Source: a virus. From it: a DNA stretch of 55,962 nucleotides. Location: the IMG/VR virus record IMGVR_UViG_3300012850_000001, one strand, 5' to 3'. Positions within the stretch are counted from its first letter, which is position 1, and every line of letters starts with the position of its first letter. The notes below the pieces were generated by a model that worked only from the letters and a program-made list of their open reading frames with translations, made no database searches and was not told where the DNA came from. This document shows positions 1 through 55,962 of the stretch, in pieces. Position numbers and translations under genes: made by a program.

Positions 1-123
1 CGACGTGGCCCTCTCGGACGCTTCAGTGACCACAGCGACGATCGCACGGGCCCTCGGCTCACTCGGGCACAGGATCAGCGCCGGAGCGTTGCAGCGGCAC
101 CGGCGAGGGGACTGCACCTGTGA
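1..123. repeat. Terminal direct repeat copy 1, identical to 55840-55962. It is an assembly overlap of a circular or terminally redundant genome.
   Basis: Compared base by base: the first 123 nt equal the last 123 nt. Confidence 0.95.
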
Positions 124-133
124 GTCTCGCTGA
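1..133 (+). CDS. 3' end of the junction-spanning small HTH-like gene that starts at 55736. Stop TGA is at 131-133.
   Basis: The reading frame of 55736-55962 continues through the repeat into 124-133 (GAG TCT CGC TGA). Confidence 0.6.
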   Translation, partial: DVALSDASVTTATIARALGSLGHRISAGALQRHRRGDCTCESR

Positions 134-1364
134 CGCGATCAGCGCAGCCCACATCGAACGCCCCACCGCAGCACCCATCCTCACCGTCGACGCAACACCC
201 GACGGGGGTGAGTTCACCGGCCTGGTCACGACGGAACCGGTGAAGCTCGGGGACTACGAGGGTGCGTTCGCGAAGGTCTACGAACTCGCCGGCCTGAACC
301 CGGACGAGTACCGCATCGTGGACGACACGGTCCGGTTCTCCGCGTGGGAGCAGTCAGCCCGCGCGAAGGACGGCACCCGCGACCGCGTCACCCTGTACTC
401 GTACCGGGCGAGGTTCCAGCGCATCACAGCCTTGGACCGGCGCACCGAAGAGGTCGTTGAGGCGCTGGCCCAGAACCTGCGGCAGCGTCGCCTGACCGTC
501 CGCCGCACCCCGGGCACCGGTCTGGGTGAGCCGTGCACGATGACGCACCTGCCGTCGGACTGGCAGCTCGGGAAGGACGAGACCCGCGAAGCCGACCTCG
601 AGCACGGCACCACCGGTGTCGAACAGACCGAATGGCGGGTCCTGCGCGGTGTCGACGCAGCGAAGACCCGCCTGAAGAACCTGCGACGGGTCGGCCGGAA
701 CGTCACCGGCATGGGTGTCGGGTTCATGGGCGACCCGACGGAGAACGTCGCTGACTCCTACGAGAACCAGACCCACATCGTCGAGCTCAACCTCACTGAC
801 CAGATCCTGCGGGCCCTGGACCTCGCGACGTACGTGTGTGAGGAACTGCTCCCCCTGGCCGGTGAGGCGGACGTGTGGGCGGTGCTTTGCAACCACGGGC
901 AGCTCGCACGCCGCGGCACGAAGACGAACGTCACCGGCGACGCCGACAACGTCCAGAACCTCCTCATGACAATCCTGCGTGACAGGATCGTCGGCCCGAA
1001 GTTCCCGCACGTGCGCTGGCACCTACCCGGTGCCGAGATGATCAACACGTTCCACCTCGCCGGTGTCCCAGTCGCCGCGGCGCACGGTCACAAGATCCGC
1101 GGCACGGAGGACGCGTGGCTGTTGAAGCAGACCGCGACCCTGCAAGCCAGGCGTGGCATCTCACCGCGCGTTTGGCTGACGGCGCACAAGCACTCGCAGA
1201 ACGTCCTCGACGTCGGCGCCATCCACCGAATCCAGGCCGCGACCGCTGACGGCGGGTCGAAGCACTTCACCGACGAGACCGCGATCTATGCGACGCCCGG
1301 CACGACGAACCTGCTGATCGGCCGCCATGACGAGCGTGGCTTCTCCGACGTCGAACTGCTGTAG
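120..1364 (+). CDS. Mre11/SbcD-like calcineurin-type metallophosphoesterase with a ~140-aa N-terminal extension.
   Basis: Motifs HLPSDWQLG (compare SbcD HTSDWHLG), MGDPTEN, CNHGQ (GNHD/E-like), AAHGHK and AHKHS (GHxH-like). GAGGGGA lies upstream of the GTG start. Confidence 0.7.
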   Translation: MSLADAISAAHIERPTAAPILTVDATPDGGEFTGLVTTEPVKLGDYEGAFAKVYELAGLNPDEYRIVDDTVRFSAWEQSARAKDGTRDRVTLYSYRARFQRITALDRRTEEVVEALAQNLRQRRLTVRRTPGTGLGEPCTMTHLPSDWQLGKDETREADLEHGTTGVEQTEWRVLRGVDAAKTRLKNLRRVGRNVTGMGVGFMGDPTENVADSYENQTHIVELNLTDQILRALDLATYVCEELLPLAGEADVWAVLCNHGQLARRGTKTNVTGDADNVQNLLMTILRDRIVGPKFPHVRWHLPGAEMINTFHLAGVPVAAAHGHKIRGTEDAWLLKQTATLQARRGISPRVWLTAHKHSQNVLDVGAIHRIQAATADGGSKHFTDETAIYATPGTTNLLIGRHDERGFSDVELL

Positions 1365-1372
1365 TCCCTGGT

Positions 1373-1621
1373 CTACGAGCGTGTGACGTGGCGGCGGATC
1401 GCCTGCCACAGCACCTCGTCGACCTCGCGGGATGCTGGGTGCGCCAACACTCGATGGAGCTCTGGGACGGGCGGCCAGACACCCGGATCGCCCGCGGACT
1501 CCGCCCATCGTGCGGTACGGGCAGCGAGCATCGTTGCGAGCAGATCACCGGGCAGGCCGGCGGCGATGGCGCGGTCCATCGCGCGGGCCGATGCCCTGAC
1601 CTGCTCGGAGGTCCGGTCCAC
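1373..1621 (-). CDS. Hypothetical 82-aa protein, co-oriented with and just downstream of the tRNA fragment in attP.
   Basis: GC3-rich frame, GTG start preceded by GGGAG. It is the C-terminal part of track ORF 1373..2392. Confidence 0.5.
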   Translation of the reverse strand: MDRTSEQVRASARAMDRAIAAGLPGDLLATMLAARTARWAESAGDPGVWPPVPELHRVLAHPASREVDEVLWQAIRRHVTRS

Positions 1622-1752
1622 TGTGGGGGCTCCCTGGGGGCTCCGAGATACTGGCGGTGGCTGCAGGCGGGCGGTGTGCGGCTGTAAGTTCCGCCACTTC
1701 AGTGGAACGTGGCCGGAGATCCACGGGAAGGTGAACCCGCAGGTGGGAACTG

Positions 1753-1797
1753 TGGTGCGCCTGGGCAGATTCGAACTGCCGACACCCGCTTTAGGAG
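1753..1797 (-). other. attP common core: 3' 45 nt of a tRNA-Arg(CCT)-like gene, from the anticodon loop through CCA.
   Basis: The minus strand reads CTCCTAAAGCGGGTGTCGGCAGTTCGAATCTGCCCAGGCGCACCA. This gives T arm GGCAG/TTCGAAT/CTGCC, an acceptor 3' strand plus CCA, and anticodon loop CUCCUAA. The 5' half of the tRNA is absent. The site is adjacent to the integrase gene. Confidence 0.75.
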
Positions 1798-1839
1798 AAC
1801 CATGCTCCAACGGGTATGACGCCAGGTCAGAGCGTTGTG

Positions 1840-2985
1840 CTAGGCGGCTTGGGGGCTGCCTGGGGGCTGGCGCTTCTGGGCGATCAGCGCGGACAGGGCG
1901 ATGCCCACGTGGTCGAGGTCGTCGTCGAACAGCTCTGCGTACTCGTCGAGGGTCATCGCCGCGGACGCGTGACCGACCATCCGCTGGATCGCCTTCACGT
2001 TCGCTCCTGCCGAGATTGCCAGGGACACGGCCGTGTGGCGTAGGTCGTGGGGTGTGATGTGCGGGAGCCCGACCGCGGTCTTCGCGTCCTTGAACTGTCG
2101 CTCGGACCAGTTGTGGCGGTCGACCTGCTTGCCTCGCAGGGTGGTGAAGACGTAGTCGTCGCCCTTCTTGTCGGCGATCGCGGTGCGCAGGATCGGCAGG
2201 AGCTCGTCGACGAGCGGGACCGACCGAACACCTGCGGGTGTCTTCGTCGAGTCTGAAGCCACTCGCCGGCCACCGACGAGGGCGACGGTCGCGGTCACGT
2301 TGACTCGCTTCCGGACGAGGTTCACGTCCCGGGCGCGCAGTTCGGCGGCTTCCCCGACTCGCAGGCCGGTGAACGCGAGGAACGTCGTCCACGCCCGCCA
2401 GTGTGCGGGCATCGCTGCGACGAGGGCGTCGACCTGCGGCACGGTCAGGTAGTGCTTGCGGCGGGTCTTGGCCGATCCGAACTTCACGCCGAGGGCCGGG
2501 TTCACGCCGAGGCGTCGCGCCTTGACGGCTGCGTTGAGCATCGCGGAGAACACCGACCAGACGCGCCGTCGGGTCGCCACTGTGCCGACGTCGAGAAGCC
2601 CGACCCAGACCTGTACCGCCTCATGGGTGACGTCAGCGAGGGCGAGGTCGCCCCACCGCGGGTAGACGTGCACCTTCAGGATCGAGGCGTTGCGCTCTTC
2701 GGTGGAGGGGCGCAGGTCGACGCGCGACGAGTGCCACTGCTGGCCCCACTCGCGCACGGTCATCGCGGACCGTTCGGCGGTGACGTAGGTGCCGGCGCGT
2801 TGCTCGGTCGCGGTCCGCTCGAGGTGGCCGCGTGCGGCGTCCTTGTTGTCGAACGCCTTCTTGCGTCGCTGCCCGCCCGGCTCGGTCCAGACGGCGAGCC
2901 ACCGTGAGCCGCGGCCGTAGCGCTCCGTGCGGGTCTTCTTGCCGTCGGGGCCAGCCTGCATCCACCGATCTTCAACGTGCGCCAT
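1840..2985 (-). CDS. int: Tyrosine integrase.
   Basis: C-terminal HDLRHTAVSLAISAGANVKAIQRMVGHASAAMTLDEYAELF (R..HxxR..Y catalytic signature). Typical phage Int N-terminus. Confidence 0.95.
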   Translation of the reverse strand: MAHVEDRWMQAGPDGKKTRTERYGRGSRWLAVWTEPGGQRRKKAFDNKDAARGHLERTATEQRAGTYVTAERSAMTVREWGQQWHSSRVDLRPSTEERNASILKVHVYPRWGDLALADVTHEAVQVWVGLLDVGTVATRRRVWSVFSAMLNAAVKARRLGVNPALGVKFGSAKTRRKHYLTVPQVDALVAAMPAHWRAWTTFLAFTGLRVGEAAELRARDVNLVRKRVNVTATVALVGGRRVASDSTKTPAGVRSVPLVDELLPILRTAIADKKGDDYVFTTLRGKQVDRHNWSERQFKDAKTAVGLPHITPHDLRHTAVSLAISAGANVKAIQRMVGHASAAMTLDEYAELFDDDLDHVGIALSALIAQKRQPPGSPQAA

Positions 2986-3000
2986 GTCGCCCCTCCTGGA

Positions 3001-3594
3001 TCAGCTGACCTTGCCGTAGAACAGGCCGCACGTGACGCACTGGACCCGCTGGTTTGTGGCGACCGTCCCAGCGCCTGCGCCGATGAGGCCGAACAGTACG
3101 GTCGCGGTGCCGATCGCGGCGCGCTGACCGCCGGTGCGTCGCAGCTTGAACTGCGTGCCGTCGCACTTAGGGCACCGCGGCGGGCCGTCGCCGGCGATGA
3201 GGCCGTGGTCCTGGTGGGCCTTGTCGGCGGCTGAGAGTTGCGCATCCTTGCGCATCGTCTCTGTCGGCCATGCGAGGAAGAAGATGATCGCGCCAAGGAC
3301 GGCGAGTGCGACCCCCAGGTAGACGTTGATCCAGGCACCGAGAACGGCGACCACGAGCACCCCCACAGCGAAGACGACCCGACTGTTCAAGGTGATGCCG
3401 GGGCGCGGTTCACGGCCGTGCACTGGGGCGTTCACGTCGGCGCCGGGAAGCGGGGTCTGGGCCCGACGGTACCGGGCCAGGTCGCGGCCCGAGGCGGCGA
3501 AGGACCAGGTGTCGCCGTCCCAGTACCGGTACCCCTTGGGCGATTCGTGCCAACCGACAGCGGTCTTCTCGGTCATCGTGCGATCCACCTTCAT
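3001..3594 (-). CDS. DUF2510-like membrane protein with a C-terminal zinc ribbon, in the lysogeny operon.
   Basis: GWHESPKGYRYWDGDTWS (DUF2510-like), two hydrophobic helices, CPKCDG...CVTCG. ATGA overlap with the upstream gene. Confidence 0.65.
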   Translation of the reverse strand: MKVDRTMTEKTAVGWHESPKGYRYWDGDTWSFAASGRDLARYRRAQTPLPGADVNAPVHGREPRPGITLNSRVVFAVGVLVVAVLGAWINVYLGVALAVLGAIIFFLAWPTETMRKDAQLSAADKAHQDHGLIAGDGPPRCPKCDGTQFKLRRTGGQRAAIGTATVLFGLIGAGAGTVATNQRVQCVTCGLFYGKVS

Positions 3595-4025
3595 GCTCCG
3601 TCCTCGCGTGCTGCGAGGCGCTGTTCGACGTGTTCCTTCTCTGTGGCGGTGAGGTTCGCGAGCCGGCGCCGCAGGACCCGGACGGTGACCCCGAGGTGCT
3701 CGGCGGCGAGTTCGGGGTGCAACGGGTGCACACAGAGGGCATCGGCGATCTCGTCGACGTCCTCAAGGAGGCGGGCCGCTGCGAGCCGGTCGGCGTCTCG
3801 TTCGGAGCGTGTGCCGAACCAGCCAGACTGTGCGGCGTGCCGAAGGTCGATGTGTGCGATCTCATGCGCGAGCGTGCAACGGCGCCCAGCCATGTCGAGC
3901 TCGTCTGACAGCAGGATGATCCGTTCGGACGCCACCCAGGCGCCGTTCACGGGTGCGATGGCGCACCGGTGGACGTGGACGCCTGGGTGGCGTTCCGCTA
4001 CGTCAGCCCAAGGGCTGTAGGTCAA
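3591..4025 (-). CDS. ImmA/IrrE-family zinc metallopeptidase.
   Basis: LAHEIAHIDLRH (HExxH) motif. Lies immediately downstream of the XRE repressor. Confidence 0.85.
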   Translation of the reverse strand: MTYSPWADVAERHPGVHVHRCAIAPVNGAWVASERIILLSDELDMAGRRCTLAHEIAHIDLRHAAQSGWFGTRSERDADRLAAARLLEDVDEIADALCVHPLHPELAAEHLGVTVRVLRRRLANLTATEKEHVEQRLAAREDGA

Positions 4026-4403
4026 CTACTTCTCCTCGATACCTCGCCGTACCTCCCGTGCTACCTCGAGGGCCCGCAGTCGTGCTGCGGTGATCACGAG
4101 GTCACGGTCGTGCTCGTCGAGGTCGGTCAGGTCGATGTCTAGGAGCACGCCTGATGCATCCTGGCTGGGAGGTCTGACATCGGCTTCGATTCCGCGGCTG
4201 ATTCGGTCGATGGTGCCGGGCGCCCAGCCGAGGGCGACGTCGAGCTTGGTGAGGGACGCGGGCCTGGGCCACCGGGTGCCGGCGAGGAAGTCGCCGATGG
4301 TGGCCTTGTCGAGGCTGGTGGTCCGCGTGAGTGCGGCGATGCTGAGGCCTTGCTGGCCCATCGCTGTGCGGACTGCGTCCCGCGCTTGTTCTCGTGTGTC
4401 CAA
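4026..4403 (-). CDS. XRE-family HTH immunity repressor (CI/ImmR-like). TTG start, or a start further downstream.
   Basis: HTH segment QQGLSIAALTRTTSLDKATIGDFLAG. Divergent from the cro-like gene across a 217-nt control region. Confidence 0.8.
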   Translation of the reverse strand: MDTREQARDAVRTAMGQQGLSIAALTRTTSLDKATIGDFLAGTRWPRPASLTKLDVALGWAPGTIDRISRGIEADVRPPSQDASGVLLDIDLTDLDEHDRDLVITAARLRALEVAREVRRGIEEK

Positions 4404-4585
4404 CTTGGTGGCTCTCTCGCTGAGGTCATGGTGGAACAGTGCTGGGTGAAGTCAGGGAACATCAATGTGAGACGGTTTGAACAGGGACCCGTTTCGTCCG
4501 GAAATACCTCCGCCTAGCACGCTGGCGTGATGATGGGCTGACCTGCGAAAACACCCGTCGTCCGCCATGTTCCCCATCGTGGGTG

Positions 4586-4614
4586 TTGACGGTTCCCCCT
4601 AGTTCCTCCATACT
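4586..4614 (+). promoter_or_regulatory. Rightward early promoter, apparently leaderless.
   Basis: TTGACG, 17-nt spacer, CATACT, then 6 nt and ATG 4621. No SD is visible. Confidence 0.55.
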
Positions 4615-4620
4615 GGCGGC

Positions 4621-4875
4621 ATGGCGACGAACACACTTCACCGACTCGACCCGGAGCAGGTGCGGATCGGGGAGACTCTGCGCACCCTGTGGGAGCAGCA
4701 GGGCTACAAGTTGGGCGAGTTCGCAGGCGAACTGGGGATCTCCTACGCGTACCTGTCGAACATCGCAGCCGGGCGCAAGCGCCTGACACCGCAGCTCCTC
4801 GCGAAAGCCTCACGGGTGCTTCGCGTGCGGCAGGTCGCGATCGTCCGGGACGGCTACTACGAGGACGCGGCGTGA
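4621..4875 (+). CDS. Cro-like XRE-family HTH protein.
   Basis: LGEFAGELGISYAYLSNIAAGRK HTH. Position opposite the repressor. Confidence 0.7.
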   Translation: MATNTLHRLDPEQVRIGETLRTLWEQQGYKLGEFAGELGISYAYLSNIAAGRKRLTPQLLAKASRVLRVRQVAIVRDGYYEDAA

Positions 4876-5078
4876 CCCGACCAGAGCCGCTCATGCGAGT
4901 GCGCGACGTCGCGGACTACCTCGACCTGCACCCCGAGACGGTCCGCGAGTGGGCCCGCACAGGCCGCCTCCCGGCGTCGAAGCCCGGTGGCCGGACGAGT
5001 CCCTACCGGTTCCGCCGCTCCGCGCTCGACGCGTGGCTGGAAAGAGCGGAGGCAACCAACGCCCGTCGCGCCGGATGA
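4872..5078 (+). CDS. Excisionase-like MerR-type HTH DNA-binding protein.
   Basis: MRVRDVADYLDLHPETVREWARTGRLPASKPG. GTGA overlap with the cro-like gene. Confidence 0.6.
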   Translation: MTRPEPLMRVRDVADYLDLHPETVREWARTGRLPASKPGGRTSPYRFRRSALDAWLERAEATNARRAG

Positions 5079-5170
5079 ACCACCCCTACCAGCCCTGGCA
5101 GCACACACGCCCCTCACAGACCGGGCGCCAGGGCACGCACCAACCCTCAACCGCCAAGCAGGGAGAACCC

Positions 5171-5368
5171 ATGAAGCGCCCCACCTTCCCGGACGGCCCC
5201 GGCCGTCACCGGGCCCCGTACGAGCTCGTCACCGACCTGTCGAAGTCCCGCGGCCCGTTCCGGCCCGCGATGCACCGCGCCGACGACAACGTCCGCGCCC
5301 TGCGACCCCGCGACGCGTTCTCGGACGACCCGGACCGCACCGTCCGTGGGTTCGGTGACGCCGCGTGA
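5171..5368 (+). CDS. Hypothetical protein (65 aa).
   Basis: GGGAGA SD 5 nt before the ATG. Preceded by the CTCAACCGCCAAG motif. Confidence 0.55.
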   Translation: MKRPTFPDGPGRHRAPYELVTDLSKSRGPFRPAMHRADDNVRALRPRDAFSDDPDRTVRGFGDAA

Positions 5369-5667
5369 GCGTCACGACCCTGACCGCTGACGAGCGCCTC
5401 ACCGGTGCGCGGGAGCACGTCGCCCACGCCATCGCACAGGCCAACATCACGGCGACCGTGGAGATCACGGACCAGCCCACCATCCGGGTCACGGTCGACG
5501 ACCCGATCCGACGCCACGCCCTCGCCGGCGTCATCACCGACGGGCGCCCGATCGCCCGCGAGGTGTTCTACGACAACCCGCCGATGGAGGTCCTGACGGG
5601 CTGGTCCCGGTTCTACCCGGCCATCCCCGTCGCTCTCGTCGGCCCGACCACACGGAGGGCAGCATGA
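5365..5667 (+). CDS. Hypothetical protein.
   Basis: GC3-rich ORF, GTGA coupling. Confidence 0.65.
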   Translation: MSVTTLTADERLTGAREHVAHAIAQANITATVEITDQPTIRVTVDDPIRRHALAGVITDGRPIAREVFYDNPPMEVLTGWSRFYPAIPVALVGPTTRRAA

Positions 5668-6677
5668 GCGTCAACTACGCAGCCCCCGCCGGGAAGCTCA
5701 TCCTTCCGGTCGACCCGGACCGCACGGAGTGGCTCCGTGTGCGGACCCTCGGCGTCGGCGGGACGGACATCGCGACCCTCATGGGTGCGAACAAGTACCA
5801 GACCCCGTTCCAGGCGTGGCAGAGCAAGGTCGACCCGATCCTCGAGGAGGAGTCCTCGGAGGCGATGTGGTGGGGCTCCCAGACGGAAGCCCTGACCGCG
5901 ATCCGGTTCGAGCAGCAGACGGGCCTCTCGACTCGTCGGGCCGGGACGTACCAGTCGAAGACGAACCCGCACCACCTGATCAACCCGGACCGGTTCGTCT
6001 CGGACGGTGGCGTCCTCGAGATCAAGGACCACGAGTCGCTCTCCGCAGCCGGCAAAACGGTCCTGGGCGGTCAGATCACTGACCACGCGTGGGTCCAGCT
6101 GCAGTGGGCCATGCACGTGACCGGCCGGTCGCACGGGTGGTTCGCGGCGAAGGTCGGCAAGCAGACGAAGGTCCTCGGACCGTTCCCTCGTGACGACGCG
6201 TTCATCGCGCGTGCCATCACGGCAGCGGACACGTTCTGGGGGTACGTCACGTCGCGCACGGCACCGCCGATGGACCTCGCCACCGTGACGGCGGACGAGG
6301 TCGCGGCCCGGTTCCCACTCGTCGAGGCGTCGGACGCCGTCGAGGTCACCGCCCTGCCGATCCCGGACATGTACCTCGAGGACCTGGCCCGACTCGACGA
6401 GATCCGCGACCTCGGTTCCCGGTTCTCCGCTGAGCGGGACCAGATCGAGGCCCGACTCAAGGCCCTCATCGGTGAGCACGAGTTCCTGACGGTCAACGGC
6501 CGCCCGGTCCTGCGCTGGCAGCAGGTCGCGGGCAGCAAGGCGTTCGACAAGGCCGCCGCCGTCGCCCGCATCGCGGAGCTCACCGGCAAGACGCCCGTCG
6601 AGGTCGAGGCAGACCTCACGAAGCAGGGCGCCCCGTCGCGCCGCTTCGCCCCCATCACGAACAAGGAGGCAGCATGA
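5664..6677 (+). CDS. YqaJ/RecE-like recombination exonuclease.
   Basis: GGTDIATLMGANKYQTPFQAWQSK and D...EIK PD-(D/E)xK-like motifs. Directly upstream of recT. Confidence 0.8.
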   Translation: MSVNYAAPAGKLILPVDPDRTEWLRVRTLGVGGTDIATLMGANKYQTPFQAWQSKVDPILEEESSEAMWWGSQTEALTAIRFEQQTGLSTRRAGTYQSKTNPHHLINPDRFVSDGGVLEIKDHESLSAAGKTVLGGQITDHAWVQLQWAMHVTGRSHGWFAAKVGKQTKVLGPFPRDDAFIARAITAADTFWGYVTSRTAPPMDLATVTADEVAARFPLVEASDAVEVTALPIPDMYLEDLARLDEIRDLGSRFSAERDQIEARLKALIGEHEFLTVNGRPVLRWQQVAGSKAFDKAAAVARIAELTGKTPVEVEADLTKQGAPSRRFAPITNKEAA

Positions 6678-7525
6678 CCTCGCAGTCGGTGGCGACCGTC
6701 ACCCAGCACCCGTCGTCCGCCCTGGCCGTCACCGCGGGTCAGGCGGACTGGAATCCCCGTCAGATCGCGGCTCTGCGGCAGATCGGTGTCGAGGACGCCG
6801 ATCAGGGCGACCTGGCCGTGTTCCTGAACTTCGCGCAGCGGACCGGTCTGGACCCGTTCGCCCGGCAGATCTACATGATCGGCCGTTTCGACCGCCGATC
6901 GCAGCGCACGAAGTGGACGATCCAGGCGTCGATCGACGGCCTGCGGATCGTGGCCCAGCGGTCCGGTGAGTACGCCGGCCAGGTCGGCCCGGAGTGGTGC
7001 GGCCCTGACGGACAGTGGCGCGACGTGTGGCTCAAGTCCGAGGCGCCCGTCGCTGCCCGTGTGGGAGTCCTGCGGAAGGGGTTCTCGCAGCCGTTGTACG
7101 CGGTGGCCCTTTTCGCGGAGTACGCGTCGGAGTACCAGGGCAAGCCCGCAGGCCTGTGGGGTTCGAAGCCTGCCGTGATGATCGCGAAGTGCGCGGAGGC
7201 TCTGGCGCTGCGCAAGGCGTTCCCGATGGACCTGTCGGGCCTGTACACGGCCGAGGAGATGGCCCAGGCGGACGCACCGGCAGCGGACCCTGCGCCAGCC
7301 GTGGCCCGTGTCGAGGATGTTCCGGCGCGGGACTGGGTCGCTGAGGCCGAGGCGATGAACGACGTCGAGTCGCTACGCGCCCTGTACACGGAGGCCGTGA
7401 ACGGCCTGACAGGCCCGGAGCTGACGAAGGTGAAGGCCGCCATCACGACCCGCGCCGAGGTCGTCTCCGGGCCGCCGCCTGCGGACGAGCCGGTCGATGC
7501 GGAGATCGTCGAGGAGGCTTCGTGA
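6674..7525 (+). CDS. recT: RecT-family single-strand annealing protein.
   Basis: FLNFAQRTGLDPFARQIYMI, IDGLRIVAQRSGEY and MIAKCAEALALRKAFP. Confidence 0.9.
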   Translation: MTSQSVATVTQHPSSALAVTAGQADWNPRQIAALRQIGVEDADQGDLAVFLNFAQRTGLDPFARQIYMIGRFDRRSQRTKWTIQASIDGLRIVAQRSGEYAGQVGPEWCGPDGQWRDVWLKSEAPVAARVGVLRKGFSQPLYAVALFAEYASEYQGKPAGLWGSKPAVMIAKCAEALALRKAFPMDLSGLYTAEEMAQADAPAADPAPAVARVEDVPARDWVAEAEAMNDVESLRALYTEAVNGLTGPELTKVKAAITTRAEVVSGPPPADEPVDAEIVEEAS

Positions 7526-7875
7526 CCCTCCCATCCCAGCAGGACGTCGTCCTCGAGCTCTCCCGGATCGCCCGGGACCTCGACGCGAAGACGGCCGAGA
7601 TCGCACGCCTGGACGAGGACGCGGTGCGGGCGAAGTCCCGGTTCGAGGTGCAGTTCGCCCGCACCTTCCTGTCCACGACGGGGTCGATGGACGTCCGCAA
7701 GCAGACCGCGGTCCTCGACACCGCGGACGCGAAGCTAGACGCGGAGATCGGTGAGGCGAAGGTCCGTGCCGCCCGTGAGTCGATCCGCACTCTGCGGGAC
7801 CGGCTCGAGGTGGGTCGCAGCCTGAACGCGGCCGTCCGCGCGGAGTTCGCAGCCGGGGCGGTGGGTCAGCCGTGA
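7522..7875 (+). CDS. Hypothetical coiled-coil protein.
   Basis: Coupled ORF, GC3-rich. Confidence 0.6.
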   Translation: MTLPSQQDVVLELSRIARDLDAKTAEIARLDEDAVRAKSRFEVQFARTFLSTTGSMDVRKQTAVLDTADAKLDAEIGEAKVRAARESIRTLRDRLEVGRSLNAAVRAEFAAGAVGQP

Positions 7876-8177
7876 GTGACCTGGACCTGACCGAGGCGGC
7901 CGACGTAGCGGCACGGGCGGTGTTCGCAGATGACTACGCGCGGTACGAGGGATTCGGTGGCGACCCGGTCATCTGGGAGGACTACCGGCACGAGGCCCTG
8001 ATCGCCCTCACCGCATCTGCTCCCCTGATCGAGTCGCAGGTGCGGGCGAAGGTCGCCGCGGAGATCGAGGCGTATCGCGGACCCGTGCATGGCGTCCCGC
8101 TGCCCGATTCGGTCGGTCACTGGATCGACAGCGCGGATGCCTACCAGGCTGCCCGCATCGCGCGGGGTGACTCGTGA
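7872..8177 (+). CDS. Hypothetical protein.
   Basis: Coupled ORF, GC3-rich. Confidence 0.6.
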   Translation: MSDLDLTEAADVAARAVFADDYARYEGFGGDPVIWEDYRHEALIALTASAPLIESQVRAKVAAEIEAYRGPVHGVPLPDSVGHWIDSADAYQAARIARGDS

Positions 8178-8689
8178 CCGGGTTCACGAAGGCGGCCGTC
8201 GCGCAGATCGTGGCACGCGACAACGCCGCCTGCGCACGTTGCGGTCGCGGTATCGATCTCCACGCCCGCGGCGTGGCCTGGTCCATTCACCACCGCCGGC
8301 CCCGCGGGATGGGCGGCAGCAGGAACGCGGCCGTGAACGCCACCACCAACGGTGTCGTCCTTTGCGGGTCGGGGACGACCGGATGTCACGGCTGGGTCGA
8401 AGCACACCGGGACGAGGCCCGCTTCCACGGATGGCTGGTGCCCCAGTGGCGTGACCCCGCCGAGGTGCCGGTCCGTCACTACCGGGCCGGGTGGGCGTGG
8501 CTCACCACCGACGGGTGGGTCGCGCTCACCCAGGCCGAGCTGTGGTTGCAGGCCGGCAACTGGCTTGCCGATGAGCTGCAGTCCCGCGGCATCACCGATG
8601 ACGACACCGACGGTGTCACCCGACTGTCCACTGCCGCTGCTGACCTGTTCGGGGTCATGGCTGGCGACCTGAGAAGGGAAGCAGCGTGA
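8174..8689 (+). CDS. HNH endonuclease.
   Basis: CARCGR...SIHHRRPRGMGG...NGVVLCGSGTTGCHGWVE. Confidence 0.85.
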   Translation: MTGFTKAAVAQIVARDNAACARCGRGIDLHARGVAWSIHHRRPRGMGGSRNAAVNATTNGVVLCGSGTTGCHGWVEAHRDEARFHGWLVPQWRDPAEVPVRHYRAGWAWLTTDGWVALTQAELWLQAGNWLADELQSRGITDDDTDGVTRLSTAAADLFGVMAGDLRREAA

Positions 8690-8898
8690 ACCGACCGACC
8701 GACCCCCGCGCCGGCGTGCTGTGCACGTCGTGCAACCGGAAGCGACCCGAAGACCCGACTCACCGCAAGAAGTGGCGCCACTGCACGTCGCCCACGTGCA
8801 CGTGGTGGCGGTGCGACGGGTGCAAGGCCGACAACGACGAGTCGGGGGCGAACTCCCGCACGTACCGCGACGGCACGAGCAAGTCCCAGATCCGCTGA
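8686..8898 (+). CDS. Small Cys-rich, zinc-finger-like protein.
   Basis: CTSCN...CTSPTCTWWRCDGC. Confidence 0.6.
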   Translation: MNRPTDPRAGVLCTSCNRKRPEDPTHRKKWRHCTSPTCTWWRCDGCKADNDESGANSRTYRDGTSKSQIR

Positions 8899-8910
8899 CC
8901 CAAGTTCTAC

Positions 8911-8976
8911 GGCTGCCCCGCCACCTCAACCGCCAAGAAGAACTGGCGGGGCAGCCCCTCCCAACCGGAAGGAGGG
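8911..8976 (+). promoter_or_regulatory. Structured element copy 1. It has a 12-bp stem with a conserved 22-nt loop, followed by a hairpin that sequesters the SD.
   Basis: GGCTGCCCCGCC (8911-8922) pairs with GGCGGGGCAGCC (8945-8956). The loop is ACCTCAACCGCCAAGAAGAACT. CCCTCC (8956-8961) pairs with GGAGGG (8971-8976), which is the SD of ATG 8984. Confidence 0.6.
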
Positions 8977-8983
8977 CACCCGC

Positions 8984-9964
8984 ATGGGTGACCCACGCAA
9001 GACCCTAGCCACCCGACCACGGCACGCCCGAGACCACCGAATCGTCGAGGGGTACTCGACGGCCCGCATGGTCGGGTACTGCCTGTGGGCGGTCGTCATC
9101 GTGGCCGCGATCGTCGTCGGGACCGCGGTCGCAGCTCACGCCGCCGGGTCCGACTCCCCCACCCCGTACACCGTCGACCGCACCGGGATCGCCCTGCCTG
9201 CGGGGCGCACGTTCCAGGACAACGGGCACGTGAACATCCGCTGGACCACCGGGACCGGGGCCGTGCACTTCGAGGGCAAGTGCATCACCCGCACCGACGC
9301 GGAGTGCGCCGGCAAGCGGCACGACGACGCCCAGTACATCGGTGCCGCGTTCATCCCCTGGTCTGCGTTCGGTGACCCGGACTGCGTGACGTGGGTGCAG
9401 ATCAGCGACTTCAACGAGCACTACGGCGAGGGCGGCCAGCCCCCCGTCTGCCTGACCACCAAGGAGCCCACCCCGTGCGCCTCTTCCCCGACCGTGACCC
9501 CGTCGCCCAGCGTGACTCCGAGCGCGACTCCCACCTCGCAGCCGTCTTCAACGACGTCCCCGACGGCGGAACCGTCTACGACGCCCGAGGCAACGCCTAC
9601 ACCGTCACCAAGCGCCCCCTCCCCGAGTCCTTCGATGTCCTCGCCGCCCGCGTCACCCTCACCCTCCGTGACCAGCACGCCCCAGCCGACGCACACCCCG
9701 GCGGTGCCTGCGACGCCCTCGACCCCGAGTTCACCGGCCCCGAGTGCGACGTCGACGCCCTCGCACGAGCCCACGAGGACGCCTGCCGTGCTGGCGACCC
9801 AGCCGCCGTCCGCGACACCTACCGGGCCTGGCTCGCAGCGACCACCCGTCGCACCCGCCGTCTTGGCCGCAACCGGGACTGACACCACCGCGGCGCTGGC
9901 CGTTGGGATCGTCGTCGTGGTCGTCGGTTGCGTCCTCTACACGGCAGCACGGAGGAACCGATGA
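8984..9964 (+). CDS. Secreted, sortase-anchored (LAxTG) surface protein with a long Pro/Thr/Ser-rich linker.
   Basis: Signal-peptide-like LWAVVIVAAIVVGTAVAAHAAG, a Cys-containing globular part, a ~135-aa PTS-rich tract, then LAATG plus a hydrophobic helix and an RRNR tail. Confidence 0.75.
   Translation: MGDPRKTLATRPRHARDHRIVEGYSTARMVGYCLWAVVIVAAIVVGTAVAAHAAGSDSPTPYTVDRTGIALPAGRTFQDNGHVNIRWTTGTGAVHFEGKCITRTDAECAGKRHDDAQYIGAAFIPWSAFGDPDCVTWVQISDFNEHYGEGGQPPVCLTTKEPTPCASSPTVTPSPSVTPSATPTSQPSSTTSPTAEPSTTPEATPTPSPSAPSPSPSMSSPPASPSPSVTSTPQPTHTPAVPATPSTPSSPAPSATSTPSHEPTRTPAVLATQPPSATPTGPGSQRPPVAPAVLAATGTDTTAALAVGIVVVVVGCVLYTAARRNR
9470..9870 (+). repeat. Low-complexity Pro/Thr/Ser-coding tract inside the surface-protein gene (approximate bounds).
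   Basis: The translation is almost entirely P/T/S/A. Confidence 0.7.
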
Positions 9965-11529
9965 GCGCCAACCTCACGGTCACGGACTTCTTTTGCGGCG
10001 CCGGCGGCTCGTCGACCGGCATGACCGAGGTCCCCGGCCTCACGGTCGTCATGGCCGCGAACCACTGGGCCCTCGCGATCGAGACCCACAACCAGAACCA
10101 CCCCTACACCGACCACGCAGCCGCGGACCTCCACCTCGAGGAGCCGTCGTTCTTCAAGAAGACCGACATCCTGTGGGCGTCGCCCGAGTGCACGAAGTGG
10201 TCGCAGGCGAACGGGACCGCCCGGCCGGCGATCGAGGAGGGGTTGTTCGAGGACCCGCTGTCGTCGGACGCCGCGACCCGCTCGCGTCTCCTGATGTTCG
10301 ACGTCCTCAAGTTCGCCGAGTACCACCAGTACCGGGCGATGATCATCGAGAACGTCGTCGACATCGCGACCCAGGAGAAGTACCGGCTCGCGTGGCACGA
10401 GTGGCGCCGCCAGCTCCGTGCCCTCGGGTACCGGTTCCGGGTCGTCTCGCTGAACAGCATGCACGCCCAGATGCTCGGCGACCCCGCCCCACAGTCCCGC
10501 GACCGGATCTACATCGTGTGCTGGCGCGAGGGCGAGCGCGCCCCCGACGTCGAGCGCGCGATGCGGCCGAAGGCGTGGTGCCCGAAGTGCGACGCCATCA
10601 TCGAGGCGTCACAGTCGTGGAAGAACGGCCGCGTCGTCGGCAAGTACCGGTCCCAGTACCTCTACGTGCACGGCGCCTGCGGGGCAGTCGTCGAGCCGAC
10701 GTGGCTGCCGGCCGCCGCGGCGATCGACTGGTCGATCCCCGGTGAGCGGATCGGCGACCGGTCGAAGCCCCTCGCGGAGAAGACGCAGCTCCGGATCGCC
10801 GCCGGCATCGCCAGGTACTGGGGCCCGCTGCACATCGAGGAGTCCGGCAACCAGTACGACGCCGCGGACCCGAAGCACCCCCAGCACGGCGACCCGAACG
10901 CCTACTACCGGGCGTGGCCGACCAGCGAGTACATGCGGACCCTGACGACCCGCGAGACGCGCGGGTTCGTGCAGCCGCCGTTCGTCGCCGAGATGTACGG
11001 AACGAGCACCGCGCGCCCGGTCACCGAGCCGGCCGGGACGTTCACCGCAGGCGGCAACCACCACGCGCTCGTCATGACGAACCAGCGGCAGAACCGGGTC
11101 CGCACGACGAGCGAGCCCATGCCGACGAGCACCACCGCCACCGGCGGCGGGCAGGCACTCATCCACCGGATGAACAGCGGCGGCGCCGAGATGACGACAC
11201 CGATGTTCGAGGAGCTGCGGACCCTGACGACGAAGGGCCACCAGGCACTCGTGCAGTCCGGGCGCCCGAACGTGACCGTCGCCGACCTGCGGGCCGCGCG
11301 CGAGCTGATGCCGGACGTCCTGTTCCGGATGTTCCGCCCGCACGAGGTCGCCGCCGGCATGGCGTTCCCCAGCACGTACCGCTGGGACGCCATCGACCCG
11401 AAGACCGGGAAGCCCGCCACGAATGCCGACGTCACGAAGATGGCCGGCAACGCCGTCACCCCGCCGTGCTCCCGTGACCTCGCCGCCACCGTCTACGAGG
11501 CCCTCACCGGAGAGGCGGTTGCGGCATGA
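9961..11529 (+). CDS. DNA (cytosine-5) methyltransferase.
   Basis: DFFCGAGG (motif I), SPECTKWS (PC motif IV), IIENV (motif VI), GNAVTPP (motif X). ATGA overlap at the start. Confidence 0.9.
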   Translation: MSANLTVTDFFCGAGGSSTGMTEVPGLTVVMAANHWALAIETHNQNHPYTDHAAADLHLEEPSFFKKTDILWASPECTKWSQANGTARPAIEEGLFEDPLSSDAATRSRLLMFDVLKFAEYHQYRAMIIENVVDIATQEKYRLAWHEWRRQLRALGYRFRVVSLNSMHAQMLGDPAPQSRDRIYIVCWREGERAPDVERAMRPKAWCPKCDAIIEASQSWKNGRVVGKYRSQYLYVHGACGAVVEPTWLPAAAAIDWSIPGERIGDRSKPLAEKTQLRIAAGIARYWGPLHIEESGNQYDAADPKHPQHGDPNAYYRAWPTSEYMRTLTTRETRGFVQPPFVAEMYGTSTARPVTEPAGTFTAGGNHHALVMTNQRQNRVRTTSEPMPTSTTATGGGQALIHRMNSGGAEMTTPMFEELRTLTTKGHQALVQSGRPNVTVADLRAARELMPDVLFRMFRPHEVAAGMAFPSTYRWDAIDPKTGKPATNADVTKMAGNAVTPPCSRDLAATVYEALTGEAVAA

Positions 11530-12137
11530 GTCCCGACCTTCGGGCGCGGACGCTGACCCGCCCCCACACCCAGGACACGACGATCCCGGACGTCTGGCGT
11601 TCGGATGCGGCTTGCCTCGATGTGGACCCGGACCTGTTCTTCGAGCCGGCGGGCGGCGAGTCCGCGGCTGACAAGGAGGCCCGAGTCGACGAGGCGAAGG
11701 CGGCCTGCGCGGCCTGCCCAGTCCTCGACCAGTGCCTCGCTGACGCTGCCGGGGACCGCTACGCGATCCGTGGCGGCATGACACCGGACGAGCGGACGAT
11801 GCGACCCGCTGCCCGCAAGGTCCCGCCGTCGCGGCTGACGTCGACGCGTGACCGAGTGGTCGCGCAGGCAAAGCAGGGAGTGGCGCCCGCGCAAATCGCC
11901 CGAGTCCTCGGACTGAACGAGCGGTCCGTGTACCGGTACATCAAGCAAGCCCGCGACGCCGGCGACCTGCCCCGCCCCACCGAACGCACGCTCGACGCCC
12001 CGACGGCTGACCACAGGTGCGGCACCTACGCAGGCGCCCAGGCCCACACCCGACGCGGCGAGGAGCAGTGCGCCCCGTGCCACGACGCGGCAGCGACGTT
12101 CTACCGGAACCGCAAGTCCCAGGAGGTGGCGGCATGA
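11526..12137 (+). CDS. WhiB-like Fe-S transcription factor fused to a C-terminal HTH.
   Basis: AACLDVDPDLFF...CAACPVLDQC...GGMTPDER, followed by AQIARVLGLNERSVYRYIKQAR. Confidence 0.8.
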   Translation: MSPDLRARTLTRPHTQDTTIPDVWRSDAACLDVDPDLFFEPAGGESAADKEARVDEAKAACAACPVLDQCLADAAGDRYAIRGGMTPDERTMRPAARKVPPSRLTSTRDRVVAQAKQGVAPAQIARVLGLNERSVYRYIKQARDAGDLPRPTERTLDAPTADHRCGTYAGAQAHTRRGEEQCAPCHDAAATFYRNRKSQEVAA

Positions 12138-12610
12138 CCGCGTGTGCCCCGGAGGCCAACCCTCCGATCGACCTGACCGAGATCACCGAGCGCTCCTCCG
12201 AGCATGACGTGACGGTCGCCCGGAACCTGTGCATCACGTGCCCGGCCCTGGTGAAGTGCCGCCAGTACGTGCTGCGGACCACGGACGTCGCGGGCATGGC
12301 CGCCGGGATGACCGAACGGGAACGGGACGCGTGGCGGGACCGTCACGGCCTCGCCGTGAAGGTCGTCGACATCATCGACGCCACCCCCGCCCACCAGCTC
12401 ACCCCAGCGATCCTGTCCGGCCTTCCCCACCCGGACGGCACGTCGACCGAACTGCACCCGCGGGTGCGTGAGGTCGTCATTCGGATGACGAACGCCGGCC
12501 TGACCGCCGACGACATCGTGACCCGACTCGACCGTGACGACGTGACACACCGGACGGTCAACTACCTGCGCCGCACCTACATGAAGGGGTGGGCCCGTGT
12601 GGACGCCTGA
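12134..12610 (+). CDS. Second WhiB-like protein.
   Basis: Cys pattern C4...CITCPALVKC followed by AAGMTERER. Confidence 0.6.
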   Translation: MTACAPEANPPIDLTEITERSSEHDVTVARNLCITCPALVKCRQYVLRTTDVAGMAAGMTERERDAWRDRHGLAVKVVDIIDATPAHQLTPAILSGLPHPDGTSTELHPRVREVVIRMTNAGLTADDIVTRLDRDDVTHRTVNYLRRTYMKGWARVDA

Positions 12611-12764
12611 GCCCGGCCAAGACGTCGAGATCACCATCCGTGGGACGGTCCGCCGTCTCGCCGCGAACAACCTCGCTGCCCTGATCCGTCGCGAAGACGG
12701 CGTGGACCAGTGGGTGTCCCTTCCTGACCTGACTGGTGCCATCGAGTGGAGGCCTGCCGCGTGA
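12597..12764 (+). CDS. Hypothetical small protein (55 aa), below the track cutoff.
   Basis: GTG after AAGGGG. GC3-rich. GTGA-coupled to the next gene. Confidence 0.45.
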   Translation: MWTPEPGQDVEITIRGTVRRLAANNLAALIRREDGVDQWVSLPDLTGAIEWRPAA

Positions 12765-13792
12765 CTACCCGAATGATCTCCCTGCGGTCGATCCGACCAC
12801 ACCCGCACAACCCTCGCGAAGACCTGGGTGACCTGACGGACCTGACCGCGGACATCCGTGACAACGGCCTCATCGAACCCCTCGTCGTGGTGCCGGGGTC
12901 GTGGGGAAAGCAGCACGGCACGTGCGGCGACTGCGACGAGCAGGTCCCACGCACCCAGGCTGGGCTCCTGGCTGAGCACATCATCGACGGTCGACCATGC
13001 CCCGGCGGGTCTGACGTCGCCGCCGACGACTGGTTCGTGGTTGCCGGGCACCGGCGCCGTGCCGGGTCACTCGGGGCCGGTCTCGTCGAGGTCGAGTGCG
13101 TGACCCGGTTCGACCTTCGCACCCAGGCCGAGCAGATCGCGCTCATGCTCCGGGAGAACGAGCACCGCCGCGACCTGACTCCTCTCGAGGAGGCCCGCGG
13201 CTACCACCAGCTCACGTTGGAAGGCATGACCCCGACGCGGATCGCTCAGCAGGTGAAGCGGTCGAAGAAGACCATCGACCGTCGCCTCGCCCTGCTGTCT
13301 CTGTCGGACAAGGCGAAGAAGCGTCTGCGGTCCGGGGTGATGACCCTCGCGGACGCGGAGGCGATGCTGGACCTGACCCCGGAGAAGGCGGAGCGGGCGT
13401 TGCGGTCGGTCGGTACCAAGGAGTTCCGGCAGGACTTGGCCCGTGAGCGGACCGGGTCGGACGAGCGGGAGGTGATCGCCCACGAGCTGCGGGCGTCGTT
13501 CCTGACGCCGTTCCTGCGCGGATCCCAGCGACCACCCCGCGAGGCACTGCCGAAGGTCCGCAAGGAGGCCGTCACCACACTGGCGAACCGGCTTCCGAAG
13601 AGGGTCGTGAAGGGATGGCTCTCGGCGCTCGGCGTCGCCGACCCGATGGACGTGCACGGTGTCGACCCCGACCGGGCCCTCATCGCCCTGGCCGCGGTCA
13701 TCGAGACCGACCCGGCCGGCCAGTACGACCTCCTCGGCGTCCTCGGGTACGAGATGTCCCCTGTCGAGGTCGAGCTGTTGGAGGGCGCGTGA
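12761..13792 (+). CDS. ParB-like nuclease-domain protein.
   Basis: ISLRSIRPHPHNPREDLGDLTDLTADIRDNGLIEPLVV...VAGHRRRAG, and an HTH at TPTRIAQQVKRSKKTIDRRL. Confidence 0.75.
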   Translation: MTTRMISLRSIRPHPHNPREDLGDLTDLTADIRDNGLIEPLVVVPGSWGKQHGTCGDCDEQVPRTQAGLLAEHIIDGRPCPGGSDVAADDWFVVAGHRRRAGSLGAGLVEVECVTRFDLRTQAEQIALMLRENEHRRDLTPLEEARGYHQLTLEGMTPTRIAQQVKRSKKTIDRRLALLSLSDKAKKRLRSGVMTLADAEAMLDLTPEKAERALRSVGTKEFRQDLARERTGSDEREVIAHELRASFLTPFLRGSQRPPREALPKVRKEAVTTLANRLPKRVVKGWLSALGVADPMDVHGVDPDRALIALAAVIETDPAGQYDLLGVLGYEMSPVEVELLEGA

Positions 13793-16293
13793 GCACCTAC
13801 GAGGAGTTCCTCCACGGCAAGGTCAACTTCGACCACTCGCACGGGTTCGACGTGACCGACGAGCAGGTCCACCCGATCCTCCTGCCTCACCAGCGAGACA
13901 TCGTGAAGTGGGCTGTCAAGGGTGGCCGACGAGCGATCTTCGCTGCATTCGGGCTGGGCAAGTCGGTCATGCAGCTCGAGACGCTTCGGCTCATCGACGA
14001 GCACGAGGGCGGCCGCTCACTGATCGTGGCGCCGCTCGGCGTCCGGCAGGAGTTCATCCGAGACGCCCGAGAGCTGCTCGGATTCGACGTCAGGTTCGTA
14101 CGGTGGTCGGCCGAGGTCGACGGCCCGGGGATCTACATCACGAACTACGAGTCGGTCCGCGATGGCCGCTTGGACCCGTCGCTCTTCACGGCCGTGAGCC
14201 TGGACGAGGCGTCGGTGCTGCGGTCGTTCGGCTCGAAGACCTACCAGACGTTCCTGCGCCTGTTCGAGGACGTGCGCTACCGCTTCGTCGCCACCGCGAC
14301 CCCGTCCCCGAACCGGTACAAGGAACTGATCCACTACGCCGGCTACCTCGGCGTCATGGACACCGGGCAGTCCCTCACCCGGTTCTTCCAGCGCGACTCC
14401 ACGAGCGCGGGCAACCTCACCCTGTACCCGCACAAGGAGCGCGAGTTCTGGCTCTGGCTCAACACCTGGGCCGTGTTCCTGCAGCGACCGTCCGACCTGG
14501 GCTACTCCGACGACGGATATGACCTGCCAGAGCTGGACATCCGCTACCACGAGGTCGCCGTCGACCTGACCGAGGGAGTGACCGTCGAACGTGACGGTCA
14601 GGCGCGGCTGTTCAGGGATGCCTCGCTCGGAGTCGCTGACGCGTCCCGGGAGAAGCGGGACACTATCGATGCCCGTGTGGCAGCCGTGGCGGCGATCGTG
14701 GCGGAGGCACCCGCTGACCACTTCGTGTTGTGGCACGACCTCGAGGCGGAGCGGCACGCGATCAAGGGCGCGATCCCGGACGCCGTCGAGGTGTTCGGAT
14801 CCCAGGACCTCGACGAGCGCGAGCAGCGGATCATCGACTTCTCCGACGGCCAGCACCGGATCCTCGCGACGAAGCCGATCCTGTCCGGCTCCGGCTGCAA
14901 CTTCCAGCGCCACTGTCACCGCGCCGTGTACGTCGGCGTCGGGTTCAAGTTCAACGACTTCTTCCAGTCCATCCACCGCCTGCAGCGGTTCCAGCAGACC
15001 GAGCGCGTGCGCGTCGACATCGTCTACGCCGAGTCCGAGCGTGAGGTCGTCCGCACCCTGCAGGCCAAGTGGGCACAGCACAAGGAGCTGACCGCAACCA
15101 TGTCCGACGTCATCCGTGAGTTCGGTCTCAACCAGGACGCGATCAACGCAGCACTCGTCCGCTCGATGGGCGTCGACCGCTTCGAGGCTTCCGGCAGCGG
15201 GTGGACCGCGGTCAACAACGACACCGTCGACGAGACCGCCCGCATGGACGAGAGCAGCGTCGACCTGATCGTCACGTCGATCCCGTTCGCCAACCACTAC
15301 GAGTACACGCCGACCTACGAGGACTTCGGCCACACCGACGACAACGACCACTTCTGGGCACAGATGGACTACCTGACGCCGAGCCTGCTGCGGGTGCTCA
15401 AGCCCGGGCGCATCTATGCCTGCCACGTGAAGGACCGGATCAACTTCGGCAACGTGACCGGCGCCGGCATCCCGACCGTCTCGCCGTTCCACGCCGAGGC
15501 GATCGCGCACGGCATCAAGCACGGATTCGACTACATGGGGATGATCACGGTCGTCACCGACGTCGTGCGGGAGAACAACCAGACGTACCGCCTCGGCTGG
15601 TCGGAGATGGCCAAGGACGGCACGAAGATGGGCGTCGGGTCACCCGAGTACATCCTGCTGTTCCACAAGCCGCAGACGGACCGCACCCGCGGCTACGCCG
15701 ATGTGCCCGTCCGCAAGGACAAGGCCGACTACACGCGCGCCCGCTGGCAGGTCGACGCCCACGCGTTCTGGCGCTCGTCCGGCGACCGGCACCTGACCCC
15801 TGACGAGCTCGTCGGTCTGCCCGTCGAGCAGCGATCGCGGATGTTCACCGAGCAGACGCTCCGCGAGGTCTACGACTACGAGACCCACATCAAGGTCGGG
15901 GAGCACCTCGACGCCAGGGGCGCGCTGCCGGCGACGTTCATGTCCCTCGCGCCCGGGTCGTGGGCTCCGGACGTCTGGCACGACGTGAACCGGATGCTGA
16001 CGCTGAACGGGGCGCAGAAGCAGCGGAACCTGACGATGCACGTCTGCCCGTTGCAGTTCGACATCGTCGACCGGCTCATCAGTCGCTTCTCCAACGAGGG
16101 CGAGCTCGTCTACGACCCCTTCGGCGGGCTCTCAACGGTCGCCGTGCGGGCACTCAAGGCCGGCCGCTGCGGTCGCACGACCGAGTTGAGTCCGGGGTAC
16201 TGGCTCGACGGCGTGAAGTACCTGCAGGCGGAGGAGCGCGAGCGATCGTTGCCCACACTGTTCGACCTGCCGACGGCAGAGGAGGCGGCGTGA
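13789..16293 (+). CDS. SNF2/SF2 helicase fused to a beta-class N6-adenine/N4-cytosine DNA methyltransferase.
   Basis: Helicase motifs GLGKS, DEAS, TATPSPN and QSIHRLQRFQQ. Methyltransferase motif IV DLIVTSIPFA, then motif I VYDPFGGLST. GGAGGG lies before GTG 13789. Confidence 0.85.
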   Translation: MSTYEEFLHGKVNFDHSHGFDVTDEQVHPILLPHQRDIVKWAVKGGRRAIFAAFGLGKSVMQLETLRLIDEHEGGRSLIVAPLGVRQEFIRDARELLGFDVRFVRWSAEVDGPGIYITNYESVRDGRLDPSLFTAVSLDEASVLRSFGSKTYQTFLRLFEDVRYRFVATATPSPNRYKELIHYAGYLGVMDTGQSLTRFFQRDSTSAGNLTLYPHKEREFWLWLNTWAVFLQRPSDLGYSDDGYDLPELDIRYHEVAVDLTEGVTVERDGQARLFRDASLGVADASREKRDTIDARVAAVAAIVAEAPADHFVLWHDLEAERHAIKGAIPDAVEVFGSQDLDEREQRIIDFSDGQHRILATKPILSGSGCNFQRHCHRAVYVGVGFKFNDFFQSIHRLQRFQQTERVRVDIVYAESEREVVRTLQAKWAQHKELTATMSDVIREFGLNQDAINAALVRSMGVDRFEASGSGWTAVNNDTVDETARMDESSVDLIVTSIPFANHYEYTPTYEDFGHTDDNDHFWAQMDYLTPSLLRVLKPGRIYACHVKDRINFGNVTGAGIPTVSPFHAEAIAHGIKHGFDYMGMITVVTDVVRENNQTYRLGWSEMAKDGTKMGVGSPEYILLFHKPQTDRTRGYADVPVRKDKADYTRARWQVDAHAFWRSSGDRHLTPDELVGLPVEQRSRMFTEQTLREVYDYETHIKVGEHLDARGALPATFMSLAPGSWAPDVWHDVNRMLTLNGAQKQRNLTMHVCPLQFDIVDRLISRFSNEGELVYDPFGGLSTVAVRALKAGRCGRTTELSPGYWLDGVKYLQAEERERSLPTLFDLPTAEEAA

Positions 16294-16661
16294 TGCCGAA
16301 GCGCATCCAGATGACCCGTCAGCACCCGTGGCGGGTCGACAGCCCGGACGCGGTGATCGTGAGCAGACCGGGTCCGCTTGGCAACCCGTTCCGCATCGGC
16401 GAGTGGTACACGCCTGGCGCGACCGGGCCCGACCCGCACATCTACCTGTGGGGCGTGTCCGAGCGGGTTCGCGACCGAGCGCACGCTGTCGATCTGTTCC
16501 GTGAGTGGCAGCACCACCGACGGAACTACCGCTACAACCCGTTCTCCGATGCCGCACTCGGAGCCCTCGCTGGCCGCGACCTGGCCTGCTGGTGCCCGCT
16601 CGACCAGCCGTGCCACGCGGACGTGCTGCTCAACCTCGCGAACCGACCAGAGGCGGCCTGA
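16293..16661 (+). CDS. Small conserved phage protein, DUF4326-like.
   Basis: GPLGNPF...DLACWCPLDQPCHADVL signature, recalled from the DUF4326 family. No search was run. Confidence 0.45.
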   Translation: MPKRIQMTRQHPWRVDSPDAVIVSRPGPLGNPFRIGEWYTPGATGPDPHIYLWGVSERVRDRAHAVDLFREWQHHRRNYRYNPFSDAALGALAGRDLACWCPLDQPCHADVLLNLANRPEAA

Positions 16662-17470
16662 TGTCCTGGTTCAAGGTCGACGACAAGCTCTGGGGCCACC
16701 CGAAGTGGCTCGCCACCCCGCCCCGTGCCCGGGCGCTGTGGATCACTGCGGGCTCGTGGTGCGCCGCGCAGGAGCAGGACGGGAAGGTCCCCGTGCACGT
16801 CCTGCCCATGCTCGGCGCCTCGAAGGCCGACGCACTCGCGTTGGTCGCTTCGGGCCTCTGGGAGGACGGCGAGAACGGGTGGGTGTTTCACGGTTGGGCA
16901 GAGTTCCAGCCGACGCGTGCGCAGCAGGACGAGAAGCGCGAGGCCGCCCGTGAGCGCATGCGCAAGGCACGCGAACGTCGCGCGAACGAGTCCGAGAACG
17001 AGCACGACGGTTCGGAGGGTGTTCGCGCGAACAGCGAGCGAACTTCGCGCGGTGTTCGCTCTACCCCGACCCGACCCGACCCGACCCCTAAGTCAGAACC
17101 TGACGGTTCTGACGTGTCGCCAGCCCGTGCCGATGTCGAGGCGCTCTGCCTGCACCTCGCGGACCGCATCGAGGCCAACGGCTCCACGAGGCCGACGATC
17201 ACCAAGGGCTGGCGTGACGCGGCCCGGCGGATGCTTGACATCGACGGCCGCACCCCGGAGCAGGTGGTGCGGGCGATCGACTGGTGCCAGGACGACGACT
17301 TCTGGCGCGGCAACGTCCTGTCGATGCCGAAGCTGCGCGAGAAGTACGACCAGATGCGCCTGCAGGCGGCCCGCACGGAGCCCCGTTCAACGGACCGGCA
17401 GGGCGACCTCCTGCGCCGCGAGTACGAGCGCATCAACTCTCAACCGCAGACCCTGCAGATCGGAGCCTGA
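16661..17470 (+). CDS. Putative replication initiation/organizer protein.
   Basis: N-terminal MSWFKVDDKLWGHPKW winged-helix-like region as in phage replisome organizers. Basic/acidic central linker. Position upstream of SSB and DnaB. Confidence 0.45.
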   Translation: MSWFKVDDKLWGHPKWLATPPRARALWITAGSWCAAQEQDGKVPVHVLPMLGASKADALALVASGLWEDGENGWVFHGWAEFQPTRAQQDEKREAARERMRKARERRANESENEHDGSEGVRANSERTSRGVRSTPTRPDPTPKSEPDGSDVSPARADVEALCLHLADRIEANGSTRPTITKGWRDAARRMLDIDGRTPEQVVRAIDWCQDDDFWRGNVLSMPKLREKYDQMRLQAARTEPRSTDRQGDLLRREYERINSQPQTLQIGA

Positions 17471-17473
17471 CCG

Positions 17474-17827
17474 GTGGACACGAACCAAGCATTCGAGCTC
17501 ATCGTGCGACTGAACCGCGCCGGCCTACTGCTCGCTGTCGAAGGTCAGGCGGAAGTCTGGGCGGACGCACTGGACGACGTCGAGTTCGACGAAGCGCAGG
17601 TCGCGGTGAGGGCGCTCGTGAAGGCCCGCAGCGGTGCGGAGCGGTGGGTGACGCCCGGTGATGTTCGGGCCGGTGTGCGTGACATCCGTAGGGCGAGACT
17701 CGCGGCAGCCGGGCCGGTCCTTCCGGACGTGGACCCGGACGACGTGGCCGCGTATCAGGCGCGGCGTCGTGAGCTCGTGGCGCAGGTCGCGTCCGGGCGG
17801 ATCTCACCTACCCAGATCGGAGCGTGA
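17474..17827 (+). CDS. Hypothetical protein.
   Basis: GC3-rich ORF, GTG start after GGAG. Confidence 0.6.
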   Translation: MDTNQAFELIVRLNRAGLLLAVEGQAEVWADALDDVEFDEAQVAVRALVKARSGAERWVTPGDVRAGVRDIRRARLAAAGPVLPDVDPDDVAAYQARRRELVAQVASGRISPTQIGA

Positions 17828-17830
17828 TCC

Positions 17831-18289
17831 ATGTCTGGCGAGACGACCATCACGGTCATCGGGAACCTGACTGGTGACCCGGAACTGCGCTTTACCCCGA
17901 GCGGCCAGGCGGTCGCGAACTTCACCGTCGCGAGTACGCCGCGGGTGTTCGACAAGGCGAAGAACGAGTGGGTCGACGGTGACACGCTGTTCATGCGCTG
18001 CTCGATCTGGCGGGAGGCGGCGGAGTCGGTCGCTGAGTCGCTGACGAAGGGCACCCGGGTCATCGTGACGGGGCAGCTGGTGCAGCGGTCGTACGAGAAG
18101 GACGGCGAGAAGCGGACCGTCGTCGAGCTCAAGGCCGACGAGGTGGGCCCGTCGCTCAAGTACGCCACGGCCCGCGTCACCCGCACTCAGCGCGGTACCG
18201 CACCGGCCGGTCAGTCGCGCGGCGTCCAGGACTCCGACCCGTGGGCGTCCTCGGGCTCGGGGTCGTACTCGGACGAGCCTCCGTTCTGA
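17831..18289 (+). CDS. ssb: Single-stranded DNA-binding protein.
   Basis: OB-fold N-terminus [27 protein letters not shown]. Acidic tail ending DEPPF. Confidence 0.95.
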
Positions 18290-18291
18290 CC

Positions 18292-19239
18292 ATGAGGAGC
18301 CGGTACAGCAACGAGGAGATCATCGCCGCCTACAAGGCGACCGGATCCGTCTGGGCGGCTGGGAAGGCTCTTGGGATGGCCGGCCAGACCATCCACAAGA
18401 AGTTGACCGCACTCGGCTACCCCATGGCGCATGCCGCCTGGACTGACGACGAGATTGCCGAACTTGCCTCGCTCACCGAGGCGGGGGTCCGCATCGGTGA
18501 GATAGCCGACAGGCTCGGCCGGTCCTACGCCGCCGTGGCGGTTCGGGCCAGCCGAGCAGGCCTGAAGTCGGCAGCGCCGCGAGAACGGAAGGTCCCTCGC
18601 GGCGCTGGGTACGACAAGGTGTCCACGCTCCGAAACATGAAAGAGCTCGAGTCGTGCGACCTGGGTGTGACCCGGTTCGCTCGAGCGAAGGGGCTCCGGG
18701 TCGACAACCTCGTCCTGGCACTGCAGAAGCACTGTCCTGAGCGTTTGGAGGCGTACACGCGGACGCACAGCACGATCCCCGAGAAGGTCTGCGCCTACTG
18801 CGGGGGGACGTTCTTTCCCGCCAATGGCAAGCAGCGCTTCTGCGGTCGCAAGTGTCAGTCGACGTCGCGGTCCGACGCGGACTACTTCGGTGGCCGGCGC
18901 CGGGAGACGGTCGGGCTCGCGGAGGCGACCTGCCAGCTCTGTGGTCGCCAGGGCGTTCCTGGCTTGTCGTCGCACCACGTGTTCGGCAAGGAGAACGACC
19001 CGGACAACAACATGCTCGTTGCCCTCTGCCGTGGTTGCCACAAGGTCATCACGATCCTCGGCGGCCGTTACTTCACCGACGACGAGACGTCTTGGGAGTC
19101 ACTCATCTCTCTTGCGTGGCTTCGGAAGCACGGTGACCTGTACGCCGCTGGGCAGATGGAGGGGCTGTCGCTGCGAGTGTCTGTTGAGCTCGAGGTCTAT
19201 GCCGCAGACGAGGTGGATGAGTTGCCGACTTCCGCCTGA
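18292..19239 (+). CDS. HNH endonuclease with N-terminal HTH repeats.
   Basis: CAYCGG...CQLCGR...SSHHVFGKENDPDNNMLVALCRGCH, and two HTH-like segments. Confidence 0.8.
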   Translation: MRSRYSNEEIIAAYKATGSVWAAGKALGMAGQTIHKKLTALGYPMAHAAWTDDEIAELASLTEAGVRIGEIADRLGRSYAAVAVRASRAGLKSAAPRERKVPRGAGYDKVSTLRNMKELESCDLGVTRFARAKGLRVDNLVLALQKHCPERLEAYTRTHSTIPEKVCAYCGGTFFPANGKQRFCGRKCQSTSRSDADYFGGRRRETVGLAEATCQLCGRQGVPGLSSHHVFGKENDPDNNMLVALCRGCHKVITILGGRYFTDDETSWESLISLAWLRKHGDLYAAGQMEGLSLRVSVELEVYAADEVDELPTSA

Positions 19240-19363
19240 CCTCGTCGCTCGCGGATCACGGTCCGTGAGGTGACTTCACCCGCTGACTTGGCTGAGGTGG
19301 CGTAACTTCCGGCCGGATTCTGTGTCACAACGGGGAACATTGGGGTACTGTATTCCTCGTAAG

Positions 19364-19427
19364 GCGATGGGTCGCCTCAACCGCCAAGTTCGAAGAACCG
19401 ACCCTTCGCTCCAACCGGTGTGAAGGG
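19364..19427 (+). promoter_or_regulatory. Structured element copy 2. It has an 11-bp stem with a conserved 24-nt loop and an alternative hairpin that sequesters the SD.
   Basis: GCGATGGGTCG (19364-19374) pairs with CGACCCTTCGC (19399-19409) with one mismatch. The loop is CCTCAACCGCCAAGTTCGAAGAAC. CCCTTC (19402-19407) pairs with GAAGGG (19422-19427). Confidence 0.6.
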
Positions 19428-19436
19428 CATGGACCC

Positions 19437-19616
19437 ATGAAGCTGATGTGGAAGCGGAAGGCTGCTCGCAGGGACGCGAACGGCATCACCGACGAGACGT
19501 ACCTGCAGGCCGCTGCGACGGCCGCCCAGACCGAGCCCGCGATGACCGAGGACGACCTGCTGGTGTTCCCGATCGTGTGCGGGATCCTTCGGGACTCGCG
19601 GCCGGCGGCAGCCTGA
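19437..19616 (+). CDS. Hypothetical small protein (59 aa), below the track cutoff.
   Basis: GAAGGG lies 9 nt before the ATG. GC3-rich. TGATG-coupled to the next gene. Confidence 0.55.
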   Translation: MKLMWKRKAARRDANGITDETYLQAAATAAQTEPAMTEDDLLVFPIVCGILRDSRPAAA

Positions 19617-20017
19617 TGGGCCCCAACAAGCGCGGATCGTTCCAGGACTGCGACCTGACGGACCACGCCGCTCCGCGGCGCACGGTGTTCGAGTCGGCGC
19701 GGGCCGCCGGGCGCTCGGAGGCGTGCGCGGTCCACCAGCACATGTCGATGACGTCGGCGTGCACGTGCGCGACGTCCGTGCCCGACTCGCGTCGCAAGGG
19801 CCGCCCGGCGTGGCGGCGCGTTAACGCCGCCGACGAGTCGATCACCTCCGCGGAGCTCGCGGCACGCCAGCAGGCGCCGAACGGCAAGGCGTCGCTCCGT
19901 GAGGTCGTCCTCGACCTTCACGCGATGCCCCTGGGGCGTCACGGTCACCTGCCGCAGTCCGCGGTCATCGCGAACGCGAACGCCTGGCGGAACGAGTACC
20001 CCCGGGCCCTCGCATGA
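19616..20017 (+). CDS. Hypothetical protein.
   Basis: GC3-rich frame of track ORF 19448..20017, starting at the coupled ATG. Confidence 0.6.
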   Translation: MGPNKRGSFQDCDLTDHAAPRRTVFESARAAGRSEACAVHQHMSMTSACTCATSVPDSRRKGRPAWRRVNAADESITSAELAARQQAPNGKASLREVVLDLHAMPLGRHGHLPQSAVIANANAWRNEYPRALA

Positions 20018-20259
20018 GTATCGACTACCAGGACGCCCTGCGCACCCAACACTACGAGGAGTCCCGCGAGCCCGTCGGGATCATCGACGAGCACCAGTTC
20101 AGTGCCGTCCACGGCCCGGCCGGATTCTTCGCGGCACGGTGTGACTGCGGCGTCGAGTTCGTGTCCCGCGAAGCCCGCGGCATCGACGAGCAGCACGAGG
20201 CACACCTCGAGCGGGTCCTCGACGAGGCTGAGGCCGACCTGTTCGGTGACGACGCGTGA
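20014..20259 (+). CDS. Hypothetical protein.
   Basis: ATGA-coupled ORF. Confidence 0.6.
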   Translation: MSIDYQDALRTQHYEESREPVGIIDEHQFSAVHGPAGFFAARCDCGVEFVSREARGIDEQHEAHLERVLDEAEADLFGDDA

Positions 20260-20738
20260 CCGGCCGATACGCGGAGGGGACCGCTGTCTCCCCGGAGCGT
20301 TCGCAGGCGGAGATTGCCGAGCTGCTGCGCCGGTACGGCGCGACGGGCTACACCTACGGGTGGGACGAGGGCGCTAACGGTGTGCAGCGTGCGGCGATCG
20401 CTTTCAAGGCGCACGGTCGCATGGTCCGCTTTCTCGTCGACCTGCCCGACCCGGCCGCGAAGGAGTTCTGGCGCACGGAGACGGGACGGCAGCGTGACCG
20501 CGCCGGCGCCGTGAAGGCCCACGAGGGCGAACTGCGGCGCCGCTGGCGCTGTCTCGCCCTGGCGATCAAGGCGAAGCTCGAGGCCGTCGAGACGGGGATC
20601 GCGACGTTCGAGGACGAGTTCCTCGCGTACACGGTCCTGCCGGACGGGTCCACGGTCAGCGACCAGGTGCAGCGTCAGATCGAGGACGCGTGGAAGGCCG
20701 GCGGCCAGCCTCCACGTCTGCAGATCGGCGGCGCCTGA
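20256..20738 (+). CDS. Hypothetical protein.
   Basis: GTGA-coupled ORF, GC3-rich. Confidence 0.65.
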   Translation: MTGRYAEGTAVSPERSQAEIAELLRRYGATGYTYGWDEGANGVQRAAIAFKAHGRMVRFLVDLPDPAAKEFWRTETGRQRDRAGAVKAHEGELRRRWRCLALAIKAKLEAVETGIATFEDEFLAYTVLPDGSTVSDQVQRQIEDAWKAGGQPPRLQIGGA

Positions 20739-20881
20739 TGGCGACCGTTCATCGCCCGGTCTTGGAGGACTGCGGCCCACCGTGGGGCAACGCCCTGGTG
20801 TGCGAGCGGGACAACCAGGACTGGCCGTGCGATCACGAGCTCGACCTACGCCGCGAGCCACCATCGACTGAGGAGAAGTGA
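20738..20881 (+). CDS. Hypothetical small protein (47 aa).
   Basis: TGATG-coupled. In the frame of track ORF 20690..20881. Confidence 0.45.
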   Translation: MATVHRPVLEDCGPPWGNALVCERDNQDWPCDHELDLRREPPSTEEK

Positions 20882-21438
20882 TGACCCGCGTTCTGCAGTA
20901 CGCGAAGACGACCGACCCGGATGTGCTTGCTGCCGTCGCGGAAGGCGAACGGATCCGGCTCGAGTTCAACCAGGCTGCGCTCGCCTTCGCCGAGAAGCAC
21001 GCCTCGCCCGGCGACGAGCCGACGGCCATCGTCGACCACTTCGCCGGCTCGCGCCGCGTCGTCGGCATCCACTCCACGGAGAAGCCGACGTCTGGCCGCT
21101 GGACCCGCGGCTACAGCGGCCGCGGGTGGCGCCCGTACAAGAGCAACGCGGCCTACGACGAGATGGCTGCGCTGCACCGGCGCGCTCCTGAGGTGCCCGG
21201 CGCTCCGACGATGGTCGATGGCGAGTACCGCAGCGACGGCTCGCACATGTCCTACTTCCCGGCCGTCTTCGCGGTGGACGGGGCCGCGTACTTCGGGATG
21301 GGCGGGCTGCCGGCGAAGGAGCAGCACGGCCGTGACGCCGAGGTCGGGCCGCAGTGGACCGAGATCCTCGGCAGCGAGTTCATGGCCGCGAAGGAAGCCT
21401 GCGAGGCCCAGCGTCGGACGAAGGGGGCGGGCAAGTGA
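20881..21438 (+). CDS. Hypothetical protein.
   Basis: GGAG 6 nt before the ATG. GTG 20878 is an alternative start. Confidence 0.65.
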   Translation: MTRVLQYAKTTDPDVLAAVAEGERIRLEFNQAALAFAEKHASPGDEPTAIVDHFAGSRRVVGIHSTEKPTSGRWTRGYSGRGWRPYKSNAAYDEMAALHRRAPEVPGAPTMVDGEYRSDGSHMSYFPAVFAVDGAAYFGMGGLPAKEQHGRDAEVGPQWTEILGSEFMAAKEACEAQRRTKGAGK

Positions 21439-21665
21439 GCGACGAGTACACGCCGAGCGTGGACGACCTGCGCATGGGCTGGGCGGACCTGCGATCCGGT
21501 AGCACCGAGGATGTCCCGCTTGCATTCGCCGAGTTCGACCGCGCGCTGGCTGCCGAGAAGGAGAAGGCGTGGGACGAGGGGTACAGGGCTGCCGTCGCGG
21601 ATGAGCGATACGACGTTGACAGCCCTTGGCCCAACCCCTATTACCGAGCGAAGGTGCAGCAGTGA
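21435..21665 (+). CDS. Hypothetical protein.
   Basis: GTGA-coupled ORF. Confidence 0.55.
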   Translation: MSDEYTPSVDDLRMGWADLRSGSTEDVPLAFAEFDRALAAEKEKAWDEGYRAAVADERYDVDSPWPNPYYRAKVQQ

Positions 21666-22147
21666 GCGACGACCAGCAGCGGGAGGCGGTGGCGCGGGTG
21701 CTGCGTGAGCATGCGTCGTGCTACCTCGGCGCGATGACCCTTCGTTGCGGGGTCTCGGTCAGAGACGTGCCGTTGGAGGCCGATGGTGTCTCGTTCGCAC
21801 AATCGCACCAGGCCGAGCGCGTTGTCGCTGTCCTGGCCGCTCTCGCCCCGGTGCAGCCGGAGCCGACCGGGTACGCCTGCGAGGAGTGCGACTATGGGAC
21901 CGCGCACGTCGGCCTAGCGGAAGCCCACGCGCTCGACGCGAACCACAACCTGACCCGCCACGTCGCGGTGCAGCCGGACCCGCTGAGGGCCGGGGTGGAG
22001 GCACTGGTCGAGCACGCCGCGGACATCATCCGGGCGAGCGCACCAGGCAAGACCGCGGCTCGGCTCATCGAGACGGGTGACCAGCGGCTCATCACGATCG
22101 CGGACCTCCGCGCACTCCTGGCCGAGACGGAGGCCGACCGTGGCTGA
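21662..22147 (+). CDS. Hypothetical protein with a C2H2-like zinc-finger segment.
   Basis: YACEECDYGTAHVGLAEAHALDANH. Confidence 0.6.
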   Translation: MSDDQQREAVARVLREHASCYLGAMTLRCGVSVRDVPLEADGVSFAQSHQAERVVAVLAALAPVQPEPTGYACEECDYGTAHVGLAEAHALDANHNLTRHVAVQPDPLRAGVEALVEHAADIIRASAPGKTAARLIETGDQRLITIADLRALLAETEADRG

Positions 22148-22331
22148 GCGACGCCTGCCGATCCGCTGCCCCGAACACGTCGCGACCCCCGGTAAGGAGT
22201 GGTGGCAGCAGCCCGAGTGTGGATGGTTCCTCGCCCAGCCCTGGCACCGGACCTACGGCACACAGAACGGGACCATCCACGAGTGGGGCGGCATCTGCAA
22301 GCGCCACGGAGAAGTGAGGGACGGGACATGA
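22140..22331 (+). CDS. Hypothetical small Cys-containing protein.
   Basis: GGAGG lies before GTG 22140. 8-nt overlap with the upstream gene. Confidence 0.5.
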   Translation: MAERRLPIRCPEHVATPGKEWWQQPECGWFLAQPWHRTYGTQNGTIHEWGGICKRHGEVRDGT

Positions 22332-23017
22332 CCGAGCGCCTGACCGACGAGCGGCTCACGGAGATCCGGACACGGCTGGGTGCGGCGACACCAGGACCGT
22401 GGCACTGGCGCAACACCCAAGAGGTCTACCTCGTGGGTGCCCAGACGCGCATCGTCATGGCCTTCGAGCGCATGGGGATGCAGGGTGCACAGCCGAGCTT
22501 CCGGGACAGCGACAACCTGCTCTGGCCCGCCGGCCGGGAGAATCTGAACGCCATCCCCGACGCCACGCTGATCGCACACGCACCGGCCGACATCGCGGAC
22601 CTGCTCGCGGAGGTCGAGCGCCTGCGACGCGCCACGACCACGCTCGACAGGACCGCCGACGAGCTGGCCGGGGACGTGCTGCGGGCGGTGGGTGAGCGGG
22701 ACGAGTGGAAGGCCCGTTGGAAGGCCACCGTCGAGGACGCACAGACCGCACGCAACGAGCGCGACGAGGCTCGGGACAAGTTCGCCGCACAGGTCACCGT
22801 CGCCAACGGGTACTACGCCGAGTGGCAGAAGGCTCGGGACGCGGTGGAGGCCGTGCTCGCGGTGCACCGGCCACTGAACAACCTCGGCTCGCCGCCCTGT
22901 GCGGTCTGCCTGATCGAGACGGGCGACGACGAGCCGGGGCTGGCGCCGTGGCCCTGTGAGACCGTGCGCGCGATCACCGCTACCGGGTACGTGACCAACC
23001 CGAAGGATTCCGTGTGA
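22328..23017 (+). CDS. Ead/Ea22-like protein.
   Basis: N-terminal DERLTEIRTRLGAATPGPWHW signature typical of the family. Coiled-coil centre. Confidence 0.55.
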   Translation: MTERLTDERLTEIRTRLGAATPGPWHWRNTQEVYLVGAQTRIVMAFERMGMQGAQPSFRDSDNLLWPAGRENLNAIPDATLIAHAPADIADLLAEVERLRRATTTLDRTADELAGDVLRAVGERDEWKARWKATVEDAQTARNERDEARDKFAAQVTVANGYYAEWQKARDAVEAVLAVHRPLNNLGSPPCAVCLIETGDDEPGLAPWPCETVRAITATGYVTNPKDSV

Positions 23018-24297
23018 CGACTGAACTGCCCCACGACCTTGACGCCGAACGCGCCGTGCTCGGCGCAGCCCTCACCTCCGCTGCGGCGCTGGCTGAGGTG
23101 ACCGGCATCGTCACGGGCGCCGACTTCTACAAGCCCGCCCACGAAGCCACCTGGGCTGCTGTCGTGGCCTTGCACGACCAAGGCCGACCGGTCGACACGA
23201 TCACCGTCGTGGCCCGCATGCAGGAAGACGGCACCCTGCACCGGTTCGGTGGACCGCTCGCCGTGCACGACCTCGCAGCCTCCGTTATCACCGCCGCGAA
23301 CGCCGGGTACCACGCCCGCATCGTCCTCGAGCATGCTGCGCGCCGTCGCCTCATCGCCGCCGGCACCCGCATCGTCCAGGTCGCGTCCGGCGCCGAAGCC
23401 ACCACCAGCGACCTGGTCGCGACCGCCCTCGACGAGCTCACAGCCGCGGCCCGACCAACGCGCCTCGACACTCCCACTCTCGTCGAGCAGGTCAACGCCG
23501 CGATCGACGCGATCGAGACGTCCCAGTCGTGCGGGTGGAACTGGCCCTGGACCGACGTGCGCCGCGTCCTCGTCCCGCCAGCACCGGGCAACTTCGTGCT
23601 GTTCGCCGCGCGACCAGGCGTCGGGAAGTCCGTGACCCTCATCGACCTGGCCCGGCACATCGCGATCCACTGCAACCTGCCCGTCGTCCTGCACACGCTC
23701 GAGATGTCAGCCACGGAGGTGATCCACCGAATCGTGGCCGCTGAGGAGCGGATCCCCCTAGACCACATCAAGCAGAACACCCTCACCGACGACGAGTGGG
23801 GCCGGGTTGCCGCCGCGGTGCAGAAGATCGTCTCCTCACCCCTTGTCATCGTCGACGATCCCACCGCCGGTGTACCTGAGGTCCGGGCATCCATCCGCAC
23901 CCACAGGCCGGCCGCGGTCCTCTTCGACTACTTCCAGCTCGGACGCACCAACCCGGCCGTGAAGGACCGCCGGCAGGCCCTCGAGGAGATGTCCCGAGGG
24001 TTCAAGCTCCTCGCGAAGGAGGAGCAGGTTCCCGTGATCGCGGCGGCCCAGGTGAACCGCAAGTCCCAGGACCGCACCACGAAGGTCCCGATGCTGTCCG
24101 ACCTACGCGAGACCGGGTCACTCGAGCAGGACTGCGACACCGCCGTCATGATCCACCGCGAAGACGTCGAGGAACCCGAGTGCGAGCGTGCGGGCGAGGT
24201 CGACATGATCGTCGCGAAGCAACGCCACGGCGGACAGGGCCGGGCGGTCCTGGTCCACCAGCTGCACTACTCCCGGTTCGTCGACATGGCCGCATGA
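23014..24297 (+). CDS. dnaB: DnaB-like replicative helicase.
   Basis: N-terminal DLDAERAVLGAAL, Walker A ARPGVGKS, and downstream DnaB C-terminal motifs. Confidence 0.95.
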   Translation: MTTELPHDLDAERAVLGAALTSAAALAEVTGIVTGADFYKPAHEATWAAVVALHDQGRPVDTITVVARMQEDGTLHRFGGPLAVHDLAASVITAANAGYHARIVLEHAARRRLIAAGTRIVQVASGAEATTSDLVATALDELTAAARPTRLDTPTLVEQVNAAIDAIETSQSCGWNWPWTDVRRVLVPPAPGNFVLFAARPGVGKSVTLIDLARHIAIHCNLPVVLHTLEMSATEVIHRIVAAEERIPLDHIKQNTLTDDEWGRVAAAVQKIVSSPLVIVDDPTAGVPEVRASIRTHRPAAVLFDYFQLGRTNPAVKDRRQALEEMSRGFKLLAKEEQVPVIAAAQVNRKSQDRTTKVPMLSDLRETGSLEQDCDTAVMIHREDVEEPECERAGEVDMIVAKQRHGGQGRAVLVHQLHYSRFVDMAA

Positions 24298-24316
24298 CCA
24301 ACGAGAGGATGCACGG

Positions 24317-24670
24317 ATGAGTGACCTGACAACGTTCCTGCTGGAGCGGATCACGGAGGACGAGACGGTGGCGCGGAAGGCCACGCCGGTCTCGTGGGCC
24401 ATCGTCGATCCGCCGGCCGATTCGGTCAGCCTCGAGACCATCGTCGGCACCGGCCTGGCCTACAACCGTGACGCCGCGAGGCACATCGTGCGGTGGGACC
24501 CGGACCGCGTCCTGGCCGAGTGCGAGGCGAAGCGGCGGATCTTGGCGCACTGCGGGAGTGGGTTGGCCTACGGCTCGTTCGGGGAGAGTCTCCTGGGCGA
24601 GACCGTGCTACGTCTCATTGCGCTGCCCTACGCCGACCACCCGGACTACCAGGAGGACTGGCGGCTGTAG
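24317..24670 (+). CDS. DUF6221-like protein.
   Basis: FLLERITEDETVARKA...HIVRWDPDRVLAECEAKRRIL...ALPYADHPDYQEDWR. Confidence 0.6.
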   Translation: MSDLTTFLLERITEDETVARKATPVSWAIVDPPADSVSLETIVGTGLAYNRDAARHIVRWDPDRVLAECEAKRRILAHCGSGLAYGSFGESLLGETVLRLIALPYADHPDYQEDWRL

Positions 24671-24690
24671 CCGACACAGGGCCGCGCTCG

Positions 24691-24696
24691 TACACT
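24691..24696 (+). promoter_or_regulatory. -10-like hexamer TACACT, 6 nt before ATG 24703 (candidate leaderless promoter).
   Basis: TACACT cgttcg ATG with no SD. The 10-mer ACACTCGTTC recurs before the tRNA at 25030. Confidence 0.45.
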
Positions 24697-24702
24697 CGTT
24701 CG

Positions 24703-24972
24703 ATGCCGTGCCCGCCTGACGCCCACTACGCGACGTGGCTCGTGAACCTCACAGAGAACCCACCAGGGCAGCAGGTCCTTGAGCCGCGCCGCCGCGCGAT
24801 CGCGACCGGCGAGCTCTACGACGGGCGCCCCGTCCGACTGCCGGTCTGGGCGGTGGCGCGTGCGCGGGGCTGGGTGTGCGTGGAGCAGAAGGTCGACATA
24901 CACCGGACGTGGCTCGCCTGGCTACCAGCGGGCCAAGTGAGGCCAGTTGTGCACAGCGAACCGGGTGAATAG
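24703..24972 (+). CDS. Hypothetical protein.
   Basis: In the frame of track ORF 24493..24972, from the ATG after the -10-like hexamer. Confidence 0.55.
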   Translation: MPCPPDAHYATWLVNLTENPPGQQVLEPRRRAIATGELYDGRPVRLPVWAVARARGWVCVEQKVDIHRTWLAWLPAGQVRPVVHSEPGE

Positions 24973-25043
24973 TGACGTGAGTTTCCACAGGGGGGCGGAA
25001 CGCGTTGCTACTGGCTGCGGTGCCGTAGGACACTCGTTCTAGT

Positions 25044-25117
25044 GCCCCTGTAGCTCAGAGGATAGAGCGCACTTCTGGCGAAGGTTGAGGTCGCGGGTTC
25101 GAGTCCCGCCAGGGGCA
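25044..25117 (+). tRNA. tRNA-like gene with an Arg-type body and a non-canonical anticodon arm. Isotype unresolved; the best 7-nt loop gives anticodon GGC.
   Basis: Acceptor GCCCCTG/CAGGGGC, D arm GCTC-AGAGGATA-GAGC, T arm GCGGG-TTCGAGT-CCCGC. The anticodon region CACTTCTGGCGAAGGTTG is one nt too long for a standard arm. Confidence 0.7.
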
Positions 25118-25171
25118 CAAGAGAGCGAGAGGCCCCGGGACGTCCATCCCGGGGCCTCTCCTGTCTCTTGT
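25117..25171. terminator. Long hairpin after the tRNA-like gene (candidate bidirectional terminator).
   Basis: ACAAGAGA-gc-GAGAGGCCCCGGGA-cgtcca-TCCCGGGGCCTCTC-ctg-TCTCTTGT. Confidence 0.7.
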
Positions 25172-25181
25172 GAGGACATTA

Positions 25182-25231
25182 CGCCCTGCTCTCAAGAGCG
25201 CACTTCTGGCGTCTCCAATACTGCAAGGTTG
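25182..25231 (+). pseudogene. Degenerate partial duplicate of the tRNA 5' half and anticodon arm, with a 13-nt insertion.
   Basis: AGAGCGCACTTCTGGCG (25195-25211) is identical to 25064-25080. TCTCCAATACTGC is then inserted, followed by AAGGTTG (25225-25231), which equals 25081-25087. Confidence 0.6.
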
Positions 25232-25321
25232 CTTGACAACCGTCAACTGCCCTGCGTAGCCATGTACGTCACTCTCGGGTGAATCTGTCCGTTCGGCCAC
25301 CTCACCCGGTCCAAGCTCTCG

Positions 25322-25327
25322 TACGCT
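25322..25327 (+). promoter_or_regulatory. -10-like hexamer TACGCT, 6 nt before ATG 25334 (candidate leaderless promoter).
   Basis: CTCGTACGCTTGTTCGATGC parallels CTCGTACACTCGTTCGATGC at 24687. An exact TTGACA lies at 25233-25238 further upstream. Confidence 0.45.
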
Positions 25328-25333
25328 TGTTCG

Positions 25334-25591
25334 ATGCACTCCGGTTCGGCGGACAGGCTCGCGTTGGCGCAGCGGATCCTCAACTCTCACGGAGTCCCAC
25401 CAGGACATCACCGCGACGTCGACCGGCCGATCCCCGTGAGGGTGCGGCTCGAGTGGGAGCGCGACGGCGTTCAGGTCATCGAAACCATGGCGGTCGAGTG
25501 GACGTCCCACCTGGTGAGGGTGTGGATGAACGACCGCCGGTGGATGCTCGGGGCGGTGTGGGTGGGCGCGGAGGACGTGCGTCGGGTGTGA
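25334..25591 (+). CDS. Hypothetical protein.
   Basis: Mostly GC3-rich ORF. The stop TGA is part of a junction motif. Confidence 0.55.
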   Translation: MHSGSADRLALAQRILNSHGVPPGHHRDVDRPIPVRVRLEWERDGVQVIETMAVEWTSHLVRVWMNDRRWMLGAVWVGAEDVRRV

Positions 25592-25618
25592 CACGGAACT
25601 GGTGACCATGACCGCATG
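25589..25618 (+). promoter_or_regulatory. Junction motif copy: TGACAC-N10-ACCATG-ACCGC-ATG.
   Basis: Start codon at +27 from the T of TGACAC. No SD. Confidence 0.5.
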
Positions 25619-26248
25619 CAGGTGGTGGTCCTCTCGAACCGTGGTGACGCGTACGTGCACGACGCGATCGCGTCCTTGGCCGAGCACGTCACCGGGTGGG
25701 GCGAGCTCACGATCGTCGATGACTCCGGCGATGAGGATCACCGGGCTCGGATGGCGGTCCGCTACCCGGACGCTCAGATCGTCCCTGTCGCACCCAAGCC
25801 TGCGGGGTACGGGCGGGCCATGGGGACGGTGTTCGACGTGATGGCCGGCGAGCACGCCCTGTTCTGGGAAGAGGACTTCCGCGCAGTCAGCGACATCGAC
25901 CTAGAGGCCCTGACCGCGCACCTGCGGGGTGACCCGTGGCTGGCGCAGGTCGCGCTCCTGCGGGGCCCGTGGTTCGGCAACGAGCACGCCACCGGCGGGG
26001 TCATCGAGGCCCGGGAGGCGCAGGGCGCGAAGTTCACACGCGTCGGTGGCCTGATCCGGCACGTAGACCACTTCACGTCCAACCCGTCAGTCCTGCCCCG
26101 GTGGGTGTGGGAGCGCGGCTGGCCGGAAGGCGACTGGTCGGAGTCCAGGTTCGGCCGCCAGCTCGTCGCGGACGGGCACGGGTTCGCGTACATCGACGGC
26201 GGTGTCATGGTCGAGCACGTCGGCGTCCGCAGCGGATTCGGGTACTGA
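25616..26248 (+). CDS. Glycosyltransferase, GT2-like (GT-A fold).
   Basis: N-terminal VVVLSNRGDAYVHDAIASL...IVDDSGD (DxD-like). Confidence 0.65.
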   Translation: MQVVVLSNRGDAYVHDAIASLAEHVTGWGELTIVDDSGDEDHRARMAVRYPDAQIVPVAPKPAGYGRAMGTVFDVMAGEHALFWEEDFRAVSDIDLEALTAHLRGDPWLAQVALLRGPWFGNEHATGGVIEAREAQGAKFTRVGGLIRHVDHFTSNPSVLPRWVWERGWPEGDWSESRFGRQLVADGHGFAYIDGGVMVEHVGVRSGFGY

Positions 26249-26895
26249 TGACGCAGGTGTGGATCCCGTGGCGTGACCACCCGTCCCGCCGCAAGGCGCG
26301 CGACTTCGTGGAGTCGTGGTGGCGTCGGCACGGGTTCGACGTCCAGTACGTCGACGTGCCCGGTGACCCGTTCAACCTGGCGGCGTGCCGCAACGAAGCC
26401 GTCCGCCTGTCGACCTCACCGCTGCTGGTCATCGCGGACGCCGACACCCTCCCCGAGTACGCGTCCCTGACGGTCGCGCTCACCATCGCCTTCGCGGAGG
26501 GTGGGACGGTCCTGCCGTACGACGAGTATCGGTCCCTGCGAGCGGATGGGTCACGTCAGGCCCTCGCAGGGTTCCCGCTCGAGCGGTGCAAGCACATGGT
26601 CGTCCCGGGCGCCTGCTCCGGTGTGTTCGTGACGACGAAGCGCGGGTGGGCGTTGCACCACGGGCAGGACGAGACGTTCGCCGGCTGGGGGTGTGAGGAC
26701 GCCGCGTGGGAGATGACCCACACGACCCTGATCGGTCCGCCGATGCGCGTCCCGGGCCGGGTGTTCGCGTTGGGGCACCAGTCGCAGGACAAGGACGGGG
26801 AACCGACGCGGAACAACTTCCACCGCATCGCCCTGTACGAGGCCGCACGAGGTGACCGGGACCGGATCCGCGCCCTGGCGCAGGGGGCAGCGTGA
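26248..26895 (+). CDS. Glycosyltransferase-like protein (GT-A type).
   Basis: NLAACRNEAVRLSTSPLLVIADADTLP (DxD) and a C-terminal WGCEDAAW-type segment. Confidence 0.55.
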   Translation: MTQVWIPWRDHPSRRKARDFVESWWRRHGFDVQYVDVPGDPFNLAACRNEAVRLSTSPLLVIADADTLPEYASLTVALTIAFAEGGTVLPYDEYRSLRADGSRQALAGFPLERCKHMVVPGACSGVFVTTKRGWALHHGQDETFAGWGCEDAAWEMTHTTLIGPPMRVPGRVFALGHQSQDKDGEPTRNNFHRIALYEAARGDRDRIRALAQGAA

Positions 26896-27812
26896 AGGTG
26901 ATCGGGTTCGCCCTGTCGTATGTGCACGCCCGCCGCATCGGCGCGGAGCTCGCGCTGCACCACCTCCTGGCGCACCTCGCCGGCCAGGGTCACGACGTCC
27001 AGGTCGTCACGACGACTGCGGTCCCACGGGCCACGATCGACGGTGTCCACGTCATACCGGCGAACGCACGCCGCCCTCAGGGGGACGTGATCGTCGTGAA
27101 CGCCGGCCTGGCGGGGAAGGCCCGCCAGTGGTGGCCGCACACCCCGCTGGTGATCTGGGCGCACAACAACCAGGTCCCCACGATCCTCGACGTCCGGGCC
27201 GGCATGGCGAAGGGCAACGCCGCCCTGGTCACGAACACCGACCACATGAGGGACGTCTACCGTTCCGTCCTGCAGCTCGACTCGACGGTCCTGCACCCAC
27301 CGATCAACCCGGGCCCGGTGACCGACGCGGGCGACAGCGTCGCCCTCATCAACCTGACGCCCGACAAGGGCTCGGACGTGTTCTGGGACCTCGCCGCCAC
27401 CAACCCGCACCTGCCGTTCCTGGGCGTCCGCGGTGGGTACGGGACGCAGGACGTCCGAGCGCTCGACAACGTCAGCGTCGTCGACCACGGCGACCTGGCT
27501 GACGTGTGGGCCCGCACCCGCATCCTGCTCGTCCCGTCGCGGCACGAGTCGTACAGCATGGTCGCCGCTGAAGCCGCCACCCGCGGCATCCCCGTCATCG
27601 CCGCGGACCTGCCCGGGATCCGCGAGGCCGCGGGACACGGCGGGACGTACGTCATCAACACCTGGCAGGCCGCCCTGGACACCACCCTGGCCCGGTGGGA
27701 CGAGAAGCACACGAACGCACTCGTGCACGCCGCATCCACGCAAGCCGCCAACGAGCTGACCGCCGTCACCGCCCTGATCGAACAGTTCCGTGTGACAGAA
27801 CGGGCCGCATGA
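26892..27812 (+). CDS. Glycosyltransferase, GT4/GT1-like (GT-B fold).
   Basis: ILLVPSRHESYSMVAAEAATRGIPVIAADLPGIREA (EX7E region). Confidence 0.8.
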   Translation: MKVIGFALSYVHARRIGAELALHHLLAHLAGQGHDVQVVTTTAVPRATIDGVHVIPANARRPQGDVIVVNAGLAGKARQWWPHTPLVIWAHNNQVPTILDVRAGMAKGNAALVTNTDHMRDVYRSVLQLDSTVLHPPINPGPVTDAGDSVALINLTPDKGSDVFWDLAATNPHLPFLGVRGGYGTQDVRALDNVSVVDHGDLADVWARTRILLVPSRHESYSMVAAEAATRGIPVIAADLPGIREAAGHGGTYVINTWQAALDTTLARWDEKHTNALVHAASTQAANELTAVTALIEQFRVTERAA

Positions 27813-27994
27813 TCAGCCCCATGGCCAGGACACCCGACGGGCAAGAAGCACGCACCATCACGGTGCCCGTCCGCTTCACCCCCACCGGTGCCGAGCACCT
27901 CGACGCAGCCCGCGGCAACCTGACCCGCTCCCAGTACCTGCGCAAGCTCGTCGCCGCCGACGTGCGGGAACGCCGCATCCGCCCGAAGACCTAG
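27809..27994 (+). CDS. Ribbon-helix-helix (CopG/Arc-like) protein.
   Basis: ITVPVRFTPTGAEHLDAARGNLTRSQYLRKLV. ATGA overlap. TAG stop. Confidence 0.65.
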   Translation: MISPMARTPDGQEARTITVPVRFTPTGAEHLDAARGNLTRSQYLRKLVAADVRERRIRPKT

Positions 27995-28012
27995 AAGACG
28001 CACGATCACTTC

Positions 28013-28165
28013 GTGCAGGTGGCGGAGAACATCCACTTCGACTACATCTCCGCGGACATCCTGGTGATGACGATCCGGTACGTGATCGGCAAGTTCGGCG
28101 CCGGTGGCCACTTCGTCTTCCTGAAGTGCGAGGACGTGCCTGGTCTGCTGTTTCGCCCCCGGTAA
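28013..28165 (+). CDS. Unlisted small ORF (50 aa from GTG), in frame with the RHH gene beyond its TAG. Ends in TAA.
   Basis: Strongly GC3-rich frame: VQVAENIHFDYISADILVMTIRYVIGKFGAGGHFVFLKCEDVPGLLFRPR. Confidence 0.4.
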   Translation: MQVAENIHFDYISADILVMTIRYVIGKFGAGGHFVFLKCEDVPGLLFRPR

Positions 28166-28320
28166 ACATCGGCCGGCCCGCCTCAACCTTCACCCGCTCG
28201 CTGCCATCTCAACCGCCCCGCAGGGGCCTCGAACTGGGCACTGCGCTATACACGGGCCACTGTCGTGTCAACACCTGTCGGCAAGATCTTGGTGACCGCC
28301 CCGACAAGGAGAGACCGCCG

Positions 28321-28608
28321 ATGACCCTGCACTTCGTCTGCTGCGACCGCGCCTACTGCAACGCCCCCATCACCACCGAGGCCGACCCGACCGACAGCCC
28401 GACCGACGTCGCGTGCCTCCCCTGCCGTGCGCAGTCCCGCTGGGCCGAGTGCCCAACCTGCGGAAACCAGTACGCCGGAACCGCCACACGACCCGGCCAG
28501 GTGCGGGATGCTCGACCCGTGACCGCGCTCATCGTCTCCGCCGCCGCACTCGGCGCGACCGGGCTCGGGCTCATCACCGCATGGGCCATCGACCAGCGGC
28601 GCAGGTGA
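28321..28608 (+). CDS. Zinc-ribbon membrane protein.
   Basis: AAGGAGAG SD. CC...C...CLPC...CPTC, plus a C-terminal TM helix and an RRR tail. Confidence 0.6.
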   Translation: MTLHFVCCDRAYCNAPITTEADPTDSPTDVACLPCRAQSRWAECPTCGNQYAGTATRPGQVRDARPVTALIVSAAALGATGLGLITAWAIDQRRR

Positions 28609-28645
28609 CGGCGGCCCTGAAGGCGGCTGCGAATTTCACCCCACA

Positions 28646-28888
28646 GTGGCACCCTCGTCCGCGGTTCAATGGCACATGCCTATCCGCCAGGCGATTCGCG
28701 AGGGCCGTGAGATGCGCCGCGCCCTCGAGAAGCACGGCGTAGAGGTCCGAGACCGGCAGATGGCGCAGTCCCTGCTTGATGGGTGGCTGCGCATCCGGGC
28801 AATGAATGGATGCTCCGCCGACGACTACGTGCGAGCACTCACCCAGCAGGTGGACCGCCAGGAGCGAGAGCGCGACAACTCGGTCTGA
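28646..28888 (+). CDS. Hypothetical protein. The start is uncertain (GTG 28646 or ATG 28676).
   Basis: GC3-rich ORF. The stop is part of TGACACCCCC. Confidence 0.55.
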   Translation: MAPSSAVQWHMPIRQAIREGREMRRALEKHGVEVRDRQMAQSLLDGWLRIRAMNGCSADDYVRALTQQVDRQERERDNSV

Positions 28889-28915
28889 CACCCCCGGGCG
28901 GACGCTGACCCCATG
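28886..28915 (+). promoter_or_regulatory. Junction motif copy: TGACAC-N10-ACGCTG-ACCCC-ATG.
   Basis: Exact TGACACCCCC. Start codon at +27. No SD. Confidence 0.5.
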
Positions 28916-29548
28916 CGTTCCGTCTCACAGAACCGACCCATGATCCGCTGCACCGCCACCAAGCGAAACGGCGACCAGTGCGGCTCCTGGGCAGTCAACG
29001 GCATGAAGGTCTGCCGGATGCACGGAGGCGCATCCCCCCAGGCGAAGAAGGCTGCGGCACGCCGACTGCAGGAGCAGGCCGCGGCCCAAGCCGTCGCGAC
29101 CCTGGGCATCCCGGTGGAGACGACCCCAACCGAGGCGCTGCTCGAGGAGGTCAAGTGGACCGCCGGCCACGTCCAGTGGCTACGCGAACGCGTCCAAGAA
29201 GTCGAGCAGGACGCCCTCGTCTGGGGCAGGAAGCAGGAGAAGACCGTCACCGGTGAGGACGCCGACGGCGAGCCGATCCCTGCGATCGAACGCACCGACG
29301 CTGCGGGCCCGTCGATCTGGTACGAGCTCTACACCCGTGAACGCACCCACCTCGTCCGTGTCTGCGCTGAGGCCATTAAGGCTGGGGTCGAGGAGCGACG
29401 CGTCAGGCTGGCGGAGTCGCAGGGCGAGCTGGTGGCTCAGGTGATTCGGGCGATCCTGGCTGACCTGGGTCTGACGTCGGAGCAGGAGACATTGGTGGCG
29501 ACTGTGGTGCCGCGTCACCTGCGGCTTCTCGCGGGCGGTGCGGCGTGA
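28913..29548 (+). CDS. Putative terminase small subunit.
   Basis: N-terminal RCTATKRNGDQCGSWAVNGMKVCRMHGG zinc-like motif, as seen in actinophage TerS proteins. Position upstream of TerL. Confidence 0.45.
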   Translation: MRSVSQNRPMIRCTATKRNGDQCGSWAVNGMKVCRMHGGASPQAKKAAARRLQEQAAAQAVATLGIPVETTPTEALLEEVKWTAGHVQWLRERVQEVEQDALVWGRKQEKTVTGEDADGEPIPAIERTDAAGPSIWYELYTRERTHLVRVCAEAIKAGVEERRVRLAESQGELVAQVIRAILADLGLTSEQETLVATVVPRHLRLLAGGAA

Positions 29549-29817
29549 CGACGAACATCCGCGGCTGCCGCGAGAACTGCCGCCTGACGTGGCGCTACGA
29601 GCACGGCGGCGCACTGCCCGGTGGCCCATTCGCGGGGACGCTGGCGTCGGCCGGCGACGTCCGAGTCTGCGAGCACGGGGCCACGTGGGTGGCGACCGGG
29701 ACCATCTCGACCAGCACTTTCTACACGCAGCACGACGTGTGGCTGCGCGTCAGCCGGTGGTCGAACCGCGCCTACTGGAAGCGCGCACGACGTGCTGTGG
29801 TTGAGGACGCGGCGTGA
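29545..29817 (+). CDS. Hypothetical protein.
   Basis: GTGA-coupled ORF. Confidence 0.55.
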   Translation: MTTNIRGCRENCRLTWRYEHGGALPGGPFAGTLASAGDVRVCEHGATWVATGTISTSTFYTQHDVWLRVSRWSNRAYWKRARRAVVEDAA

Positions 29818-29827
29818 GGCGAAGCGC

Positions 29828-30352
29828 CTACGAGAGAGCCACATCTTCTGCGGCGAGCTTGATGTAGAGCCCGTTCGCCATGCCTGCTGCGCGCGACGCC
29901 TCCTTAACTTCGGCCGCAGTCGGACCGTTCGGCGTGCCATCACACCTCTGCAGCAAGGCTCCCAGGTCCACCAGTGCTGTCCGGGTCGCATGGAAGGCGT
30001 CGCCCGACTCTCTCGAGCACACGAGCGACATGGCACCGAGCACCAAGGCGTATCGACTCATGAAGTCCAGTCGGAGCGGGGCGTCAGGCGCTTCAGGGTG
30101 CCGGTCCGGCGCGCCGCTCGAGGCGCGACCAACGTGGCGCTCGAGCTGGCTGTAGAACTCGGCGCACCACGCGATCCCGTCTGCGTGTGCCGCCCGCCGC
30201 TCGTCCCGTGCCTGCTGCTGGCGTTCGGCTTGGCGGACGTCGATCCGGGCGTCTTTCTCGGCTGAGCGGATGATGTGCTGCTGCAAGAGGAGGCCGCCTG
30301 CAGTGACAAGCACTGGCCCTACTGCAATCACGAGCGTCTGCCACCACGTCAT
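29828..30352 (-). CDS. Reverse-oriented membrane-anchored protein (174 aa) inside the packaging module.
   Basis: ATG 30352. N-terminal TM WWQTLVIAVGPVLVTAGGLLL. GC3-rich. It is the C-terminal part of track ORF 29828..30931. Confidence 0.65.
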   Translation of the reverse strand: MTWWQTLVIAVGPVLVTAGGLLLQQHIIRSAEKDARIDVRQAERQQQARDERRAAHADGIAWCAEFYSQLERHVGRASSGAPDRHPEAPDAPLRLDFMSRYALVLGAMSLVCSRESGDAFHATRTALVDLGALLQRCDGTPNGPTAAEVKEASRAAGMANGLYIKLAAEDVALS

Positions 30353-30439
30353 GTCGGGAGTCTGGCAGCACTGGGACTCGCCCCGGTGGGTGATTCTGTG
30401 TGACGGATCGAGTGGCACCCTCAACCGCACGATCGGCCC

Positions 30440-30640
30440 ATGACGTTCACGACAGAGACAGGCGCCACCTACGAGGTCGACGGCAACCGGTACCGCCGCA
30501 CCGACACCCAGTCCCGCTGGGCACCCTGCAGGCTCATCACCGCGGTCCCTGGGCGGGTGGCGCGGCTCATGATCCACCGTGCCGGCGAACCCGTGTGGGG
30601 CTACCTCGTCACTACACCCGTCACGAGCGTGACGCCGTGA
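30440..30640 (+). CDS. Hypothetical protein.
   Basis: ORF preceded by CCCTCAACCGC. Confidence 0.55.
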   Translation: MTFTTETGATYEVDGNRYRRTDTQSRWAPCRLITAVPGRVARLMIHRAGEPVWGYLVTTPVTSVTP

Positions 30641-30861
30641 GCGTCGAGCCTCAGGACGTCGCGCGCCTAGTCGAAGGCTATGCCGCCACCCAGCTCGACG
30701 AGGCACGGAAGTACCAGAACCGCGAGCCGCTGGACGACTCCGGAGTCGGCTCGCTACATCGGCTAGCCGCCGACATCTACGCACTCGGCTACGAGGAAGG
30801 CCTGCGGACCGCGTACACCCGCCACCAGGGCAGCCGTGACAGGGAGAGGGACGCCAGATGA
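30637..30861 (+). CDS. Hypothetical protein.
   Basis: GTGA-coupled. Confidence 0.55.
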   Translation: MSVEPQDVARLVEGYAATQLDEARKYQNREPLDDSGVGSLHRLAADIYALGYEEGLRTAYTRHQGSRDRERDAR

Positions 30862-30977
30862 GCGAGCGCAGCGACTCGGCTTGGGAGGCGTACCACGTGC
30901 CAGACCGTGAGCTTGACGCGGTCTTCCTCATGCTCGCGGCGATCCACGAACTGATCGAGCAGCGGCTGACGCAGTGA
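30858..30977 (+). CDS. Hypothetical small protein (39 aa).
   Basis: ATGA-coupled on both sides. Confidence 0.4.
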   Translation: MSERSDSAWEAYHVPDRELDAVFLMLAAIHELIEQRLTQ

Positions 30978-32458
30978 CGGTCGCATGGGCTGAGGCAGCG
31001 GCCCGCCTCTTCGAACCACCACCCCCACCCCGCTGGGCTACCCCGGGAGAGATGGCGCGTGCCCTCGACCCGGCCACGGTCCAGACGCCGGCGCTCGACC
31101 TCATCGACGCCGCCCTCGTCGAGGCGTTCAACACCCGCAACGCGCGCCTCGTCATCGCCATGCCGCCGCAGGAGGGCAAGAGCGAACGCGCGTCCCGTCG
31201 GTTCCCGCTCTGGGCCCTCACCCAGAACCCGGACCTACGCATCGCGATCGCGTCGTTCGAGCACGACACTGCCCGACGGTGGGGCCGCGTCGTCCGCGAC
31301 GACATCACCATGCACTCAGCCGACCTGGGCCTCAAGGTCCGCGACGACATGTCCGCCCAAGCCGAGTGGGCCCTCGACGGCCACAAGGGTGGCCTGTACT
31401 GCGTCGGTGTCGGCGGCGCACTGACCGGCCGGCCCGTCGACCTCATGATCATCGACGACCCCATGAAGGGCCACGAGCAGGCCGACTCACCCACGCACCG
31501 GGAGAAGGTGTGGGACTGGTGGACAGGCACCGTCGCCACCCGGTTCTCCCCGACCACACCGGTGATCGTCATCCAGACGCGCTGGCACCCGGACGACCTC
31601 GCGGGCCGCCTGCTGAACGGGGAGACGGCCGACCGGTGGAAGCTGCTGTCGATCCCGGCGCAGTGTGAGGACCCGGAGAACGACCCCCTCGGTCGTACGA
31701 AGATCGACGAGTTCATGGTCTCTGCGCGTGGCCGCACCCAGGATGACTGGGAGCTGCGGAAGGCCGACCAGGCGGCGCGCACGTGGGCTGCCCTGTACCA
31801 GCAGCGCCCCGCCCCCGCTGAAGGTGCCGTGTGGCGGTGGCCGTGGATCGAGACGAACCGTGGCCGCACCGGCGACGTCCTTCTCAAGCTGGCGAAGATC
31901 GTCGTCGGTGTCGACCCAGCAGCCACCTCCAAGAGGACCTCCGACCTGACCGGTATCAGCGTCGCCGGGATCGACTCCGACGGTGAAGCCTGGGTGTTGG
32001 ACGACCGCACGATCCGCGGAACCCCGATCGAGTGGGGCGTGGCCGTCTGGGATGCCGTCATGGACTGGGGTGCACACGAGGTCGTCATCGAGGACAACCA
32101 GGGCGGGGAGATGGTCCTCGAGGTGATGCGGTCGGCGTGGCGGGAGATCCGCAAGCGGCGCCGCATCAACCGCCTCGCGCCACCTGTCCGTCGCGTCCAC
32201 CCGACCGCTGGGCAGGGGAAGCGGGCGCGTGCCGAGTCGGTGGCCGCGTTCTACGAGGTCGGGAAGGTCCACCACGCCGCTGACGGCACGGACAGGCTGT
32301 CGAAGGTGGAGGACCAGATGATCACCTGGACCGGGACCGGCGACTCCCCCGACCGAATCGACGCGCTCGTCCACGCACTGACGGCCCTGTTCCTGCCGCA
32401 GCACTCGGACGCGGCGGTGCCGGCGAAGGTCACCCGACACAACATGCGCGGCCGGTGA
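30974..32458 (+). CDS. Terminase large subunit.
   Basis: AMPPQEGKSE (Walker A-like), LMIIDDP (Walker B), IQTRWHPDDL, and a C-terminal nuclease region with VGVDPA. Confidence 0.9.
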   Translation: MTVAWAEAAARLFEPPPPPRWATPGEMARALDPATVQTPALDLIDAALVEAFNTRNARLVIAMPPQEGKSERASRRFPLWALTQNPDLRIAIASFEHDTARRWGRVVRDDITMHSADLGLKVRDDMSAQAEWALDGHKGGLYCVGVGGALTGRPVDLMIIDDPMKGHEQADSPTHREKVWDWWTGTVATRFSPTTPVIVIQTRWHPDDLAGRLLNGETADRWKLLSIPAQCEDPENDPLGRTKIDEFMVSARGRTQDDWELRKADQAARTWAALYQQRPAPAEGAVWRWPWIETNRGRTGDVLLKLAKIVVGVDPAATSKRTSDLTGISVAGIDSDGEAWVLDDRTIRGTPIEWGVAVWDAVMDWGAHEVVIEDNQGGEMVLEVMRSAWREIRKRRRINRLAPPVRRVHPTAGQGKRARAESVAAFYEVGKVHHAADGTDRLSKVEDQMITWTGTGDSPDRIDALVHALTALFLPQHSDAAVPAKVTRHNMRGR

Positions 32459-32489
32459 CGATGTCACACCCGTCTGGGAGCGTGGACCT

Positions 32490-32684
32490 GTGACCAGGAC
32501 GCACACGAGCAGCTGCGCCAGCGGAAAGGTCCGCTACCGCGACCGCATCGCTGCGCTCCTCGCCCTGGCGAACACCGGCCGCCGAGACTCGGCACGCCGA
32601 CCTAAGAACGAGCGTCGCGCCTACCCCTGCCCGCAGTGCCGGGGTTGGCATCTGACCTCGAAAGGCCGCCAACCGGCGGTCTGA
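32490..32684 (+). CDS. Small zinc-ribbon protein.
   Basis: C..GKVRY...YPCPQCRGWHLTS. Confidence 0.55.
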   Translation: MTRTHTSSCASGKVRYRDRIAALLALANTGRRDSARRPKNERRAYPCPQCRGWHLTSKGRQPAV

Positions 32685-32705
32685 TCAACACCAGGAGGAA
32701 GCACC

Positions 32706-32885
32706 ATGGCAGTCACCGTCACCAATGCGCACCGGGACGACGAGCTCACGAAGGGACGCGACGTGACCATCAAGGACGGTCACCTGACCGTCCTTGGGGC
32801 CTGGGACCCCAACGCCCAGGAGCACCCGACGATCGCTGTGTACGCGCCCGGCTTCTGGCAGTCCGCAGAGGTCAAGAACAGCTGA
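32706..32885 (+). CDS. Hypothetical small protein (59 aa), below the track cutoff.
   Basis: Strong SD CAGGAGGAAG before the ATG. GC3-rich. Confidence 0.6.
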   Translation: MAVTVTNAHRDDELTKGRDVTIKDGHLTVLGAWDPNAQEHPTIAVYAPGFWQSAEVKNS

Positions 32886-32892
32886 CGGCGCA

Positions 32893-32933
32893 ACAGGGGG
32901 CCAAGCGCGAGGCGAAGGCGCTTGGCCCCCTGT
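32893..32933 (+). terminator. Perfect 15-bp hairpin between the terminase block and the portal gene.
   Basis: CAGGGGGCCAAGCGC-gaggcgaag-GCGCTTGGCCCCCTG followed by TGTCCGTCTG. Confidence 0.7.
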
Positions 32934-32987
32934 GTCCGTCTGATACCCCCGCGTTGACACTCCCTCCATGAACCTGGGAGGCCACGC

Positions 32988-34589
32988 GTGAGTCAGCCGC
33001 ACATCCACGACCAGTGGGCCGCCCTGTCGTACATCCCCGACCTCGCCGGCGACCGCACCCGCCCCGACGGCTCCCCGACGTGGCTTGACGACTTCGATGC
33101 CCGCCGCCTGACCGCCTACCAGGTGCTGTCGGCGTACACCGACAACACGCGTCGGTACTGGCTGCCCGCGTCCATGTGGGTTCGACCGGTCCGCGCCCGT
33201 GAGCTCGGCGTCAGCATCGACTCCTCGTCAGCGGAACAGTCCCGTGAGTACGGCGACCCTGCCCTCGTCGTGAACACCGCCCGCGCCCTGCTCCTCGGTG
33301 ACGACCAGACCATCACGTGCGACGACCAGACAGCCCTGGACTTCCTGAACGACTGGGCGACGAAGGAACGCGTCGGGCAGAAGCTCCTCGAGGGCGAAGA
33401 GCACACCATCACCCAGGGAGACGGCGTCCACGTGCTGCACCCGTCCGGCGCGAAGGGGCGCGTCCGGCACCGCGTCTACGACCCTGGGTTCTACTTCCCC
33501 GACACCCGCACCCCCGTCGACGGGTGGGACGACGACGACTTCCCCCCGATCGTGCACCTCGCGTGGGAGTGGATCGACAACGACCACGTCACGTGGATCC
33601 GCCGCACCACCTACCAGATGACCCAGCTCGAGGAGGCGCGCGGCACCCAGTGGGGTGACGCCACGGAGTGGACGTGCATGTACCGGGTCGTCGACTACCC
33701 AGCCGACCAGCTCCGCTCCGGTGCGACCGTGTACTCAGAGGAGATGGGCCGCAACAGCAAGGACGTCGTCGAGTGGACGGACCTGCTCGTCGACTTCATC
33801 CCCGTCGTCCACGTCCCCAACGACCCCTCCACCGAGCGCACATGGGGCCGGTCCCTGCTGCTCCTCGTCGGGCAGATCCTCGACGACCTGCAGAACACCG
33901 ACACCGACCTCGCCGCCGCGTCCCAGTCCGCGTCCCCCGCGTTCATCACCACCGGCGCCCCCGCGGGCGGCCCGACGGGTGTGCCCGGCGAGATGATCGG
34001 CCTGCCCGAGGGTGCCGCGGGTGGATGGGCGGACACGTCGAAGAACCTGACCGCCCTCACCGGGTACATCACGTCCCTCATCGAACGGCTCGCTCAGAAC
34101 ACCCGCCTCTCCCAGGTGCTCCTCGGTGCGATCTCCCCCGACCAGGTCCCGTCCGGGTACGCCCTGCAGCTCGGGTTCGCGCCCGCGCAGTCCCTCGTGC
34201 GGGAGATGCGCGCCGTCCGCGACGAGAAGTACCCGCTGATCCTGCGGTTCGTGCTGCGCCTGTCCCAGGCGTGGGGTTGGTACGCCCCGGGCGAGACCCC
34301 GGACGCGACCGTGACCCTCGGGGCTGCGTTCCCGTCGGACCTGCCCGGCGCCATCGCCGCGGTGAAGGACCTGCTGCCCGTGCACGGCCTATCGACGGAG
34401 ACCGCGGTGAAGATGCTTGCCGCCGCCGGCCTCCCGATCGATGACGCGAAGGCTGAGGTGCAGCGGATCCGGCAGGAGTCCTACGAGGACGCGGTCCGCC
34501 TGTTCGAAGCCACCGGCAACGCGGCTGCTGCAGCCGACATGCTCGGCGTCGACCCGGTCACCGTCGTCGTCCCGCCCGTATCCGCGTGA
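32988..34589 (+). CDS. Portal protein.
   Basis: Size and position after TerL. GGAGG SD before the GTG. Confidence 0.85.
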   Translation: MSQPHIHDQWAALSYIPDLAGDRTRPDGSPTWLDDFDARRLTAYQVLSAYTDNTRRYWLPASMWVRPVRARELGVSIDSSSAEQSREYGDPALVVNTARALLLGDDQTITCDDQTALDFLNDWATKERVGQKLLEGEEHTITQGDGVHVLHPSGAKGRVRHRVYDPGFYFPDTRTPVDGWDDDDFPPIVHLAWEWIDNDHVTWIRRTTYQMTQLEEARGTQWGDATEWTCMYRVVDYPADQLRSGATVYSEEMGRNSKDVVEWTDLLVDFIPVVHVPNDPSTERTWGRSLLLLVGQILDDLQNTDTDLAAASQSASPAFITTGAPAGGPTGVPGEMIGLPEGAAGGWADTSKNLTALTGYITSLIERLAQNTRLSQVLLGAISPDQVPSGYALQLGFAPAQSLVREMRAVRDEKYPLILRFVLRLSQAWGWYAPGETPDATVTLGAAFPSDLPGAIAAVKDLLPVHGLSTETAVKMLAAAGLPIDDAKAEVQRIRQESYEDAVRLFEATGNAAAAADMLGVDPVTVVVPPVSA

Positions 34590-34756
34590 GCACCGTCCAC
34601 GTCCTGCCCGTCACGGACCTCATCGAACACGAGGACACCGGCGACGCCTGCCCATGCGGCCCCAGGACCGAACCGGTGCCCGCCGATGACGGTTCGATCG
34701 GCTGGATCGTCGTGCACCACGCGCTCGACGGCCGCGAGCTCTCCGAGGCCCACTGA
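34586..34756 (+). CDS. Hypothetical small protein (56 aa).
   Basis: GTGA-coupled. GC3-rich. Confidence 0.5.
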   Translation: MSTVHVLPVTDLIEHEDTGDACPCGPRTEPVPADDGSIGWIVVHHALDGRELSEAH

Positions 34757-34758
34757 CG

Positions 34759-35127
34759 ATGGGCGTGTTCGGTCTGCCGGACGAGTTCATGGCCTACCAC
34801 TGGTCGCCCTCGTCGCGCCGAGACAGCATCCTCGCCGGCGGGCTCCGCATCCGGTCCGAGTCCCACTCTGCACCGATCCGGTACCCGTACATCGCCTTGG
34901 CCCTCGACCCCGTCATGGCGTGGGGCATGTCCGGCGACTCGTTCCCCGACGTCGAGGGAACGTGGGACCTGTGGGGTGTGTGGTCCGGGTACGGCCTGAA
35001 CGCCTACGAGGTCATCCCGAGCGACGACGGACAGTCGGCACGCGAGCTGCGCACGTACCGGTCGGTCCCCGCGAGGCACGTGCGGTACATCGCGACCCGT
35101 GACGGTTCTGTCGCACAGAACGTGTGA
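34759..35127 (+). CDS. Hypothetical head-module protein with an ART/Tpt1-like N-terminal motif.
   Basis: AYHWSPSSRRDSILAGGLR resembles the YH-x-(T/S)...IL..GL motif of DarT/Tpt1-type folds. This is a weak inference. Confidence 0.3.
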   Translation: MGVFGLPDEFMAYHWSPSSRRDSILAGGLRIRSESHSAPIRYPYIALALDPVMAWGMSGDSFPDVEGTWDLWGVWSGYGLNAYEVIPSDDGQSARELRTYRSVPARHVRYIATRDGSVAQNV

Positions 35128-35178
35128 CACCCCCAGGCCGATGGTGAGCCCACCACAACCACCGATCAGGGAGAAGTG

Positions 35179-35796
35179 ATGGGCCCCACCCGCAAGCAGT
35201 TCCTCCGACTCCGGTTCATCGACGACCCGGCCAACCCCGACCCCGGCACGACGCCCCCGGCGGGTGGTGGTGCGACGTTCACGCAGGTCCAGCTCGATCA
35301 GATCGTCCAGGGTCGTGTCGCTCAGGCCGAGCGGACTGCCGCTCAGGCTGCTGCCGCCGCGCTCGAGCAGAAGCTCGGCGGGAAGTCCCTCGACGACCTC
35401 ATCGCCCTGTCGACTGCTGCTGCGGCTGCTGACGAGGCGGCGAAGACCGAGGCGCAGCGCGACCGTGAGGCAGCAGCGAAGGAGAAGGCTGACGCCGCTG
35501 CGGACAGGGCAACGGCCACAGCGGAGCTCCACACGTTCCGTGTGCAGCGAGCCCTCATCGCCGCTGGCGTCGACGAGAAGGCCACCGGTGACATCCGCGT
35601 CGACGTCCCCGTCGGTGCGTCCGTCGACGACATCGCGACCGCCGTCGCCGCGATCAAGACCCGCACCCCGGCCCTCTTCACGAAGACCGCCACGACTCCC
35701 CCGCCTGCGGACCCCGGCACCCCGCCGGCCAAGCCCGCATCGACCGGTGGCGGGTTCGCGGCCGGTGCGGAGCGCGCGAAGGCCGAACGCGGCTGA
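35179..35796 (+). CDS. Scaffolding protein.
   Basis: Ala/Glu-rich coiled coil. Position between portal and capsid. AGGGAGAAG SD. Confidence 0.7.
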   Translation: MGPTRKQFLRLRFIDDPANPDPGTTPPAGGGATFTQVQLDQIVQGRVAQAERTAAQAAAAALEQKLGGKSLDDLIALSTAAAAADEAAKTEAQRDREAAAKEKADAAADRATATAELHTFRVQRALIAAGVDEKATGDIRVDVPVGASVDDIATAVAAIKTRTPALFTKTATTPPPADPGTPPAKPASTGGGFAAGAERAKAERG

Positions 35797-35805
35797 CCCT
35801 CTACC

Positions 35806-35952
35806 GCTGGTGCGGGCGTGAACACCGGGAAGACGGCCAACGCATTGGTGACCCCGGTGAAGGACGACTGAGGGGTCCGTGGCGGGTATCGCCGCGCCTG
35901 GCCGTCGCGCCCTTTCTGCCCCTTGTAGCGGCGTACCTGCGCCCGCACCAGC
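35806..35952 (+). ncRNA. Candidate structured non-coding element closed by a 13-bp perfect inverted repeat.
   Basis: GCTGGTGCGGGCG (35806-35818) pairs with CGCCCGCACCAGC (35940-35952). An inner hairpin is CACCGGG (35823-35829) with CCCGGTG (35853-35859), enclosing CCAA/TTGG. No credible ORF is present. Confidence 0.4.
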
Positions 35953-36011
35953 ACCCCAACCCACAAGCCTGAACGCTTGTCCAGATTCGAACAAGGTTCG
36001 AGGTCACAGCC

Positions 36012-36353
36012 ATGAAGGTCTACATCGCCGGACCCATGAGGGGCCTCGTCGATTTCAACTTCCCCGCGTTCCACGACACCGCCGCCGAGCTGCGCGCACG
36101 CGGTCACCTCGTGTTCGACCCGGCGCAGCACGACCGCGACGGCGGATTCGACCCGACCGGCATGTCCGGCCACGAAGACCTCACCGGCATGGGCTTCGAC
36201 CTGCGGGCCGCCCTCCGCGCCGACACGACGTGGATCTGCACTGAGGCCGATGCGATCTGCATGCTGCCCGGCTGGGCTGAGTCCCGCGGCGCGACCGCCG
36301 AGTACCACCTCGCACGCTCCCTCAACCTGCAGATCTGGGGCGCACCCGCATGA
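36012..36353 (+). CDS. DUF4406 / nucleoside 2-deoxyribosyltransferase-like protein.
   Basis: MKVYIAGPMRG...NFPAF...GHLVFDPA...ADAICMLPGWAESRGATAEYHLA. Confidence 0.7.
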   Translation: MKVYIAGPMRGLVDFNFPAFHDTAAELRARGHLVFDPAQHDRDGGFDPTGMSGHEDLTGMGFDLRAALRADTTWICTEADAICMLPGWAESRGATAEYHLARSLNLQIWGAPA

Positions 36354-36889
36354 CCCTCATCGGGATCTCCGGGCGGAAGCGGTCCGGCAAGGACACGTTC
36401 GCTGCCCGCCTCACCGGCGTCCACGGGTACACCCGCGTCGCGTTCGCCGACCCGCTCCGGGCCATGGCTCTGGCCCTCGACCCGCTCGTGCGGACGACCA
36501 GCGGGCACACCGTCCGCCTGGCCGAGCTCGCCGCGTTCGAGGGCTGGGAGCGGGCGAAGAACCACGCCGAGGTCAGGCGCACCCTGCAGCGCCTCGGCAC
36601 CGAAGCCGGACGCGCGGTCCTCGGCGACACGATCTGGATCGACACCGCCATGCAGCATGTCGACCAGGTCAACGGCCCCGTGGTCATCACTGACGTCCGG
36701 TACCCCAACGAGGCAGACGCCATCCGCGCCGCCGGCGGCATCGTCCTACGCATCGACCGACCCGGCCTCACCTCGAGCGACGTCCACCCGTCCGAGACAG
36801 CCATGGACGACTACCCGCACTTCACCGCCCGCATCGTCAACGACCGATCGATCGCTGCCCTGCAGCGGACCGCTGACCGGTTCGTGTGA
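36350..36889 (+). CDS. T4 gp1-like deoxynucleoside monophosphate kinase.
   Basis: ISGRKRSGKDT, RRTLQRLGTE, VITDVRYPNEADAIRAAGGIVLRIDRPG, HPSET and IVNDRSIAAL all parallel T4 gp1. Confidence 0.85.
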   Translation: MTLIGISGRKRSGKDTFAARLTGVHGYTRVAFADPLRAMALALDPLVRTTSGHTVRLAELAAFEGWERAKNHAEVRRTLQRLGTEAGRAVLGDTIWIDTAMQHVDQVNGPVVITDVRYPNEADAIRAAGGIVLRIDRPGLTSSDVHPSETAMDDYPHFTARIVNDRSIAALQRTADRFV

Positions 36890-37002
36890 CACCCCCTCCC
36901 CCACGATGCACGCAACCCGGCAACGGGGCGCTGACCGCAGGCGACGAGTGCGGGCACACCCATGGTGTGGACCCTTTCCGATGCAACCCCAGGGAGTGAA
37001 CC

Positions 37003-37392
37003 GTGAGCATCCTGCCTCCGGCCACGCAGTACACCCAGGAGGACGACCTTCGTTGGGCCGGGTCCGGCCACGGTTTCAACGACGTCCCCTCGATCACCCT
37101 CGACGGTGACGAGTTCACCGACGGCACGAAGTACCCCGACGGGGCCATCCCGTCCGGCACGCCGCTCGGCAAGGTCACCGCGACCGGCAAGTACGGCCCG
37201 TACGACAACGCCGCGAACGACGGCCGCCAGACCCTCGCCGGTCTCCTGCCGTTCGCCCGCAAGCGTGAGTTCGCGGGCCAGTCCATCCCGGCCGGCCTGT
37301 ACGAGCACGGGCCCGTCGTCGAGTCCTACCTGCCCTTCACCGTCGACTCCGCTGGCAAGACGGACGTCGCCGGCCGTATCTGGTTCCGCTGA
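37003..37392 (+). CDS. Head decoration protein (lambda gpD-like).
   Basis: About 130 aa, directly upstream of the E-like capsid gene. GGGAG SD. Confidence 0.6.
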   Translation: MSILPPATQYTQEDDLRWAGSGHGFNDVPSITLDGDEFTDGTKYPDGAIPSGTPLGKVTATGKYGPYDNAANDGRQTLAGLLPFARKREFAGQSIPAGLYEHGPVVESYLPFTVDSAGKTDVAGRIWFR

Positions 37393-37403
37393 GGAGCGCC
37401 CCC

Positions 37404-38453
37404 ATGGCTGACATCCTGTCCCTGCTGAGCCCGGCCCAGCTCACCGGCTACGTCCGCGAGCTGCCCGAGCCCATCATCAACTCGCTCGAGGCGGTCCTGC
37501 CGAACCGGACCATCAACGGGCGCAAGACCGCCCGCGTCAAGGGCACCCGTCGCCCCATCACGGTCAAGTACCGTGCCTGGGACGCCGAGGCCCCGATCGA
37601 GCGTCGCCGCGGCGCCGTCGAGGTGCAGGAGATCGTCCTGCCCCCGCTCGCCGGCAAGCTGCCCCTGAACGAGGACCTGCAGTACAAGCTGCAGGACGCC
37701 CCCGGTGACGTCACGACCGGTCAGATCGTCGACGCGATCTACGACGACGGCGGCAACCTCGCCCAGGGCATCCGGTACCGCGCGGAGGTGGCCCGTGGCC
37801 AGTTCCTGCAGACGGGTGCGGTGACGATCTCCGAGAACGGTCAGGTGTACGAGGCGGACTACGGTCTGGCCGACGACCACCAGGCCGACACCTCGGACAT
37901 CACGCCGTGGAACGCGTCGGGCACGCCGCTGACGGACGAGCTCGCGTGGGTCCAGAAGGTTCAGCGTGACGCCCAGGCGCCGGTGGTTCGTGCGACCACG
38001 ACCCCCGAGGTCCGGGCCGCTCTCCTCAGCAACGAGGAGTATCGGCAGGCGTTCTACGCCGGCGCGAGCGCGGGCACGCTGCCCACCCTGACGCCGGGTC
38101 AGCTGGACCAGGTTCGTCAGTCGTACGGTCTGCCGCCGCTGTTCATCTACGACGGCTACGTGCCGGACGACGAGGACGGCGTGGTCCGTGTCATCGAGGC
38201 TGACAAGTTCATCCTCACCACGGCCACGGTGGGCGAGTCCCAGTGGGGCGAGACGATCGAGGCGATCAACCTCGTCGCGTCGAACGCCCCGGACTGGACC
38301 CGTGAGACGGCCCCCGGCATCACGGTCACGCAGTACACCGAGCCCGACCCGGTGACGGTGTGGACGAAGGCGTCGGCGGTGTTCCTCCCGGTCGCGGGTG
38401 ACATCGCGGGCCTGTTCGTGGCGTCGGTCCTCGAGGGCGTCGTCAACTCCTGA
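37404..38453 (+). CDS. Major capsid protein, lambda gpE-like family.
   Basis: N-terminal LSPAQLTGYVRELPEP...VLPNRTINGRK typical of the capsid E family. Followed by a strong terminator. Confidence 0.85.
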   Translation: MADILSLLSPAQLTGYVRELPEPIINSLEAVLPNRTINGRKTARVKGTRRPITVKYRAWDAEAPIERRRGAVEVQEIVLPPLAGKLPLNEDLQYKLQDAPGDVTTGQIVDAIYDDGGNLAQGIRYRAEVARGQFLQTGAVTISENGQVYEADYGLADDHQADTSDITPWNASGTPLTDELAWVQKVQRDAQAPVVRATTTPEVRAALLSNEEYRQAFYAGASAGTLPTLTPGQLDQVRQSYGLPPLFIYDGYVPDDEDGVVRVIEADKFILTTATVGESQWGETIEAINLVASNAPDWTRETAPGITVTQYTEPDPVTVWTKASAVFLPVAGDIAGLFVASVLEGVVNS

Positions 38454-38465
38454 CCGACCGTTCCT

Positions 38466-38515
38466 GAGGGCCCCGGCCCCCCTGTTCGCAGGGGTCGCCG
38501 GGGCCCTCGTTTTTC
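38466..38515 (+). terminator. Rho-independent terminator after the capsid gene.
   Basis: GAGGGCCCCGGC...GCCGGGGCCCTC with an inner CCCCTG-TTCG-CAGGGG hairpin, then GTTTTT. Confidence 0.85.
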
Positions 38516-38586
38516 CGCTCGACAAGCACCCCCCTGTCCAAGATGAGGGCGCACGGAAGGACCGCGCGGCGCATTGGAGGTGGGCA

Positions 38587-38994
38587 GTGGCACAGGGACA
38601 GGCTGCCCTCGTCGAGTCGCCCGCTGGCGACCTCATCGTCAGCCAGGGCGCCGACAACACGTACTCGTTCCGGTACGGCACCAACGACGGCGCCGTGACG
38701 ACGTGGGTTGACCTGACCGACTGGGACGCCCGTGCACAGTTCCGTGCCCGTCCCGGAGCGGACGTCTGGCTGTCCCTGACGACGGACCCGGCCGCGGTCT
38801 CGCGGATCACGCTCGACGGTCAGGGGTACGTGTCGATCCACGTCCACCACACGACCACTGAGGACGCTGCCTGGAACTCGCCGGCGCGCGCGAAGGGCGT
38901 GTGGGACCTCGAGCTCGTCGCCCCGGACGGTGAAGTCACCCGCCTGGTCATGGGGGTCGTGACGGTCAGCGCGGATGTGACGCGCGATGAGTGA
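38587..38994 (+). CDS. Hypothetical structural protein.
   Basis: GGAGG lies before GTG 38587. In the frame of track ORF 38398..38994. Confidence 0.6.
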   Translation: MAQGQAALVESPAGDLIVSQGADNTYSFRYGTNDGAVTTWVDLTDWDARAQFRARPGADVWLSLTTDPAAVSRITLDGQGYVSIHVHHTTTEDAAWNSPARAKGVWDLELVAPDGEVTRLVMGVVTVSADVTRDE

Positions 38995-40045
38995 GGTCGT
39001 GGAGGTCGTCCAGTACCCGTCCGTCGTTGTCGAGGTGCCGCGCGCGGTCGGTCCCGTCGGACCGCAGGGCCCGCAGGGTGTCCCCGGCGAGACCGGACCT
39101 GCAGGCGCGCAGGGCCCCAAGGGTGACCGTGGCGACAACGGCGCCACCGGGGCGTCCGGTGCCACTGGTGAGGCTGGTCCCCGCGGAGAGACTGGCGCGC
39201 AGGGCGCCCAGGGTCCTGCGGGACCGAAGGGCGACCCGGGCCCCGTCGGCCCGGCTGGTCTGACGTGGCGGGGCACGTGGGCGTCGGGGACGGCGTACGC
39301 CGCTGACGACGCCGTGTCGCATGTGGGCACGAACGGTGTCGTGTCGTCGTACTTCGCTGTCGCTCCGTCCACCGGGCAGGAGCCCGCTGAGGGTGCGTCG
39401 ACGGCGTACTGGGCGATTCTCGCCCAGGAAGGACCGCGCGGTCCCGAAGGCCCAGCAGGTGCCACCGGCGCCCAGGGCCCGACTGGGGCGAAGGGGGATC
39501 CGGGTGCCAAGGGTGACACCGGTGAGACTGGTGCGACCGGTCCTGCCGGCGCCCAGGGGCCGAAGGGTGACACTGGCGCGAAGGGCGACACTGGCGCCAC
39601 CGGTGCACAGGGCCCTGCAGGTTCGACTGGGGCTCAAGGCCCGAAGGGTGACACGGGCGCGACGGGCTCGCAAGGCCCGAAGGGTGACACCGGCAGCACT
39701 GGCGCGACGGGTCCTGCGGGCCCGGGGTTCGCGTCCCACGACACCACGCTCACCGGAGCGACGGGCGACGGGACGATCACGCTCGCGTCGTGGGCTTCGC
39801 TGATCAAGGTGCAGGTGTCGGCCGCGACCAGGTTCCGTCTCTACCGCACGACGGCGCAGCGGACCGCGGACGCGGCGCGCGCGTTCACGACGAAGCCAGT
39901 CGGTGACGTGTGCCTCCTCGACGTGAAGCTCGACGCCGCCGCCACGATGTGGCTGAACCCAGCCCCCGTTGTCGGGAGCACGGGCACGACGTACTACACG
40001 CGCACCGACGGTGCCGCGGACGTGACACTCACCTGGGAAGGGTGA
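38987..40045 (+). CDS. Collagen-like (Gly-X-Y) fibre protein.
   Basis: Two long GXY blocks, including repeated GPKGDTGA units, and a non-collagen C-terminus. Confidence 0.85.
   Translation: MSEVVEVVQYPSVVVEVPRAVGPVGPQGPQGVPGETGPAGAQGPKGDRGDNGATGASGATGEAGPRGETGAQGAQGPAGPKGDPGPVGPAGLTWRGTWASGTAYAADDAVSHVGTNGVVSSYFAVAPSTGQEPAEGASTAYWAILAQEGPRGPEGPAGATGAQGPTGAKGDPGAKGDTGETGATGPAGAQGPKGDTGAKGDTGATGAQGPAGSTGAQGPKGDTGATGSQGPKGDTGSTGATGPAGPGFASHDTTLTGATGDGTITLASWASLIKVQVSAATRFRLYRTTAQRTADAARAFTTKPVGDVCLLDVKLDAAATMWLNPAPVVGSTGTTYYTRTDGAADVTLTWEG
39047..39728 (+). repeat. In-frame Gly-X-Y triplet repeats in two blocks, approximately 39047-39262 and 39431-39728.
   Basis: Translation shows G at every third residue. 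DNA repeats of ggcccgaagggtgacac. Confidence 0.8.
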
Positions 40046-40048
40046 CCA

Positions 40049-40987
40049 ATGGCAACGACGACGTTCAGCGCCGCCCCGACGAACGGCGCATCCGGCACGG
40101 GCACGGAGATTCAGTCGTGGGTCCAGGCGATCCACAATTCGCTCATCGCCATCGGGATGGTGCAGACATCCGACACCGGCCAGGCAGTCATTTCCTCGTT
40201 GACCAACCCGAGTGGCACGGTCATCTCTGCTGGGTACGAGATCTGGCGTTTCAACGACGCCCTGCAATCGACGTACCCCCTGTACTTCAAGCTCGAGTAC
40301 GGGCGTGGCGGGGCGACGTCCAACCCGGTGATGTGGCTGACCGTCGGCAAGGGGACCAACGGGGCTGGCACGATCACCGGGGTCGTGTTCCCTCGCATGC
40401 TCCTTGGCTACAGCGGCACCACCGGTTGGGCTAGCTCGACCGCTGCAACGGGCTACGCATCGTCCGATGGCGGTGCGATGTGTGCGGTGTTCCCCTTCGT
40501 AGGGATGACCTCGGTCGTCTCGCCGCCCTGCTTCCTCATCGAGCGTGCGCGCAATGTAGACGGCACACCTCGAGGGGACGCACTCGCTGTCGCGGCCAGC
40601 GGAGGTGCAGGTAGCACGTACGTGACGGTTGCGTACATGGACTGGGCGACTGGCGTGAACGCGATGAGCGGCGCAGTGGCGCTCGTCCCCTACTCGGTCG
40701 GGGGGACGGTCATGGGTTCCGGGACGAGCCTCGCTTCCGGCGTCATCGGACCGATCATCCCGGCCCTGGCCCTCGTTCCAGGGGTGGTTCCCTGGCAACC
40801 GCTGAGCGTGGTGGCGTTCCCTCCTGGCGACGTTCCCGCGACCCCGGCGACAATCCACGCGCTCGGCTCGGATCGCACGTACCTGCCGCTGCCGGCAACG
40901 GCAATGAAGGGATGGGTCAAGGCAATCAGCCCGTCCTCATCGACGCCCCTCGAGATCAGTGGCGGCATCGCCTTGCTCTGGGAGTGA
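40049..40987 (+). CDS. Fibre/receptor-binding-type minor structural protein.
   Basis: YEIWRFNDALQSTYPLYFKLEYGRGG segment, recalled from actinophage minor tail/fibre proteins. Confidence 0.55.
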   Translation: MATTTFSAAPTNGASGTGTEIQSWVQAIHNSLIAIGMVQTSDTGQAVISSLTNPSGTVISAGYEIWRFNDALQSTYPLYFKLEYGRGGATSNPVMWLTVGKGTNGAGTITGVVFPRMLLGYSGTTGWASSTAATGYASSDGGAMCAVFPFVGMTSVVSPPCFLIERARNVDGTPRGDALAVAASGGAGSTYVTVAYMDWATGVNAMSGAVALVPYSVGGTVMGSGTSLASGVIGPIIPALALVPGVVPWQPLSVVAFPPGDVPATPATIHALGSDRTYLPLPATAMKGWVKAISPSSSTPLEISGGIALLWE

Positions 40988-40990
40988 GCC

Positions 40991-41179
40991 GTGGCAACCA
41001 GCGAATGGCGAATCTGGTCCGGTATCGAGAACGAAACGGACGTCGACGCCGACGTAATCGGCACGACCGTCGGAACAGCCGTGTCCGCGAACTACTCCCC
41101 GGCCCTGTTCTTCTATCTCGACAAGGCCGGCATCAAGGTCGACCCCGTGCCCACCTCGGGTCAGGGGTGGCCCCGGTGA
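40991..41179 (+). CDS. Hypothetical small protein.
   Basis: GTG after GGGAG. Confidence 0.5.
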   Translation: MATSEWRIWSGIENETDVDADVIGTTVGTAVSANYSPALFFYLDKAGIKVDPVPTSGQGWPR

Positions 41180-41210
41180 CCTACACCCCCAACGGGACGA
41201 TGAGCGCATG
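41177..41210 (+). promoter_or_regulatory. Junction motif variant: TGAC-CT-ACACCCCC...ACGATG-AGCGC-ATG.
   Basis: Same 3' half as the other copies. Start codon at +31. Confidence 0.4.
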
Positions 41211-41543
41211 GACCTGACCCAGAGCGACGTCGACCACATCAGGGACTGGGTGGGCGATACCCCGGACGACGCGACCCTGTACCAGTACGGGGAGGACGCG
41301 ACGTACTGGCAGGAGGTCGCCCTGCGTGTCCTGTACCGGCGTCGCGCGAACGCGGCAGCGGGTGGGTCGCAGGCGTCGTCGTTCAGCCTCGAGGGCGTCC
41401 TGTCCGTCGGCCTGGCGAAGACGGACATGTCGACCCTGGACGCGCAGATCGCGGACCTCGAAGCACAGATCGCCGCCCTGAACGGTGCACCAGTCGGCGG
41501 CGTGACAGTGGCGCGGATGCGACGCCCGGACCGGTACCGGTGA
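41208..41543 (+). CDS. Head-to-tail adaptor-like protein.
   Basis: Size and position. C-terminal coiled coil. Confidence 0.45.
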   Translation: MDLTQSDVDHIRDWVGDTPDDATLYQYGEDATYWQEVALRVLYRRRANAAAGGSQASSFSLEGVLSVGLAKTDMSTLDAQIADLEAQIAALNGAPVGGVTVARMRRPDRYR

Positions 41544-42532
41544 CCCAACCGGACGCGATCGAGTCCCTCGCCTCCGCCCTGATCGCTGACCTCACCGCCG
41601 TCGTCGACCAGCTCGAGGCGGCGATCCGGGACGCGATGCCCGGCTGGTTCCACCTCACCCCACCTGCCCGCGTCATCCGGTTGCGTGAACTGCAGACCAC
41701 CTTGCTCGCGATGATCAACGACGCGGACGCCATCGCAGCGAACCGGGTCGTGGCGACGATGCAGACCGCCTACGAGACCGGCGCGTGGGCGGCAGCCATC
41801 GGCGCCGGCGCCACCGCTGGGTTCTCCGGGATCGACGTTGATGCCGTCACCCACCTCGCAACCGACACCATGAGCAACCTCCTGCAAGCCACCAAGGGCA
41901 TGCGCGAGGACGTCAAGCAGGTCATCCGAGAACTGACCCGCGACCAGGTCCGCACGAAGCTGTACGTCGGGCAGACCGCCATCCAGGCCGGTCAAGACCT
42001 CGCAAAGACGATGGCGGACCGCGGCATCACTGCGGTCGTGTACTCCAACGGCGCGCACGTCAGCCTCGCCCAGTACGCCGAGATGGTCATCCGGACGAAG
42101 ACCGCAGAGGCGTACCAGGAAGGCGGCCTCAACCAAGGCGAGCAGCTGGGTATCGACTGGTGGGAGGTCATGGACGGCCCCGGGTGCGGGTGGACGTCAC
42201 ATGATGACCCGCAGAAGGCCGACGGCATGATCGTGCCCCTCGCGTCCGCCCGGGCGCACCCGCTGAGTCACCCCAACTGCCGACGGTCAACGACCCCACG
42301 TCCGGACATCGCATCCCTGTCGGACGCGCAGGACGCCACACCCACACCGACGACGTCAACCACTCGCGTGTGGGACGCAGCCGTGCGTGCGCAGGCTCAG
42401 GCCAACCGTGCCGTCGCGACCTCCACCACCCCGGCACGGGCCAGTGCAGGGCTCGACACCGCTGCGGGTGTCATCCCGAACACGCCCGCCGGTCGACGGT
42501 TCGCCGCCACCCTCGCCAAGCACACGGCCTGA
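41540..42532 (+). CDS. MuF-like minor capsid (head morphogenesis) protein.
   Basis: VVYSNGAHVSLAQYAEMVIRTKTAEAYQEG...HPNCRR, typical of SPP1 gp7/Mu F. Confidence 0.75.
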   Translation: MTQPDAIESLASALIADLTAVVDQLEAAIRDAMPGWFHLTPPARVIRLRELQTTLLAMINDADAIAANRVVATMQTAYETGAWAAAIGAGATAGFSGIDVDAVTHLATDTMSNLLQATKGMREDVKQVIRELTRDQVRTKLYVGQTAIQAGQDLAKTMADRGITAVVYSNGAHVSLAQYAEMVIRTKTAEAYQEGGLNQGEQLGIDWWEVMDGPGCGWTSHDDPQKADGMIVPLASARAHPLSHPNCRRSTTPRPDIASLSDAQDATPTPTTSTTRVWDAAVRAQAQANRAVATSTTPARASAGLDTAAGVIPNTPAGRRFAATLAKHTA

Positions 42533-42559
42533 CACCCCCACACCCACCATGCGGGCATG
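42530..42559 (+). promoter_or_regulatory. Junction motif copy: TGACACCCCC...ACCATG-CGGGC-ATG.
   Basis: Start codon at +27. Shares the 18-mer CCCACCATGCGGGCATGA with the copy at 53956-53985. Confidence 0.5.
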
Positions 42560-42895
42560 ACCCTGAGCGCCTTCACCGTGCACGCCGAACCTGGTGACGT
42601 CACGGTCACGGTGAACGGGCACACGATCCCCGCGGCTCGGGTGATTATCGACGCCGACGGTGGCGTCCCTGTCTTGACGGTCATCGCGGCCGGACCGGTC
42701 GCACTCGACGGGACCGGCGTCGTTGAGACCGTCCGTGACCCCACACCGGCGGAGCTGAACGAGGCCGCGATCGGCGCCCTCGCAGCCATCGACGCAGGCG
42801 AGCTCGAACGCCGCACATCCGCGAAGATCCGTGCCGGCCGCAACGACGTGTACCGGGTCGTCCTCGAGACGTTGAAGGAGATGGCCGATGGTTGA
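42557..42895 (+). CDS. Hypothetical structural protein.
   Basis: ORF after the junction motif. Confidence 0.6.
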   Translation: MTLSAFTVHAEPGDVTVTVNGHTIPAARVIIDADGGVPVLTVIAAGPVALDGTGVVETVRDPTPAELNEAAIGALAAIDAGELERRTSAKIRAGRNDVYRVVLETLKEMADG

Positions 42896-43298
42896 CGTCT
42901 CCCCACTGTTCGCGCTCGGACAGGCACTCGCTGAAGAAGCAATCGACACGTCCGGAACGACGGTCCGGTTCGAGACCCGTGCAACCGTCATCGACCCTGA
43001 CACGCTCACCGACACCACCACCGCGACCGCCCTGACGGGCACGATCCCTGCCCTCGTGGTGCCTGCCGGCAACGCGAACGCCACAGTCCAGCCCGTCCCC
43101 GGTGTTGACGTGCGGCCCGGTGACTGGAAGGTCCTCGTGAAGGTCGCCAACCCCGTGCCGCCTGCCGGTTCGTGGGTCGTGATCGTGACCTCTCGTGACC
43201 CCCACCAGCCCGGCCTTGAAGCGAGGGTCACGGGTGCGACGATCTCGTCCGCCGGTGCCGTCCTCATGGTGTTCGCACGGCCCGGGACACCGTCATGA
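42888..43298 (+). CDS. Head-tail connector-like protein.
   Basis: Position and size. Confidence 0.45.
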   Translation: MVDVSPLFALGQALAEEAIDTSGTTVRFETRATVIDPDTLTDTTTATALTGTIPALVVPAGNANATVQPVPGVDVRPGDWKVLVKVANPVPPAGSWVVIVTSRDPHQPGLEARVTGATISSAGAVLMVFARPGTPS

Positions 43299-43726
43299 CA
43301 CTCGAGGTCACGGGCGGGGCCATCGGTCAGGCCCTCGCGACCCTGTCGACCCGGATCGACGGGGAGATGTCCCGTGTCGTGTTCCGTGCGGGTGCCGAGC
43401 TGCAGACCCTCATCCGGGCGAAGGCAACCTCCGCGTACCACCCTGACCGGGCGTCGTACCGTCGCGGCCACATCCCCGGAACGGGCCCGGGCCCGAACGT
43501 CTTCACGGGCGACTACCGCCGGTCCATCACCCTCACCACCGGATACACGGGTTCCACTGCGGTCGCGGTCGTTTCGACGAACGCACCCCAAGCCCGGGCC
43601 CTCGAGTACGGGCGTCCCGGGCATCAGCCCGCGTACCCGCACTGGCGTCCGGCGGCGTTCGAGATGGACCGCAAGTTCCGTCAGGCCGTGCAGGAAGCGA
43701 TCGCGAAGGCGGTGAGCGGCCAGTGA
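43295..43726 (+). CDS. HK97 gp10-family head-tail joining protein.
   Basis: PNVFTGDYRRSITL...APQARALEYG. Confidence 0.6.
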   Translation: MTLEVTGGAIGQALATLSTRIDGEMSRVVFRAGAELQTLIRAKATSAYHPDRASYRRGHIPGTGPGPNVFTGDYRRSITLTTGYTGSTAVAVVSTNAPQARALEYGRPGHQPAYPHWRPAAFEMDRKFRQAVQEAIAKAVSGQ

Positions 43727-44145
43727 GCCTGACCGAGACCACCGGGCCCTTGACCGCGGTGCAGGATCTGTTGACCGCGCACATGCCCGAAGGGTGGCGG
43801 ACGCTCCTCGACGAGGGCGAGTACGCCGTCGGGACCGTCACCGTCGAGACGGTCACCCCGCCACGGACCGAGTACTTCGTCATGGGCGGCCCCGACAAGG
43901 CCCACATGCTTATCCAGACCACCACCGCCGCATCCACACGCACAGGTGCGCGCGTCGCCGGCGACAAGGTCCGCACCATCCTGACCGGTGTCGACCGCCG
44001 AAACCGGCTCCTGACACCCATCAGCCGGGACGGGTTCGTGTTCGACAACCCAACCACCACCGCTGACGGGCACGCGGACCTCGTCGACGGAACACACCTG
44101 TGGGTCGAGACCTTCACCCTGGCCTGGCAGGACCGAACCGAGTGA
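43723..44145 (+). CDS. Tail terminator-like protein.
   Basis: Position upstream of the major tail gene. Confidence 0.45.
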   Translation: MSLTETTGPLTAVQDLLTAHMPEGWRTLLDEGEYAVGTVTVETVTPPRTEYFVMGGPDKAHMLIQTTTAASTRTGARVAGDKVRTILTGVDRRNRLLTPISRDGFVFDNPTTTADGHADLVDGTHLWVETFTLAWQDRTE

Positions 44146-44206
44146 CACCCCCCGCCTGAGGGTGAGGGCAGCAGCAACACCGCTGCCCAACCATTCAGGA
44201 GCCAGC

Positions 44207-44707
44207 ATGTCTCTGTTCATGTGGCGCGGGACCGGTAGCGCGTACTGGCTCCCCGCATCCGCCGAGATCGCCTCCGGCGGTCCCACCAGCGCCCAGATCG
44301 CGTCTGGCATCGACCTGACCGACGGCATCAACGCGATGGCCGGTTTCGAGCCGTCGTCGTCCCCGATCAACGTTCCCGTCCTGCGGTCTCGGCAGTCGTA
44401 CCAGATCCCCGGTGAGCGGACCTTCGGCACCCCGTCGCTGACGGTCGTCGAGGACGACGGGACCGACGCCATCGCCCTGGCCCGTCAGCTCATCCTCGAG
44501 ACCCTCGAGCAGGACGAGGAGGGCACCCTCGTCATCTTCCGCAACACCCAGGACCCGCACACGGGGGATGTCTGCTACTGGGTCGGCGCGACCGTCGACT
44601 CCCAGGTCCCCGGGTTCACCCTCGACGCCGCCGCGGCGACGACGGTCATCAACCTGTCCCCGCAGTACGAGCTCCGCAAGGGCGTCCTGAACCCGACCGG
44701 TTCCTGA
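44207..44707 (+). CDS. Major tail protein.
   Basis: CAGGAG SD. Position before the chaperones. Followed by a 15-bp hairpin. Confidence 0.6.
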   Translation: MSLFMWRGTGSAYWLPASAEIASGGPTSAQIASGIDLTDGINAMAGFEPSSSPINVPVLRSRQSYQIPGERTFGTPSLTVVEDDGTDAIALARQLILETLEQDEEGTLVIFRNTQDPHTGDVCYWVGATVDSQVPGFTLDAAAATTVINLSPQYELRKGVLNPTGS

Positions 44708-44720
44708 CCCCACCCCCACT

Positions 44721-44760
44721 GCGCCGACCCACCCGCGACCACGCCCGGGTGGGTCGGCGC
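44721..44760 (+). terminator. 15-bp hairpin after the major tail gene.
   Basis: GCGCCGACCCACCCG-cgaccacgcc-CGGGTGGGTCGGCGC. No T tract follows. Confidence 0.55.
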
Positions 44761-44786
44761 ACCCACACACGAACAAGGGAAGAGCC

Positions 44787-45293
44787 ATGGAGAAGAAGCC
44801 CCGCATCCAGGAAGCGCCGATCATCCTCGACCCCGCCGCTGCTGACGCGGTGAACGCGGCCCAGAACGCACTCGAGACGACCGCGGAGAACCTCCTGAAG
44901 TCGTTCGTCGACCGGGTCGCCGCCGCACAGGTGCTTCGCCCTGACGAGGACCCCACCACGGTGGCGCAGGACATCTACCAGGAGGACCAGGACGCCCTCG
45001 CCGACCTGCAGACCACCCTCGACACCGCCCGGGCCGCGCTCGAGGAGGCGGCCATCCGGTACACGTTCCGGCCGCTCGGGTTCAAGGTGTGGCGGGCCAT
45101 GAAGGCCAACCACCCGTCCAAGGACAAGGATCTCGCGTTCGACTACGACTCGATCGTCCCCGACCTGCTCAAGCACGCCTCCTACGAGCCGAAGCTGTCC
45201 GCCGGTGACGTCGAGGACATCCTCGAGTCCCCCGACTGGGCTGAGTCCGAGGTCAACCTCCTCGTCACTGCTGCCCTGCTGGCTCAGGCCTGA
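44787..45293 (+). CDS. Tail assembly chaperone.
   Basis: Position immediately upstream of the tape measure gene. Acidic. Confidence 0.65.
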   Translation: MEKKPRIQEAPIILDPAAADAVNAAQNALETTAENLLKSFVDRVAAAQVLRPDEDPTTVAQDIYQEDQDALADLQTTLDTARAALEEAAIRYTFRPLGFKVWRAMKANHPSKDKDLAFDYDSIVPDLLKHASYEPKLSAGDVEDILESPDWAESEVNLLVTAALLAQA

Positions 45294-45826
45294 TGGGACG
45301 GGTGTCGCGCCGGCAGTGGGCTGAGCTTCGGTTCGCCCACCCCGGTGTCGACCCCACCGACCCGACGGACGAGTTCGCGGTCGATCTGCTCGCGTTGGCC
45401 GGGCAGGACCCGGACGTGTGGGAGACCGGCACCGAGAGCGAAGCCCTGGCCGCGTACGAGACGGCCCTGACCAGGGCGGCACCTGACTACCGGTGGGCCC
45501 TCGAAGCCCTCGATGAGGACGCGAACCTCGCCGTCGAGGTGTCCGTCTGCAACGAGCTGGGGATCTCCCACGACGCGTTCCTCGACTGGCCGGCTAGGTC
45601 GCAGGACCTCGCGATCGCGTCCGCGATCCAGTCGCGTAACACCTGCCACGCAGGCCACCCGCGTGCGGCGATGACCGACCCGTCGCTGATGCGGATCAAG
45701 CGCGAGTACTGCGCGACGTGCGCGAAGTACGACGAGTTCGAAGCCCACATCCGGGCGCAGGCCGAAACGATGGGCCCCGAGTTCACGCGGGGCTGGCACA
45801 CGGAGGTGACCAGTGTCCCTCGGTGA
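45293..45826 (+). CDS. Second tail assembly chaperone-position protein (frame -1 relative to the first).
   Basis: TGATG-coupled ATG. The frame is open from 45245. No canonical slippery heptamer was seen. Confidence 0.5.
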   Translation: MGRVSRRQWAELRFAHPGVDPTDPTDEFAVDLLALAGQDPDVWETGTESEALAAYETALTRAAPDYRWALEALDEDANLAVEVSVCNELGISHDAFLDWPARSQDLAIASAIQSRNTCHAGHPRAAMTDPSLMRIKREYCATCAKYDEFEAHIRAQAETMGPEFTRGWHTEVTSVPR

Positions 45827-48800
45827 CACGTACACGCTTGGTGTCCGCCTGACCGGTGACATCTCGTCCCTGCGGCAGGAACTCGCGCAGGGTTCCGCGC
45901 TGCTCAACCAGTTCTCGTCGGCCGCCGTTGAGGCGATGACCCGTGCCGCAGCGGCGATCGACCGGTCCGCGGCGGCATTCGAGCAGTCGTCGAACCGAGT
46001 CTCGACCGCGACCCGCCGGCAGGCCGCGGACACGCAGAACAGCACCCGCCAGTCGTCGACCGCGTTCGACGACTACATGCGTCGCGCGACAGCCGCGAAC
46101 CAGCAGGTCGCCACCTCGACCGAGCAGTCGACGCAGCGGACCGTCACCGCGATGGGTGGCATGAAGTCGTCCCTGCTGATGCTCACCGGCTTCGGTGGGT
46201 TCGCCCTGCTCGCCAAGCAGGTGTGGGACGTCGGCATCGGGTTCCACACGTTCACCCAGAACATGCAGGTCGCCCTCACGACCATGCTCGGCACCGAGGG
46301 CGCCGCGAAGACGTTCCTCGCGGACATCCTGACGTTCGCGAAGCAGACCCCGTACGCGTTCACCGACCTGACGAACCAGGCGCAGAAGCTCCTGTCGTAC
46401 GGCATCCAGTCGCAGCAGGTCATCCCGATCCTGACGGCGATCGGTGACGCGTCTACCGCCATGGGCAAGGGCGCGGACGGGCTGCAGCGACTGGGCCTGG
46501 CGATCGGTCAGATCAACGCGAAGGGCCGCCTGCAGTCCCAAGAGCTCCTGCAGTTGTCCGAGGGTGGCATCAACGGTCTGAAGATCCTCGCCAACCAGGC
46601 GAACATGACGACGATCGACTTCCAGAAGCTCATCGAGAAGGGCCTCGTCCCCTCCGATGTGGCGATCAAGGGACTGGTCAAGGGCATCGAGGAAGGCACG
46701 GACGGGATCAACGGTCAGACGGCCGCGTTCGGTGGCCTGATGGAGAAGATCAAGTCTTCGGGTGGGATCACGGCGACCCTTGACGCTGCCCGGACCGGGT
46801 TCCGGAACGCCGCCGCGGCGATCACGGACTCCCTCGTGCCGGCGTATACCGGGTTCCTTCAGCTCGCCACGCGCGGCCTTGGGGTCCTGAAGCAGACCGC
46901 GAACGTGTTCAACGGCCTCGACGCGCCTGTGCAGTCGGCGGCGTTGGCGATGGGTGCCGCAGCAATCGCGGTACGACTCCTCAACGTGCAGGGCCGGGCG
47001 TCAGCCGTGTGGTCCTCGTTCAGCACGTACATGGCGACCGCGCGTGTCCAGACTCAGCAACTCAGCATGGAGGTCGGGCGAGCGCGTGCGGTTCTCGGGC
47101 AGACGCGTGCGATGCTCGGCGGAGTTGGTGCTGCCGCGCGTGGCGTCGGGTCGGCTCTCCTGGGTGCGTTCGGTGGGCCCGTCGGCCTGGCGATCACGGC
47201 TGCAGCGGCCGGACTGGCGGCCTTTGCGTCGTCGCAGGCAAAGGCGAAGGCTGAGATTGACGCCGTCGCGCAGACCCTCGATGAGGCGACGGGGAAGATC
47301 ACTGAGAACACGCGCGAGTGGGCGAAGAACAAGCTCGCTTCGGGGAACGTCTCGGCGTACGACTCCGCCGAGAAGCTGGGGGTAGCGCTCGACGTCGCAA
47401 CCGATGCGGCGCTGGGGAATGTCGATGCCCTCAAGGCGGTCAAGGCTGCAACCGAGGACGCCGACTTCTCGGGGAGCTACACCGAGACGCAGAACCAGCT
47501 GAAGGGCCGTGCCGACGCACTGGGCCTGACCGTTGTCGAGTATCAGCGTGCGGCGCGTGCCCTGCGGTCCAGTGTCTCCGGGTCGAACAAGACCATCGAG
47601 GAAGCGATCCGCATCGCTGAGCAGAAGCAGCGCGCCGACAAGGGCACCGCTGGTTCGATGGACGAGGTCGCGAAGGCGTACGACCTTGTCACGAACTCGG
47701 TCCGTGATTGGTCGGACGAGGAGATCAAGTCGATCAACTCCGTCCAGGACGCGGCCGAGAAGGCGTTCTCGTCGGCCCTGAAGGTCGCCGGCACCGACCT
47801 GGACCTTTCTACCGCGGACGACGTCGCGAACGCCCGGGAGAAGGTCTCGTCGGCCACGAAGGACGTGCGTGACGCGGAGGTGTCATTGCAGGAGACGCGC
47901 GGGAAGAAGAAGGCGTCCGCGAACGACATCGTCCGTGCGGAGGAAGCCGTCACTGACGCCCGGAAGAAGGCCCAGGACGCCGCGAACGACCTCGCCGACA
48001 CAGAGGCCCGCCGTGACCCCGTGGCGCAGTACCGCAAGAAGATGGAGGCCAACCTGAAGGCCGCCCAGGACTTCACGAAGAACGTCGAGAAGCTGGGGAA
48101 GAAGGGCCTGAACGCGACGGATCTCCTCGAGATCATCAACGCGGGCCCGACCGGGTCGAAGGACACGATCGACGCCCTCCTGGGTGACAAGTCCCTGATC
48201 AAGGAGACGAACAAGACCCGGGTCAAGGAGGACAAGTACGAGGCGAAGATCTCTGACCTGGCCGGTCTCGCGGAGCAGGCGCTCCTGACGCCGGGTTCGG
48301 AGATGGGTGACACGTTGGCGTTGGCGTTCAAGACGTCCGCGTTGAAGGGCACCGAGGACACCGTCGCTGGTATCGCGAAGAAGCTCGGCGAGGACCCGCA
48401 GGCCCTGTACGACGCGGGCATGGCGATGGGCCTGTCGTTCCTGTCCGGCCTGTCCGACGCGACCCAGTACCAGAACACGATCCACGTGAACGCCGACGGG
48501 TCGTACCAGTACTCGCGGGGCCGGTCGTTGAAGTACGCCTCGGGTGGCATCTACCCGGGCTACACCCCAGGCCGGGACACGGGGATGATCTCGGTCGGTG
48601 GTGGTGAGGCGATCATGCGCCCGGAGTGGACGCGTGCGGTGGGGTCGGACTTCGTGCACCGCATGAACGCGATCGCCCGCGGCTCCGGTGTCAACGGTGT
48701 GCAGGCGGAGATGCGCCGTTACCTCGGCGGGTACGCGTCCGGTGGTGTGGTCCCGACGGTGGTGCAGGTGCCGGTGTCGCAGACCATCGAACGGAACACG

Positions 48801-48899
48801 CCCTGGACGATCCAGCAGGCGTACTTCACCGACCCCAGCGCTGCGACGCAGTGGGGCGACCGTGCCCGAGCCAGGGCCAACACGTCCGGGAGGCGCTGA
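45813..48899 (+). CDS. Tape measure protein.
   Basis: 1028 aa. Ala/Gly-rich hydrophobic centre. Position. Confidence 0.9.
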   Translation: MSLGDTYTLGVRLTGDISSLRQELAQGSALLNQFSSAAVEAMTRAAAAIDRSAAAFEQSSNRVSTATRRQAADTQNSTRQSSTAFDDYMRRATAANQQVATSTEQSTQRTVTAMGGMKSSLLMLTGFGGFALLAKQVWDVGIGFHTFTQNMQVALTTMLGTEGAAKTFLADILTFAKQTPYAFTDLTNQAQKLLSYGIQSQQVIPILTAIGDASTAMGKGADGLQRLGLAIGQINAKGRLQSQELLQLSEGGINGLKILANQANMTTIDFQKLIEKGLVPSDVAIKGLVKGIEEGTDGINGQTAAFGGLMEKIKSSGGITATLDAARTGFRNAAAAITDSLVPAYTGFLQLATRGLGVLKQTANVFNGLDAPVQSAALAMGAAAIAVRLLNVQGRASAVWSSFSTYMATARVQTQQLSMEVGRARAVLGQTRAMLGGVGAAARGVGSALLGAFGGPVGLAITAAAAGLAAFASSQAKAKAEIDAVAQTLDEATGKITENTREWAKNKLASGNVSAYDSAEKLGVALDVATDAALGNVDALKAVKAATEDADFSGSYTETQNQLKGRADALGLTVVEYQRAARALRSSVSGSNKTIEEAIRIAEQKQRADKGTAGSMDEVAKAYDLVTNSVRDWSDEEIKSINSVQDAAEKAFSSALKVAGTDLDLSTADDVANAREKVSSATKDVRDAEVSLQETRGKKKASANDIVRAEEAVTDARKKAQDAANDLADTEARRDPVAQYRKKMEANLKAAQDFTKNVEKLGKKGLNATDLLEIINAGPTGSKDTIDALLGDKSLIKETNKTRVKEDKYEAKISDLAGLAEQALLTPGSEMGDTLALAFKTSALKGTEDTVAGIAKKLGEDPQALYDAGMAMGLSFLSGLSDATQYQNTIHVNADGSYQYSRGRSLKYASGGIYPGYTPGRDTGMISVGGGEAIMRPEWTRAVGSDFVHRMNAIARGSGVNGVQAEMRRYLGGYASGGVVPTVVQVPVSQTIERNTPWTIQQAYFTDPSAATQWGDRARARANTSGRR

Positions 48900-49324
48900 T
48901 GAGCGAACTCAACGCACAGGTCACGATCTCAGGTTCACCGACGCTGACGCTGGAAGACCCGGGCGACTTCGAGCTCGTCGCTGTGGGTGTAGGTGGGCGT
49001 CAGTGGCGCCGCGTCACGGTCGAGGGCCGCTACCAGCACGGTCGGGCACTCCTCGGGGCTGTGCTGGCGTCGCAGACGTTGACGATCCAGGTGCGATGCC
49101 TGGGGGCTTCGTGGTCGGCGGTCAACAACCGCCGCCAGGAGTTGTTCACTGCACTCGCGCAGGACTCGTACACCGTCACGACGGTCATCGACGGGGTGAC
49201 AGACGTGTTCACTGCGGAGCCAGCGGACATCTCACCTGCCTCCGGGGACACCCTCGACCGGCTTCGTGCGATGGCGAACATGCAGGAGTACGTCCTGACG
49301 ATCCCCGTCGTCCCCGGTTGGTGA
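48899..49324 (+). CDS. Minor tail protein.
   Basis: TGATG-coupled to the tape measure gene. Confidence 0.6.
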   Translation: MSELNAQVTISGSPTLTLEDPGDFELVAVGVGGRQWRRVTVEGRYQHGRALLGAVLASQTLTIQVRCLGASWSAVNNRRQELFTALAQDSYTVTTVIDGVTDVFTAEPADISPASGDTLDRLRAMANMQEYVLTIPVVPGW

Positions 49325-49337
49325 CGGCCGTTCCGTG

Positions 49338-49367
49338 TGACAGTCAGCCACGCACCATGACGGCATG
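49338..49367 (+). promoter_or_regulatory. Junction motif copy: TGACAG-N10-ACCATG-ACGGC-ATG.
   Basis: Start codon at +27. No SD. Confidence 0.45.
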
Positions 49368-49724
49368 ATCGGACCCTCGTACACCTCCAAGGCGACGCAG
49401 GCGATCCTCGGGCCCGCGCACTCCCAGCTCATCCCGAACCGCCTGTGGGTCGGATGGCTCGACGCGTCCGGAAACCTGATCGCGATGTCCGGCACGTACC
49501 TCGCACACACGGTCTTCGGCCCGATCGCCGACGGTGTCGCCAACATCTCCGCCGTCGACTGCGGTATCGCGGGAACCGGGTGGGCAATCGCGAAGGTCGG
49601 CCTGTTCGACGCAGCAGGTGGAAACCTGATCGTGTCGTGCGACCTGCCGTCGGTCGCTTCTCCGACTGCTGGGGCCCCGTTGGGCTTCGCAGCCGGTGAC
49701 CTGAAGTTCACGGTCGCCGCATGA
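49365..49724 (+). CDS. Minor tail protein.
   Basis: ORF after the junction motif. Confidence 0.6.
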   Translation: MIGPSYTSKATQAILGPAHSQLIPNRLWVGWLDASGNLIAMSGTYLAHTVFGPIADGVANISAVDCGIAGTGWAIAKVGLFDAAGGNLIVSCDLPSVASPTAGAPLGFAAGDLKFTVAA

Positions 49725-52700
49725 CGTACGAGCTGAACACGGTCGGGCTCGACGTCGAGGACACCGTCGTCACGTCGTTGCACCCGTCGGAGAACTTCGC
49801 TGACGCGAACCCGTTCGACATCCAGACCTCGTCGGGGACTGTCGTCGCCGCGGCGCTCCTGAGGTTCACGAACACACCCCCACCACTGGGCACCACATCG
49901 TGGCAGCACACCATCGACGTATCCGTCAGGACCGTCACTGCCGGTTCGGTGACCCTCGGCTTCTGGGTGCTCCCCGACGGCTGCCATGACACGGACACGT
50001 GGGACACCCAGAACGAAGCGGTGGCCGCAGCGTTCGCCGCCACCCCGGCGGGGACCGTGGTCGTCGACTCGGTGAACTGGGCGTCACGATCCGTACCCCT
50101 GGCCCTCGAGGAAGGGCAGATCACCGGCGACGACCTCGGGATCATGGTCGCCCCCATCGACGGGGTCGCACAGCTGCACTCCTCCGAGAACGAGATCGTC
50201 CCGCAGATCCGGGCGACGTTCACCATGGACGCCGTCGTCGTCCACAACATCGACGCGTCAACCATGGACCTAGGGCCTATCGCGTCGATCGACGCCGGCG
50301 ACATCACCTTGAACGCTGTCGCGGGCCCGACGTCCTACCCGCACGTCGTCGACTCCGCTGGTCGGCGGGTGCTGCGGTGCGACGGGGCGATGGCGTTCAT
50401 GGTCGACACAGGCGGCCCGGCGACGTGGCCGTCACCGATGATCACGTTCGCGCTCGTCGCGGACTTCCACGACGCCTACCAGGTGTGGGTGCGGTCCGGA
50501 ACCGTTGAGGTCAACCCGACGTCGGAGACCCCGTTCGTGGTGATGGGTGTCCCCCTCGTAGCCGACATCCCGACGGGCTTGCACTCGTGGGTCATGACGT
50601 CCGACGCGTCGGGGTCACGGCTGATCTGCGACGGGGTGACCGTCGCGGCAGGCGAACCAGGTGAGGGGCCTGTCTCCGGGTTCACGTTCCTGTACTCGGA
50701 CAGCAGCGCTGACATCGCCATCGCGCGCGGGTGGCAGGTTGCGTTCAGTGAAGCCGACGCACAGGCACTGTCCCTCGAGCTCCTCGTCGGCACTGGCGTC
50801 CAGTTGCAGGCCGAGGGCACGTGGAACATCACCGGGTCCGCGACCATCTCGACGGGCCTGTGGGAGCCGCCGGCGATCCCACCTGCCACCCGTGGCGGGT
50901 CCGCGACCCCACCGCCACCCCCGGAGCCGCAGGACCCTCCGCCAGGTGTGCCGGCGACGGTGATCACCCGCCACTCCGAGGTGATGCCCGCCCCTGTCCT
51001 GGACGACAAGGGGTTCCCGGTCGACTGGCATCCGTCCAGCGTCGTCCACGCCCCGTACGGGGTCCTGCAGATCGTCGTCGAAGGGGTCGATGTCACGTAC
51101 TGGGCGGACGCCCCGACTCCGTTCCCGACGTGGTCGCGTGTGGAGCCGTTCGGTTCGGAGCAGGCCACGTTGACGTTCCCCCAGATCACAGCGCACATGG
51201 ACCTGCCGGACTGGTGCATGCCCGGTGCCGCAGTCGACATCCGGTTCAAGCGCACCAACGGGGACCTGGTCCACTGCTTCGCCGGTGCCGTCGACACGTT
51301 CAACCACCGTGAGGACGACGGGGTGTTCACCGTGGAGGCGCGTGGGGTCGTGTTCGTCGACGACCTGCAGTTGCGGCCGCCAGCGTTCCTGACCGCGCCA
51401 CGGGACATCGGTGACGTCGTCGCCGACGTCCTGAACACGTCGGTGTCTCGCCGGCACCACAAGATCGACCCCGTCGTGACCGGGTGCGAGACGTCCGTGC
51501 TGGGCGGTTGGGAACCTCGAGTGACCGGGTACGTGCAGCAGCTCCTGGCCACTGCGGTGAAGAAGGGCAGGCAGTGGACGGTGAAGTGCGAGGTCCGGTC
51601 CCCGGTCATCGAGCTGAAGGACACGGACACCATCCACTGGTCGGTGACGAACGGTCAGCGTGGCATCGCGGTTGACCTGACTCAGGACTGGTCGCAGGCC
51701 CCGAACGCGATCTACGGGGAGGGCATTTCCCCGACGGGTGGTCGTTGGCGTAACGCGATGTACCCGAACTGGCGGCCAGACAACACGCCCGCCTACCCGA
51801 ACTCCTCCCCCACGGCGACGCTGACGGTCGGGTCGACCGACAGCGGAACCACGTCAGGGCGTGGCGTGTCCGACTGGCAGCGGCGGGTGGGCCAGCCCGT
51901 CACTGGCACCTTCTCGCAGGATGACCGGGCGCGCGCGTTCGAGGTACAGCGCGCCGCCGGCATCCAGCAGGACGGCATCGTCGGCCCCCAGACGTGGGCC
52001 GCTTCCTTCGGGACCGGGTCGAACACCGGCACCCTGGACTGCTTCTTCCTGCCGATCGCGTACGCACCAGAGGTCATGCCCCGCACGTACGGGCCCGACG
52101 GTGACGACCTGGGAGTGAACCCGGACTACGACGAGGACATCCTGCGCGTCGACGACAAGATCGACTTCGGTCAAGGAGTCACCAAGAAGCAGGGCAAGGC
52201 TGCAGCACGCGAGACGCTGGCACGTGAGATCAACCCCGGCTGGTCCGGGACGATCACGTTGACCGCAGACCCCGAGGAGATGTCCCGGTTCGACGTTCGG
52301 GAGGGGCAGAACGTCAGGATCCGCCGGTTCCGCGGCAAGACCGTCGTCGCCCACGTCGCCGGGGTCGAGTTCGCTGAGGACAGCGTCCGGGTCACCGTCG
52401 ACACGAACGCACGCGACTACCCGACCCTGGATGCGATCAAGGACCGGGAACGCAACGCCACCGACCCGGCGAAGGCCCTCATCAAGCGTCTGAACAAGGG
52501 ATCCGTCACGGACGCGAGGGCGACGTTCGACGCCGAGTCGCCGGCCGGTGAGGTGCCCAAGCATGCCCTGTTCCCGAACCTGTGGACCGTCATCCGGGTG
52601 CCGTTCGGGTCGTACGGTCAGATCTCCCGCACGACGTTGACGACGACAGGCTCGGCGTCGGCGTTCGCAGTGGCGGTGTTCGCTGAACCCATCACCGCCG

Positions 52701-53008
52701 GTGAGCTCCTGGCACTCGTGGGGAACCCGCTGACCGCCGAAGACAACCCGTGGTCCGACAAGGCGGACGAACTCGCGGACCGCAGCATGATGATGGCGTG
52801 GGGTTGGCGTGCCCAGCCGTGCGGCTACTACCCGAAGGAGTACTCGAACCCTGAGACCTCCGAGGACGCGGCGCCCGTGACCGGCAGGTTCGTCGATGAC
52901 GCATCGTGGGACTACGCGTCCGCGCAGCCGCCGTGGGTGTGGGTCGCTGAGATCGCGTCCGCCGGCTGCTACATCGAGGGCCGGTTCCTTCCCGGGGTCG
53001 ACTCGTGA
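49721..53008 (+). CDS. Large minor tail protein with a peptidoglycan-binding domain.
   Basis: GVSDWQRRVGQPVTGTFSQDDRARAFEVQRAAGIQQDGIVGPQTW (PG_binding_1-like). Confidence 0.75.
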   Translation: MTYELNTVGLDVEDTVVTSLHPSENFADANPFDIQTSSGTVVAAALLRFTNTPPPLGTTSWQHTIDVSVRTVTAGSVTLGFWVLPDGCHDTDTWDTQNEAVAAAFAATPAGTVVVDSVNWASRSVPLALEEGQITGDDLGIMVAPIDGVAQLHSSENEIVPQIRATFTMDAVVVHNIDASTMDLGPIASIDAGDITLNAVAGPTSYPHVVDSAGRRVLRCDGAMAFMVDTGGPATWPSPMITFALVADFHDAYQVWVRSGTVEVNPTSETPFVVMGVPLVADIPTGLHSWVMTSDASGSRLICDGVTVAAGEPGEGPVSGFTFLYSDSSADIAIARGWQVAFSEADAQALSLELLVGTGVQLQAEGTWNITGSATISTGLWEPPAIPPATRGGSATPPPPPEPQDPPPGVPATVITRHSEVMPAPVLDDKGFPVDWHPSSVVHAPYGVLQIVVEGVDVTYWADAPTPFPTWSRVEPFGSEQATLTFPQITAHMDLPDWCMPGAAVDIRFKRTNGDLVHCFAGAVDTFNHREDDGVFTVEARGVVFVDDLQLRPPAFLTAPRDIGDVVADVLNTSVSRRHHKIDPVVTGCETSVLGGWEPRVTGYVQQLLATAVKKGRQWTVKCEVRSPVIELKDTDTIHWSVTNGQRGIAVDLTQDWSQAPNAIYGEGISPTGGRWRNAMYPNWRPDNTPAYPNSSPTATLTVGSTDSGTTSGRGVSDWQRRVGQPVTGTFSQDDRARAFEVQRAAGIQQDGIVGPQTWAASFGTGSNTGTLDCFFLPIAYAPEVMPRTYGPDGDDLGVNPDYDEDILRVDDKIDFGQGVTKKQGKAAARETLAREINPGWSGTITLTADPEEMSRFDVREGQNVRIRRFRGKTVVAHVAGVEFAEDSVRVTVDTNARDYPTLDAIKDRERNATDPAKALIKRLNKGSVTDARATFDAESPAGEVPKHALFPNLWTVIRVPFGSYGQISRTTLTTTGSASAFAVAVFAEPITAGELLALVGNPLTAEDNPWSDKADELADRSMMMAWGWRAQPCGYYPKEYSNPETSEDAAPVTGRFVDDASWDYASAQPPWVWVAEIASAGCYIEGRFLPGVDS

Positions 53009-53958
53009 CGTACCCCGGTGACTGGTTCCTGCCAGACCCGCAACCCGTGTTGAGTGTCGGCTCCCTGCAGAGCGCTGAGTCCCTCGTCATCCCTGAACCA
53101 GGGGAAGGCCTGCCGTCACCGTGGCAGGACTGGACGACGTTGGACCTGATCCCGAACGGGGAACTGTTCGCCAAGGACTACGGCGACGTCGACCACAACT
53201 GGTACACCGCCGTCCTGGCCGCGCAGTCGTCCCTGTACGTCCAGGGTTCGGCGGCGCACACGGACTACCCGTGGCAGCTGGGCGCCATCGTCAACCAGTT
53301 CAACTGGAAGCCTCTCAGTGCGGACGAGTACGCGTACCCCACGCCTGCCTCCATGCCGGAGGGGGCGATCGGGTGGGAGTTGGAGCCCGGCACGAGTTCC
53401 CTGTTCGAGGGACGGTTGCGTATCCGCGGCGCCATCAGGTTCACGCAGGGAACTGCCGGCCTGGCAGGTCACCCCGTGAAGTTGCGGGCCGCCCGCCCAC
53501 CGTTCATCCCCGGACCAGACCCGCAACCTGATGATCGGATCTCCTACGAGATGCGCGCGGTCAACGTCGGGTTCACCGGCCTTGCAGGCTACGAACCGAC
53601 GGACACGAACCTCTGGGACGAGATCGCTTCGGTGACGATCGGGGCAACGAACCCCACCCCGTTCGACGCCGACATGGGGTACTGCCCCGGGACCTTCATC
53701 GCCGCGTTCTTCGAGCCCGCCCTGACTGGTGCGGCTCCTGATGAGTGGCATGACCCGATCGCTCAGGTGCGGTTCGAAGAGATCACTCGAGTGGTGTCAC
53801 CGATCCGACGCATGCGGTGGATCTTCGGCGACCAGGGTGCGTGGCGGCTGCGGCAACGGCAGACGCTGACCGGGTCGGACTCGTGGCCCCTTCGGCAGAG
53901 GCAGAACGGCCTCCACTCGGGCACTTGGACGCCAAGGCAACTGCAACGCGGGGTGTGA
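53005..53958 (+). CDS. Minor tail protein.
   Basis: GTGA-coupled. Position. Confidence 0.6.
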   Translation: MTYPGDWFLPDPQPVLSVGSLQSAESLVIPEPGEGLPSPWQDWTTLDLIPNGELFAKDYGDVDHNWYTAVLAAQSSLYVQGSAAHTDYPWQLGAIVNQFNWKPLSADEYAYPTPASMPEGAIGWELEPGTSSLFEGRLRIRGAIRFTQGTAGLAGHPVKLRAARPPFIPGPDPQPDDRISYEMRAVNVGFTGLAGYEPTDTNLWDEIASVTIGATNPTPFDADMGYCPGTFIAAFFEPALTGAAPDEWHDPIAQVRFEEITRVVSPIRRMRWIFGDQGAWRLRQRQTLTGSDSWPLRQRQNGLHSGTWTPRQLQRGV

Positions 53959-53985
53959 CACACCCCTGCCCACCATGCGGGCATG
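53956..53985 (+). promoter_or_regulatory. Junction motif copy: TGACACACCC...ACCATG-CGGGC-ATG.
   Basis: Start codon at +27. At the head of the lysis cassette. Confidence 0.5.
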
Positions 53986-54114
53986 AGCACACCCGACCCC
54001 ACCACCGCGACAGACGAAGAGTCCGTCGAGTCGGCCGCCGCCGAGACCCTCGGCGAAGAGGTCGGCATCCCCGTCCCTGACGGTTCCGACGAGCGCCCGG
54101 ACGGTGAGGTCTGA
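53983..54114 (+). CDS. Small acidic protein (43 aa), below the track cutoff.
   Basis: ATG at +27 of the junction motif. TGATG-coupled to the lysin gene. Confidence 0.45.
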   Translation: MSTPDPTTATDEESVESAAAETLGEEVGIPVPDGSDERPDGEV

Positions 54115-54713
54115 TGGCCCGCACCCCCGCGGCAGCGATCGCCGCGTCCAAGGCCATCACCGTCGGTTACGGCGGGATGTGCCTCGCGTTCGTCCGCACC
54201 GTCTTCGGTGTCGCACCCAAGTACCCGTCCGCGATCGCGGCGTGGAACGCGGCGAAGTACAAGCACCGCACCACGAACCCGAAGGCGCTGCCGGCTGGTG
54301 TTCCCGGGTTCATGACGCACCCGAAGTCCACCTACCAGCACGTGTTCCTGTCCCTCGGCAACGGGACGATGCGAACCACGAACAGCATCACGAACCGCAT
54401 CCAGACCGTGTCGATCCAGTCGTGGCTGAACAACGGCTGGACTCTGCTCGGGTGGACCGAGGACCTCAACGGTGTCCGCGTCTACACCCCGCCCGCTGAC
54501 GACGGGGTGCCGGGCTGGTGGCACGTGAACACAGCCAAGGGTGAGAACCTCCACGGCCGTGTCACACCCGGCCTCAAGGGCAAGATCGGCGTCAAGCGGC
54601 AGCGCGGATTCAACATCTACGCGACGGACCGCAAGAAGGTCGACGGCCTGTGGTGGGTCAAGGCCAAGACGTACTGGTACGCGGAGAAGTACCTCAAGCG
54701 CGGGCGGGCATGA
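54114..54713 (+). CDS. Putative endolysin: Cys-peptidase/amidase-like domain plus a C-terminal wall-binding region.
   Basis: GYGGMCLAFVR...YQHVFLSLGNG, and a basic, Trp-rich C-terminus. Lies upstream of holin-like genes. Confidence 0.5.
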   Translation: MARTPAAAIAASKAITVGYGGMCLAFVRTVFGVAPKYPSAIAAWNAAKYKHRTTNPKALPAGVPGFMTHPKSTYQHVFLSLGNGTMRTTNSITNRIQTVSIQSWLNNGWTLLGWTEDLNGVRVYTPPADDGVPGWWHVNTAKGENLHGRVTPGLKGKIGVKRQRGFNIYATDRKKVDGLWWVKAKTYWYAEKYLKRGRA

Positions 54714-55159
54714 GCGCCGTGCCCGACTCCACCCTCCCCCTGTGGGCACGTACGACCGGGCGCTTCCTCCGCTGCCTGCTCTACGGGTTCACCGCCGTTG
54801 TTGGGGTAGGTGACGTCTGGTTCACATCGTCGGTCATCACGGACTCGCAGAGCGTCGACCAGTCGGTGATTGGTGGCGCGGTCTGCATGGTCGCCGGCCT
54901 CATCGGGATGGCGGCTGTCGTTACCCGCAGGTGGCGTTGGGAGTGGGTCGCAGCATCCGTGGCTGCGTTCACTCTCCTGGGTCGCGCAGTCCCGGTGTGG
55001 TTCGCGCTCGAGAGCAACATGCTTCGTTTGTCGGCTGCCGCAGGCATGACGATCGCAGCGATCGGTGTCGGCCTGCGAGCCATGGACCTGTGGGTGTTCG
55101 CGTCGACGACCGGTTACTGGGCCCGCCGTGCACAGGCGAAGCGGAAGGCCGCTTCGTGA
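54710..55159 (+). CDS. Holin-like membrane protein (four predicted TM helices).
   Basis: Four hydrophobic segments and a basic tail, RRAQAKRKAAS. Confidence 0.55.
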   Translation: MSAVPDSTLPLWARTTGRFLRCLLYGFTAVVGVGDVWFTSSVITDSQSVDQSVIGGAVCMVAGLIGMAAVVTRRWRWEWVAASVAAFTLLGRAVPVWFALESNMLRLSAAAGMTIAAIGVGLRAMDLWVFASTTGYWARRAQAKRKAAS

Positions 55160-55521
55160 CGGCTGAGCAGATCATCGGATACGTCATCGGGTCTGGTGGG
55201 CTGCTGGCAGGGCTCGCCGCACTCGTCGGCGCCCGCGTCAACGCACGGTCGCGTGTCAGCGCGAATGAGCTCGATGCGCGCCGCGCCGAGGCTGAGGCTC
55301 GCCGCGACACCATCGCGGACCGTGACGAGCTGATCGACCAGCTGCAGCAGGACCGCGACGAGTTGAAGCACGACGTCGCTGAACTCAGGACCCGTGTCGC
55401 TGCCCTCGAGCAGGCCCTCGAAGCCGAGCGCGCGCACTCCCGGTCCCTCGAGGACCAGATCTACCGCCAAGAGGGCCCCCCGCCCCGGACGCGACCCAAC
55501 CAGCACGGAGGTGCATCGTGA
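55156..55521 (+). CDS. Lysis-cassette membrane-anchored coiled-coil protein.
   Basis: N-terminal TM IIGYVIGSGGLLAGLAALVGA followed by a coiled coil. Confidence 0.5.
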   Translation: MTAEQIIGYVIGSGGLLAGLAALVGARVNARSRVSANELDARRAEAEARRDTIADRDELIDQLQQDRDELKHDVAELRTRVAALEQALEAERAHSRSLEDQIYRQEGPPPRTRPNQHGGAS

Positions 55522-55739
55522 ACCCTCTGACAGACATCGTTCCCAGCCACTACCGGCGACGGGCCTACAAGATCTTCGGGGCCGGCAGCCTCGTCCTCGG
55601 CGCCACCCAGCTCGGCTACGCGACCGCGGACGCCGGCCAGCCGACCTGGCTGACTGTGGCTCTGGCGGTGTGGGTGTTCCTCGGATCCGGTCTCGGTCTG
55701 ACCGCGGCAGCGAACACGACGCCGGGAGATGACGAGTGA
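55518..55739 (+). CDS. Small two-TM membrane protein (holin-like).
   Basis: Two hydrophobic helices and an acidic tail. Confidence 0.5.
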   Translation: MNPLTDIVPSHYRRRAYKIFGAGSLVLGATQLGYATADAGQPTWLTVALAVWVFLGSGLGLTAAANTTPGDDE

Positions 55740-55962
55740 GCCTTGCAGCAGCGATCGCAGCAGACCGGACGCGTGGCGGTGCGGCGTGCAGCACGGCACT
55801 TGTGCGTGACGTCCTGTCCGCGTCTGACCGGGTCGACCTCGACGTGGCCCTCTCGGACGCTTCAGTGACCACAGCGACGATCGCACGGGCCCTCGGCTCA
55901 CTCGGGCACAGGATCAGCGCCGGAGCGTTGCAGCGGCACCGGCGAGGGGACTGCACCTGTGA
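55736..55962 (+). CDS. Small HTH-like protein, truncated by the window edge. It ends at 133 after circularisation (78 aa).
   Basis: GTGA-coupled GTG. VTTATIARALGSLGHRISAGALQRH. No stop lies inside the window end. Confidence 0.55.
   Translation, partial: MSLAAAIAADRTRGGAACSTALVRDVLSASDRVDLDVALSDASVTTATIARALGSLGHRISAGALQRHRRGDCTC
55840..55962. repeat. Terminal direct repeat copy 2, identical to 1-123.
   Basis: Same comparison as copy 1. Confidence 0.95.

Follow-up and report, generated by a model that had tools for sequence, protein, structure and literature searches.

A hairpin with a near-invariant loop upstream of ribosome-binding sites in a prophage-like genome and in Streptomyces integrative elements looks like an undescribed regulatory signal

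Hairpin Copies in the Viral Genome

The window, the whole stretch of 55,962 nt of viral DNA that was analysed, contains the 14-mer CCTCAACCGCCAAG in three exact copies (5145, 8924 and 19375), all on the sense strand and in intergenic gaps. Copies with one or two mismatches are absent from the 56 kb. Matches with up to three mismatches number 19, against 6.6 ± 2.6 in shuffled sequence, and 0 of 100 shuffles reached 19. One copy precedes the first gene that follows cro/xis, one a surface-protein gene and one the opening gene beyond a 197-nt gap (Table 1). This gap and the start codons at 8984 and 19437 had been placed correctly in an earlier note on this DNA. Translation of the surface-protein gene shows a transmembrane segment at the N terminus, a region rich in P/S/T and, at the C terminus, an LAATG sortase signal. 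The gene downstream of copy 3 follows a cro-like gene (4621-4875; PHROGs match) and an excisionase-like helix-turn-helix gene (to 5078). The label of the latter comes from reading its translation; a family match was not obtained. The leader of copy 2 is preceded by a promoter-like sequence. At the loci L001 and L004, TTGCGT-17-TATTGT leads into a similar leader (TCTCGTAGCGGG), which the 14-mer follows. A consensus promoter scan detected no promoter, including upstream of copy 2.

Table 1. Positions of the hairpin copies, the associated features and the downstream genes in the window.
Feature	Position	Strand	Description	Basis
Copy 3, simple form	5145-5173	+	Exact 14-mer 5145-5158, no HP1, SD GGGAG 5161-5165, ATG 5171	
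Gene downstream of copy 3	5171-5368	+	65 aa	ORFs, translations, third-codon-position GC content
HP1, copy 1	8911-8956	+	GC-rich stem, perfect 13 bp (8911-8923 / 8944-8956), 20-nt loop	
HP1, copy 1, 5' arm	8911-8923	+	GGCTGCCCCGCCA	Sequence
HP1, copy 1, conserved loop	8924-8943	+	CCTCAACCGCCAAGAAGAAC, core ACCGCCAAG	Sequence
HP1, copy 1, 3' arm	8944-8956	+	TGGCGGGGCAGCC	Sequence
HP2, copy 1	8957-8976	+	CCUCC(C) tract pairing SD GGAGG(G)	Minimum-free-energy folds
HP3, copy 1	8977-8990	+	CACCC/GGGUG hairpin holding ATG 8984	Minimum-free-energy folds
Gene downstream of copy 1	8984-9964	+	Surface protein	Translation; homologues named LPXTG cell-wall-anchored proteins by sources
Putative promoter upstream of copy 2	19323-19351	+	TGTCAC-17-TACTGT	Read from sequence
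HP1, copy 2	19364-19409	+	10 bp and one U·U mismatch, 24-nt loop	
HP1, copy 2, 5' arm	19364-19374	+	GCGATGGGTCG	Sequence
HP1, copy 2, loop	19375-19398	+	CCTCAACCGCCAAGTTCGAAGAAC	Sequence
HP1, copy 2, 3' arm	19399-19409	+	CGACCCTTCGC	Sequence
HP2, copy 2	19402-19427	+	CCCUUC / GAAGGG	Sequence; present in minimum-free-energy fold
Gene downstream of copy 2	19437-19616	+	59 aa, first gene after 197-nt gap	ORF list, third-codon-position GC content, translation

In copies 1 and 2, the 14-mer is part of the loop of a hairpin (HP1). The stem of copy 1, previously given as 12 bp, exists and is 13 bp long, the closing A-U pair having been left out. The supposed 11-bp stem of copy 2 also exists and consists of 10 bp and one T·T mismatch. 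The minimum-free-energy fold of 8905-8990 contains HP1 of copy 1 (-45.5 kcal/mol, z = -4.3, 0 of 200 shuffles as stable), and the covariance model R1 scores this hairpin at 62.6 bits. The loop of copy 2 equals that of copy 1 with an insertion of UUCG. Its HP1 is weaker than that of copy 1 and is not the local minimum-free-energy fold (z = -1.5, 15 of 200 shuffles as stable). Copy 3 was absent from the earlier note. Its 14-mer lies immediately 5' of the Shine-Dalgarno (SD) sequence, with cagGGAGAACccATG next to it. There is no flanking stem, the fold does not exceed shuffled sequence in stability, and R1 yields a local match to the loop alone (11.4 bits).

A C/U-rich, CCUCC-like tract adjoins every hairpin copy, and folds put the SD in a second hairpin (HP2). 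For copies 1 and 2, HP2 is as first described, with CCCTCC/GGAGGG at 8956-8976 and CCCTTC/GAAGGG at 19402-19427. Its difference between the copies, C-to-T in one arm and G-to-A in the other, had been considered compensatory, a view that was not supported: the CCUCC-like tract of every copy can pair with any GGAGG-like SD, and matched tract/SD pairs, at -9.83 kcal/mol versus -9.96 kcal/mol for mismatched ones, have no advantage (permutation p = 0.55). The SD pairing of HP2 is generic and does not covary. In copy 2, the 5' arm of HP2 falls within the 3' arm of HP1. The reported overlap at 19402-19407 is correct; the 'switch-like' competition read from it was not supported and is peculiar to copy 2, as the two hairpins of the other members are adjacent and do not overlap. 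The start-codon hairpin HP3 of copy 1 has an analogue in the Streptomyces leaders (CAUCAUG/CGUGAUG).

Covariation and Distribution Among Mobile Elements

The hairpin is also present in related Cellulomonas-type prophages and in pSAM2-type AICEs (integrative conjugative elements) of Streptomyces. The AICE copies occupy the leader of the orf81-HTH-repSA-xis-int operon or, in L238 and L239, immediately precede repSA. The hairpin comprises about 50 nt with a loop of 17-24 nt across members. Its orientation is always sense, and the distance from the end of HP1 to the start codon is always 21-45 nt.

The conserved loop and covarying stem, first seen in two copies, extend to 13 different stems from prophages and Streptomyces AICEs, all with one loop core: GCCAAG never varies and ACCGCCAAG hardly does. 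The loop of copy 1 recurs identically in L002, in L003/L021/L033 and in the Streptomyces loci L030/L035/L036/L237 despite differing stems. The orthologues of copy 1 in L002 and L003 retain the stem by two-sided changes. Complete replacement of the stem with retention of the loop is found even between AICEs with 91-94% identical RepSA. Covariation was tested on a MAFFT alignment, not fitted to structure, of 10 of the 13 stems. In this alignment, 89% of the cells are paired and 11 of 13 stem pairs have two-sided changes (33 cells in total). The covariation score was significant, with 0.67 versus 0.18 ± 0.04 for shuffled alignments (0 of 500 shuffles as high) and 0.12-0.23 for slid controls. Since the loop is kept while stems are fully replaced, selection acts on the loop sequence and on the stem only as pairing. 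R1 recovered members outside its training set: L238 (27.6 bits), L239 (26.8 bits) and copy 2 of the window (28.0 bits, E = 2e-4). The best control score was 23.1 bits in 0.93 Mb of loci holding the 14-mer by chance. The hairpin observation is confirmed and is larger than first noted.

L001 and L004 have the 14-mer and no HP1. Among more distant homologues, L231 lacks such a hairpin although its RepSA shares 82-84% identity with the RepSA proteins of AICEs that have one, and L241-L244, homologous in the downstream genes, lack the element. No hairpin lies upstream of the distant surface-protein homologues at Demequina, Isoptericola, Microbacterium and Populibacterium loci, and 19 distant phage-relative loci, found via the protein of 20256-20738, have no motif. 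GenBank phages included no close relatives: matches were confined to methylases (about 70-79% identity), the structural region was unmatched, and the element itself had no real match. Exact-pattern scans of IMG/VR, GTDB genomes and metagenomes gave mostly chance or coding matches, the 14-mer alone gave noise among the IMG/VR matches listed, and a scan with a degenerate loop pattern gave coding matches only. Among eight weak matches in PLSDB, the sole candidate, Arthrobacter H80, translates into a purH-like coding sequence and was rejected as a chance match.

The earlier note did not recognise the element as a known one, and this holds. At the gathering threshold, Rfam 15 found only a tRNA in the window. 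At E-values up to 10, it returned generic sub-threshold hairpin noise for 8850-9020 of the window and 5850-6080 of L036; the nearest bacterial family was the 6C RNA with 17.4 bits versus a gathering score of 47. None of the papers in the library searched reports the element's sequence. A near-invariant loop on a freely changing stem, upstream of the ribosome-binding site in a prophage-like genome and in AICEs, appears to be a regulatory signal, new and undescribed, that unrelated mobile elements have in common.

Strand Asymmetry of the Stem

Read on the sense strand, each of the four internal stem mismatches is A·C, and on the opposite strand it is G·U. With G·U allowed, the minus-strand stems are longer, with 13 versus 9 pairs in L229 and 15 versus 9 in L239. 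These mismatches count against a purely sense-strand RNA element, which would predict the opposite pattern. They favour folding of the opposite strand, so that an antisense (countertranscript) mechanism or a role at the DNA level may be considered. Outside the element, a hairpin with a complementary loop that recurs between loci was found neither in the window nor in the AICE loci; only the element's own antisense strand recurred.

Interpretation and Alternative Explanations

We read the element as a cis-acting leader RNA with a loop that is read by a putative trans-acting partner to control translation, and put the probability of this reading at about one half. Covariation establishes the hairpin, the loop is conserved across genera, the position and orientation relative to start codons are constant, and Rfam has no such family. 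Action at translation, the existence of a partner and the strand that is read are what we infer. The element would be a structured 5'-leader or intercistronic module of Micrococcales-type temperate phages and pSAM2-type AICEs. The GC-rich stem of HP1, arbitrary in sequence, would keep the loop of 17-24 nt single-stranded, and the core ACCGCCAAG is under strong sequence selection. The C/U-rich tract directly 3' of HP1 may pair with the SD in HP2, and the third small hairpin, HP3, probably often holds the start codon. Acting at the mRNA level, the element would leave the downstream gene poorly translated by default, and the putative partner would set the translation level by recognising the loop. 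Candidates for this partner are an RNA-binding protein or an RNA whose loop carries UUGGCGG. To our knowledge, Actinobacteria have neither Hfq nor CsrA, and we know of very little on post-transcriptional control in actinobacterial phages and AICEs.

The loop might further be a shared 'address' that subjects key early, replication or lysogenic-conversion genes of unrelated actinobacterial mobile elements to one reader, either a conserved host RNA-binding factor or cross-acting countertranscripts; this extension is speculative and has a low probability. If cross-acting countertranscripts existed, elements that share the loop might detect or disturb one another; an RNA of an AICE or prophage could, for instance, silence the early genes of an incoming phage.

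Countertranscripts are also the basis of a separate explanation. In the I-complex plasmids (RNAI and stem-loop I) and in plasmid R1 (CopA and CopT), translation is controlled by the kissing of a countertranscript. Here, a small RNA from the minus strand would form a stable hairpin with the loop ...CUUGGCGGU..., including a U-turn-type UUGG, and kiss the CGCCAA loop of the mRNA, thereby blocking or permitting translation of the downstream gene. As the loops are identical, one antisense RNA could act at all three sites of the window. The exchange of A·C on the plus strand for G·U on the minus strand would make the antisense hairpin more stable. A like asymmetry was computed for an IncK1 plasmid, with -35.4 kcal/mol for the RNAI strand versus -26.7 kcal/mol for its complement. 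The apical loop of IncK RNAI (CCGCCAAA), located in the repA leader, has the heptamer CCGCCAA in common with the element. The hairpins of L238 and L239 immediately precede repSA, and a 5'-rUUGGCG-3' loop motif of ColIb-P9 appears in the titles of Asano et al. 1998 listed in PMC10724649. However, the CCGCCAA strand is the antisense RNA in IncK and the mRNA strand here. Consensus scans of both strands, which are weak in high-GC actinobacteria, gave no promoter- or terminator-like site, and no T run follows the minus-strand hairpin. Reading of the sequences revealed no conserved leader peptide, no downstream pseudoknot partner and no GGCGG or UUGGCG-like partner near the SD; a leader peptide across HP1 was discarded, as a 2-nt indel between L036 and L035/L030 breaks the frame. 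Antisense loops are expected to diverge between elements, whereas this one is invariant across genera, and copy 3 has no hairpin at all. We regard control by a countertranscript as rather unlikely.

A DNA element appears improbable. The hairpin would be a rolling-circle double-strand origin at which a RepSA-type initiator nicks the minus strand at CTTG|GCGG, exposed in the loop when the hairpin is extruded, with the variable arms providing binding specificity. Rolling-circle origins have been described as hairpins whose loop holds a highly conserved nick site, the binding site being less conserved, and pSAM2 was assigned to the pC194 family with the nick site CTTGAT (PMC2440964, PMC3218068). 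The AICE hairpin adjoins the operon of repSA, whose product is assigned to PF20199 (E = 1.5e-154), and the minus-strand loop reads ..TCTTGGCGG... The mismatches, which favour minus-strand folding, would be compatible with DNA, which tolerates G·T. The motif, however, is CTTGGC and not CTTGAT; the minus-strand loops are CTTGGCGG or CTTGGCAG, with only CTTG in common with the consensus. By tblastx and Pfam, the window has no RepSA homologue, and PHROGs gave no Rep either; it encodes an O-like initiator, an SSB and a DnaB helicase, yet holds three copies of the element, one of them hairpin-less. The hairpin is missing in L231 despite its related RepSA, and L036, L229 and L230, with 91-94% identical RepSA, have unrelated arms. 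An origin also leaves the constant spacing to start codons and the adjacent C/U tract unexplained.

A double-stranded DNA operator is very improbable. The 14-mer would be an asymmetric repressor or activator site with incidental inverted repeats, comparable to the stoperators of Cluster A mycobacteriophages. These are asymmetric repressor sites present in many copies, one of them at the early lytic promoter. The 14-mer is indeed asymmetric, exactly repeated, intergenic and in a single orientation, and copy 3 lacks the hairpin. The two-sided changes in 11 of 13 stem pairs indicate a selection for pairing that a duplex site does not need. From the integrase-side genes to cro (3595-4620), the expected region of immunity operators, there are 0 copies even at three mismatches. 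Cellulomonas-type phages and Streptomyces AICEs, between which tblastx (E ≤ 1e-4) detected no shared protein, carry the core without variation.

The long, GC-rich stems and the start of HP1 soon after the stop codon of a co-directional gene (12 nt in copy 1 of the window, 4-8 nt in L238/L239) could also fit an intercistronic terminator or mRNA-stabilising hairpin that ends or protects the upstream transcript and has no reader for its loop, but this is hardly credible, as no member has a T/U run after the stem, a scan of 8700-9200 and 19150-19650 gave no terminator-like site, the loop of 17-24 nt is far above terminator loop size, an invariant loop on replaced stems is not explicable by descent, and copy 2 and the AICE copies of the L036 type have promoter-like sequences upstream and lie in 5' leaders, not after a gene.

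Further ideas were dropped. The loop has no consistent complementarity to the 3' tail of 16S rRNA, nor to tRNA or the rest of the rRNA in any segment considered. The minus strand of L230/L233/L236 reads GGCGGTAG, like an ops/RfaH element, but the orientation is wrong, and RfaH is not known from Actinobacteria. Motifs of LexA, extracytoplasmic-function (ECF) sigma factors and RecA-independent promoters did not fit.

As a cis-acting leader signal, the element would be compact and easily mutated: a hairpin of about 50 nt with a near-invariant core of 9 nt, conserved between prophages of the Cellulomonas type and integrative elements of Streptomyces. It may provide a handle on the timing of replication, excision and lysogenic-conversion genes and on the identity of the loop reader. 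It may also help to show whether one regulatory channel is shared by different mobile elements or contested between them. The element is a candidate for a new RNA-database family and possibly an expression-control part for Streptomyces engineering.

Comparison With Known Systems

The I-complex and IncFII plasmids (RNAI or Inc RNA with stem-loop I; CopA/CopT) also have a hairpin in the leader of the replication-initiator gene, CGCCAA/UUGGCG in the apical loop and complementary hairpins of unequal stability due to G·U versus A·C pairs. Their outcome is translation control of the downstream gene. Unlike in these plasmids, CCGCCAA is on the mRNA, and an antisense promoter, a leader peptide and a pseudoknot partner were not found. 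The conserved core is longer (9-14 nt), the hosts are Actinobacteria, and the element also precedes phage genes without a role in replication.

SD-sequestering leader hairpins, such as translational operators and RNA thermometers, resemble the element in the C/U tract that pairs with the SD and in the small hairpin that holds the start codon. They differ in that the defining part of the element is an upstream hairpin with a sequence-specific loop, and its SD pairing is without covariation. The stoperators of Cluster A differ by their abundance; the window has only three copies, with none within three mismatches in 3595-4620. Origins of the pC194 and phiX174 type share a conserved-loop hairpin with variable arms beside a rep gene, and CTTG is common to the nick site CTTGAT (PMC2440964). 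The occurrence in a phage without such an initiator, the absence from the AICE L231 and the fixed spacing to start codons distinguish the element from them.

The start-associated sequence SAS of Cluster K mycobacteriophages is a 13-bp repeat (GGGATAGGAGCCC) that includes the SD, lies a few bases before start codons and occurs in 11-19 copies per genome (PMC3203893). Like the element, it is a short asymmetric actinophage repeat in one orientation just 5' of the start codons of a gene subset with large intergenic gaps, and the extended SAS has inverted repeats upstream of some copies (PMC3203893). SAS has no known function; its proposed reader is an RNA or a protein, of the host or of the phage (PMC3203893). 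The sequence differs, and there are three copies in the window versus 11-19 per Cluster K genome. The extended SAS has conserved inverted repeats with a varying spacer, and an mRNA hairpin had little support according to its authors (PMC3203893); the element has arms that vary two-sidedly around a conserved spacer. SAS is confined to one phage cluster, whereas the element is common to a phage and to AICEs of another order.

The conserved-loop hairpin and its copies in the window

The window (55,962 bases, 68.7% G+C) reads as a temperate-phage genome whose plus strand carries nearly all genes. A close relative was not found among GenBank phages. The nearest sequences are L002/L049 (IMG/VR and metagenome contig), with 82-88% identity across 5.3-9.1 kb. 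Prophage fragments (L021 and L033, both matching L003) in the metagenome-assembled genome of a Cellulomonas sp. are also among the nearest sequences, so the host probably belongs to the Micrococcales and resembles Cellulomonas. In L002, positions 1-240 hold a 24-nt tandem repeat (GCCTACGGCTCGGCCACGGTCACG and variants) within a coding region that stands in place of the window genes upstream of 5353.

Features of the window, with positions in nucleotides
Feature	Position	Strand
Integrase	1840-2985	minus
cro-like regulator	4621-4875	
Copy 3, 14-mer without hairpin	5145-5158	sense
RecE-like and RecT-like genes	5664-7525	
HNH endonuclease	8174-8689	
Copy 1 hairpin (stem 8911-8923 with 8944-8956)	8911-8956	sense
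Surface protein	8984-9964	
DNA methyltransferase	9928-11529	
Two adjacent WhiB-like genes (Pfam Whib, E = 5e-15 and 4e-8), the first fused to a helix-turn-helix domain	11526-12137, 12017-12610	
O-like replication initiator	16505-17470	
SSB	17831-18289	
HNH endonuclease	18241-19239	
Copy 2 hairpin	19364-19409	sense
DnaB helicase	23014-24297	
Single phage-borne tRNA-Ala, anticodon GGC	25044-25118	
Partial motif CCTCAACCG, 13 nt 5' of the ATG at 30440 (66-aa ORF)	30419-30427	
Large terminase subunit	30974-32458	
Small hairpin CCGCC-AACC-GGCGG, shortly 5' of AGGAGG and the ATG of a 59-aa gene at 32706	32665-32678	
ParB-like protein and large methylase		

The conserved-loop hairpin, HP1, had been placed at two sites by the earlier note, and inspection of the sequence found both positions correct; a third exact occurrence of the 14-mer CCTCAACCGCCAAG had been overlooked. 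Copy 1 has a perfect 13-bp stem and the 20-nt loop CCTCAACCGCCAAGAAGAAC, and this hairpin dominates the predicted fold (z = -4.3). Copy 2 has 10 pairs, one U·U mismatch and the loop of copy 1 with UUCG inserted. Its hairpin is absent from the minimum-free-energy fold (z = -1.5), and copy 2 would not be convincing on its own. Copy 3 is stemless and lies directly 5' of GGGAG, with an ATG at 5171. The 14-mer has three exact matches in the window and none with one or two mismatches. All three are on the sense strand, within the early region's larger intergenic gaps, a recurrence far beyond chance. The partial motif at 30419-30427 has no covariance-model match and is possibly due to chance.

Relatives in prophages and integrative elements

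Exact-pattern scans covered IMG/VR, JGI/ENA metagenomes and a single genome for each GTDB species. Most of the matches were due to chance, and three groups were informative. Orthologues of copy 1 occur in L002/L049 and L003/L021/L033, each 5' of the homologous surface-protein gene. Relative to copy 1, the stem of L002 has a G-C pair swapped to C-G, and the closing A-U pair is G-C in L003. The gene 5' of the hairpin in L003 differs from that of the window; therefore, the hairpin travels with the downstream and not with the upstream gene. In the window, both hairpins have an HNH gene just 5' of them; in the case of copy 1, a Cys-rich ORF of 70 aa intervenes. This association may be coincidental, because L003 has the hairpin and no upstream HNH gene.

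A simple form, the 14-mer without a hairpin, is present in a 56%-GC phage contig (L001/L004/L012/L058). It sits between a promoter-like TTGCGT-17-TATTGT and AGGAGAAC-N9-ATG and resembles window copy 3. A different, widespread intergenic repeat opens with the same 14-mer, CCTCAACCGCCAAG[AG]CGCCAAGAACGCCAAG..., at L024, L029, L045, L053, L056, L065, L070, L072, L076, L078, L085 and L090. It is found in non-actinobacterial metagenome contigs and MAGs, e.g., of Acidobacteriota, and often adjoins simple repeats such as GATTACGCAGATT or AATCCGAAATCC.

The 20-nt loop of copy 1 recurs unchanged in three Streptomyces genomes (L030, L035 and L036), on an unrelated stem, CCAGGGGCGGCG / CGCCGCCCCUGG. These loci are integrative conjugative elements of the pSAM2 type (AICEs), with genes for an integrase, an excisionase-like protein, RepSA (PF20199, E = 1.5e-154), a helix-turn-helix protein and the small orf81, and with a divergent gene for a GntR/KorSA-like repressor. 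Their hairpin is part of the leader of the orf81-HTH-repSA-xis-int operon, 3' of TTGACA and operator-like inverted repeats. In L036 (5960-6080, minus strand), and also in L035 and L237, TTGACA is followed by the inverted repeats CCCTAAGG..CCCTAGGGAACCTTAGGG between the GntR/KorSA-like gene and orf81. These are probably a KorSA-type operator and promoter driving the hairpin-bearing leader. Homologues of orf81, their contigs and IMG/VR RepSA homologues provided six further versions of the hairpin. In L238 and L239, repSA is directly 3' of the hairpin, and the L238 stem is longer by additional pairs. In the loops of the 13 distinct stems, GCCAAG never varies and ACCGCCAAG hardly varies.

Further versions of the hairpin
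Locus	Stem (5' / 3' arm)	Loop
L229	GGGAGCGGC / GCCGCUCCC	CCCCCACCGCCAAGUAGUCA
L230	GGAGGGCGACG / CGCCGCCCUCC	CACCUACCGCCAAGCAGAU
L233	GGAGGACGGCG / CGCCGCCCUCC	CACCUACCGCCAAGCAGAC
L234	GCCCCGAGCGGUGU / ACACCGCUCGGGGC	GCUCUCUGCCAAGAUCACG
L236	GGGGCGACGC / GCGUCGCCCC	CCUACCGCCAAGCAGAU
L238, L239	CCGGGCGGC / GCCGCCCGG	(UG)CAACCGCCAAGU(U/C)UCC

Covariation of the stem

Covariation was counted over 13 pairs in ten in-register sequences, aligned with MAFFT and not fitted to the structure. Standard pairs filled 89% of the cells, and in 11 of the 13 pairs both partners had changed (33 cells in total). The covariation score was 0.67, against 0.18 ± 0.04 in shuffles, none of 500 being as high, and 0.12-0.23 in slid controls. 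A covariance model, R1, was trained on the same ten sequences, which score 47-69 bits. Outside the training set, window copy 2 reached 28.0 bits (E = 2e-4), L238 27.6 bits and L239 26.8 bits; the top match in 100 loci with a chance 14-mer (0.93 Mb) had 23.1 bits. Copy 3 scored 11.4 bits, from the loop only. The covariation counts and R1 scores show that the structure of HP1 is under selection and its loop under sequence selection. Covariation and loop conservation, whose absence from related phages would have refuted the earlier note by its own criterion, are both present in the relatives, and together with R1 they uphold the central inference of the earlier note, a conserved loop on covarying stems.

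Ribosome-binding-site context

In all hairpin-bearing members, 21-45 nt separate the end of HP1 from the start codon. A C/U-rich tract (CCCUCC, CUCCCU, CCCUUC or CCUUCC) follows directly 3' of HP1 and pairs with the Shine-Dalgarno sequence (SD) in predicted folds, forming HP2. Many members also have a small predicted start-codon hairpin, HP3, with CACCC/GGGUG in the window and CAUCAUG/CGUGAUG in Streptomyces. The HP2 difference between the window copies had been read as compensatory. It is not evidence, because tract-SD pairing is generic: when tract and SD regions were mixed among members, the copy 2 tract being partly cut off, matched combinations (-9.83 kcal/mol) were no better than mismatched ones (-9.96 kcal/mol, p = 0.55). 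The switch proposed from overlapping hairpins is confined to copy 2 among the members.

Strand, mechanism and distribution

A cis-regulatory leader acting as sense-strand RNA, with the loop read by a putative partner, has a probability of about 0.5. Orientation, the position relative to the start codon and the anti-SD tract argue for it. The observation of the earlier note is confirmed and extended, and its interpretation as a cis-regulatory RNA or protein-binding operator is supported in part. The mismatches within stems weigh against sense RNA alone. All four (L036 lineage, L230, L233 and L238) read as A·C in the sense and as G·U in the opposite strand, and internal G·U is absent from the sense strand; the numbers, 4 to 0, are small. 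With G·U counted, stems are longer on the minus than on the sense strand (13 vs 9 in L229, 15 vs 9 in L239). Small as the numbers are, this direction is still opposite to the prediction for a hairpin of sense RNA only.

Two other models accommodate the asymmetry. A countertranscript, with both strands folding and the antisense hairpin more stable, is a tentative second possibility. The classic enterobacterial example, RNAI of an IncK1 plasmid, shares sequence with the element: its apical loop is CCGCCAAA, within the repA leader. Asano and Mizobuchi are said to have described UUGGCG in 1998 in the mRNA stem-loop I of ColIb-P9, conserved in many antisense systems. Titles cited in one article document this ColIb-P9 loop motif, which is complementary to the loop of the element (PMC10724649). 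However, the CCGCCAA strand is here the mRNA and not the antisense RNA, and neither the scans nor the inspected leader sequences revealed a promoter or terminator for an antisense RNA, a leader peptide or a partner for a pseudoknot.

The second model is a rolling-circle origin in DNA, with RepSA nicking the minus-strand loop at CTTG/GCGG (slash, nick), compared with CTTGAT in the pC194 family (PMC2440964). The AICE context and the textbook pattern of a conserved nick loop with variable arms agree with this model, but it is improbable on three counts. The window has SSB, DnaB and an O-like initiator, and a RepSA-type initiator was not found in it; L231 is hairpin-free despite a RepSA of 82-84% identity, and the arms are unrelated among AICEs with RepSA 91-94% identical. 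A duplex DNA operator and a terminator or mRNA stabiliser are both very unlikely, and other explanations take the remainder.

The module is sporadic: it is absent from 19 more distant phage relatives examined and from more distant surface-protein homologues in Demequina, Isoptericola, Microbacterium and Populibacterium. The identical 20-nt loop is common to Cellulomonas-type prophages and Streptomyces AICEs, yet between these two groups tblastx (E <= 1e-4) detected no shared protein. The loop is invariant while stems and neighbouring genes are replaced, which suggests that these hosts or elements share a reader of the loop. Pairing of the loop with rRNA or tRNA segments and an ops-like reading were weighed and dropped.

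The surface protein 3' of copy 1 has a transmembrane segment at its N terminus and a long region rich in P, S and T. Its C terminus carries a LAATG sortase signal, after which come a hydrophobic stretch and RRNR. Its homologues form more than 100 clusters in Micrococcales genomes and metagenomes, some named LPXTG cell-wall-anchored protein. The gene is prophage-borne and likely serves lysogenic conversion or exclusion.

Comparison with known systems

The earlier note did not recognise a known element; in agreement, Rfam 15 has no matching family, and the literature search found no report of the sequence in this context. The element is classed as a leader stem-loop offering a recognition loop beside an occluded ribosome-binding site. 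It is a new, solid, compact and testable motif common to phages and integrative elements, with a putative regulatory role. The nearest described actinophage phenomenon is the start-associated sequences (SAS) and extended SAS of Cluster K mycobacteriophages, which are likewise asymmetric, start-linked and unexplained (PMC3203893). Extended SAS have conserved inverted repeats and a variable spacer, and their authors see little support for an mRNA hairpin (PMC3203893). The element of the window is the reverse: the arms are variable, the spacer, as the loop, is conserved, and the hairpin is supported.

Follow-up and report, generated by a model that had tools for sequence, protein, structure and literature searches.

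A tRNA gene with an overlong anticodon arm

The window, by which we mean the whole 55,962-nt stretch of DNA analyzed here (IMG/VR virus record IMGVR_UViG_3300012850_000001), comes from a temperate actinobacterial phage. A variable accessory slot in the phage genome holds a tRNA gene, a GC-rich hairpin and, further downstream, a partial copy of the tRNA (Table 1). ARAGORN, a check proposed in the preliminary description, called a single tRNA in the entire window, at 25044-25118 on the plus strand, labeled it Ala(ggc) and drew its anticodon arm with a bulge. The Rfam model RF00005 matched 25044-25117 at full length (model positions 1-71) with 57.4 bits against a cut-off of 29, and its alignment had to accommodate one inserted nucleotide on the 3' side of the anticodon stem. 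The cloverleaf has a 7-bp acceptor, a D arm with G18 and G19, and a T arm with GTTCGA; all tertiary-contact nucleotides are kept, and the 3' end is A73, with CCA not encoded. The anticodon arm, CACTTCTGGCGAAGGTTG, is 18 nt long instead of the standard 17 and does not form an uninterrupted 5-bp stem with a 7-nt loop. It is best read as a 7-nt loop CUGGCGA (anticodon GGC, followed by G37) on a 5-bp stem that has one bulged U in its 3' strand.

Table 1. Features of the tRNA locus in the window
Feature	Coordinates	Strand	Details and basis
DnaA-box-like motif GTTTCCACA	24981..24989	+	Ends 54 nt before the tRNA 5' end
Candidate tRNA promoter	25005-25010 (TTGCTA), 25029-25034 (GACACT)	+	18-nt spacer; read from the sequence
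Non-canonical tRNA	25044..25117	+	ARAGORN; Rfam, 57.4 bits with 1-nt insertion; body identity; family arm comparison
GC-rich hairpin	25118..25170	.	Inner 14 bp perfect (25127-25160), outer 7 bp
Predicted antisense small RNA, ~94 nt	25118..25211	-	17-nt identity, co-fold, architecture of relatives
Half-tRNA copy	25183..25211	+ (as read)	Sequence and repeat comparison
Candidate antisense-RNA promoter	25218..25246	-	TTGACG 25246-25241, 17-nt spacer, CAGTAT 25223-25218

The G3:U70 pair is the main determinant for AlaRS, and C35 in the anticodon is the main determinant for ArgRS. The acceptor of the window tRNA has C3:G70 instead of G3:U70, and only the anticodon GGC and A73 fit a tRNA-Ala. Position 35 is a G in the 7-nt-loop register, and a C is found there only in a shifted 8-nt-loop register. 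The D loop, AGAGGAUA, includes A20, as in an Arg-type tRNA. When the body alone was compared, it was 82% identical to the Arg isoacceptors of a reference genome, whose eight closest tRNAs included no Val and no Ala isoacceptor, and over its first 25-26 nt the gene is identical to phage tRNA-Arg(UCU) genes. The gene is a genuine tRNA with an Arg-type body and a non-standard anticodon arm, without Ala or Arg identity in the standard register. What had been described beforehand, namely an Arg-type body, an anticodon region one nucleotide too long and the lack of both G3:U70 and C35, was borne out by these analyses.

The sequence read as a candidate promoter for the tRNA ends 9 nt upstream of the gene and lies below a strict consensus scan, and its role is putative. 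Further upstream is the DnaA-box-like motif, which occupies the same column across members in an alignment of related modules; TT(A/G)TCCACA-type motifs end 53-56 nt upstream of the tRNA in the small-genome Actinomycetes relatives measured (L179, L187 and L238).

The partial copy and a predicted antisense RNA

The 17-nt sequence AGAGCGCACTTCTGGCG occurs exactly at 25064-25080, within the tRNA, and again at 25195-25211, 131 nt away and beyond the hairpin. Chance alone would give about 0.1 such pairs across all 56 kb of the window, and far fewer at distances below 200 nt, so the recurrence noticed earlier is not a chance one. The degenerate acceptor/D segment GCCCTGCTCTCA (25183-25194), the 13-nt stretch TCTCCAATACTGC (25212-25224) and the repeated AAGGTTG (25225-25231) are likewise present as first reported. 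The half-tRNA copy consists of the acceptor 5' strand minus one C, a D stem with a 3-nt loop and N26, followed by the 5' strand of the anticodon stem and the loop through position 37. Identity to the tRNA is 17/17 in the block that would pair, and 9 of the preceding 20 nt are gone, including the whole D loop, as in the relatives described below.

The 13-nt stretch had been viewed as an insert at the canonical position of tRNA introns, and this view did not hold. In the relatives the copy simply stops at tRNA position 37-41, after which a reverse-strand promoter follows at a fixed distance, and the "insert" of the window is best read as promoter DNA, not an intron. We also considered the copy as an intron-containing tRNA gene and rejected this reading: past AAGGTTG the variable loop, T arm and acceptor 3' strand are all absent, leaving no complete 3' exon, neither ARAGORN nor Rfam called a tRNA at the copy, and 13 nt is shorter than a group I intron.

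On the minus strand, the copy would be transcribed into a small RNA whose first 17 nt form the complement of tRNA positions 21-37. This seed would be followed, from 5' to 3', by a short hairpin complementary to the D stem but lacking the D loop, a segment complementary to the 5' strand of the acceptor, and the terminator. The hairpin in Table 1 sits between the two 17-nt copies and has U-rich tails on both strands, and it would act as a common terminator for the convergent tRNA and predicted antisense RNA. The fold of the minus-strand RNA has z = -6.9, with a strong terminator and the 5' seed unpaired in the prediction. Co-folding of the antisense RNA with the tRNA gave -107.7 kcal/mol versus -91.0 kcal/mol for the two separately, favoring the heterodimer by ~17 kcal/mol, and paired tRNA positions 1-37 with the D loop skipped. 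The candidate minus-strand promoter spans the 13-nt stretch and AAGGTTG, and its CAGTAT hexamer ends 6 nt from the copy. A consensus promoter scan reported none at this site beside the window copy. CAGTAT is weaker than the TGnTAnnnT boxes of the relatives, since it is without TGn and the first T; its spacing is as in the relatives, which is consistent with a promoter role. In the window region and in the modules of the relatives, tRNA was the only family found by Rfam. The 1-kb region is identical in contigs of two mosquito-metagenome runs, which gives weak independent support for the assembly because both runs may be the source of the window DNA; both are DNA runs, and no RNA run was listed as containing the region.

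A family of tRNAs with co-varying partners

The best matches to the window tRNA among 401 Actinomycetes genomes share its Arg-type body, and their anticodon arms, with the loop UG(A/G)C(G/U), are likewise too long. None of our conclusions draws on the unpublished genome G036. The defining pattern was found at 16 sites in 12 of the 401 genomes, all of 1.3-1.5 Mb. With two tRNAs from viral contigs (L222 and L221), two from metagenome contigs (L246-L248) and that of the window, 21 such tRNAs were collected. Members share the Arg-type body, C3:G70 and a GAC or GGC anticodon, and are found in Actinomycetes and their phages. The one genome checked in full, G144, has a complete standard tRNA set, including Arg acg/ccg/cct/tct, Val gac/tac and Ala ggc/tgc, and carries the family tRNA as an extra.

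Of the 21 tRNAs, 19 have close by a partial copy of their own positions ~21-40. No partner was found within ~3 kb for L221 and L246; an inverted near-copy at L246 (12/14 nt) lies inside a coding frame and was taken as chance. Between a tRNA and its own partner, the longest exact match is 17 nt in the window and 13 nt at the family median; against the partners of other members it averages 5.9 nt. The partner copy co-varies with its own tRNA. A reverse-strand TAnnnT ends 4-11 nt (mostly 6-7) from the copy in 17/17 bacterial modules, where shuffled sequences would give 5.1, and the extended TGnTAnnnT is present in 13 of the 17 versus 0.33 expected. Downstream on the reverse strand, the modules of the relatives have a hairpin with a U-run (preceded by an A-run on the other strand); in L248 the U-run is on the reverse strand only. 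The reverse-strand -10 box and the hairpin with its U-run therefore point to the copy as a short antisense RNA gene, and its product would most likely be a small RNA whose role is to pair with the neighboring tRNA.

The arrangement of the two genes differs among members. They are divergent in the small genomes and L248, tandem in L222, where a TTGACA-18-TACATT promoter precedes an inverted 13-nt copy, and convergent in the window, the sole member with this order. That complementarity is kept across three gene orders argues for an RNA-RNA relation over a DNA scar. The 12 small genomes that carry the 16 bacterial modules are related, and these modules do not count as independent cases; the collection represents only about four independent lineages (the small Actinomycetes, L248, L222 and the window).

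These comparisons bear on whether the copy is dead, left to decay after a partial tandem duplication or illegitimate recombination next to an odd or degenerating tRNA, the two having no linked function. The copy is indeed truncated and carries deletions, the minus-strand promoter is weak in the window and no close phage relative carries the cassette. Yet decay is unlikely to have taken 9 of 20 nt and left intact just the next 17, the ones that would pair with the anticodon arm, and 17 bacterial modules repeat this truncation: the D loop is missing, the copy ends at 37-41, and a conserved promoter and terminator accompany it. Moreover, the L222 copy is inverted, and the tRNA scores 57 bits with every tertiary contact intact. 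We consider a dead duplicate unlikely. The recombination scar or pseudo-tRNA suggested in the preliminary description also fits poorly: identity is complete where pairing matters and the deletions fall in the acceptor and D part, the design is found in unrelated genomes and in three gene orders, and the true attP lies elsewhere. A recent partial duplication could nevertheless be an alternative origin of the perfect 17-mer.

The arms of the family also inform the register of the window anticodon. The tRNA could be a +1 frameshift suppressor in which a 5-bp stem closes the 8-nt loop CU-GGCG-AA; it would then be an Arg(GCG) tRNA carrying one additional G and would serve quadruplet decoding or +1 shifts for programmed recoding. 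Tuohy and colleagues reportedly isolated, in 1992, E. coli tRNA-Arg(ACG) mutants with 8- or 9-membered loops as +1 suppressors. The loop has the 2+4+2 layout of classical suppressors, the body is Arg-type with A20, ARAGORN gives four-base anticodons (gacg, ggcg) for relatives, and the 8-nt register makes a perfect stem in L180 and maybe L187. However, the 8-nt reading is mismatched in most family arms, whereas reading a 7-nt loop with the extra nucleotide on the 3' side gives good pairing in almost every arm that has this nucleotide, and several members have an ordinary 5-bp stem with a 7-nt loop. In the window arm, the 8-nt reading gives C-G, A-U, a C/U mismatch, U-G and U-G, and the bulge reading gives five pairs. 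This comparison favors the 7-nt loop with a bulged stem, one of the two folds first put forward, and because of it a shifted ACG/GCG (Arg) anticodon, considered from the GACG/GGCG switch between orthologues, was dropped as the main reading. No frameshift-dependent gene was identified. A frameshift suppressor is highly improbable, although it could be compatible with the two-RNA explanation developed below. The window tRNA shares its single extra anticodon-arm nucleotide with the +1 suppressors SufB2 and SufJ, which have it in the loop (PMC7803779, PMC4238358), and with yeast mitochondrial tRNA-Thr(UAG), which has an 8-nt loop (PMC3113583); unlike in these, the family comparison places the extra base in the stem, and the family consists of natural, conserved tRNAs whereas the suppressors include laboratory mutants. 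Closer in shape is the tRNA-Pyl of Methanomethylophilus alvus, in which one unpaired base on the 3' side breaks the anticodon stem (review PMC7609411): both, on the favored fold of the window tRNA, are cloverleaves in which a single nucleotide bulges from the 3' strand of the anticodon stem and the loop has the usual 7 nt, and the M. alvus tRNA is a working one. It differs in being archaeal, with a 6-bp stem, a CUA anticodon and its own synthetase, and without an antisense partner.

Some phage tRNAs with an altered anticodon loop are documented to evade defenses that cleave tRNAs (PMC10264068, PMC11555353). Like these, the window tRNA is phage-borne, lies in an accessory slot and has a non-standard anticodon arm, which might resist or decoy a host anticodon nuclease, the copy being a second decoy or irrelevant. 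But defense-evading tRNAs have a clear isotype identity, retained so as to work for the depleted isotype, and no antisense partner, whereas the window tRNA has neither Ala nor Arg identity in register, and its relatives are also found in bacterial chromosomes next to a full tRNA set. An anti-defense role would leave the co-varying antisense gene with its own promoter unexplained and seems very unlikely.

A function at the DNA level was also considered. The copy might be the core of an attachment site, as in tRNA-dependent lysogeny, or it might mark where a homing-nuclease cassette of the tRNA-splitting kind came in with a replacement tRNA. Phages that disrupt a host tRNA and carry its replacement are known (PMC10865867), and one relative has an HNH gene ~0.7 kb away. 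However, an ordinary attP candidate (~1790-1836), consisting of 45 nt of the 3' half of a tRNA-Arg(CCU), adjoins the integrase gene (1840-2985), 23 kb from the tRNA and its copy. Neither the 401 Actinomycetes genomes nor 121 from the family that includes Cellulomonas rhizosphaerae gave a full match to this fragment; C. rhizosphaerae itself matches it at 92% over 38 nt. Apart from a sub-threshold HTH match on one ORF without coding signal, none of the six ORFs around the tRNA has a Pfam domain at E <= 0.05; no nuclease or recombinase domain was found, such as the HNH or GIY-YIG domain of a cassette of the phage T4 SegB type. Neither att cores nor homing scars have a conserved outward promoter and terminator, and neither explains the inverted L222 copy. 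We regard a DNA-level site as most improbable.

The cassette was absent from the phage relatives found via DUF6221, DnaB, ORF 25334-25591 and ORF 24703-24972, including the closest ones, and homology with the nearest of them resumes only at 25318. A DnaB search of genome contigs returned only chromosomal helicases of ~42% identity. The two small ORFs flanking the cassette have no mutual similarity, and their paralogy is not supported. In IMG/VR, a 16-mer of the anticodon arm had 23 matches, all by chance in coding DNA, and the T arm plus acceptor had none; the full anticodon arm had no match in JGI metagenomes. Cultured phages have no near match to the window tRNA, their distant matches being generic tRNAs of <=76% identity. 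As judged from its absence in the closest phage relatives, the locus behaves as an accessory cassette.

A tRNA and its putative antisense RNA as a proposed two-gene cassette

We favor, with a little more than even confidence, the explanation that the locus is a self-contained two-gene RNA cassette made of an odd tRNA and an antisense small RNA that pairs with it. The first gene, on the plus strand, would supply a tRNA beyond the standard set: its body is Arg-type, its anticodon GGC precedes G37, and its extra nucleotide would be bulged in the 3' strand of the anticodon stem. The second, convergent on the minus strand, would supply a small RNA of ~90 nt that runs from ~25211 to ~25118 and ends at the terminator hairpin common with the tRNA. 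The small RNA would most likely capture the tRNA anticodon loop first. Once paired, the tRNA would have its anticodon and D arms opened, and it would be kept from charging and decoding or marked as a target of a double-strand RNase. How active this unusual, possibly mis-decoding tRNA is would then depend on the ratio of the two RNAs. The tRNA is present in the DNA, as are its co-varying complement and, in the relatives, the conserved promoter and terminator; the window phage probably transcribes both genes, and their RNAs would pair in vivo. The tRNA may carry an amino acid, it may act when free and the module may control it.

A stronger form of this explanation, in which the cassette is an RNA-only poison-antidote pair or switch, is quite unlikely as a whole. 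Here the free tRNA would harm decoding and a short-lived antisense RNA would silence it. The tRNA would be charged through its Arg-type body or enter the ribosome uncharged, and would mis-read abundant GCC codons or shift the frame at CGCC. A prophage could in this way punish its own loss or abort superinfection, and the upstream DnaA-box-like motif could tie release of the tRNA to replication state.

Linked antisense pairs include the type I toxin-antitoxin system hok/sok, the type VIII systems SdsR/RyeA and CreT/CreA, and RNA I/RNA II of ColE1. The two-RNA cassette resembles them in being compact and mobile and in its short predicted RNA, which would have a promoter and terminator of its own and a 5' end that pairs with the RNA of its neighbor. 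It is unlike them in that the target is a tRNA instead of an mRNA or primer, the partner gene lies beside its target and not opposite it, and toxicity is conjectural here. As to the tRNA itself, Streptomyces tRNA-ProA and the allo-tRNAs combine the body of one isotype with the anticodon of another, and are surplus to the normal set and patchy in distribution. The window family likewise has body and anticodon of different isotypes and is surplus and patchy; it differs from these natural hybrid-identity (mistranslating) tRNAs (reviews PMC11415595, PMC7609411) in pairing an Arg-type body with an Ala (GGC) or Val (GAC) anticodon, in its predicted dedicated antisense RNA and in having no dedicated synthetase gene nearby. 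In the literature on natural 8-nt-loop phage tRNAs and on antisense RNAs against tRNAs, we found no description of such a two-RNA module.

The predicted two-RNA module recurs in further phages and bacteria. If our reading is true, surplus, identity-scrambled tRNAs controlled by a private antisense RNA would be an overlooked class in phages and small-genome bacteria; gene finders label such tRNAs "tRNA-Ala" or "tRNA-Val", and the partner gene goes unannotated. Partial tRNA copies beside tRNA genes are not to be dismissed as scars or introns in annotation. Titrating one tRNA by one small RNA could then tune or sabotage translation, and the cassette would offer a tractable natural case of how cells tolerate or exploit mis-decoding tRNAs.

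The window tRNA and its relatives

ARAGORN called a single tRNA in the window, at 25044-25118 with the label Ala(ggc), and the Rfam tRNA model aligned to 25044-25117 at 57.4 bits, an alignment that needs one inserted nucleotide in the anticodon stem, on its 3' strand. The preliminary description of a tRNA with an overlong anticodon region, an exact 17-nt repeat, a hairpin and their flanks proved correct in every detail. Nothing is unusual in the acceptor, D and T arms or in the bases that normally make tertiary contacts; the acceptor carries C3:G70, the D loop has A20 and the discriminator is A. Judged by sequence, the body is of Arg type; with the anticodon arm left aside, it shares 82% identity with Arg isoacceptors of one reference Actinomycetes genome, whose eight tRNAs closest to the body include no Val or Ala tRNA, and its 5' 25-26 nt match phage tRNA-Arg(UCU) genes without a difference.

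When the tRNA was searched by BLAST against 401 sampled Actinomycetes genomes, the top group was unexpected: it consisted of tRNAs from 1.3-1.5 Mb genomes that share this body and whose anticodon arm is likewise too long, labelled by ARAGORN '?(Val|Arg)(gacg)', '?(Ala|Arg)(ggcg)' or Val(gac). The design pattern occurs at 16 sites in 12 of the 401 genomes, all small, often two or three per genome and clustered. The viral contig L222 (50% G+C) carries a tRNA whose loop has this same core (CTTCTGGCGAAG), and viral contig L221 and metagenome contigs L246-L248 added GGC-type members. In genome G144, all 39 Rfam tRNA hits were recovered and ARAGORN called 38 of them, comprising a complete standard set, in which Arg has four tRNAs and Val and Ala two each, and the extra 'gacg' tRNA. 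Therefore, the family is supernumerary. The window tRNA is genuine and belongs to a conserved class of surplus tRNAs with a non-canonical form.

Two further genes were noted. A tRNA 82% identical to the window tRNA (L177 1499-1572; genome G396, contig 146), a candidate relative, has a poorly paired anticodon stem, is called Ala cgc and adjoins a DUF488 gene. At L220 2118-2216 (IMG/VR contig, 56% G+C), a tRNA-like gene of 99 nt has a D arm of Arg type, a long insertion after the anticodon region and a four-base ARAGORN anticodon, 'gcgg'. DUF4236-TPR proteins adjoin two of the small-genome modules, each a tRNA with its neighbouring partial copy (L187 1654-2718 and L231 1713-2759). Most other neighbours are without a Pfam match, suggesting that these modules sit in a variable island.

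All 21 family arms were compared. Among those with the extra nucleotide, almost every arm can be drawn with a 7-nt loop N-U-G-(A/G)-C-(G/U)-N, five stem pairs and a single extra base, whose position ranges between the variable-loop side and the place following the third pair. With an 8-nt loop, the window tRNA would have the 2+4+2 arrangement (CU-GGCG-AA) that is characteristic of frameshift suppressors; such a loop fits well in family member L180 and possibly in L187, but leaves mismatches in most members and is a less likely alternative. Because the 7-nt loop fits so widely, we favour GGC with G37 as the likely anticodon of the window tRNA, whose arm would read C-G, A-U, bulged U, C-G, U-G, U-A, loop CUGGCGA. 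Such an arm has a precedent in the M. alvus tRNA-Pyl, which is functional and has a bulge in the 3' strand (PMC7609411). As an alternative reading, the window tRNA might act as an anti-nuclease decoy (PMC10264068).

The phage genome and its accessory slot

The phage genome (66-73% G+C) is complete and circularly assembled at ~55.84 kb; since nt 1-123 repeat exactly at 55840-55962, the assembly is circular or terminally redundant. Its DNA is present in two mosquito-metagenome runs, with an identical tRNA region in contigs from both. No cultured phage closely resembles it, the best terminase match (46% identical) being to a Brevibacterium phage. The small ORF before the tRNA is 80% identical to a Cellulomonas rhizosphaerae prophage protein, therefore a Cellulomonas-like host is likely. 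The two DNA methylases probably protect against restriction; the large one also has a weak, sub-threshold SNF2-like match.

Related phages (DnaB 57-67% identical, and one with a 78% identical homologue of the small ORF after the tRNA) keep the DnaB-glycosyltransferase-terminase order and fill the slot with other genes. In the closest relative (L249/L250), three minus-strand genes occupy it, and nucleotide homology with the window begins only at 25318, which lies just upstream of a TACGCT box ending 6 nt before an ATG. By this comparison, the tRNA and copy appear to form an accessory cassette. Upstream of each tRNA in the relatives' stretches L175-L238 lies TT(A/G)TCCACA, a motif that resembles a DnaA box; the tRNA-proximal motif, which in the window shares the family's TCCACA, ends 54 nt upstream of the window tRNA and 53-56 nt upstream in the relatives measured.

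The likely attP matches Cellulomonas rhizosphaerae at 92% over 38 nt, and none of the genomes sampled gave an exact host match. It lies elsewhere, beside the integrase. Neither ordinary integration nor tRNA-dependent lysogeny (PMC10865867) explains the tRNA and its copy. A tRNA-splitting homing-nuclease cassette requires a nuclease gene and is unlikely; ORFs around the tRNA have no nuclease or recombinase domain.

Features of the window
Feature	Position	Strand	Remark
Likely attP	1790-1836	-	45 nt matching tRNA-Arg(CCU) 3' half, anticodon loop CUCCUAA through to CCA
Tyrosine integrase	1840-2985	-	adjoins likely attP
C5-cytosine methylase	9928-11529
Large N6/N4 methylase	13615-16293
DnaB helicase	23014-24297
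Variable slot	24298-25317		between DnaB and small ORF 25334-25591
DUF6221 protein	24317-24670
Small ORFs	24703-24972, 25334-25591		only coding signal around tRNA
DnaA-box-like motifs	24947-24955, 24981-24989		TTGTGCACA and GTTTCCACA
tRNA	25044-25117	+
Hairpin	25127-25160		14 bp, perfect; precedes copy
Partial copy	25195-25211		exact 17-mer AGAGCGCACTTCTGGCG, tRNA positions 21-37
Candidate antisense promoter	TTGACG 25246-25241, CAGTAT 25223-25218	-	17-nt spacer; the family's 6-nt spacing to copy
AAGGTTG	25225-25231		3' strand of tRNA anticodon stem, recurring 13 nt past copy
Glycosyltransferases	25616-27812
Terminase large subunit	30974-32458

The partial copy across the family

Nearby copies of its own sequence were sought for every family member and found for 19 of 21, covering tRNA positions from about 21/27 to 37/41. 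In the 16 small-genome modules and L248, the copy is direct and begins the module, 96-131 nt upstream of the tRNA; in L222 it is downstream and inverted, and in the window downstream and direct. It tracks the stem sequence of its own tRNA: the median length of the longest exact match to the own partner is 13 nt, with 17 nt in the window, and the mean over 420 non-own tRNA-copy pairs is 5.9 nt. In one orthologous pair, tRNA position 35 changed from A to G with the copy unchanged, and a G-U pair would still be allowed.

Aligned modules share a fixed order: a hairpin between an A-run and a T-run; a truncated 5' half-tRNA (CTGTAGCTC, shortened D loop, GAGC, N26, anticodon-stem 5' strand and loop); TGnTAnnnT on the reverse strand (e.g. 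TGCTATAAT in L248 and TGCTATATT in the small-genome stretch L179); the TT(A/G)TCCACA motif; a TAACTT-type -10 box; and the tRNA. In 17/17 modules, the end of the hexamer on the reverse strand is 4-11 nt away from the copy, mostly 6-7 nt, versus 5.1 expected from shuffles, and 13/17 have the extended form TGnTAnnnT, versus 0.33 expected. The L248 hairpin has a U-run on the reverse strand only. In L222, the tRNA's strand carries a TTGACA-18-TACATT promoter in front of the inverted copy and a terminator after it. The copy is most simply read as a gene whose product is an RNA of 55-120 nt, transcribed antisense to the copy; the 5' end of this RNA would be complementary to the anticodon loop and 5' stem strand of the tRNA. 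Three gene orders preserve the complementarity, and this speaks for an RNA-RNA relation and against a DNA scar. The partner RNA has no Rfam family, and in the literature searched we found no natural tRNA described as having an antisense RNA dedicated to it.

A predicted antisense RNA in the window

The window copy is preceded by a degenerate acceptor and D segment and followed by a 13-nt stretch and AAGGTTG. These 13 nt and AAGGTTG fall inside the candidate minus-strand promoter region, and the idea of an intron-type insert is not supported, since the copy is without the whole 3' half of a tRNA. The consensus promoter scan did not report this minus-strand promoter, which is weaker than those of the relatives and is the softest link of the antisense reading. 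AAGGTTG lies in its spacer; with a transcription start further upstream, the RNA would gain this stretch as a second block for pairing.

The predicted RNA, from 25211 down to ~25118, folds into a free 12-nt 5' end, a small D-stem-complement hairpin and a long terminator (-57.3 kcal/mol, z = -6.9). Co-folding with the tRNA paired positions 21-37 (17 bp), the D-stem 5' strand and the acceptor 5' strand and skipped the D loop, giving a dimer at -107.7 kcal/mol versus -91.0 for the two RNAs apart; this pairing accounts for the acceptor/D segment being in register. For the window alone, the copy might be a dead duplicate, but this leaves both the selective 17/17 identity and the family pattern unexplained. 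On balance, we think that the window copy is probably an antisense small-RNA gene of the window tRNA. We infer that such a pair might silence a mis-decoding or frameshifting tRNA, or might serve as a switch or as a defence or addiction device.

Follow-up and report, generated by a model that had tools for sequence, protein, structure and literature searches.

The analyzed window (the whole stretch of 55,962 nucleotides of the IMG/VR virus record IMGVR_UViG_3300012850_000001) harbors approximately 12 sites of a rigid bipartite element, TGACAC(CCCC)-N5-[S-A-N3-T]-G-N4-C-A, all of them at gene junctions of the late region (25.6-54 kb) and all on the gene strand. Based on their architecture, these sites are probably reiterated late promoters, many yielding leaderless mRNAs, in which the upstream box would replace the -35 element. 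Positions within the element are numbered from the T of TGACAC (position 0).

The 5' box of the element, TGACACCCCC, had been noticed as a recurrent 10-mer in a preliminary description of this DNA. Exact matches were found at the five positions given there (28886, 35125, 36887, 42530 and 44143), all on the + strand, and the estimate of less than one chance copy agreed with the 0.28 matches expected for the whole window; the shuffled controls suggested in the same description never reached five matches (0 of 100 shuffles). The variants at 53956, 25589, 49338 and 41177 also read as reported, an 18-mer (CCCACCATGCGGGCATGA) is common to the near-identical copies 42530 and 53956, and the palindrome GTGTGACAC is present in four copies. 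A second box follows TGACAC after a gap of exactly 9 nt, with invariant A and T. The pattern N-A-N3-T occupies positions 15-20 in every copy, C-A being usual at 26-27, and TGACA-N11-A-N3-T occurred 12 times on the + strand of the window and never on the - strand, against 2.1 occurrences expected for both strands combined. A PWM trained on relatives only matched the window 17 times on the + strand and once on the - strand (approximately 2 per strand in shuffles), and the 12 sites scoring at least 16 bits all lay between 25.6 and 54 kb. The earlier observation was confirmed, although understated. Additional sites were found at 27793 (TGACAG), 30413 (TGGCAC) and 32941 (TGATAC). The sites are as follows (SD, Shine-Dalgarno sequence; L followed by a number, relatives):

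Site 1, 25589-25618, + strand: TGACAC-N9-GACCAT-N6-ATG (PWM 18.4); TGA ends ORF 25334-25591, and ATG 25616 opens a glycosyltransferase gene without SD.
Site 2, 27793-27823, + strand: TGACAG-N9-CATGAT-N7-ATG (PWM 18.3); ATG 27821 opens a 57-aa ribbon-helix-helix (RHH)-like gene, a layout also found ahead of the RHH-like homologues in L053, L054, L073 and L088.
Site 3, 28886-28915, + strand: TGACACCCCC-N5-GACGCT-N6-ATG (PWM 30.7); TGA ends ORF 28646-28888, and ATG 28913 opens a small-terminase-like gene.
Site 4 (variant box), 30413-30442, + strand: TGGCAC-N9-CACGAT-N6-ATG (PWM 19.3), directly 3' of a terminator-like hairpin (30378-30393); ATG 30440 opens a 66-aa ORF 5' of the large terminase gene.
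Site 5 (variant box), 32941-32970, + strand: TGATAC-N9-GACACT-N6-A (PWM 18.1; box TGGCAC in L002); the predicted start at 32968 would give a 20-nt leader with SD GGGAGG ahead of the portal GTG 32988 or, alternatively, open a 7-codon mini-ORF (32968-32991).
Site 6, 35125-35154, + strand: TGACACCCCC-N5-GATGGT-N6-A (PWM 28.0), kept in L002; TGA ends ORF 34759-35127, followed by a leader with SD GGGAGAA and the scaffold gene (35176).
Site 7, 36887-36916, + strand: TGACACCCCC-N5-CACGAT-N6-A (PWM 29.6), with homologues in L002, L004, L005, L007 and L097; TGA is the dNMP kinase stop, and a leader of approximately 89 nt would precede the decoration (37003) and major capsid (37404) genes.
Site 8 (degenerate box), 41177-41210, + strand: TGAC-CTACAC-N9-GACGAT-N6-ATG (PWM 16.8); the upstream gene ends with a TGA 4 nt 5' of the box, and ATG 41208 has no SD.
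Site 9, 42530-42559, + strand, where the motif was originally observed: TGACACCCCC-N5-CACCAT-N6-ATG (PWM 27.2); TGA is the stop of a minor head protein gene, and ATG 42557 has no SD.
Site 10, 44143-44172, + strand: TGACACCCCC-N5-GAGGGT-N6-A (PWM 29.8); TGA ends ORF 43723-44145, followed by a leader with SD CAGGAG and the major tail gene (44207).
Site 11, 49338-49367, + strand: TGACAG-N9-CACCAT-N6-ATG (PWM 18.2); intergenic, its TGA not a stop, with ATG 49365 lacking an SD.
Site 12, 53956-53985, + strand: TGACACACCC-N5-CACCAT-N6-ATG (PWM 24.7); TGA ends ORF 53005-53958, and ATG 53983 opens a 43-aa ORF heading the terminal (lysis or membrane) gene block.
Doubtful site, 40023-40051, + strand: TGACAC-N9-AAGGGT, with ATG 40049 at position 26 (PWM sub-threshold); SD-like GGGAAGGG is present, and the site is kept in L002 with ATG at position 27.

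The copies at 35125, 36887 and 44143, previously classified as partial, do lack the ATG, but their N-A-N3-T at positions 15-20 is intact. A site does exist ahead of the portal gene, as proposed, yet in another register: TTGACAC at 32954, taken for a 5' box, contains the GACACT that forms the -10-like box of the site starting at 32941.

The second box resembles the -10 element of sigma-70-family promoters. In an alignment of 39 sites, A16 and T20 were invariant and position 15 was never T, while G21 (32/39), C26 (28/39) and a purine at 27 (28/39) were common, and the 9-nt spacer between the boxes was free of conservation. Taking position 27 as the predicted start point, this corresponds to A at -11 and T at -7, approximately 6-7 nt 5' of a purine, as in sigma-70 -10 elements; no site carries the T at -12 of the usual actinobacterial TANNNT. 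At the canonical spacing of 16-18 bp no conserved bases of a -35 element were detected (alignment columns -10 to -3). The distance between the boxes is equally rigid outside the window: in 138 kb of DNA gathered by protein homology alone, TGACAC-N10-A-N3-T matched 32 times on the gene strand and not once on the opposite strand, versus just 0-4 matches for each of the other spacings from 3 to 21. A sigma-54 (-24/-12) reading was also considered and rejected, as positions 11-14 are unconserved and never TTGC, the -12 element being missing. The box does occupy the -24 location, and at 30413 it reads TGGCAC. Actinobacteria are not known to carry rpoN.

The relation of the element to start codons provided further information on the predicted start point. 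The distance of exactly 27 nt from the T of the motif to the next ATG, previously reported for five copies, was found at 25589, 28886, 42530, 49338 and 53956, and the sixth copy described as shifted by 4 nt is that at 41177 (31 nt). When measured from the second box, ATG lies exactly 7 nt past the T at 25616, 28913, 30440, 41208, 42557, 49365 and 53983, a spacing that matches that between a -10 hexamer and a leaderless start and is identical to the -10-to-ATG geometry of an early promoter in the same window:

4586-4623, + strand: canonical early promoter (reference), TTGACG-N17-CATACT-N6-ATG, of a leaderless cro-like gene.

Of 103 non-redundant sites drawn from many contigs, 19 had ATG or GTG at position 27 and 10 had it at position 28, over a background of approximately 2-3 per offset. 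Pairing with the anti-Shine-Dalgarno sequence was significantly weaker at the candidate leaderless starts than in 64 other genes (means of -3.4 and -7.3 kcal/mol, respectively; p = 0.0016). A 5'-terminal ATG or GTG is sufficient for leaderless translation in Actinobacteria (PMC4633059), and genes with such a codon at the predicted first base and no Shine-Dalgarno sequence would be leaderless. Many other sites precede Shine-Dalgarno-led genes at varying distances, with both boxes retained.

The association with stop codons, after which the motif had first been named, is real but partial. TGA is indeed the stop of the upstream gene in eight of the nine copies originally listed (25589, 28886, 35125, 36887, 41177, 42530, 44143 and 53956, the exception being 49338), and across relatives at least 31 of 66 sites use it as a stop, compared with one third expected (conservative test, p = 0.015). 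Sites 49338, 30413, 32941 and 27793, together with many in relatives, are not located at stop codons. The association would be a by-product of genome compaction rather than a defining property: in a genome packed this tightly, the TGA of the box has often been recruited to end the preceding gene. In approximately half of the sites the motif TGA has this function, which could hint at a translation-linked role.

A signal acting in a polycistronic late mRNA, either through reinitiation from the TGA to an ATG 24 nt downstream or through endonucleolytic cleavage at 26/27 leaving a leaderless 5'-AUG, would account for this excess of stop codons (8 of 9 original copies, at least 31 of 66 overall against one third expected), for the absence of Shine-Dalgarno sequences from the position-27 genes and for the overlap, in three copies, of the real ATG with a 3-codon mini-ORF (ATG-NNN-GCA-TGA). 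Such a signal is nevertheless unlikely, since the four sites named above and many in relatives are away from stop codons, and both boxes are kept at variable distance before many Shine-Dalgarno-led genes. Moreover, neither an RNA structure common to the sites (z-scores -1.2 to +1.2) nor any match to Rfam families was found, and the conserved A, T and C-A fit DNA-level promoter rules and the geometry of the early promoter.

The distribution of the sites along the genome is consistent with a need for internal late promoters. Sites are essentially absent from the 20 kb early operon, both in the window and in relatives, and the first motif site lies beyond a hairpin that divides this operon from the late region:

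25127-25160, + strand: strong intrinsic-terminator-like hairpin with a 14-15 bp stem, 3' of tRNA-Ala.

A consensus scan of 24-56 kb detected no sigma-70-type promoter. The phage is a temperate, siphovirus-type one, with an HTH repressor that has an M78 peptidase as its partner. Binding of this repressor, or of another phage DNA-binding protein, to the asymmetric TGACACCCCC was weighed as an alternative; by blocking elongating RNA polymerase in an orientation-dependent manner, such binding would keep the late genes silent in the lysogen, in the way known from L5-type Cluster A phages. The sequence GTGACACCCCC resembles the reverse complement of the L5 stoperator consensus, CTTGACAKCCACC. The asymmetric sites, in a single orientation within short intergenic spaces, correspond to what has been described for stoperators (PMC9283540). 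This role is, however, very unlikely. No copy was found at the early lytic promoter and immunity region (TGACA is absent from 4362-4620), where the operator-like repeats are GTTCCCC / ATGTTCCC instead, and the sites are restricted to late genes in the window and in relatives, as opposed to the genome-wide stoperators. In addition, the repressor is not gp71-like, the motif is common to phages with differing early regions, and a repressor site would neither need the invariant A-N3-T at the 9-nt gap nor explain the enrichment of start codons at 27/28.

Conservation in related phages, proposed in the preliminary description as a check, was found for both the motif and its spacing. Relatives with approximately 50% capsid identity, among them a prophage of Cellulomonas taurus at approximately 1.28-1.30 Mb of CP051884.1, keep the boxes, spacing, strand and late-only distribution; their sites start directly after the DnaB gene, and their early regions have none. 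At orthologous junctions the motif is kept while the spacer bases differ, and boxes and spacing of the junction at 42530 are maintained in L002, L005, L007, L064 and L097. Searches at the DNA level, in near or distant mode, revealed no similarity to GenBank phages, and the closest isolates share only approximately 34% capsid identity, which indicates that no studied relative exists. No genome contig matched the capsid protein, and a scan of genome contigs with the strict pattern returned 88 loci, nearly all of them single chance matches in unrelated taxa, without enrichment of start codons at position 27 (5/88). No published description of the motif was found in a literature search. The host is likely a Cellulomonas-like actinobacterium.

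The motif and its geometry were also found in phages with unrelated structural modules. This occurrence at module boundaries in phages with unrelated structural genes, together with the C5 and N6/N4 methyltransferases encoded by the phage, could be taken as a sign of a boundary sequence without a role in expression, that is, a homology patch for module exchange in mosaic phages or a DNA methyltransferase target. Such a function is highly improbable: two short conserved boxes with a free 9-nt spacer offer too little homology for recombination, and strand bias, late-only placement and phasing with start codons are not expected of methylation or recombination sites.

Among the three roles initially suggested, the results thus favor unusual short-spacer promoters, the case for stoperators being weak and reinitiation or RNA processing finding no support. 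The -10-like hexamer of the proposed promoters, S-A-N3-T with a G after it, is a weak one of the sigma-70 family and lies 6 nt 5' of a predicted C-A start point at position 27; the box (G)TGACAC(CCCC) is located 9 nt from the hexamer, at -27 to -22, and would stand in for the -35 element. From this geometry, position 27 (± 1) is the predicted start of transcription. This would be the A of the next ATG at six to eight junctions, resulting in leaderless mRNAs for genes without Shine-Dalgarno sequences, while at the others a leader of approximately 20 to 90 nt with a normal Shine-Dalgarno sequence would be produced. The layout of the element, its fixed spacing, its strand bias, its restriction to the late region, the missing Shine-Dalgarno sequences and the conservation are direct observations, whereas initiation by RNA polymerase at these sites, its timing and the identity of the reader are inferred.

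The geometry fits no known promoter class. With a gap of 9 nt, a normal sigma-70-family holoenzyme could not recognize the box as a -35 element, and a separate reader must therefore be postulated; this putative factor, possibly a phage or host sigma-region-4-like HTH protein, would read the upstream box, substitute for -35 recognition and confer late specificity. Among the phage proteins, Pfam and PHROG scans identified neither sigma factors nor RNA polymerases nor conserved activators. Two WhiB-like (Wbl) genes are present in the phage, and one candidate was evaluated as a reader of the box:

11526-12137, + strand: WhiB domain with a C-terminal HTH fusion, showing faint similarity to sigma-70 region 4.

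This fusion has no homologues outside the phage and cannot therefore be a conserved reader. The g20256 family, considered as a late regulator, was also discarded: it is widespread and adjoins RecT and exonuclease genes, and thus belongs to the recombination module; it has no PDB match. The RHH-like protein (27821-27994), conserved and with its own gene behind a motif site, is a reader candidate only, the fold being weakly suggested by a sub-threshold NikA-like match and a single-sequence model with pLDDT 71; no match to PDB sequences was found. On the host side, WhiA, a GACAC binder with a sigma-region-4-like HTH, may represent a lead. Its C-terminal HTH recognizes GACA in the manner in which sigma region 4 recognizes TTGACA, its motif is GACAC, with GACAG as a related sequence in weakly protected footprint regions, and sepX, a model WhiA/WhiB target, is leaderless (PMC10243135, PMC3781837).

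A more specific and rather speculative possibility is that the sites represent an undescribed actinobacterial promoter architecture, in which a sigma-region-4-like HTH would dock on (G)TGACAC at -27 to -22 and take over from -35 recognition while the holoenzyme keeps the -10-like hexamer. That reader could be the C-terminal domain of host WhiA or a Wbl-tethered partner, and the arrangement might tentatively be regarded as an actinobacterial counterpart of sigma appropriation. As the element is shared by phages of Cellulomonas-like hosts that are not related to each other, a factor of the host, or else a mobile regulator, would act as the reader and, if so, the motif would constitute a portable "late and leaderless" expression signal.

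If the sites are promoters, they would provide a sequence rule to predict where late transcription units lie and where genes truly start in an uncultured lineage of actinobacterial phages and prophages, including leaderless starts, often misplaced by gene callers. A box unreadable by the standard holoenzyme at 9 nt from the -10 hexamer also points to a further transcription factor or mode of polymerase recruitment. The idea is directly testable in the cultured Cellulomonas taurus, whose prophage carries the motif, and the GACAC link with WhiA, if real, would tie phage late expression to host regulators of cell division.

In the middle promoters of T4 (MotA/AsiA), present in many copies per genome and working with the host holoenzyme, the -10 element is kept and the -35 is replaced by a phage box read by a separate DNA-binding protein. 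The MotA box is centered near -30 with a gap of 11-13 bp, whereas the box described here is centered near -24.5 with a gap of 9 bp, the host is an actinobacterium and the starts would be leaderless; Pfam and PHROG scans of the phage proteins revealed no MotA/AsiA homologues. Similarities to WhiA/WhiB promoters include GACAC in most sites, TGACAG at two, and the two WhiB-like proteins of the phage. In known WhiA/WhiB targets, GACAC lies 5' of a normal -35, at variable spacing and in either orientation (PMC10243135), while here it is fixed at -26 to -22 inside the usual spacer, in one orientation and without a -35. Stoperators of Cluster A phages (PMC9283540) are likewise asymmetric, multi-copy, short intergenic and oriented with transcription, yet they double as operators of the early promoter, where no copy occurs here, and include early genes, in contrast to the late-only sites, none of which is found 5' of DnaB in relatives; the -10-like box, the start-codon phasing and the type of repressor also differ. 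The SAS/ESAS of Cluster K phages (PMC3203893) are also repeats associated with gene starts, conserved and of a single orientation, which in some cases overlap the upstream stop. SAS, however, contain AGGAG, occupy the ribosome-binding position at 3-7 bp from the start codon and accompany non-structural genes only, unlike the present motif, which lies 27 nt upstream, has no Shine-Dalgarno core and belongs to the structural (late) half of the genome. Finally, an 18-bp motif of Microbacterium phages from Clusters EC/EI (PMC7302621), whose function has not been established, is also conserved within a phage group, with around a dozen copies per genome in small intergenic regions, in one orientation and at a set distance of 21-30 bp 5' of start codons; its sequence differs from that of the element described here, which is bipartite, with a -10-like box and a start codon often located exactly at the predicted, leaderless start point.

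The five exact copies of TGACACCCCC reported in the preliminary description were all located on the + strand (0.28 expected; none of 100 shuffles reached five), and its variant copies, shared 18-mer and GTGTGACAC palindromes were found as described, as were, in both sequence and ORF table, the stop-codon overlaps and the next ATG 27 nt away. Alignment of the copies showed a rigid bipartite element of which the 10-mer forms just the 5' half: counting from the T of TGACAC as position 0, N-A-N3-T is present at positions 15-20 in all copies, usually with G21, C26 and A27. The copies classed as partial also contain this second box, and the copy ahead of the portal gene is better placed at 32941 (TGATAC-N9-GACACT-N6-A), a register in which the clash with the portal Shine-Dalgarno (SD) sequence disappears. 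Across 39 sites from the window and its relatives, where A16 and T20 were imposed by the search pattern, columns outside that pattern were biased toward C at 5-9, S (never T) at 15, G21 (32/39), C26 (28/39) and a purine at 27 (28/39).

Orientation and spacing were equally constrained. TGACA-N11-A-N3-T occurred 12 times on the + strand and never on the - strand (approximately 2.1 expected on both strands combined), and in 138 kb of DNA collected purely through protein homology TGACAC-N10-A-N3-T gave 32 matches on the gene strand and none on the opposite one, with 0-4 matches for each of the other spacings from 3 to 21. A weight matrix trained on relatives only detected 17 window sites on the + strand and one on the - strand (about two per strand in shuffles). 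Twelve sites reached 16 bits or more (25589, 27793, 28886, 30413, 32941, 35125, 36887, 41181, 42530, 44143, 49338 and 53956); strong sites were confined to 25.6-54 kb, at gene junctions and in the direction of the genes. The collagen-like tail fibre gene (38987-40045) has repetitive coding sequence that gives rise to four in-frame TGACAC copies at 39514-39685, none of them with the second box. Some sites enclose mini-ORFs, one of 7 codons (32968-32991, MNLGGHA) ending on the portal GTG and three of 3 codons (42549-42560, 49357-49368, 53975-53986; ATG-NNN-GCA-TGA) whose stop overlaps the real ATG, which may be by-products of a -10-like consensus ending in ATG.

The genome is of temperate siphovirus type (56 kb, 69% G+C), with no DNA-level match among GenBank phages. 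An integrase at one end is followed by an M78-peptidase and HTH immunity pair, a cro-like gene and a long early operon running rightward (YqaJ/RecT, two methyltransferases, two WhiB-like genes, ParB-like, SSB, DnaB); the late region contains glycosyltransferases, terminase, portal, scaffold, decoration, capsid, tail and terminal genes. The early/late boundary is marked by a tRNA-Ala carried by the phage (anticodon GGC) with a strong terminator directly behind it (25044-25160). This terminator (25127-25160, 14-15-bp stem) closes the early operon, other terminator-like hairpins occur at 30378-30393 and downstream of the capsid gene, and a consensus scan detected no sigma-70-type promoters from 24 to 56 kb. 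Given these features, the late genes would need internal promoters, for which the motif sites are the sole candidates in the sequence. The 160-aa protein encoded at 20256-20738 belongs to phrog_17260 (>1,100 members, 50-89% identity), regularly found, also at loci L187, L188 and L189, beside RecT, exonuclease or PDDEXK genes in actinobacterial prophages; this widespread g20256 family was examined and then placed in the recombination module.

A start codon six bases past the -10 hexamer is a hallmark of leaderless actinobacterial genes, whose transcripts start on the start codon itself. The early promoter of the cro-like gene is canonical (TTGACG-N17-CATACT-N6-ATG), and the motif sites match its -10-to-ATG geometry exactly (e.g. 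CACCAT-gcgggc-ATG). Starts at 25616, 28913, 30440, 41208, 42557, 49365 and 53983 have this geometry, with 27821 within one base, and their anti-SD pairing was poor, averaging -3.4 kcal/mol vs. -7.3 kcal/mol in the 64 genes used for comparison (Mann-Whitney p = 0.0016). Sites 32941, 35125, 36887 and 44143 have A at position 27, then a leader with a good SD sequence. Of 103 non-redundant sites, 19 had ATG or GTG at position 27 and 10 had it at position 28, over a background of about 2-3 at other offsets. In mycobacteria, about one quarter of transcripts are leaderless and a 5'-terminal ATG or GTG suffices for translation (PMC4633059). Two more leaderless-type starts, each behind a -10-like box, were observed without TGACAC, namely TACGCT-N6-ATG at 25334 (25307-25336), belonging to the first gene past the terminator (85 aa, without homologues), and CACGAT-N6-GTG at 28013 (27986-28015).

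Taken with the conservation and the lack of SD sequences, this DNA anatomy, with its rigid spacing and its bias in strand and region, is best read as a family of late promoters, a sharper form of the short-spacer promoters that were among three roles proposed earlier. Stoperators are likewise asymmetric, oriented and intergenic (PMC9283540), but that reading fails, as the early promoter bears no operator copy, the sites are not distributed genome-wide, and the second box and start-codon phasing are left unexplained. The immunity region (4455-4623), in which the promoter of the leaderless cro-like gene lies, carries an operator-like direct pair (GTTCCCCATCGT and GTTCCCCCTAGT) and an operator-like inverted pair (GGGAACAT / ATGTTCCC, 104 nt apart). 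A reinitiation or RNA-processing signal would suit the stop-codon overlap seen at at least 31 of 66 sites (p = 0.015), yet it explains neither sites away from stops nor those ahead of SD-led genes, and no RNA fold is common to the sites; this role is likewise disfavoured, and the overlap is best seen as genome compaction, with upstream genes running into the TGA of the box. Sigma-54 promoters (-12 element absent), recombination boundaries (spacer free) and methylation sites (strand bias) were also rejected.

One relative with 94% capsid identity (L001-L003) and several with about 50% (L004-L007; L004 being a Cellulomonas taurus prophage) all have gene-strand copies of the motif, many of them at orthologous junctions, with differing spacer bases but both boxes and the gap kept. 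At the junction past the minor head protein, six diverged phages show TGACAC-N9-(CACCAT / GATCAT / GACCAT / GACGAT / CACGAT / CACCCT)-N6-7-ATG. Where early DNA was available, sites in relatives started directly past DnaB, with none upstream. A pattern scan of viral contigs revealed more high-G+C contigs with 3-6 sites on one strand, among them L036, L092 and L096, whose structural modules show no detectable similarity to the window; 60 kb of other actinophage DNA contained essentially none. L043 is an unrelated viral contig of 64% G+C; on its reverse strand (~10531-10600), a GTGACACCCCCCCAGTGACTCT tandem array with a 22-nt period imitates the motif many times over and was left out of the statistics. 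In the relatives L073 (7035-9446) and L053 (5451-7862), an insert of ~1 kb separates two homologous segments of the large terminase gene; this insert may be an intein or homing element. In several relatives the leader between motif and decoration gene opens alike (GACcgcc..gagcggaccaggaccac), and may represent a conserved 5' UTR element:

L004, 9503-9600: decoration gene leader
L005, 6130-6230: decoration gene leader
L007, 3410-3510: decoration gene leader
L097, 6506-6600: decoration gene leader

At these putative late promoters, transcription would start at position 27, probably at late times, with the box recognised by a reader protein. The box (-27 to -22) lies 8 bp too near the -10-like hexamer for a -35 role with normal holoenzyme, and the hexamer systematically lacks T at -12 and is therefore weak, which together suggest that an activator is needed. 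The -35 consensus (TTGACA) and the WhiA motif GACAC both overlap TGACAC, and the C-terminal HTH of WhiA recognises GACAC in the manner of sigma region 4 at the -35 element (PMC10243135, PMC3781837); WhiA sites, however, normally precede the -35 element and vary in spacing and orientation, which places the present sites outside that class. A WhiB domain fused to a C-terminal HTH (11526-12137; HTH_29/HTH_23, faint sigma-70 region 4 similarity), adjoined by a second WhiB-like gene (12134-12610), matched only itself at full length among 5.8 billion proteins and, without homologues elsewhere, was ruled out as the conserved reader. The 57-aa RHH-like protein (27821-27994), kept in relatives and encoded behind a motif with a leaderless start, is a candidate only. 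Since the motif is common to unrelated phages, a host factor or mobile regulator is favoured. No decisive result came from structural or PDB checks of small proteins. The system would be of greater interest if the reader were a factor of the WhiA/Wbl type working from a position without precedent.

No published description of this motif was found in the literature. Phage-specific promoter boxes replace the -35 element in T4 middle promoters, and actinophages have reiterated one-orientation intergenic motifs, such as those of Microbacterium Cluster EC/EI phages, 21-30 bp from starts (PMC7302621), SAS/ESAS (PMC3203893) and stoperators (PMC9283540). Three features set the element described here apart from those systems: its sequence, a box-to-hexamer gap that is very short, and a start codon that coincides with the predicted start point.
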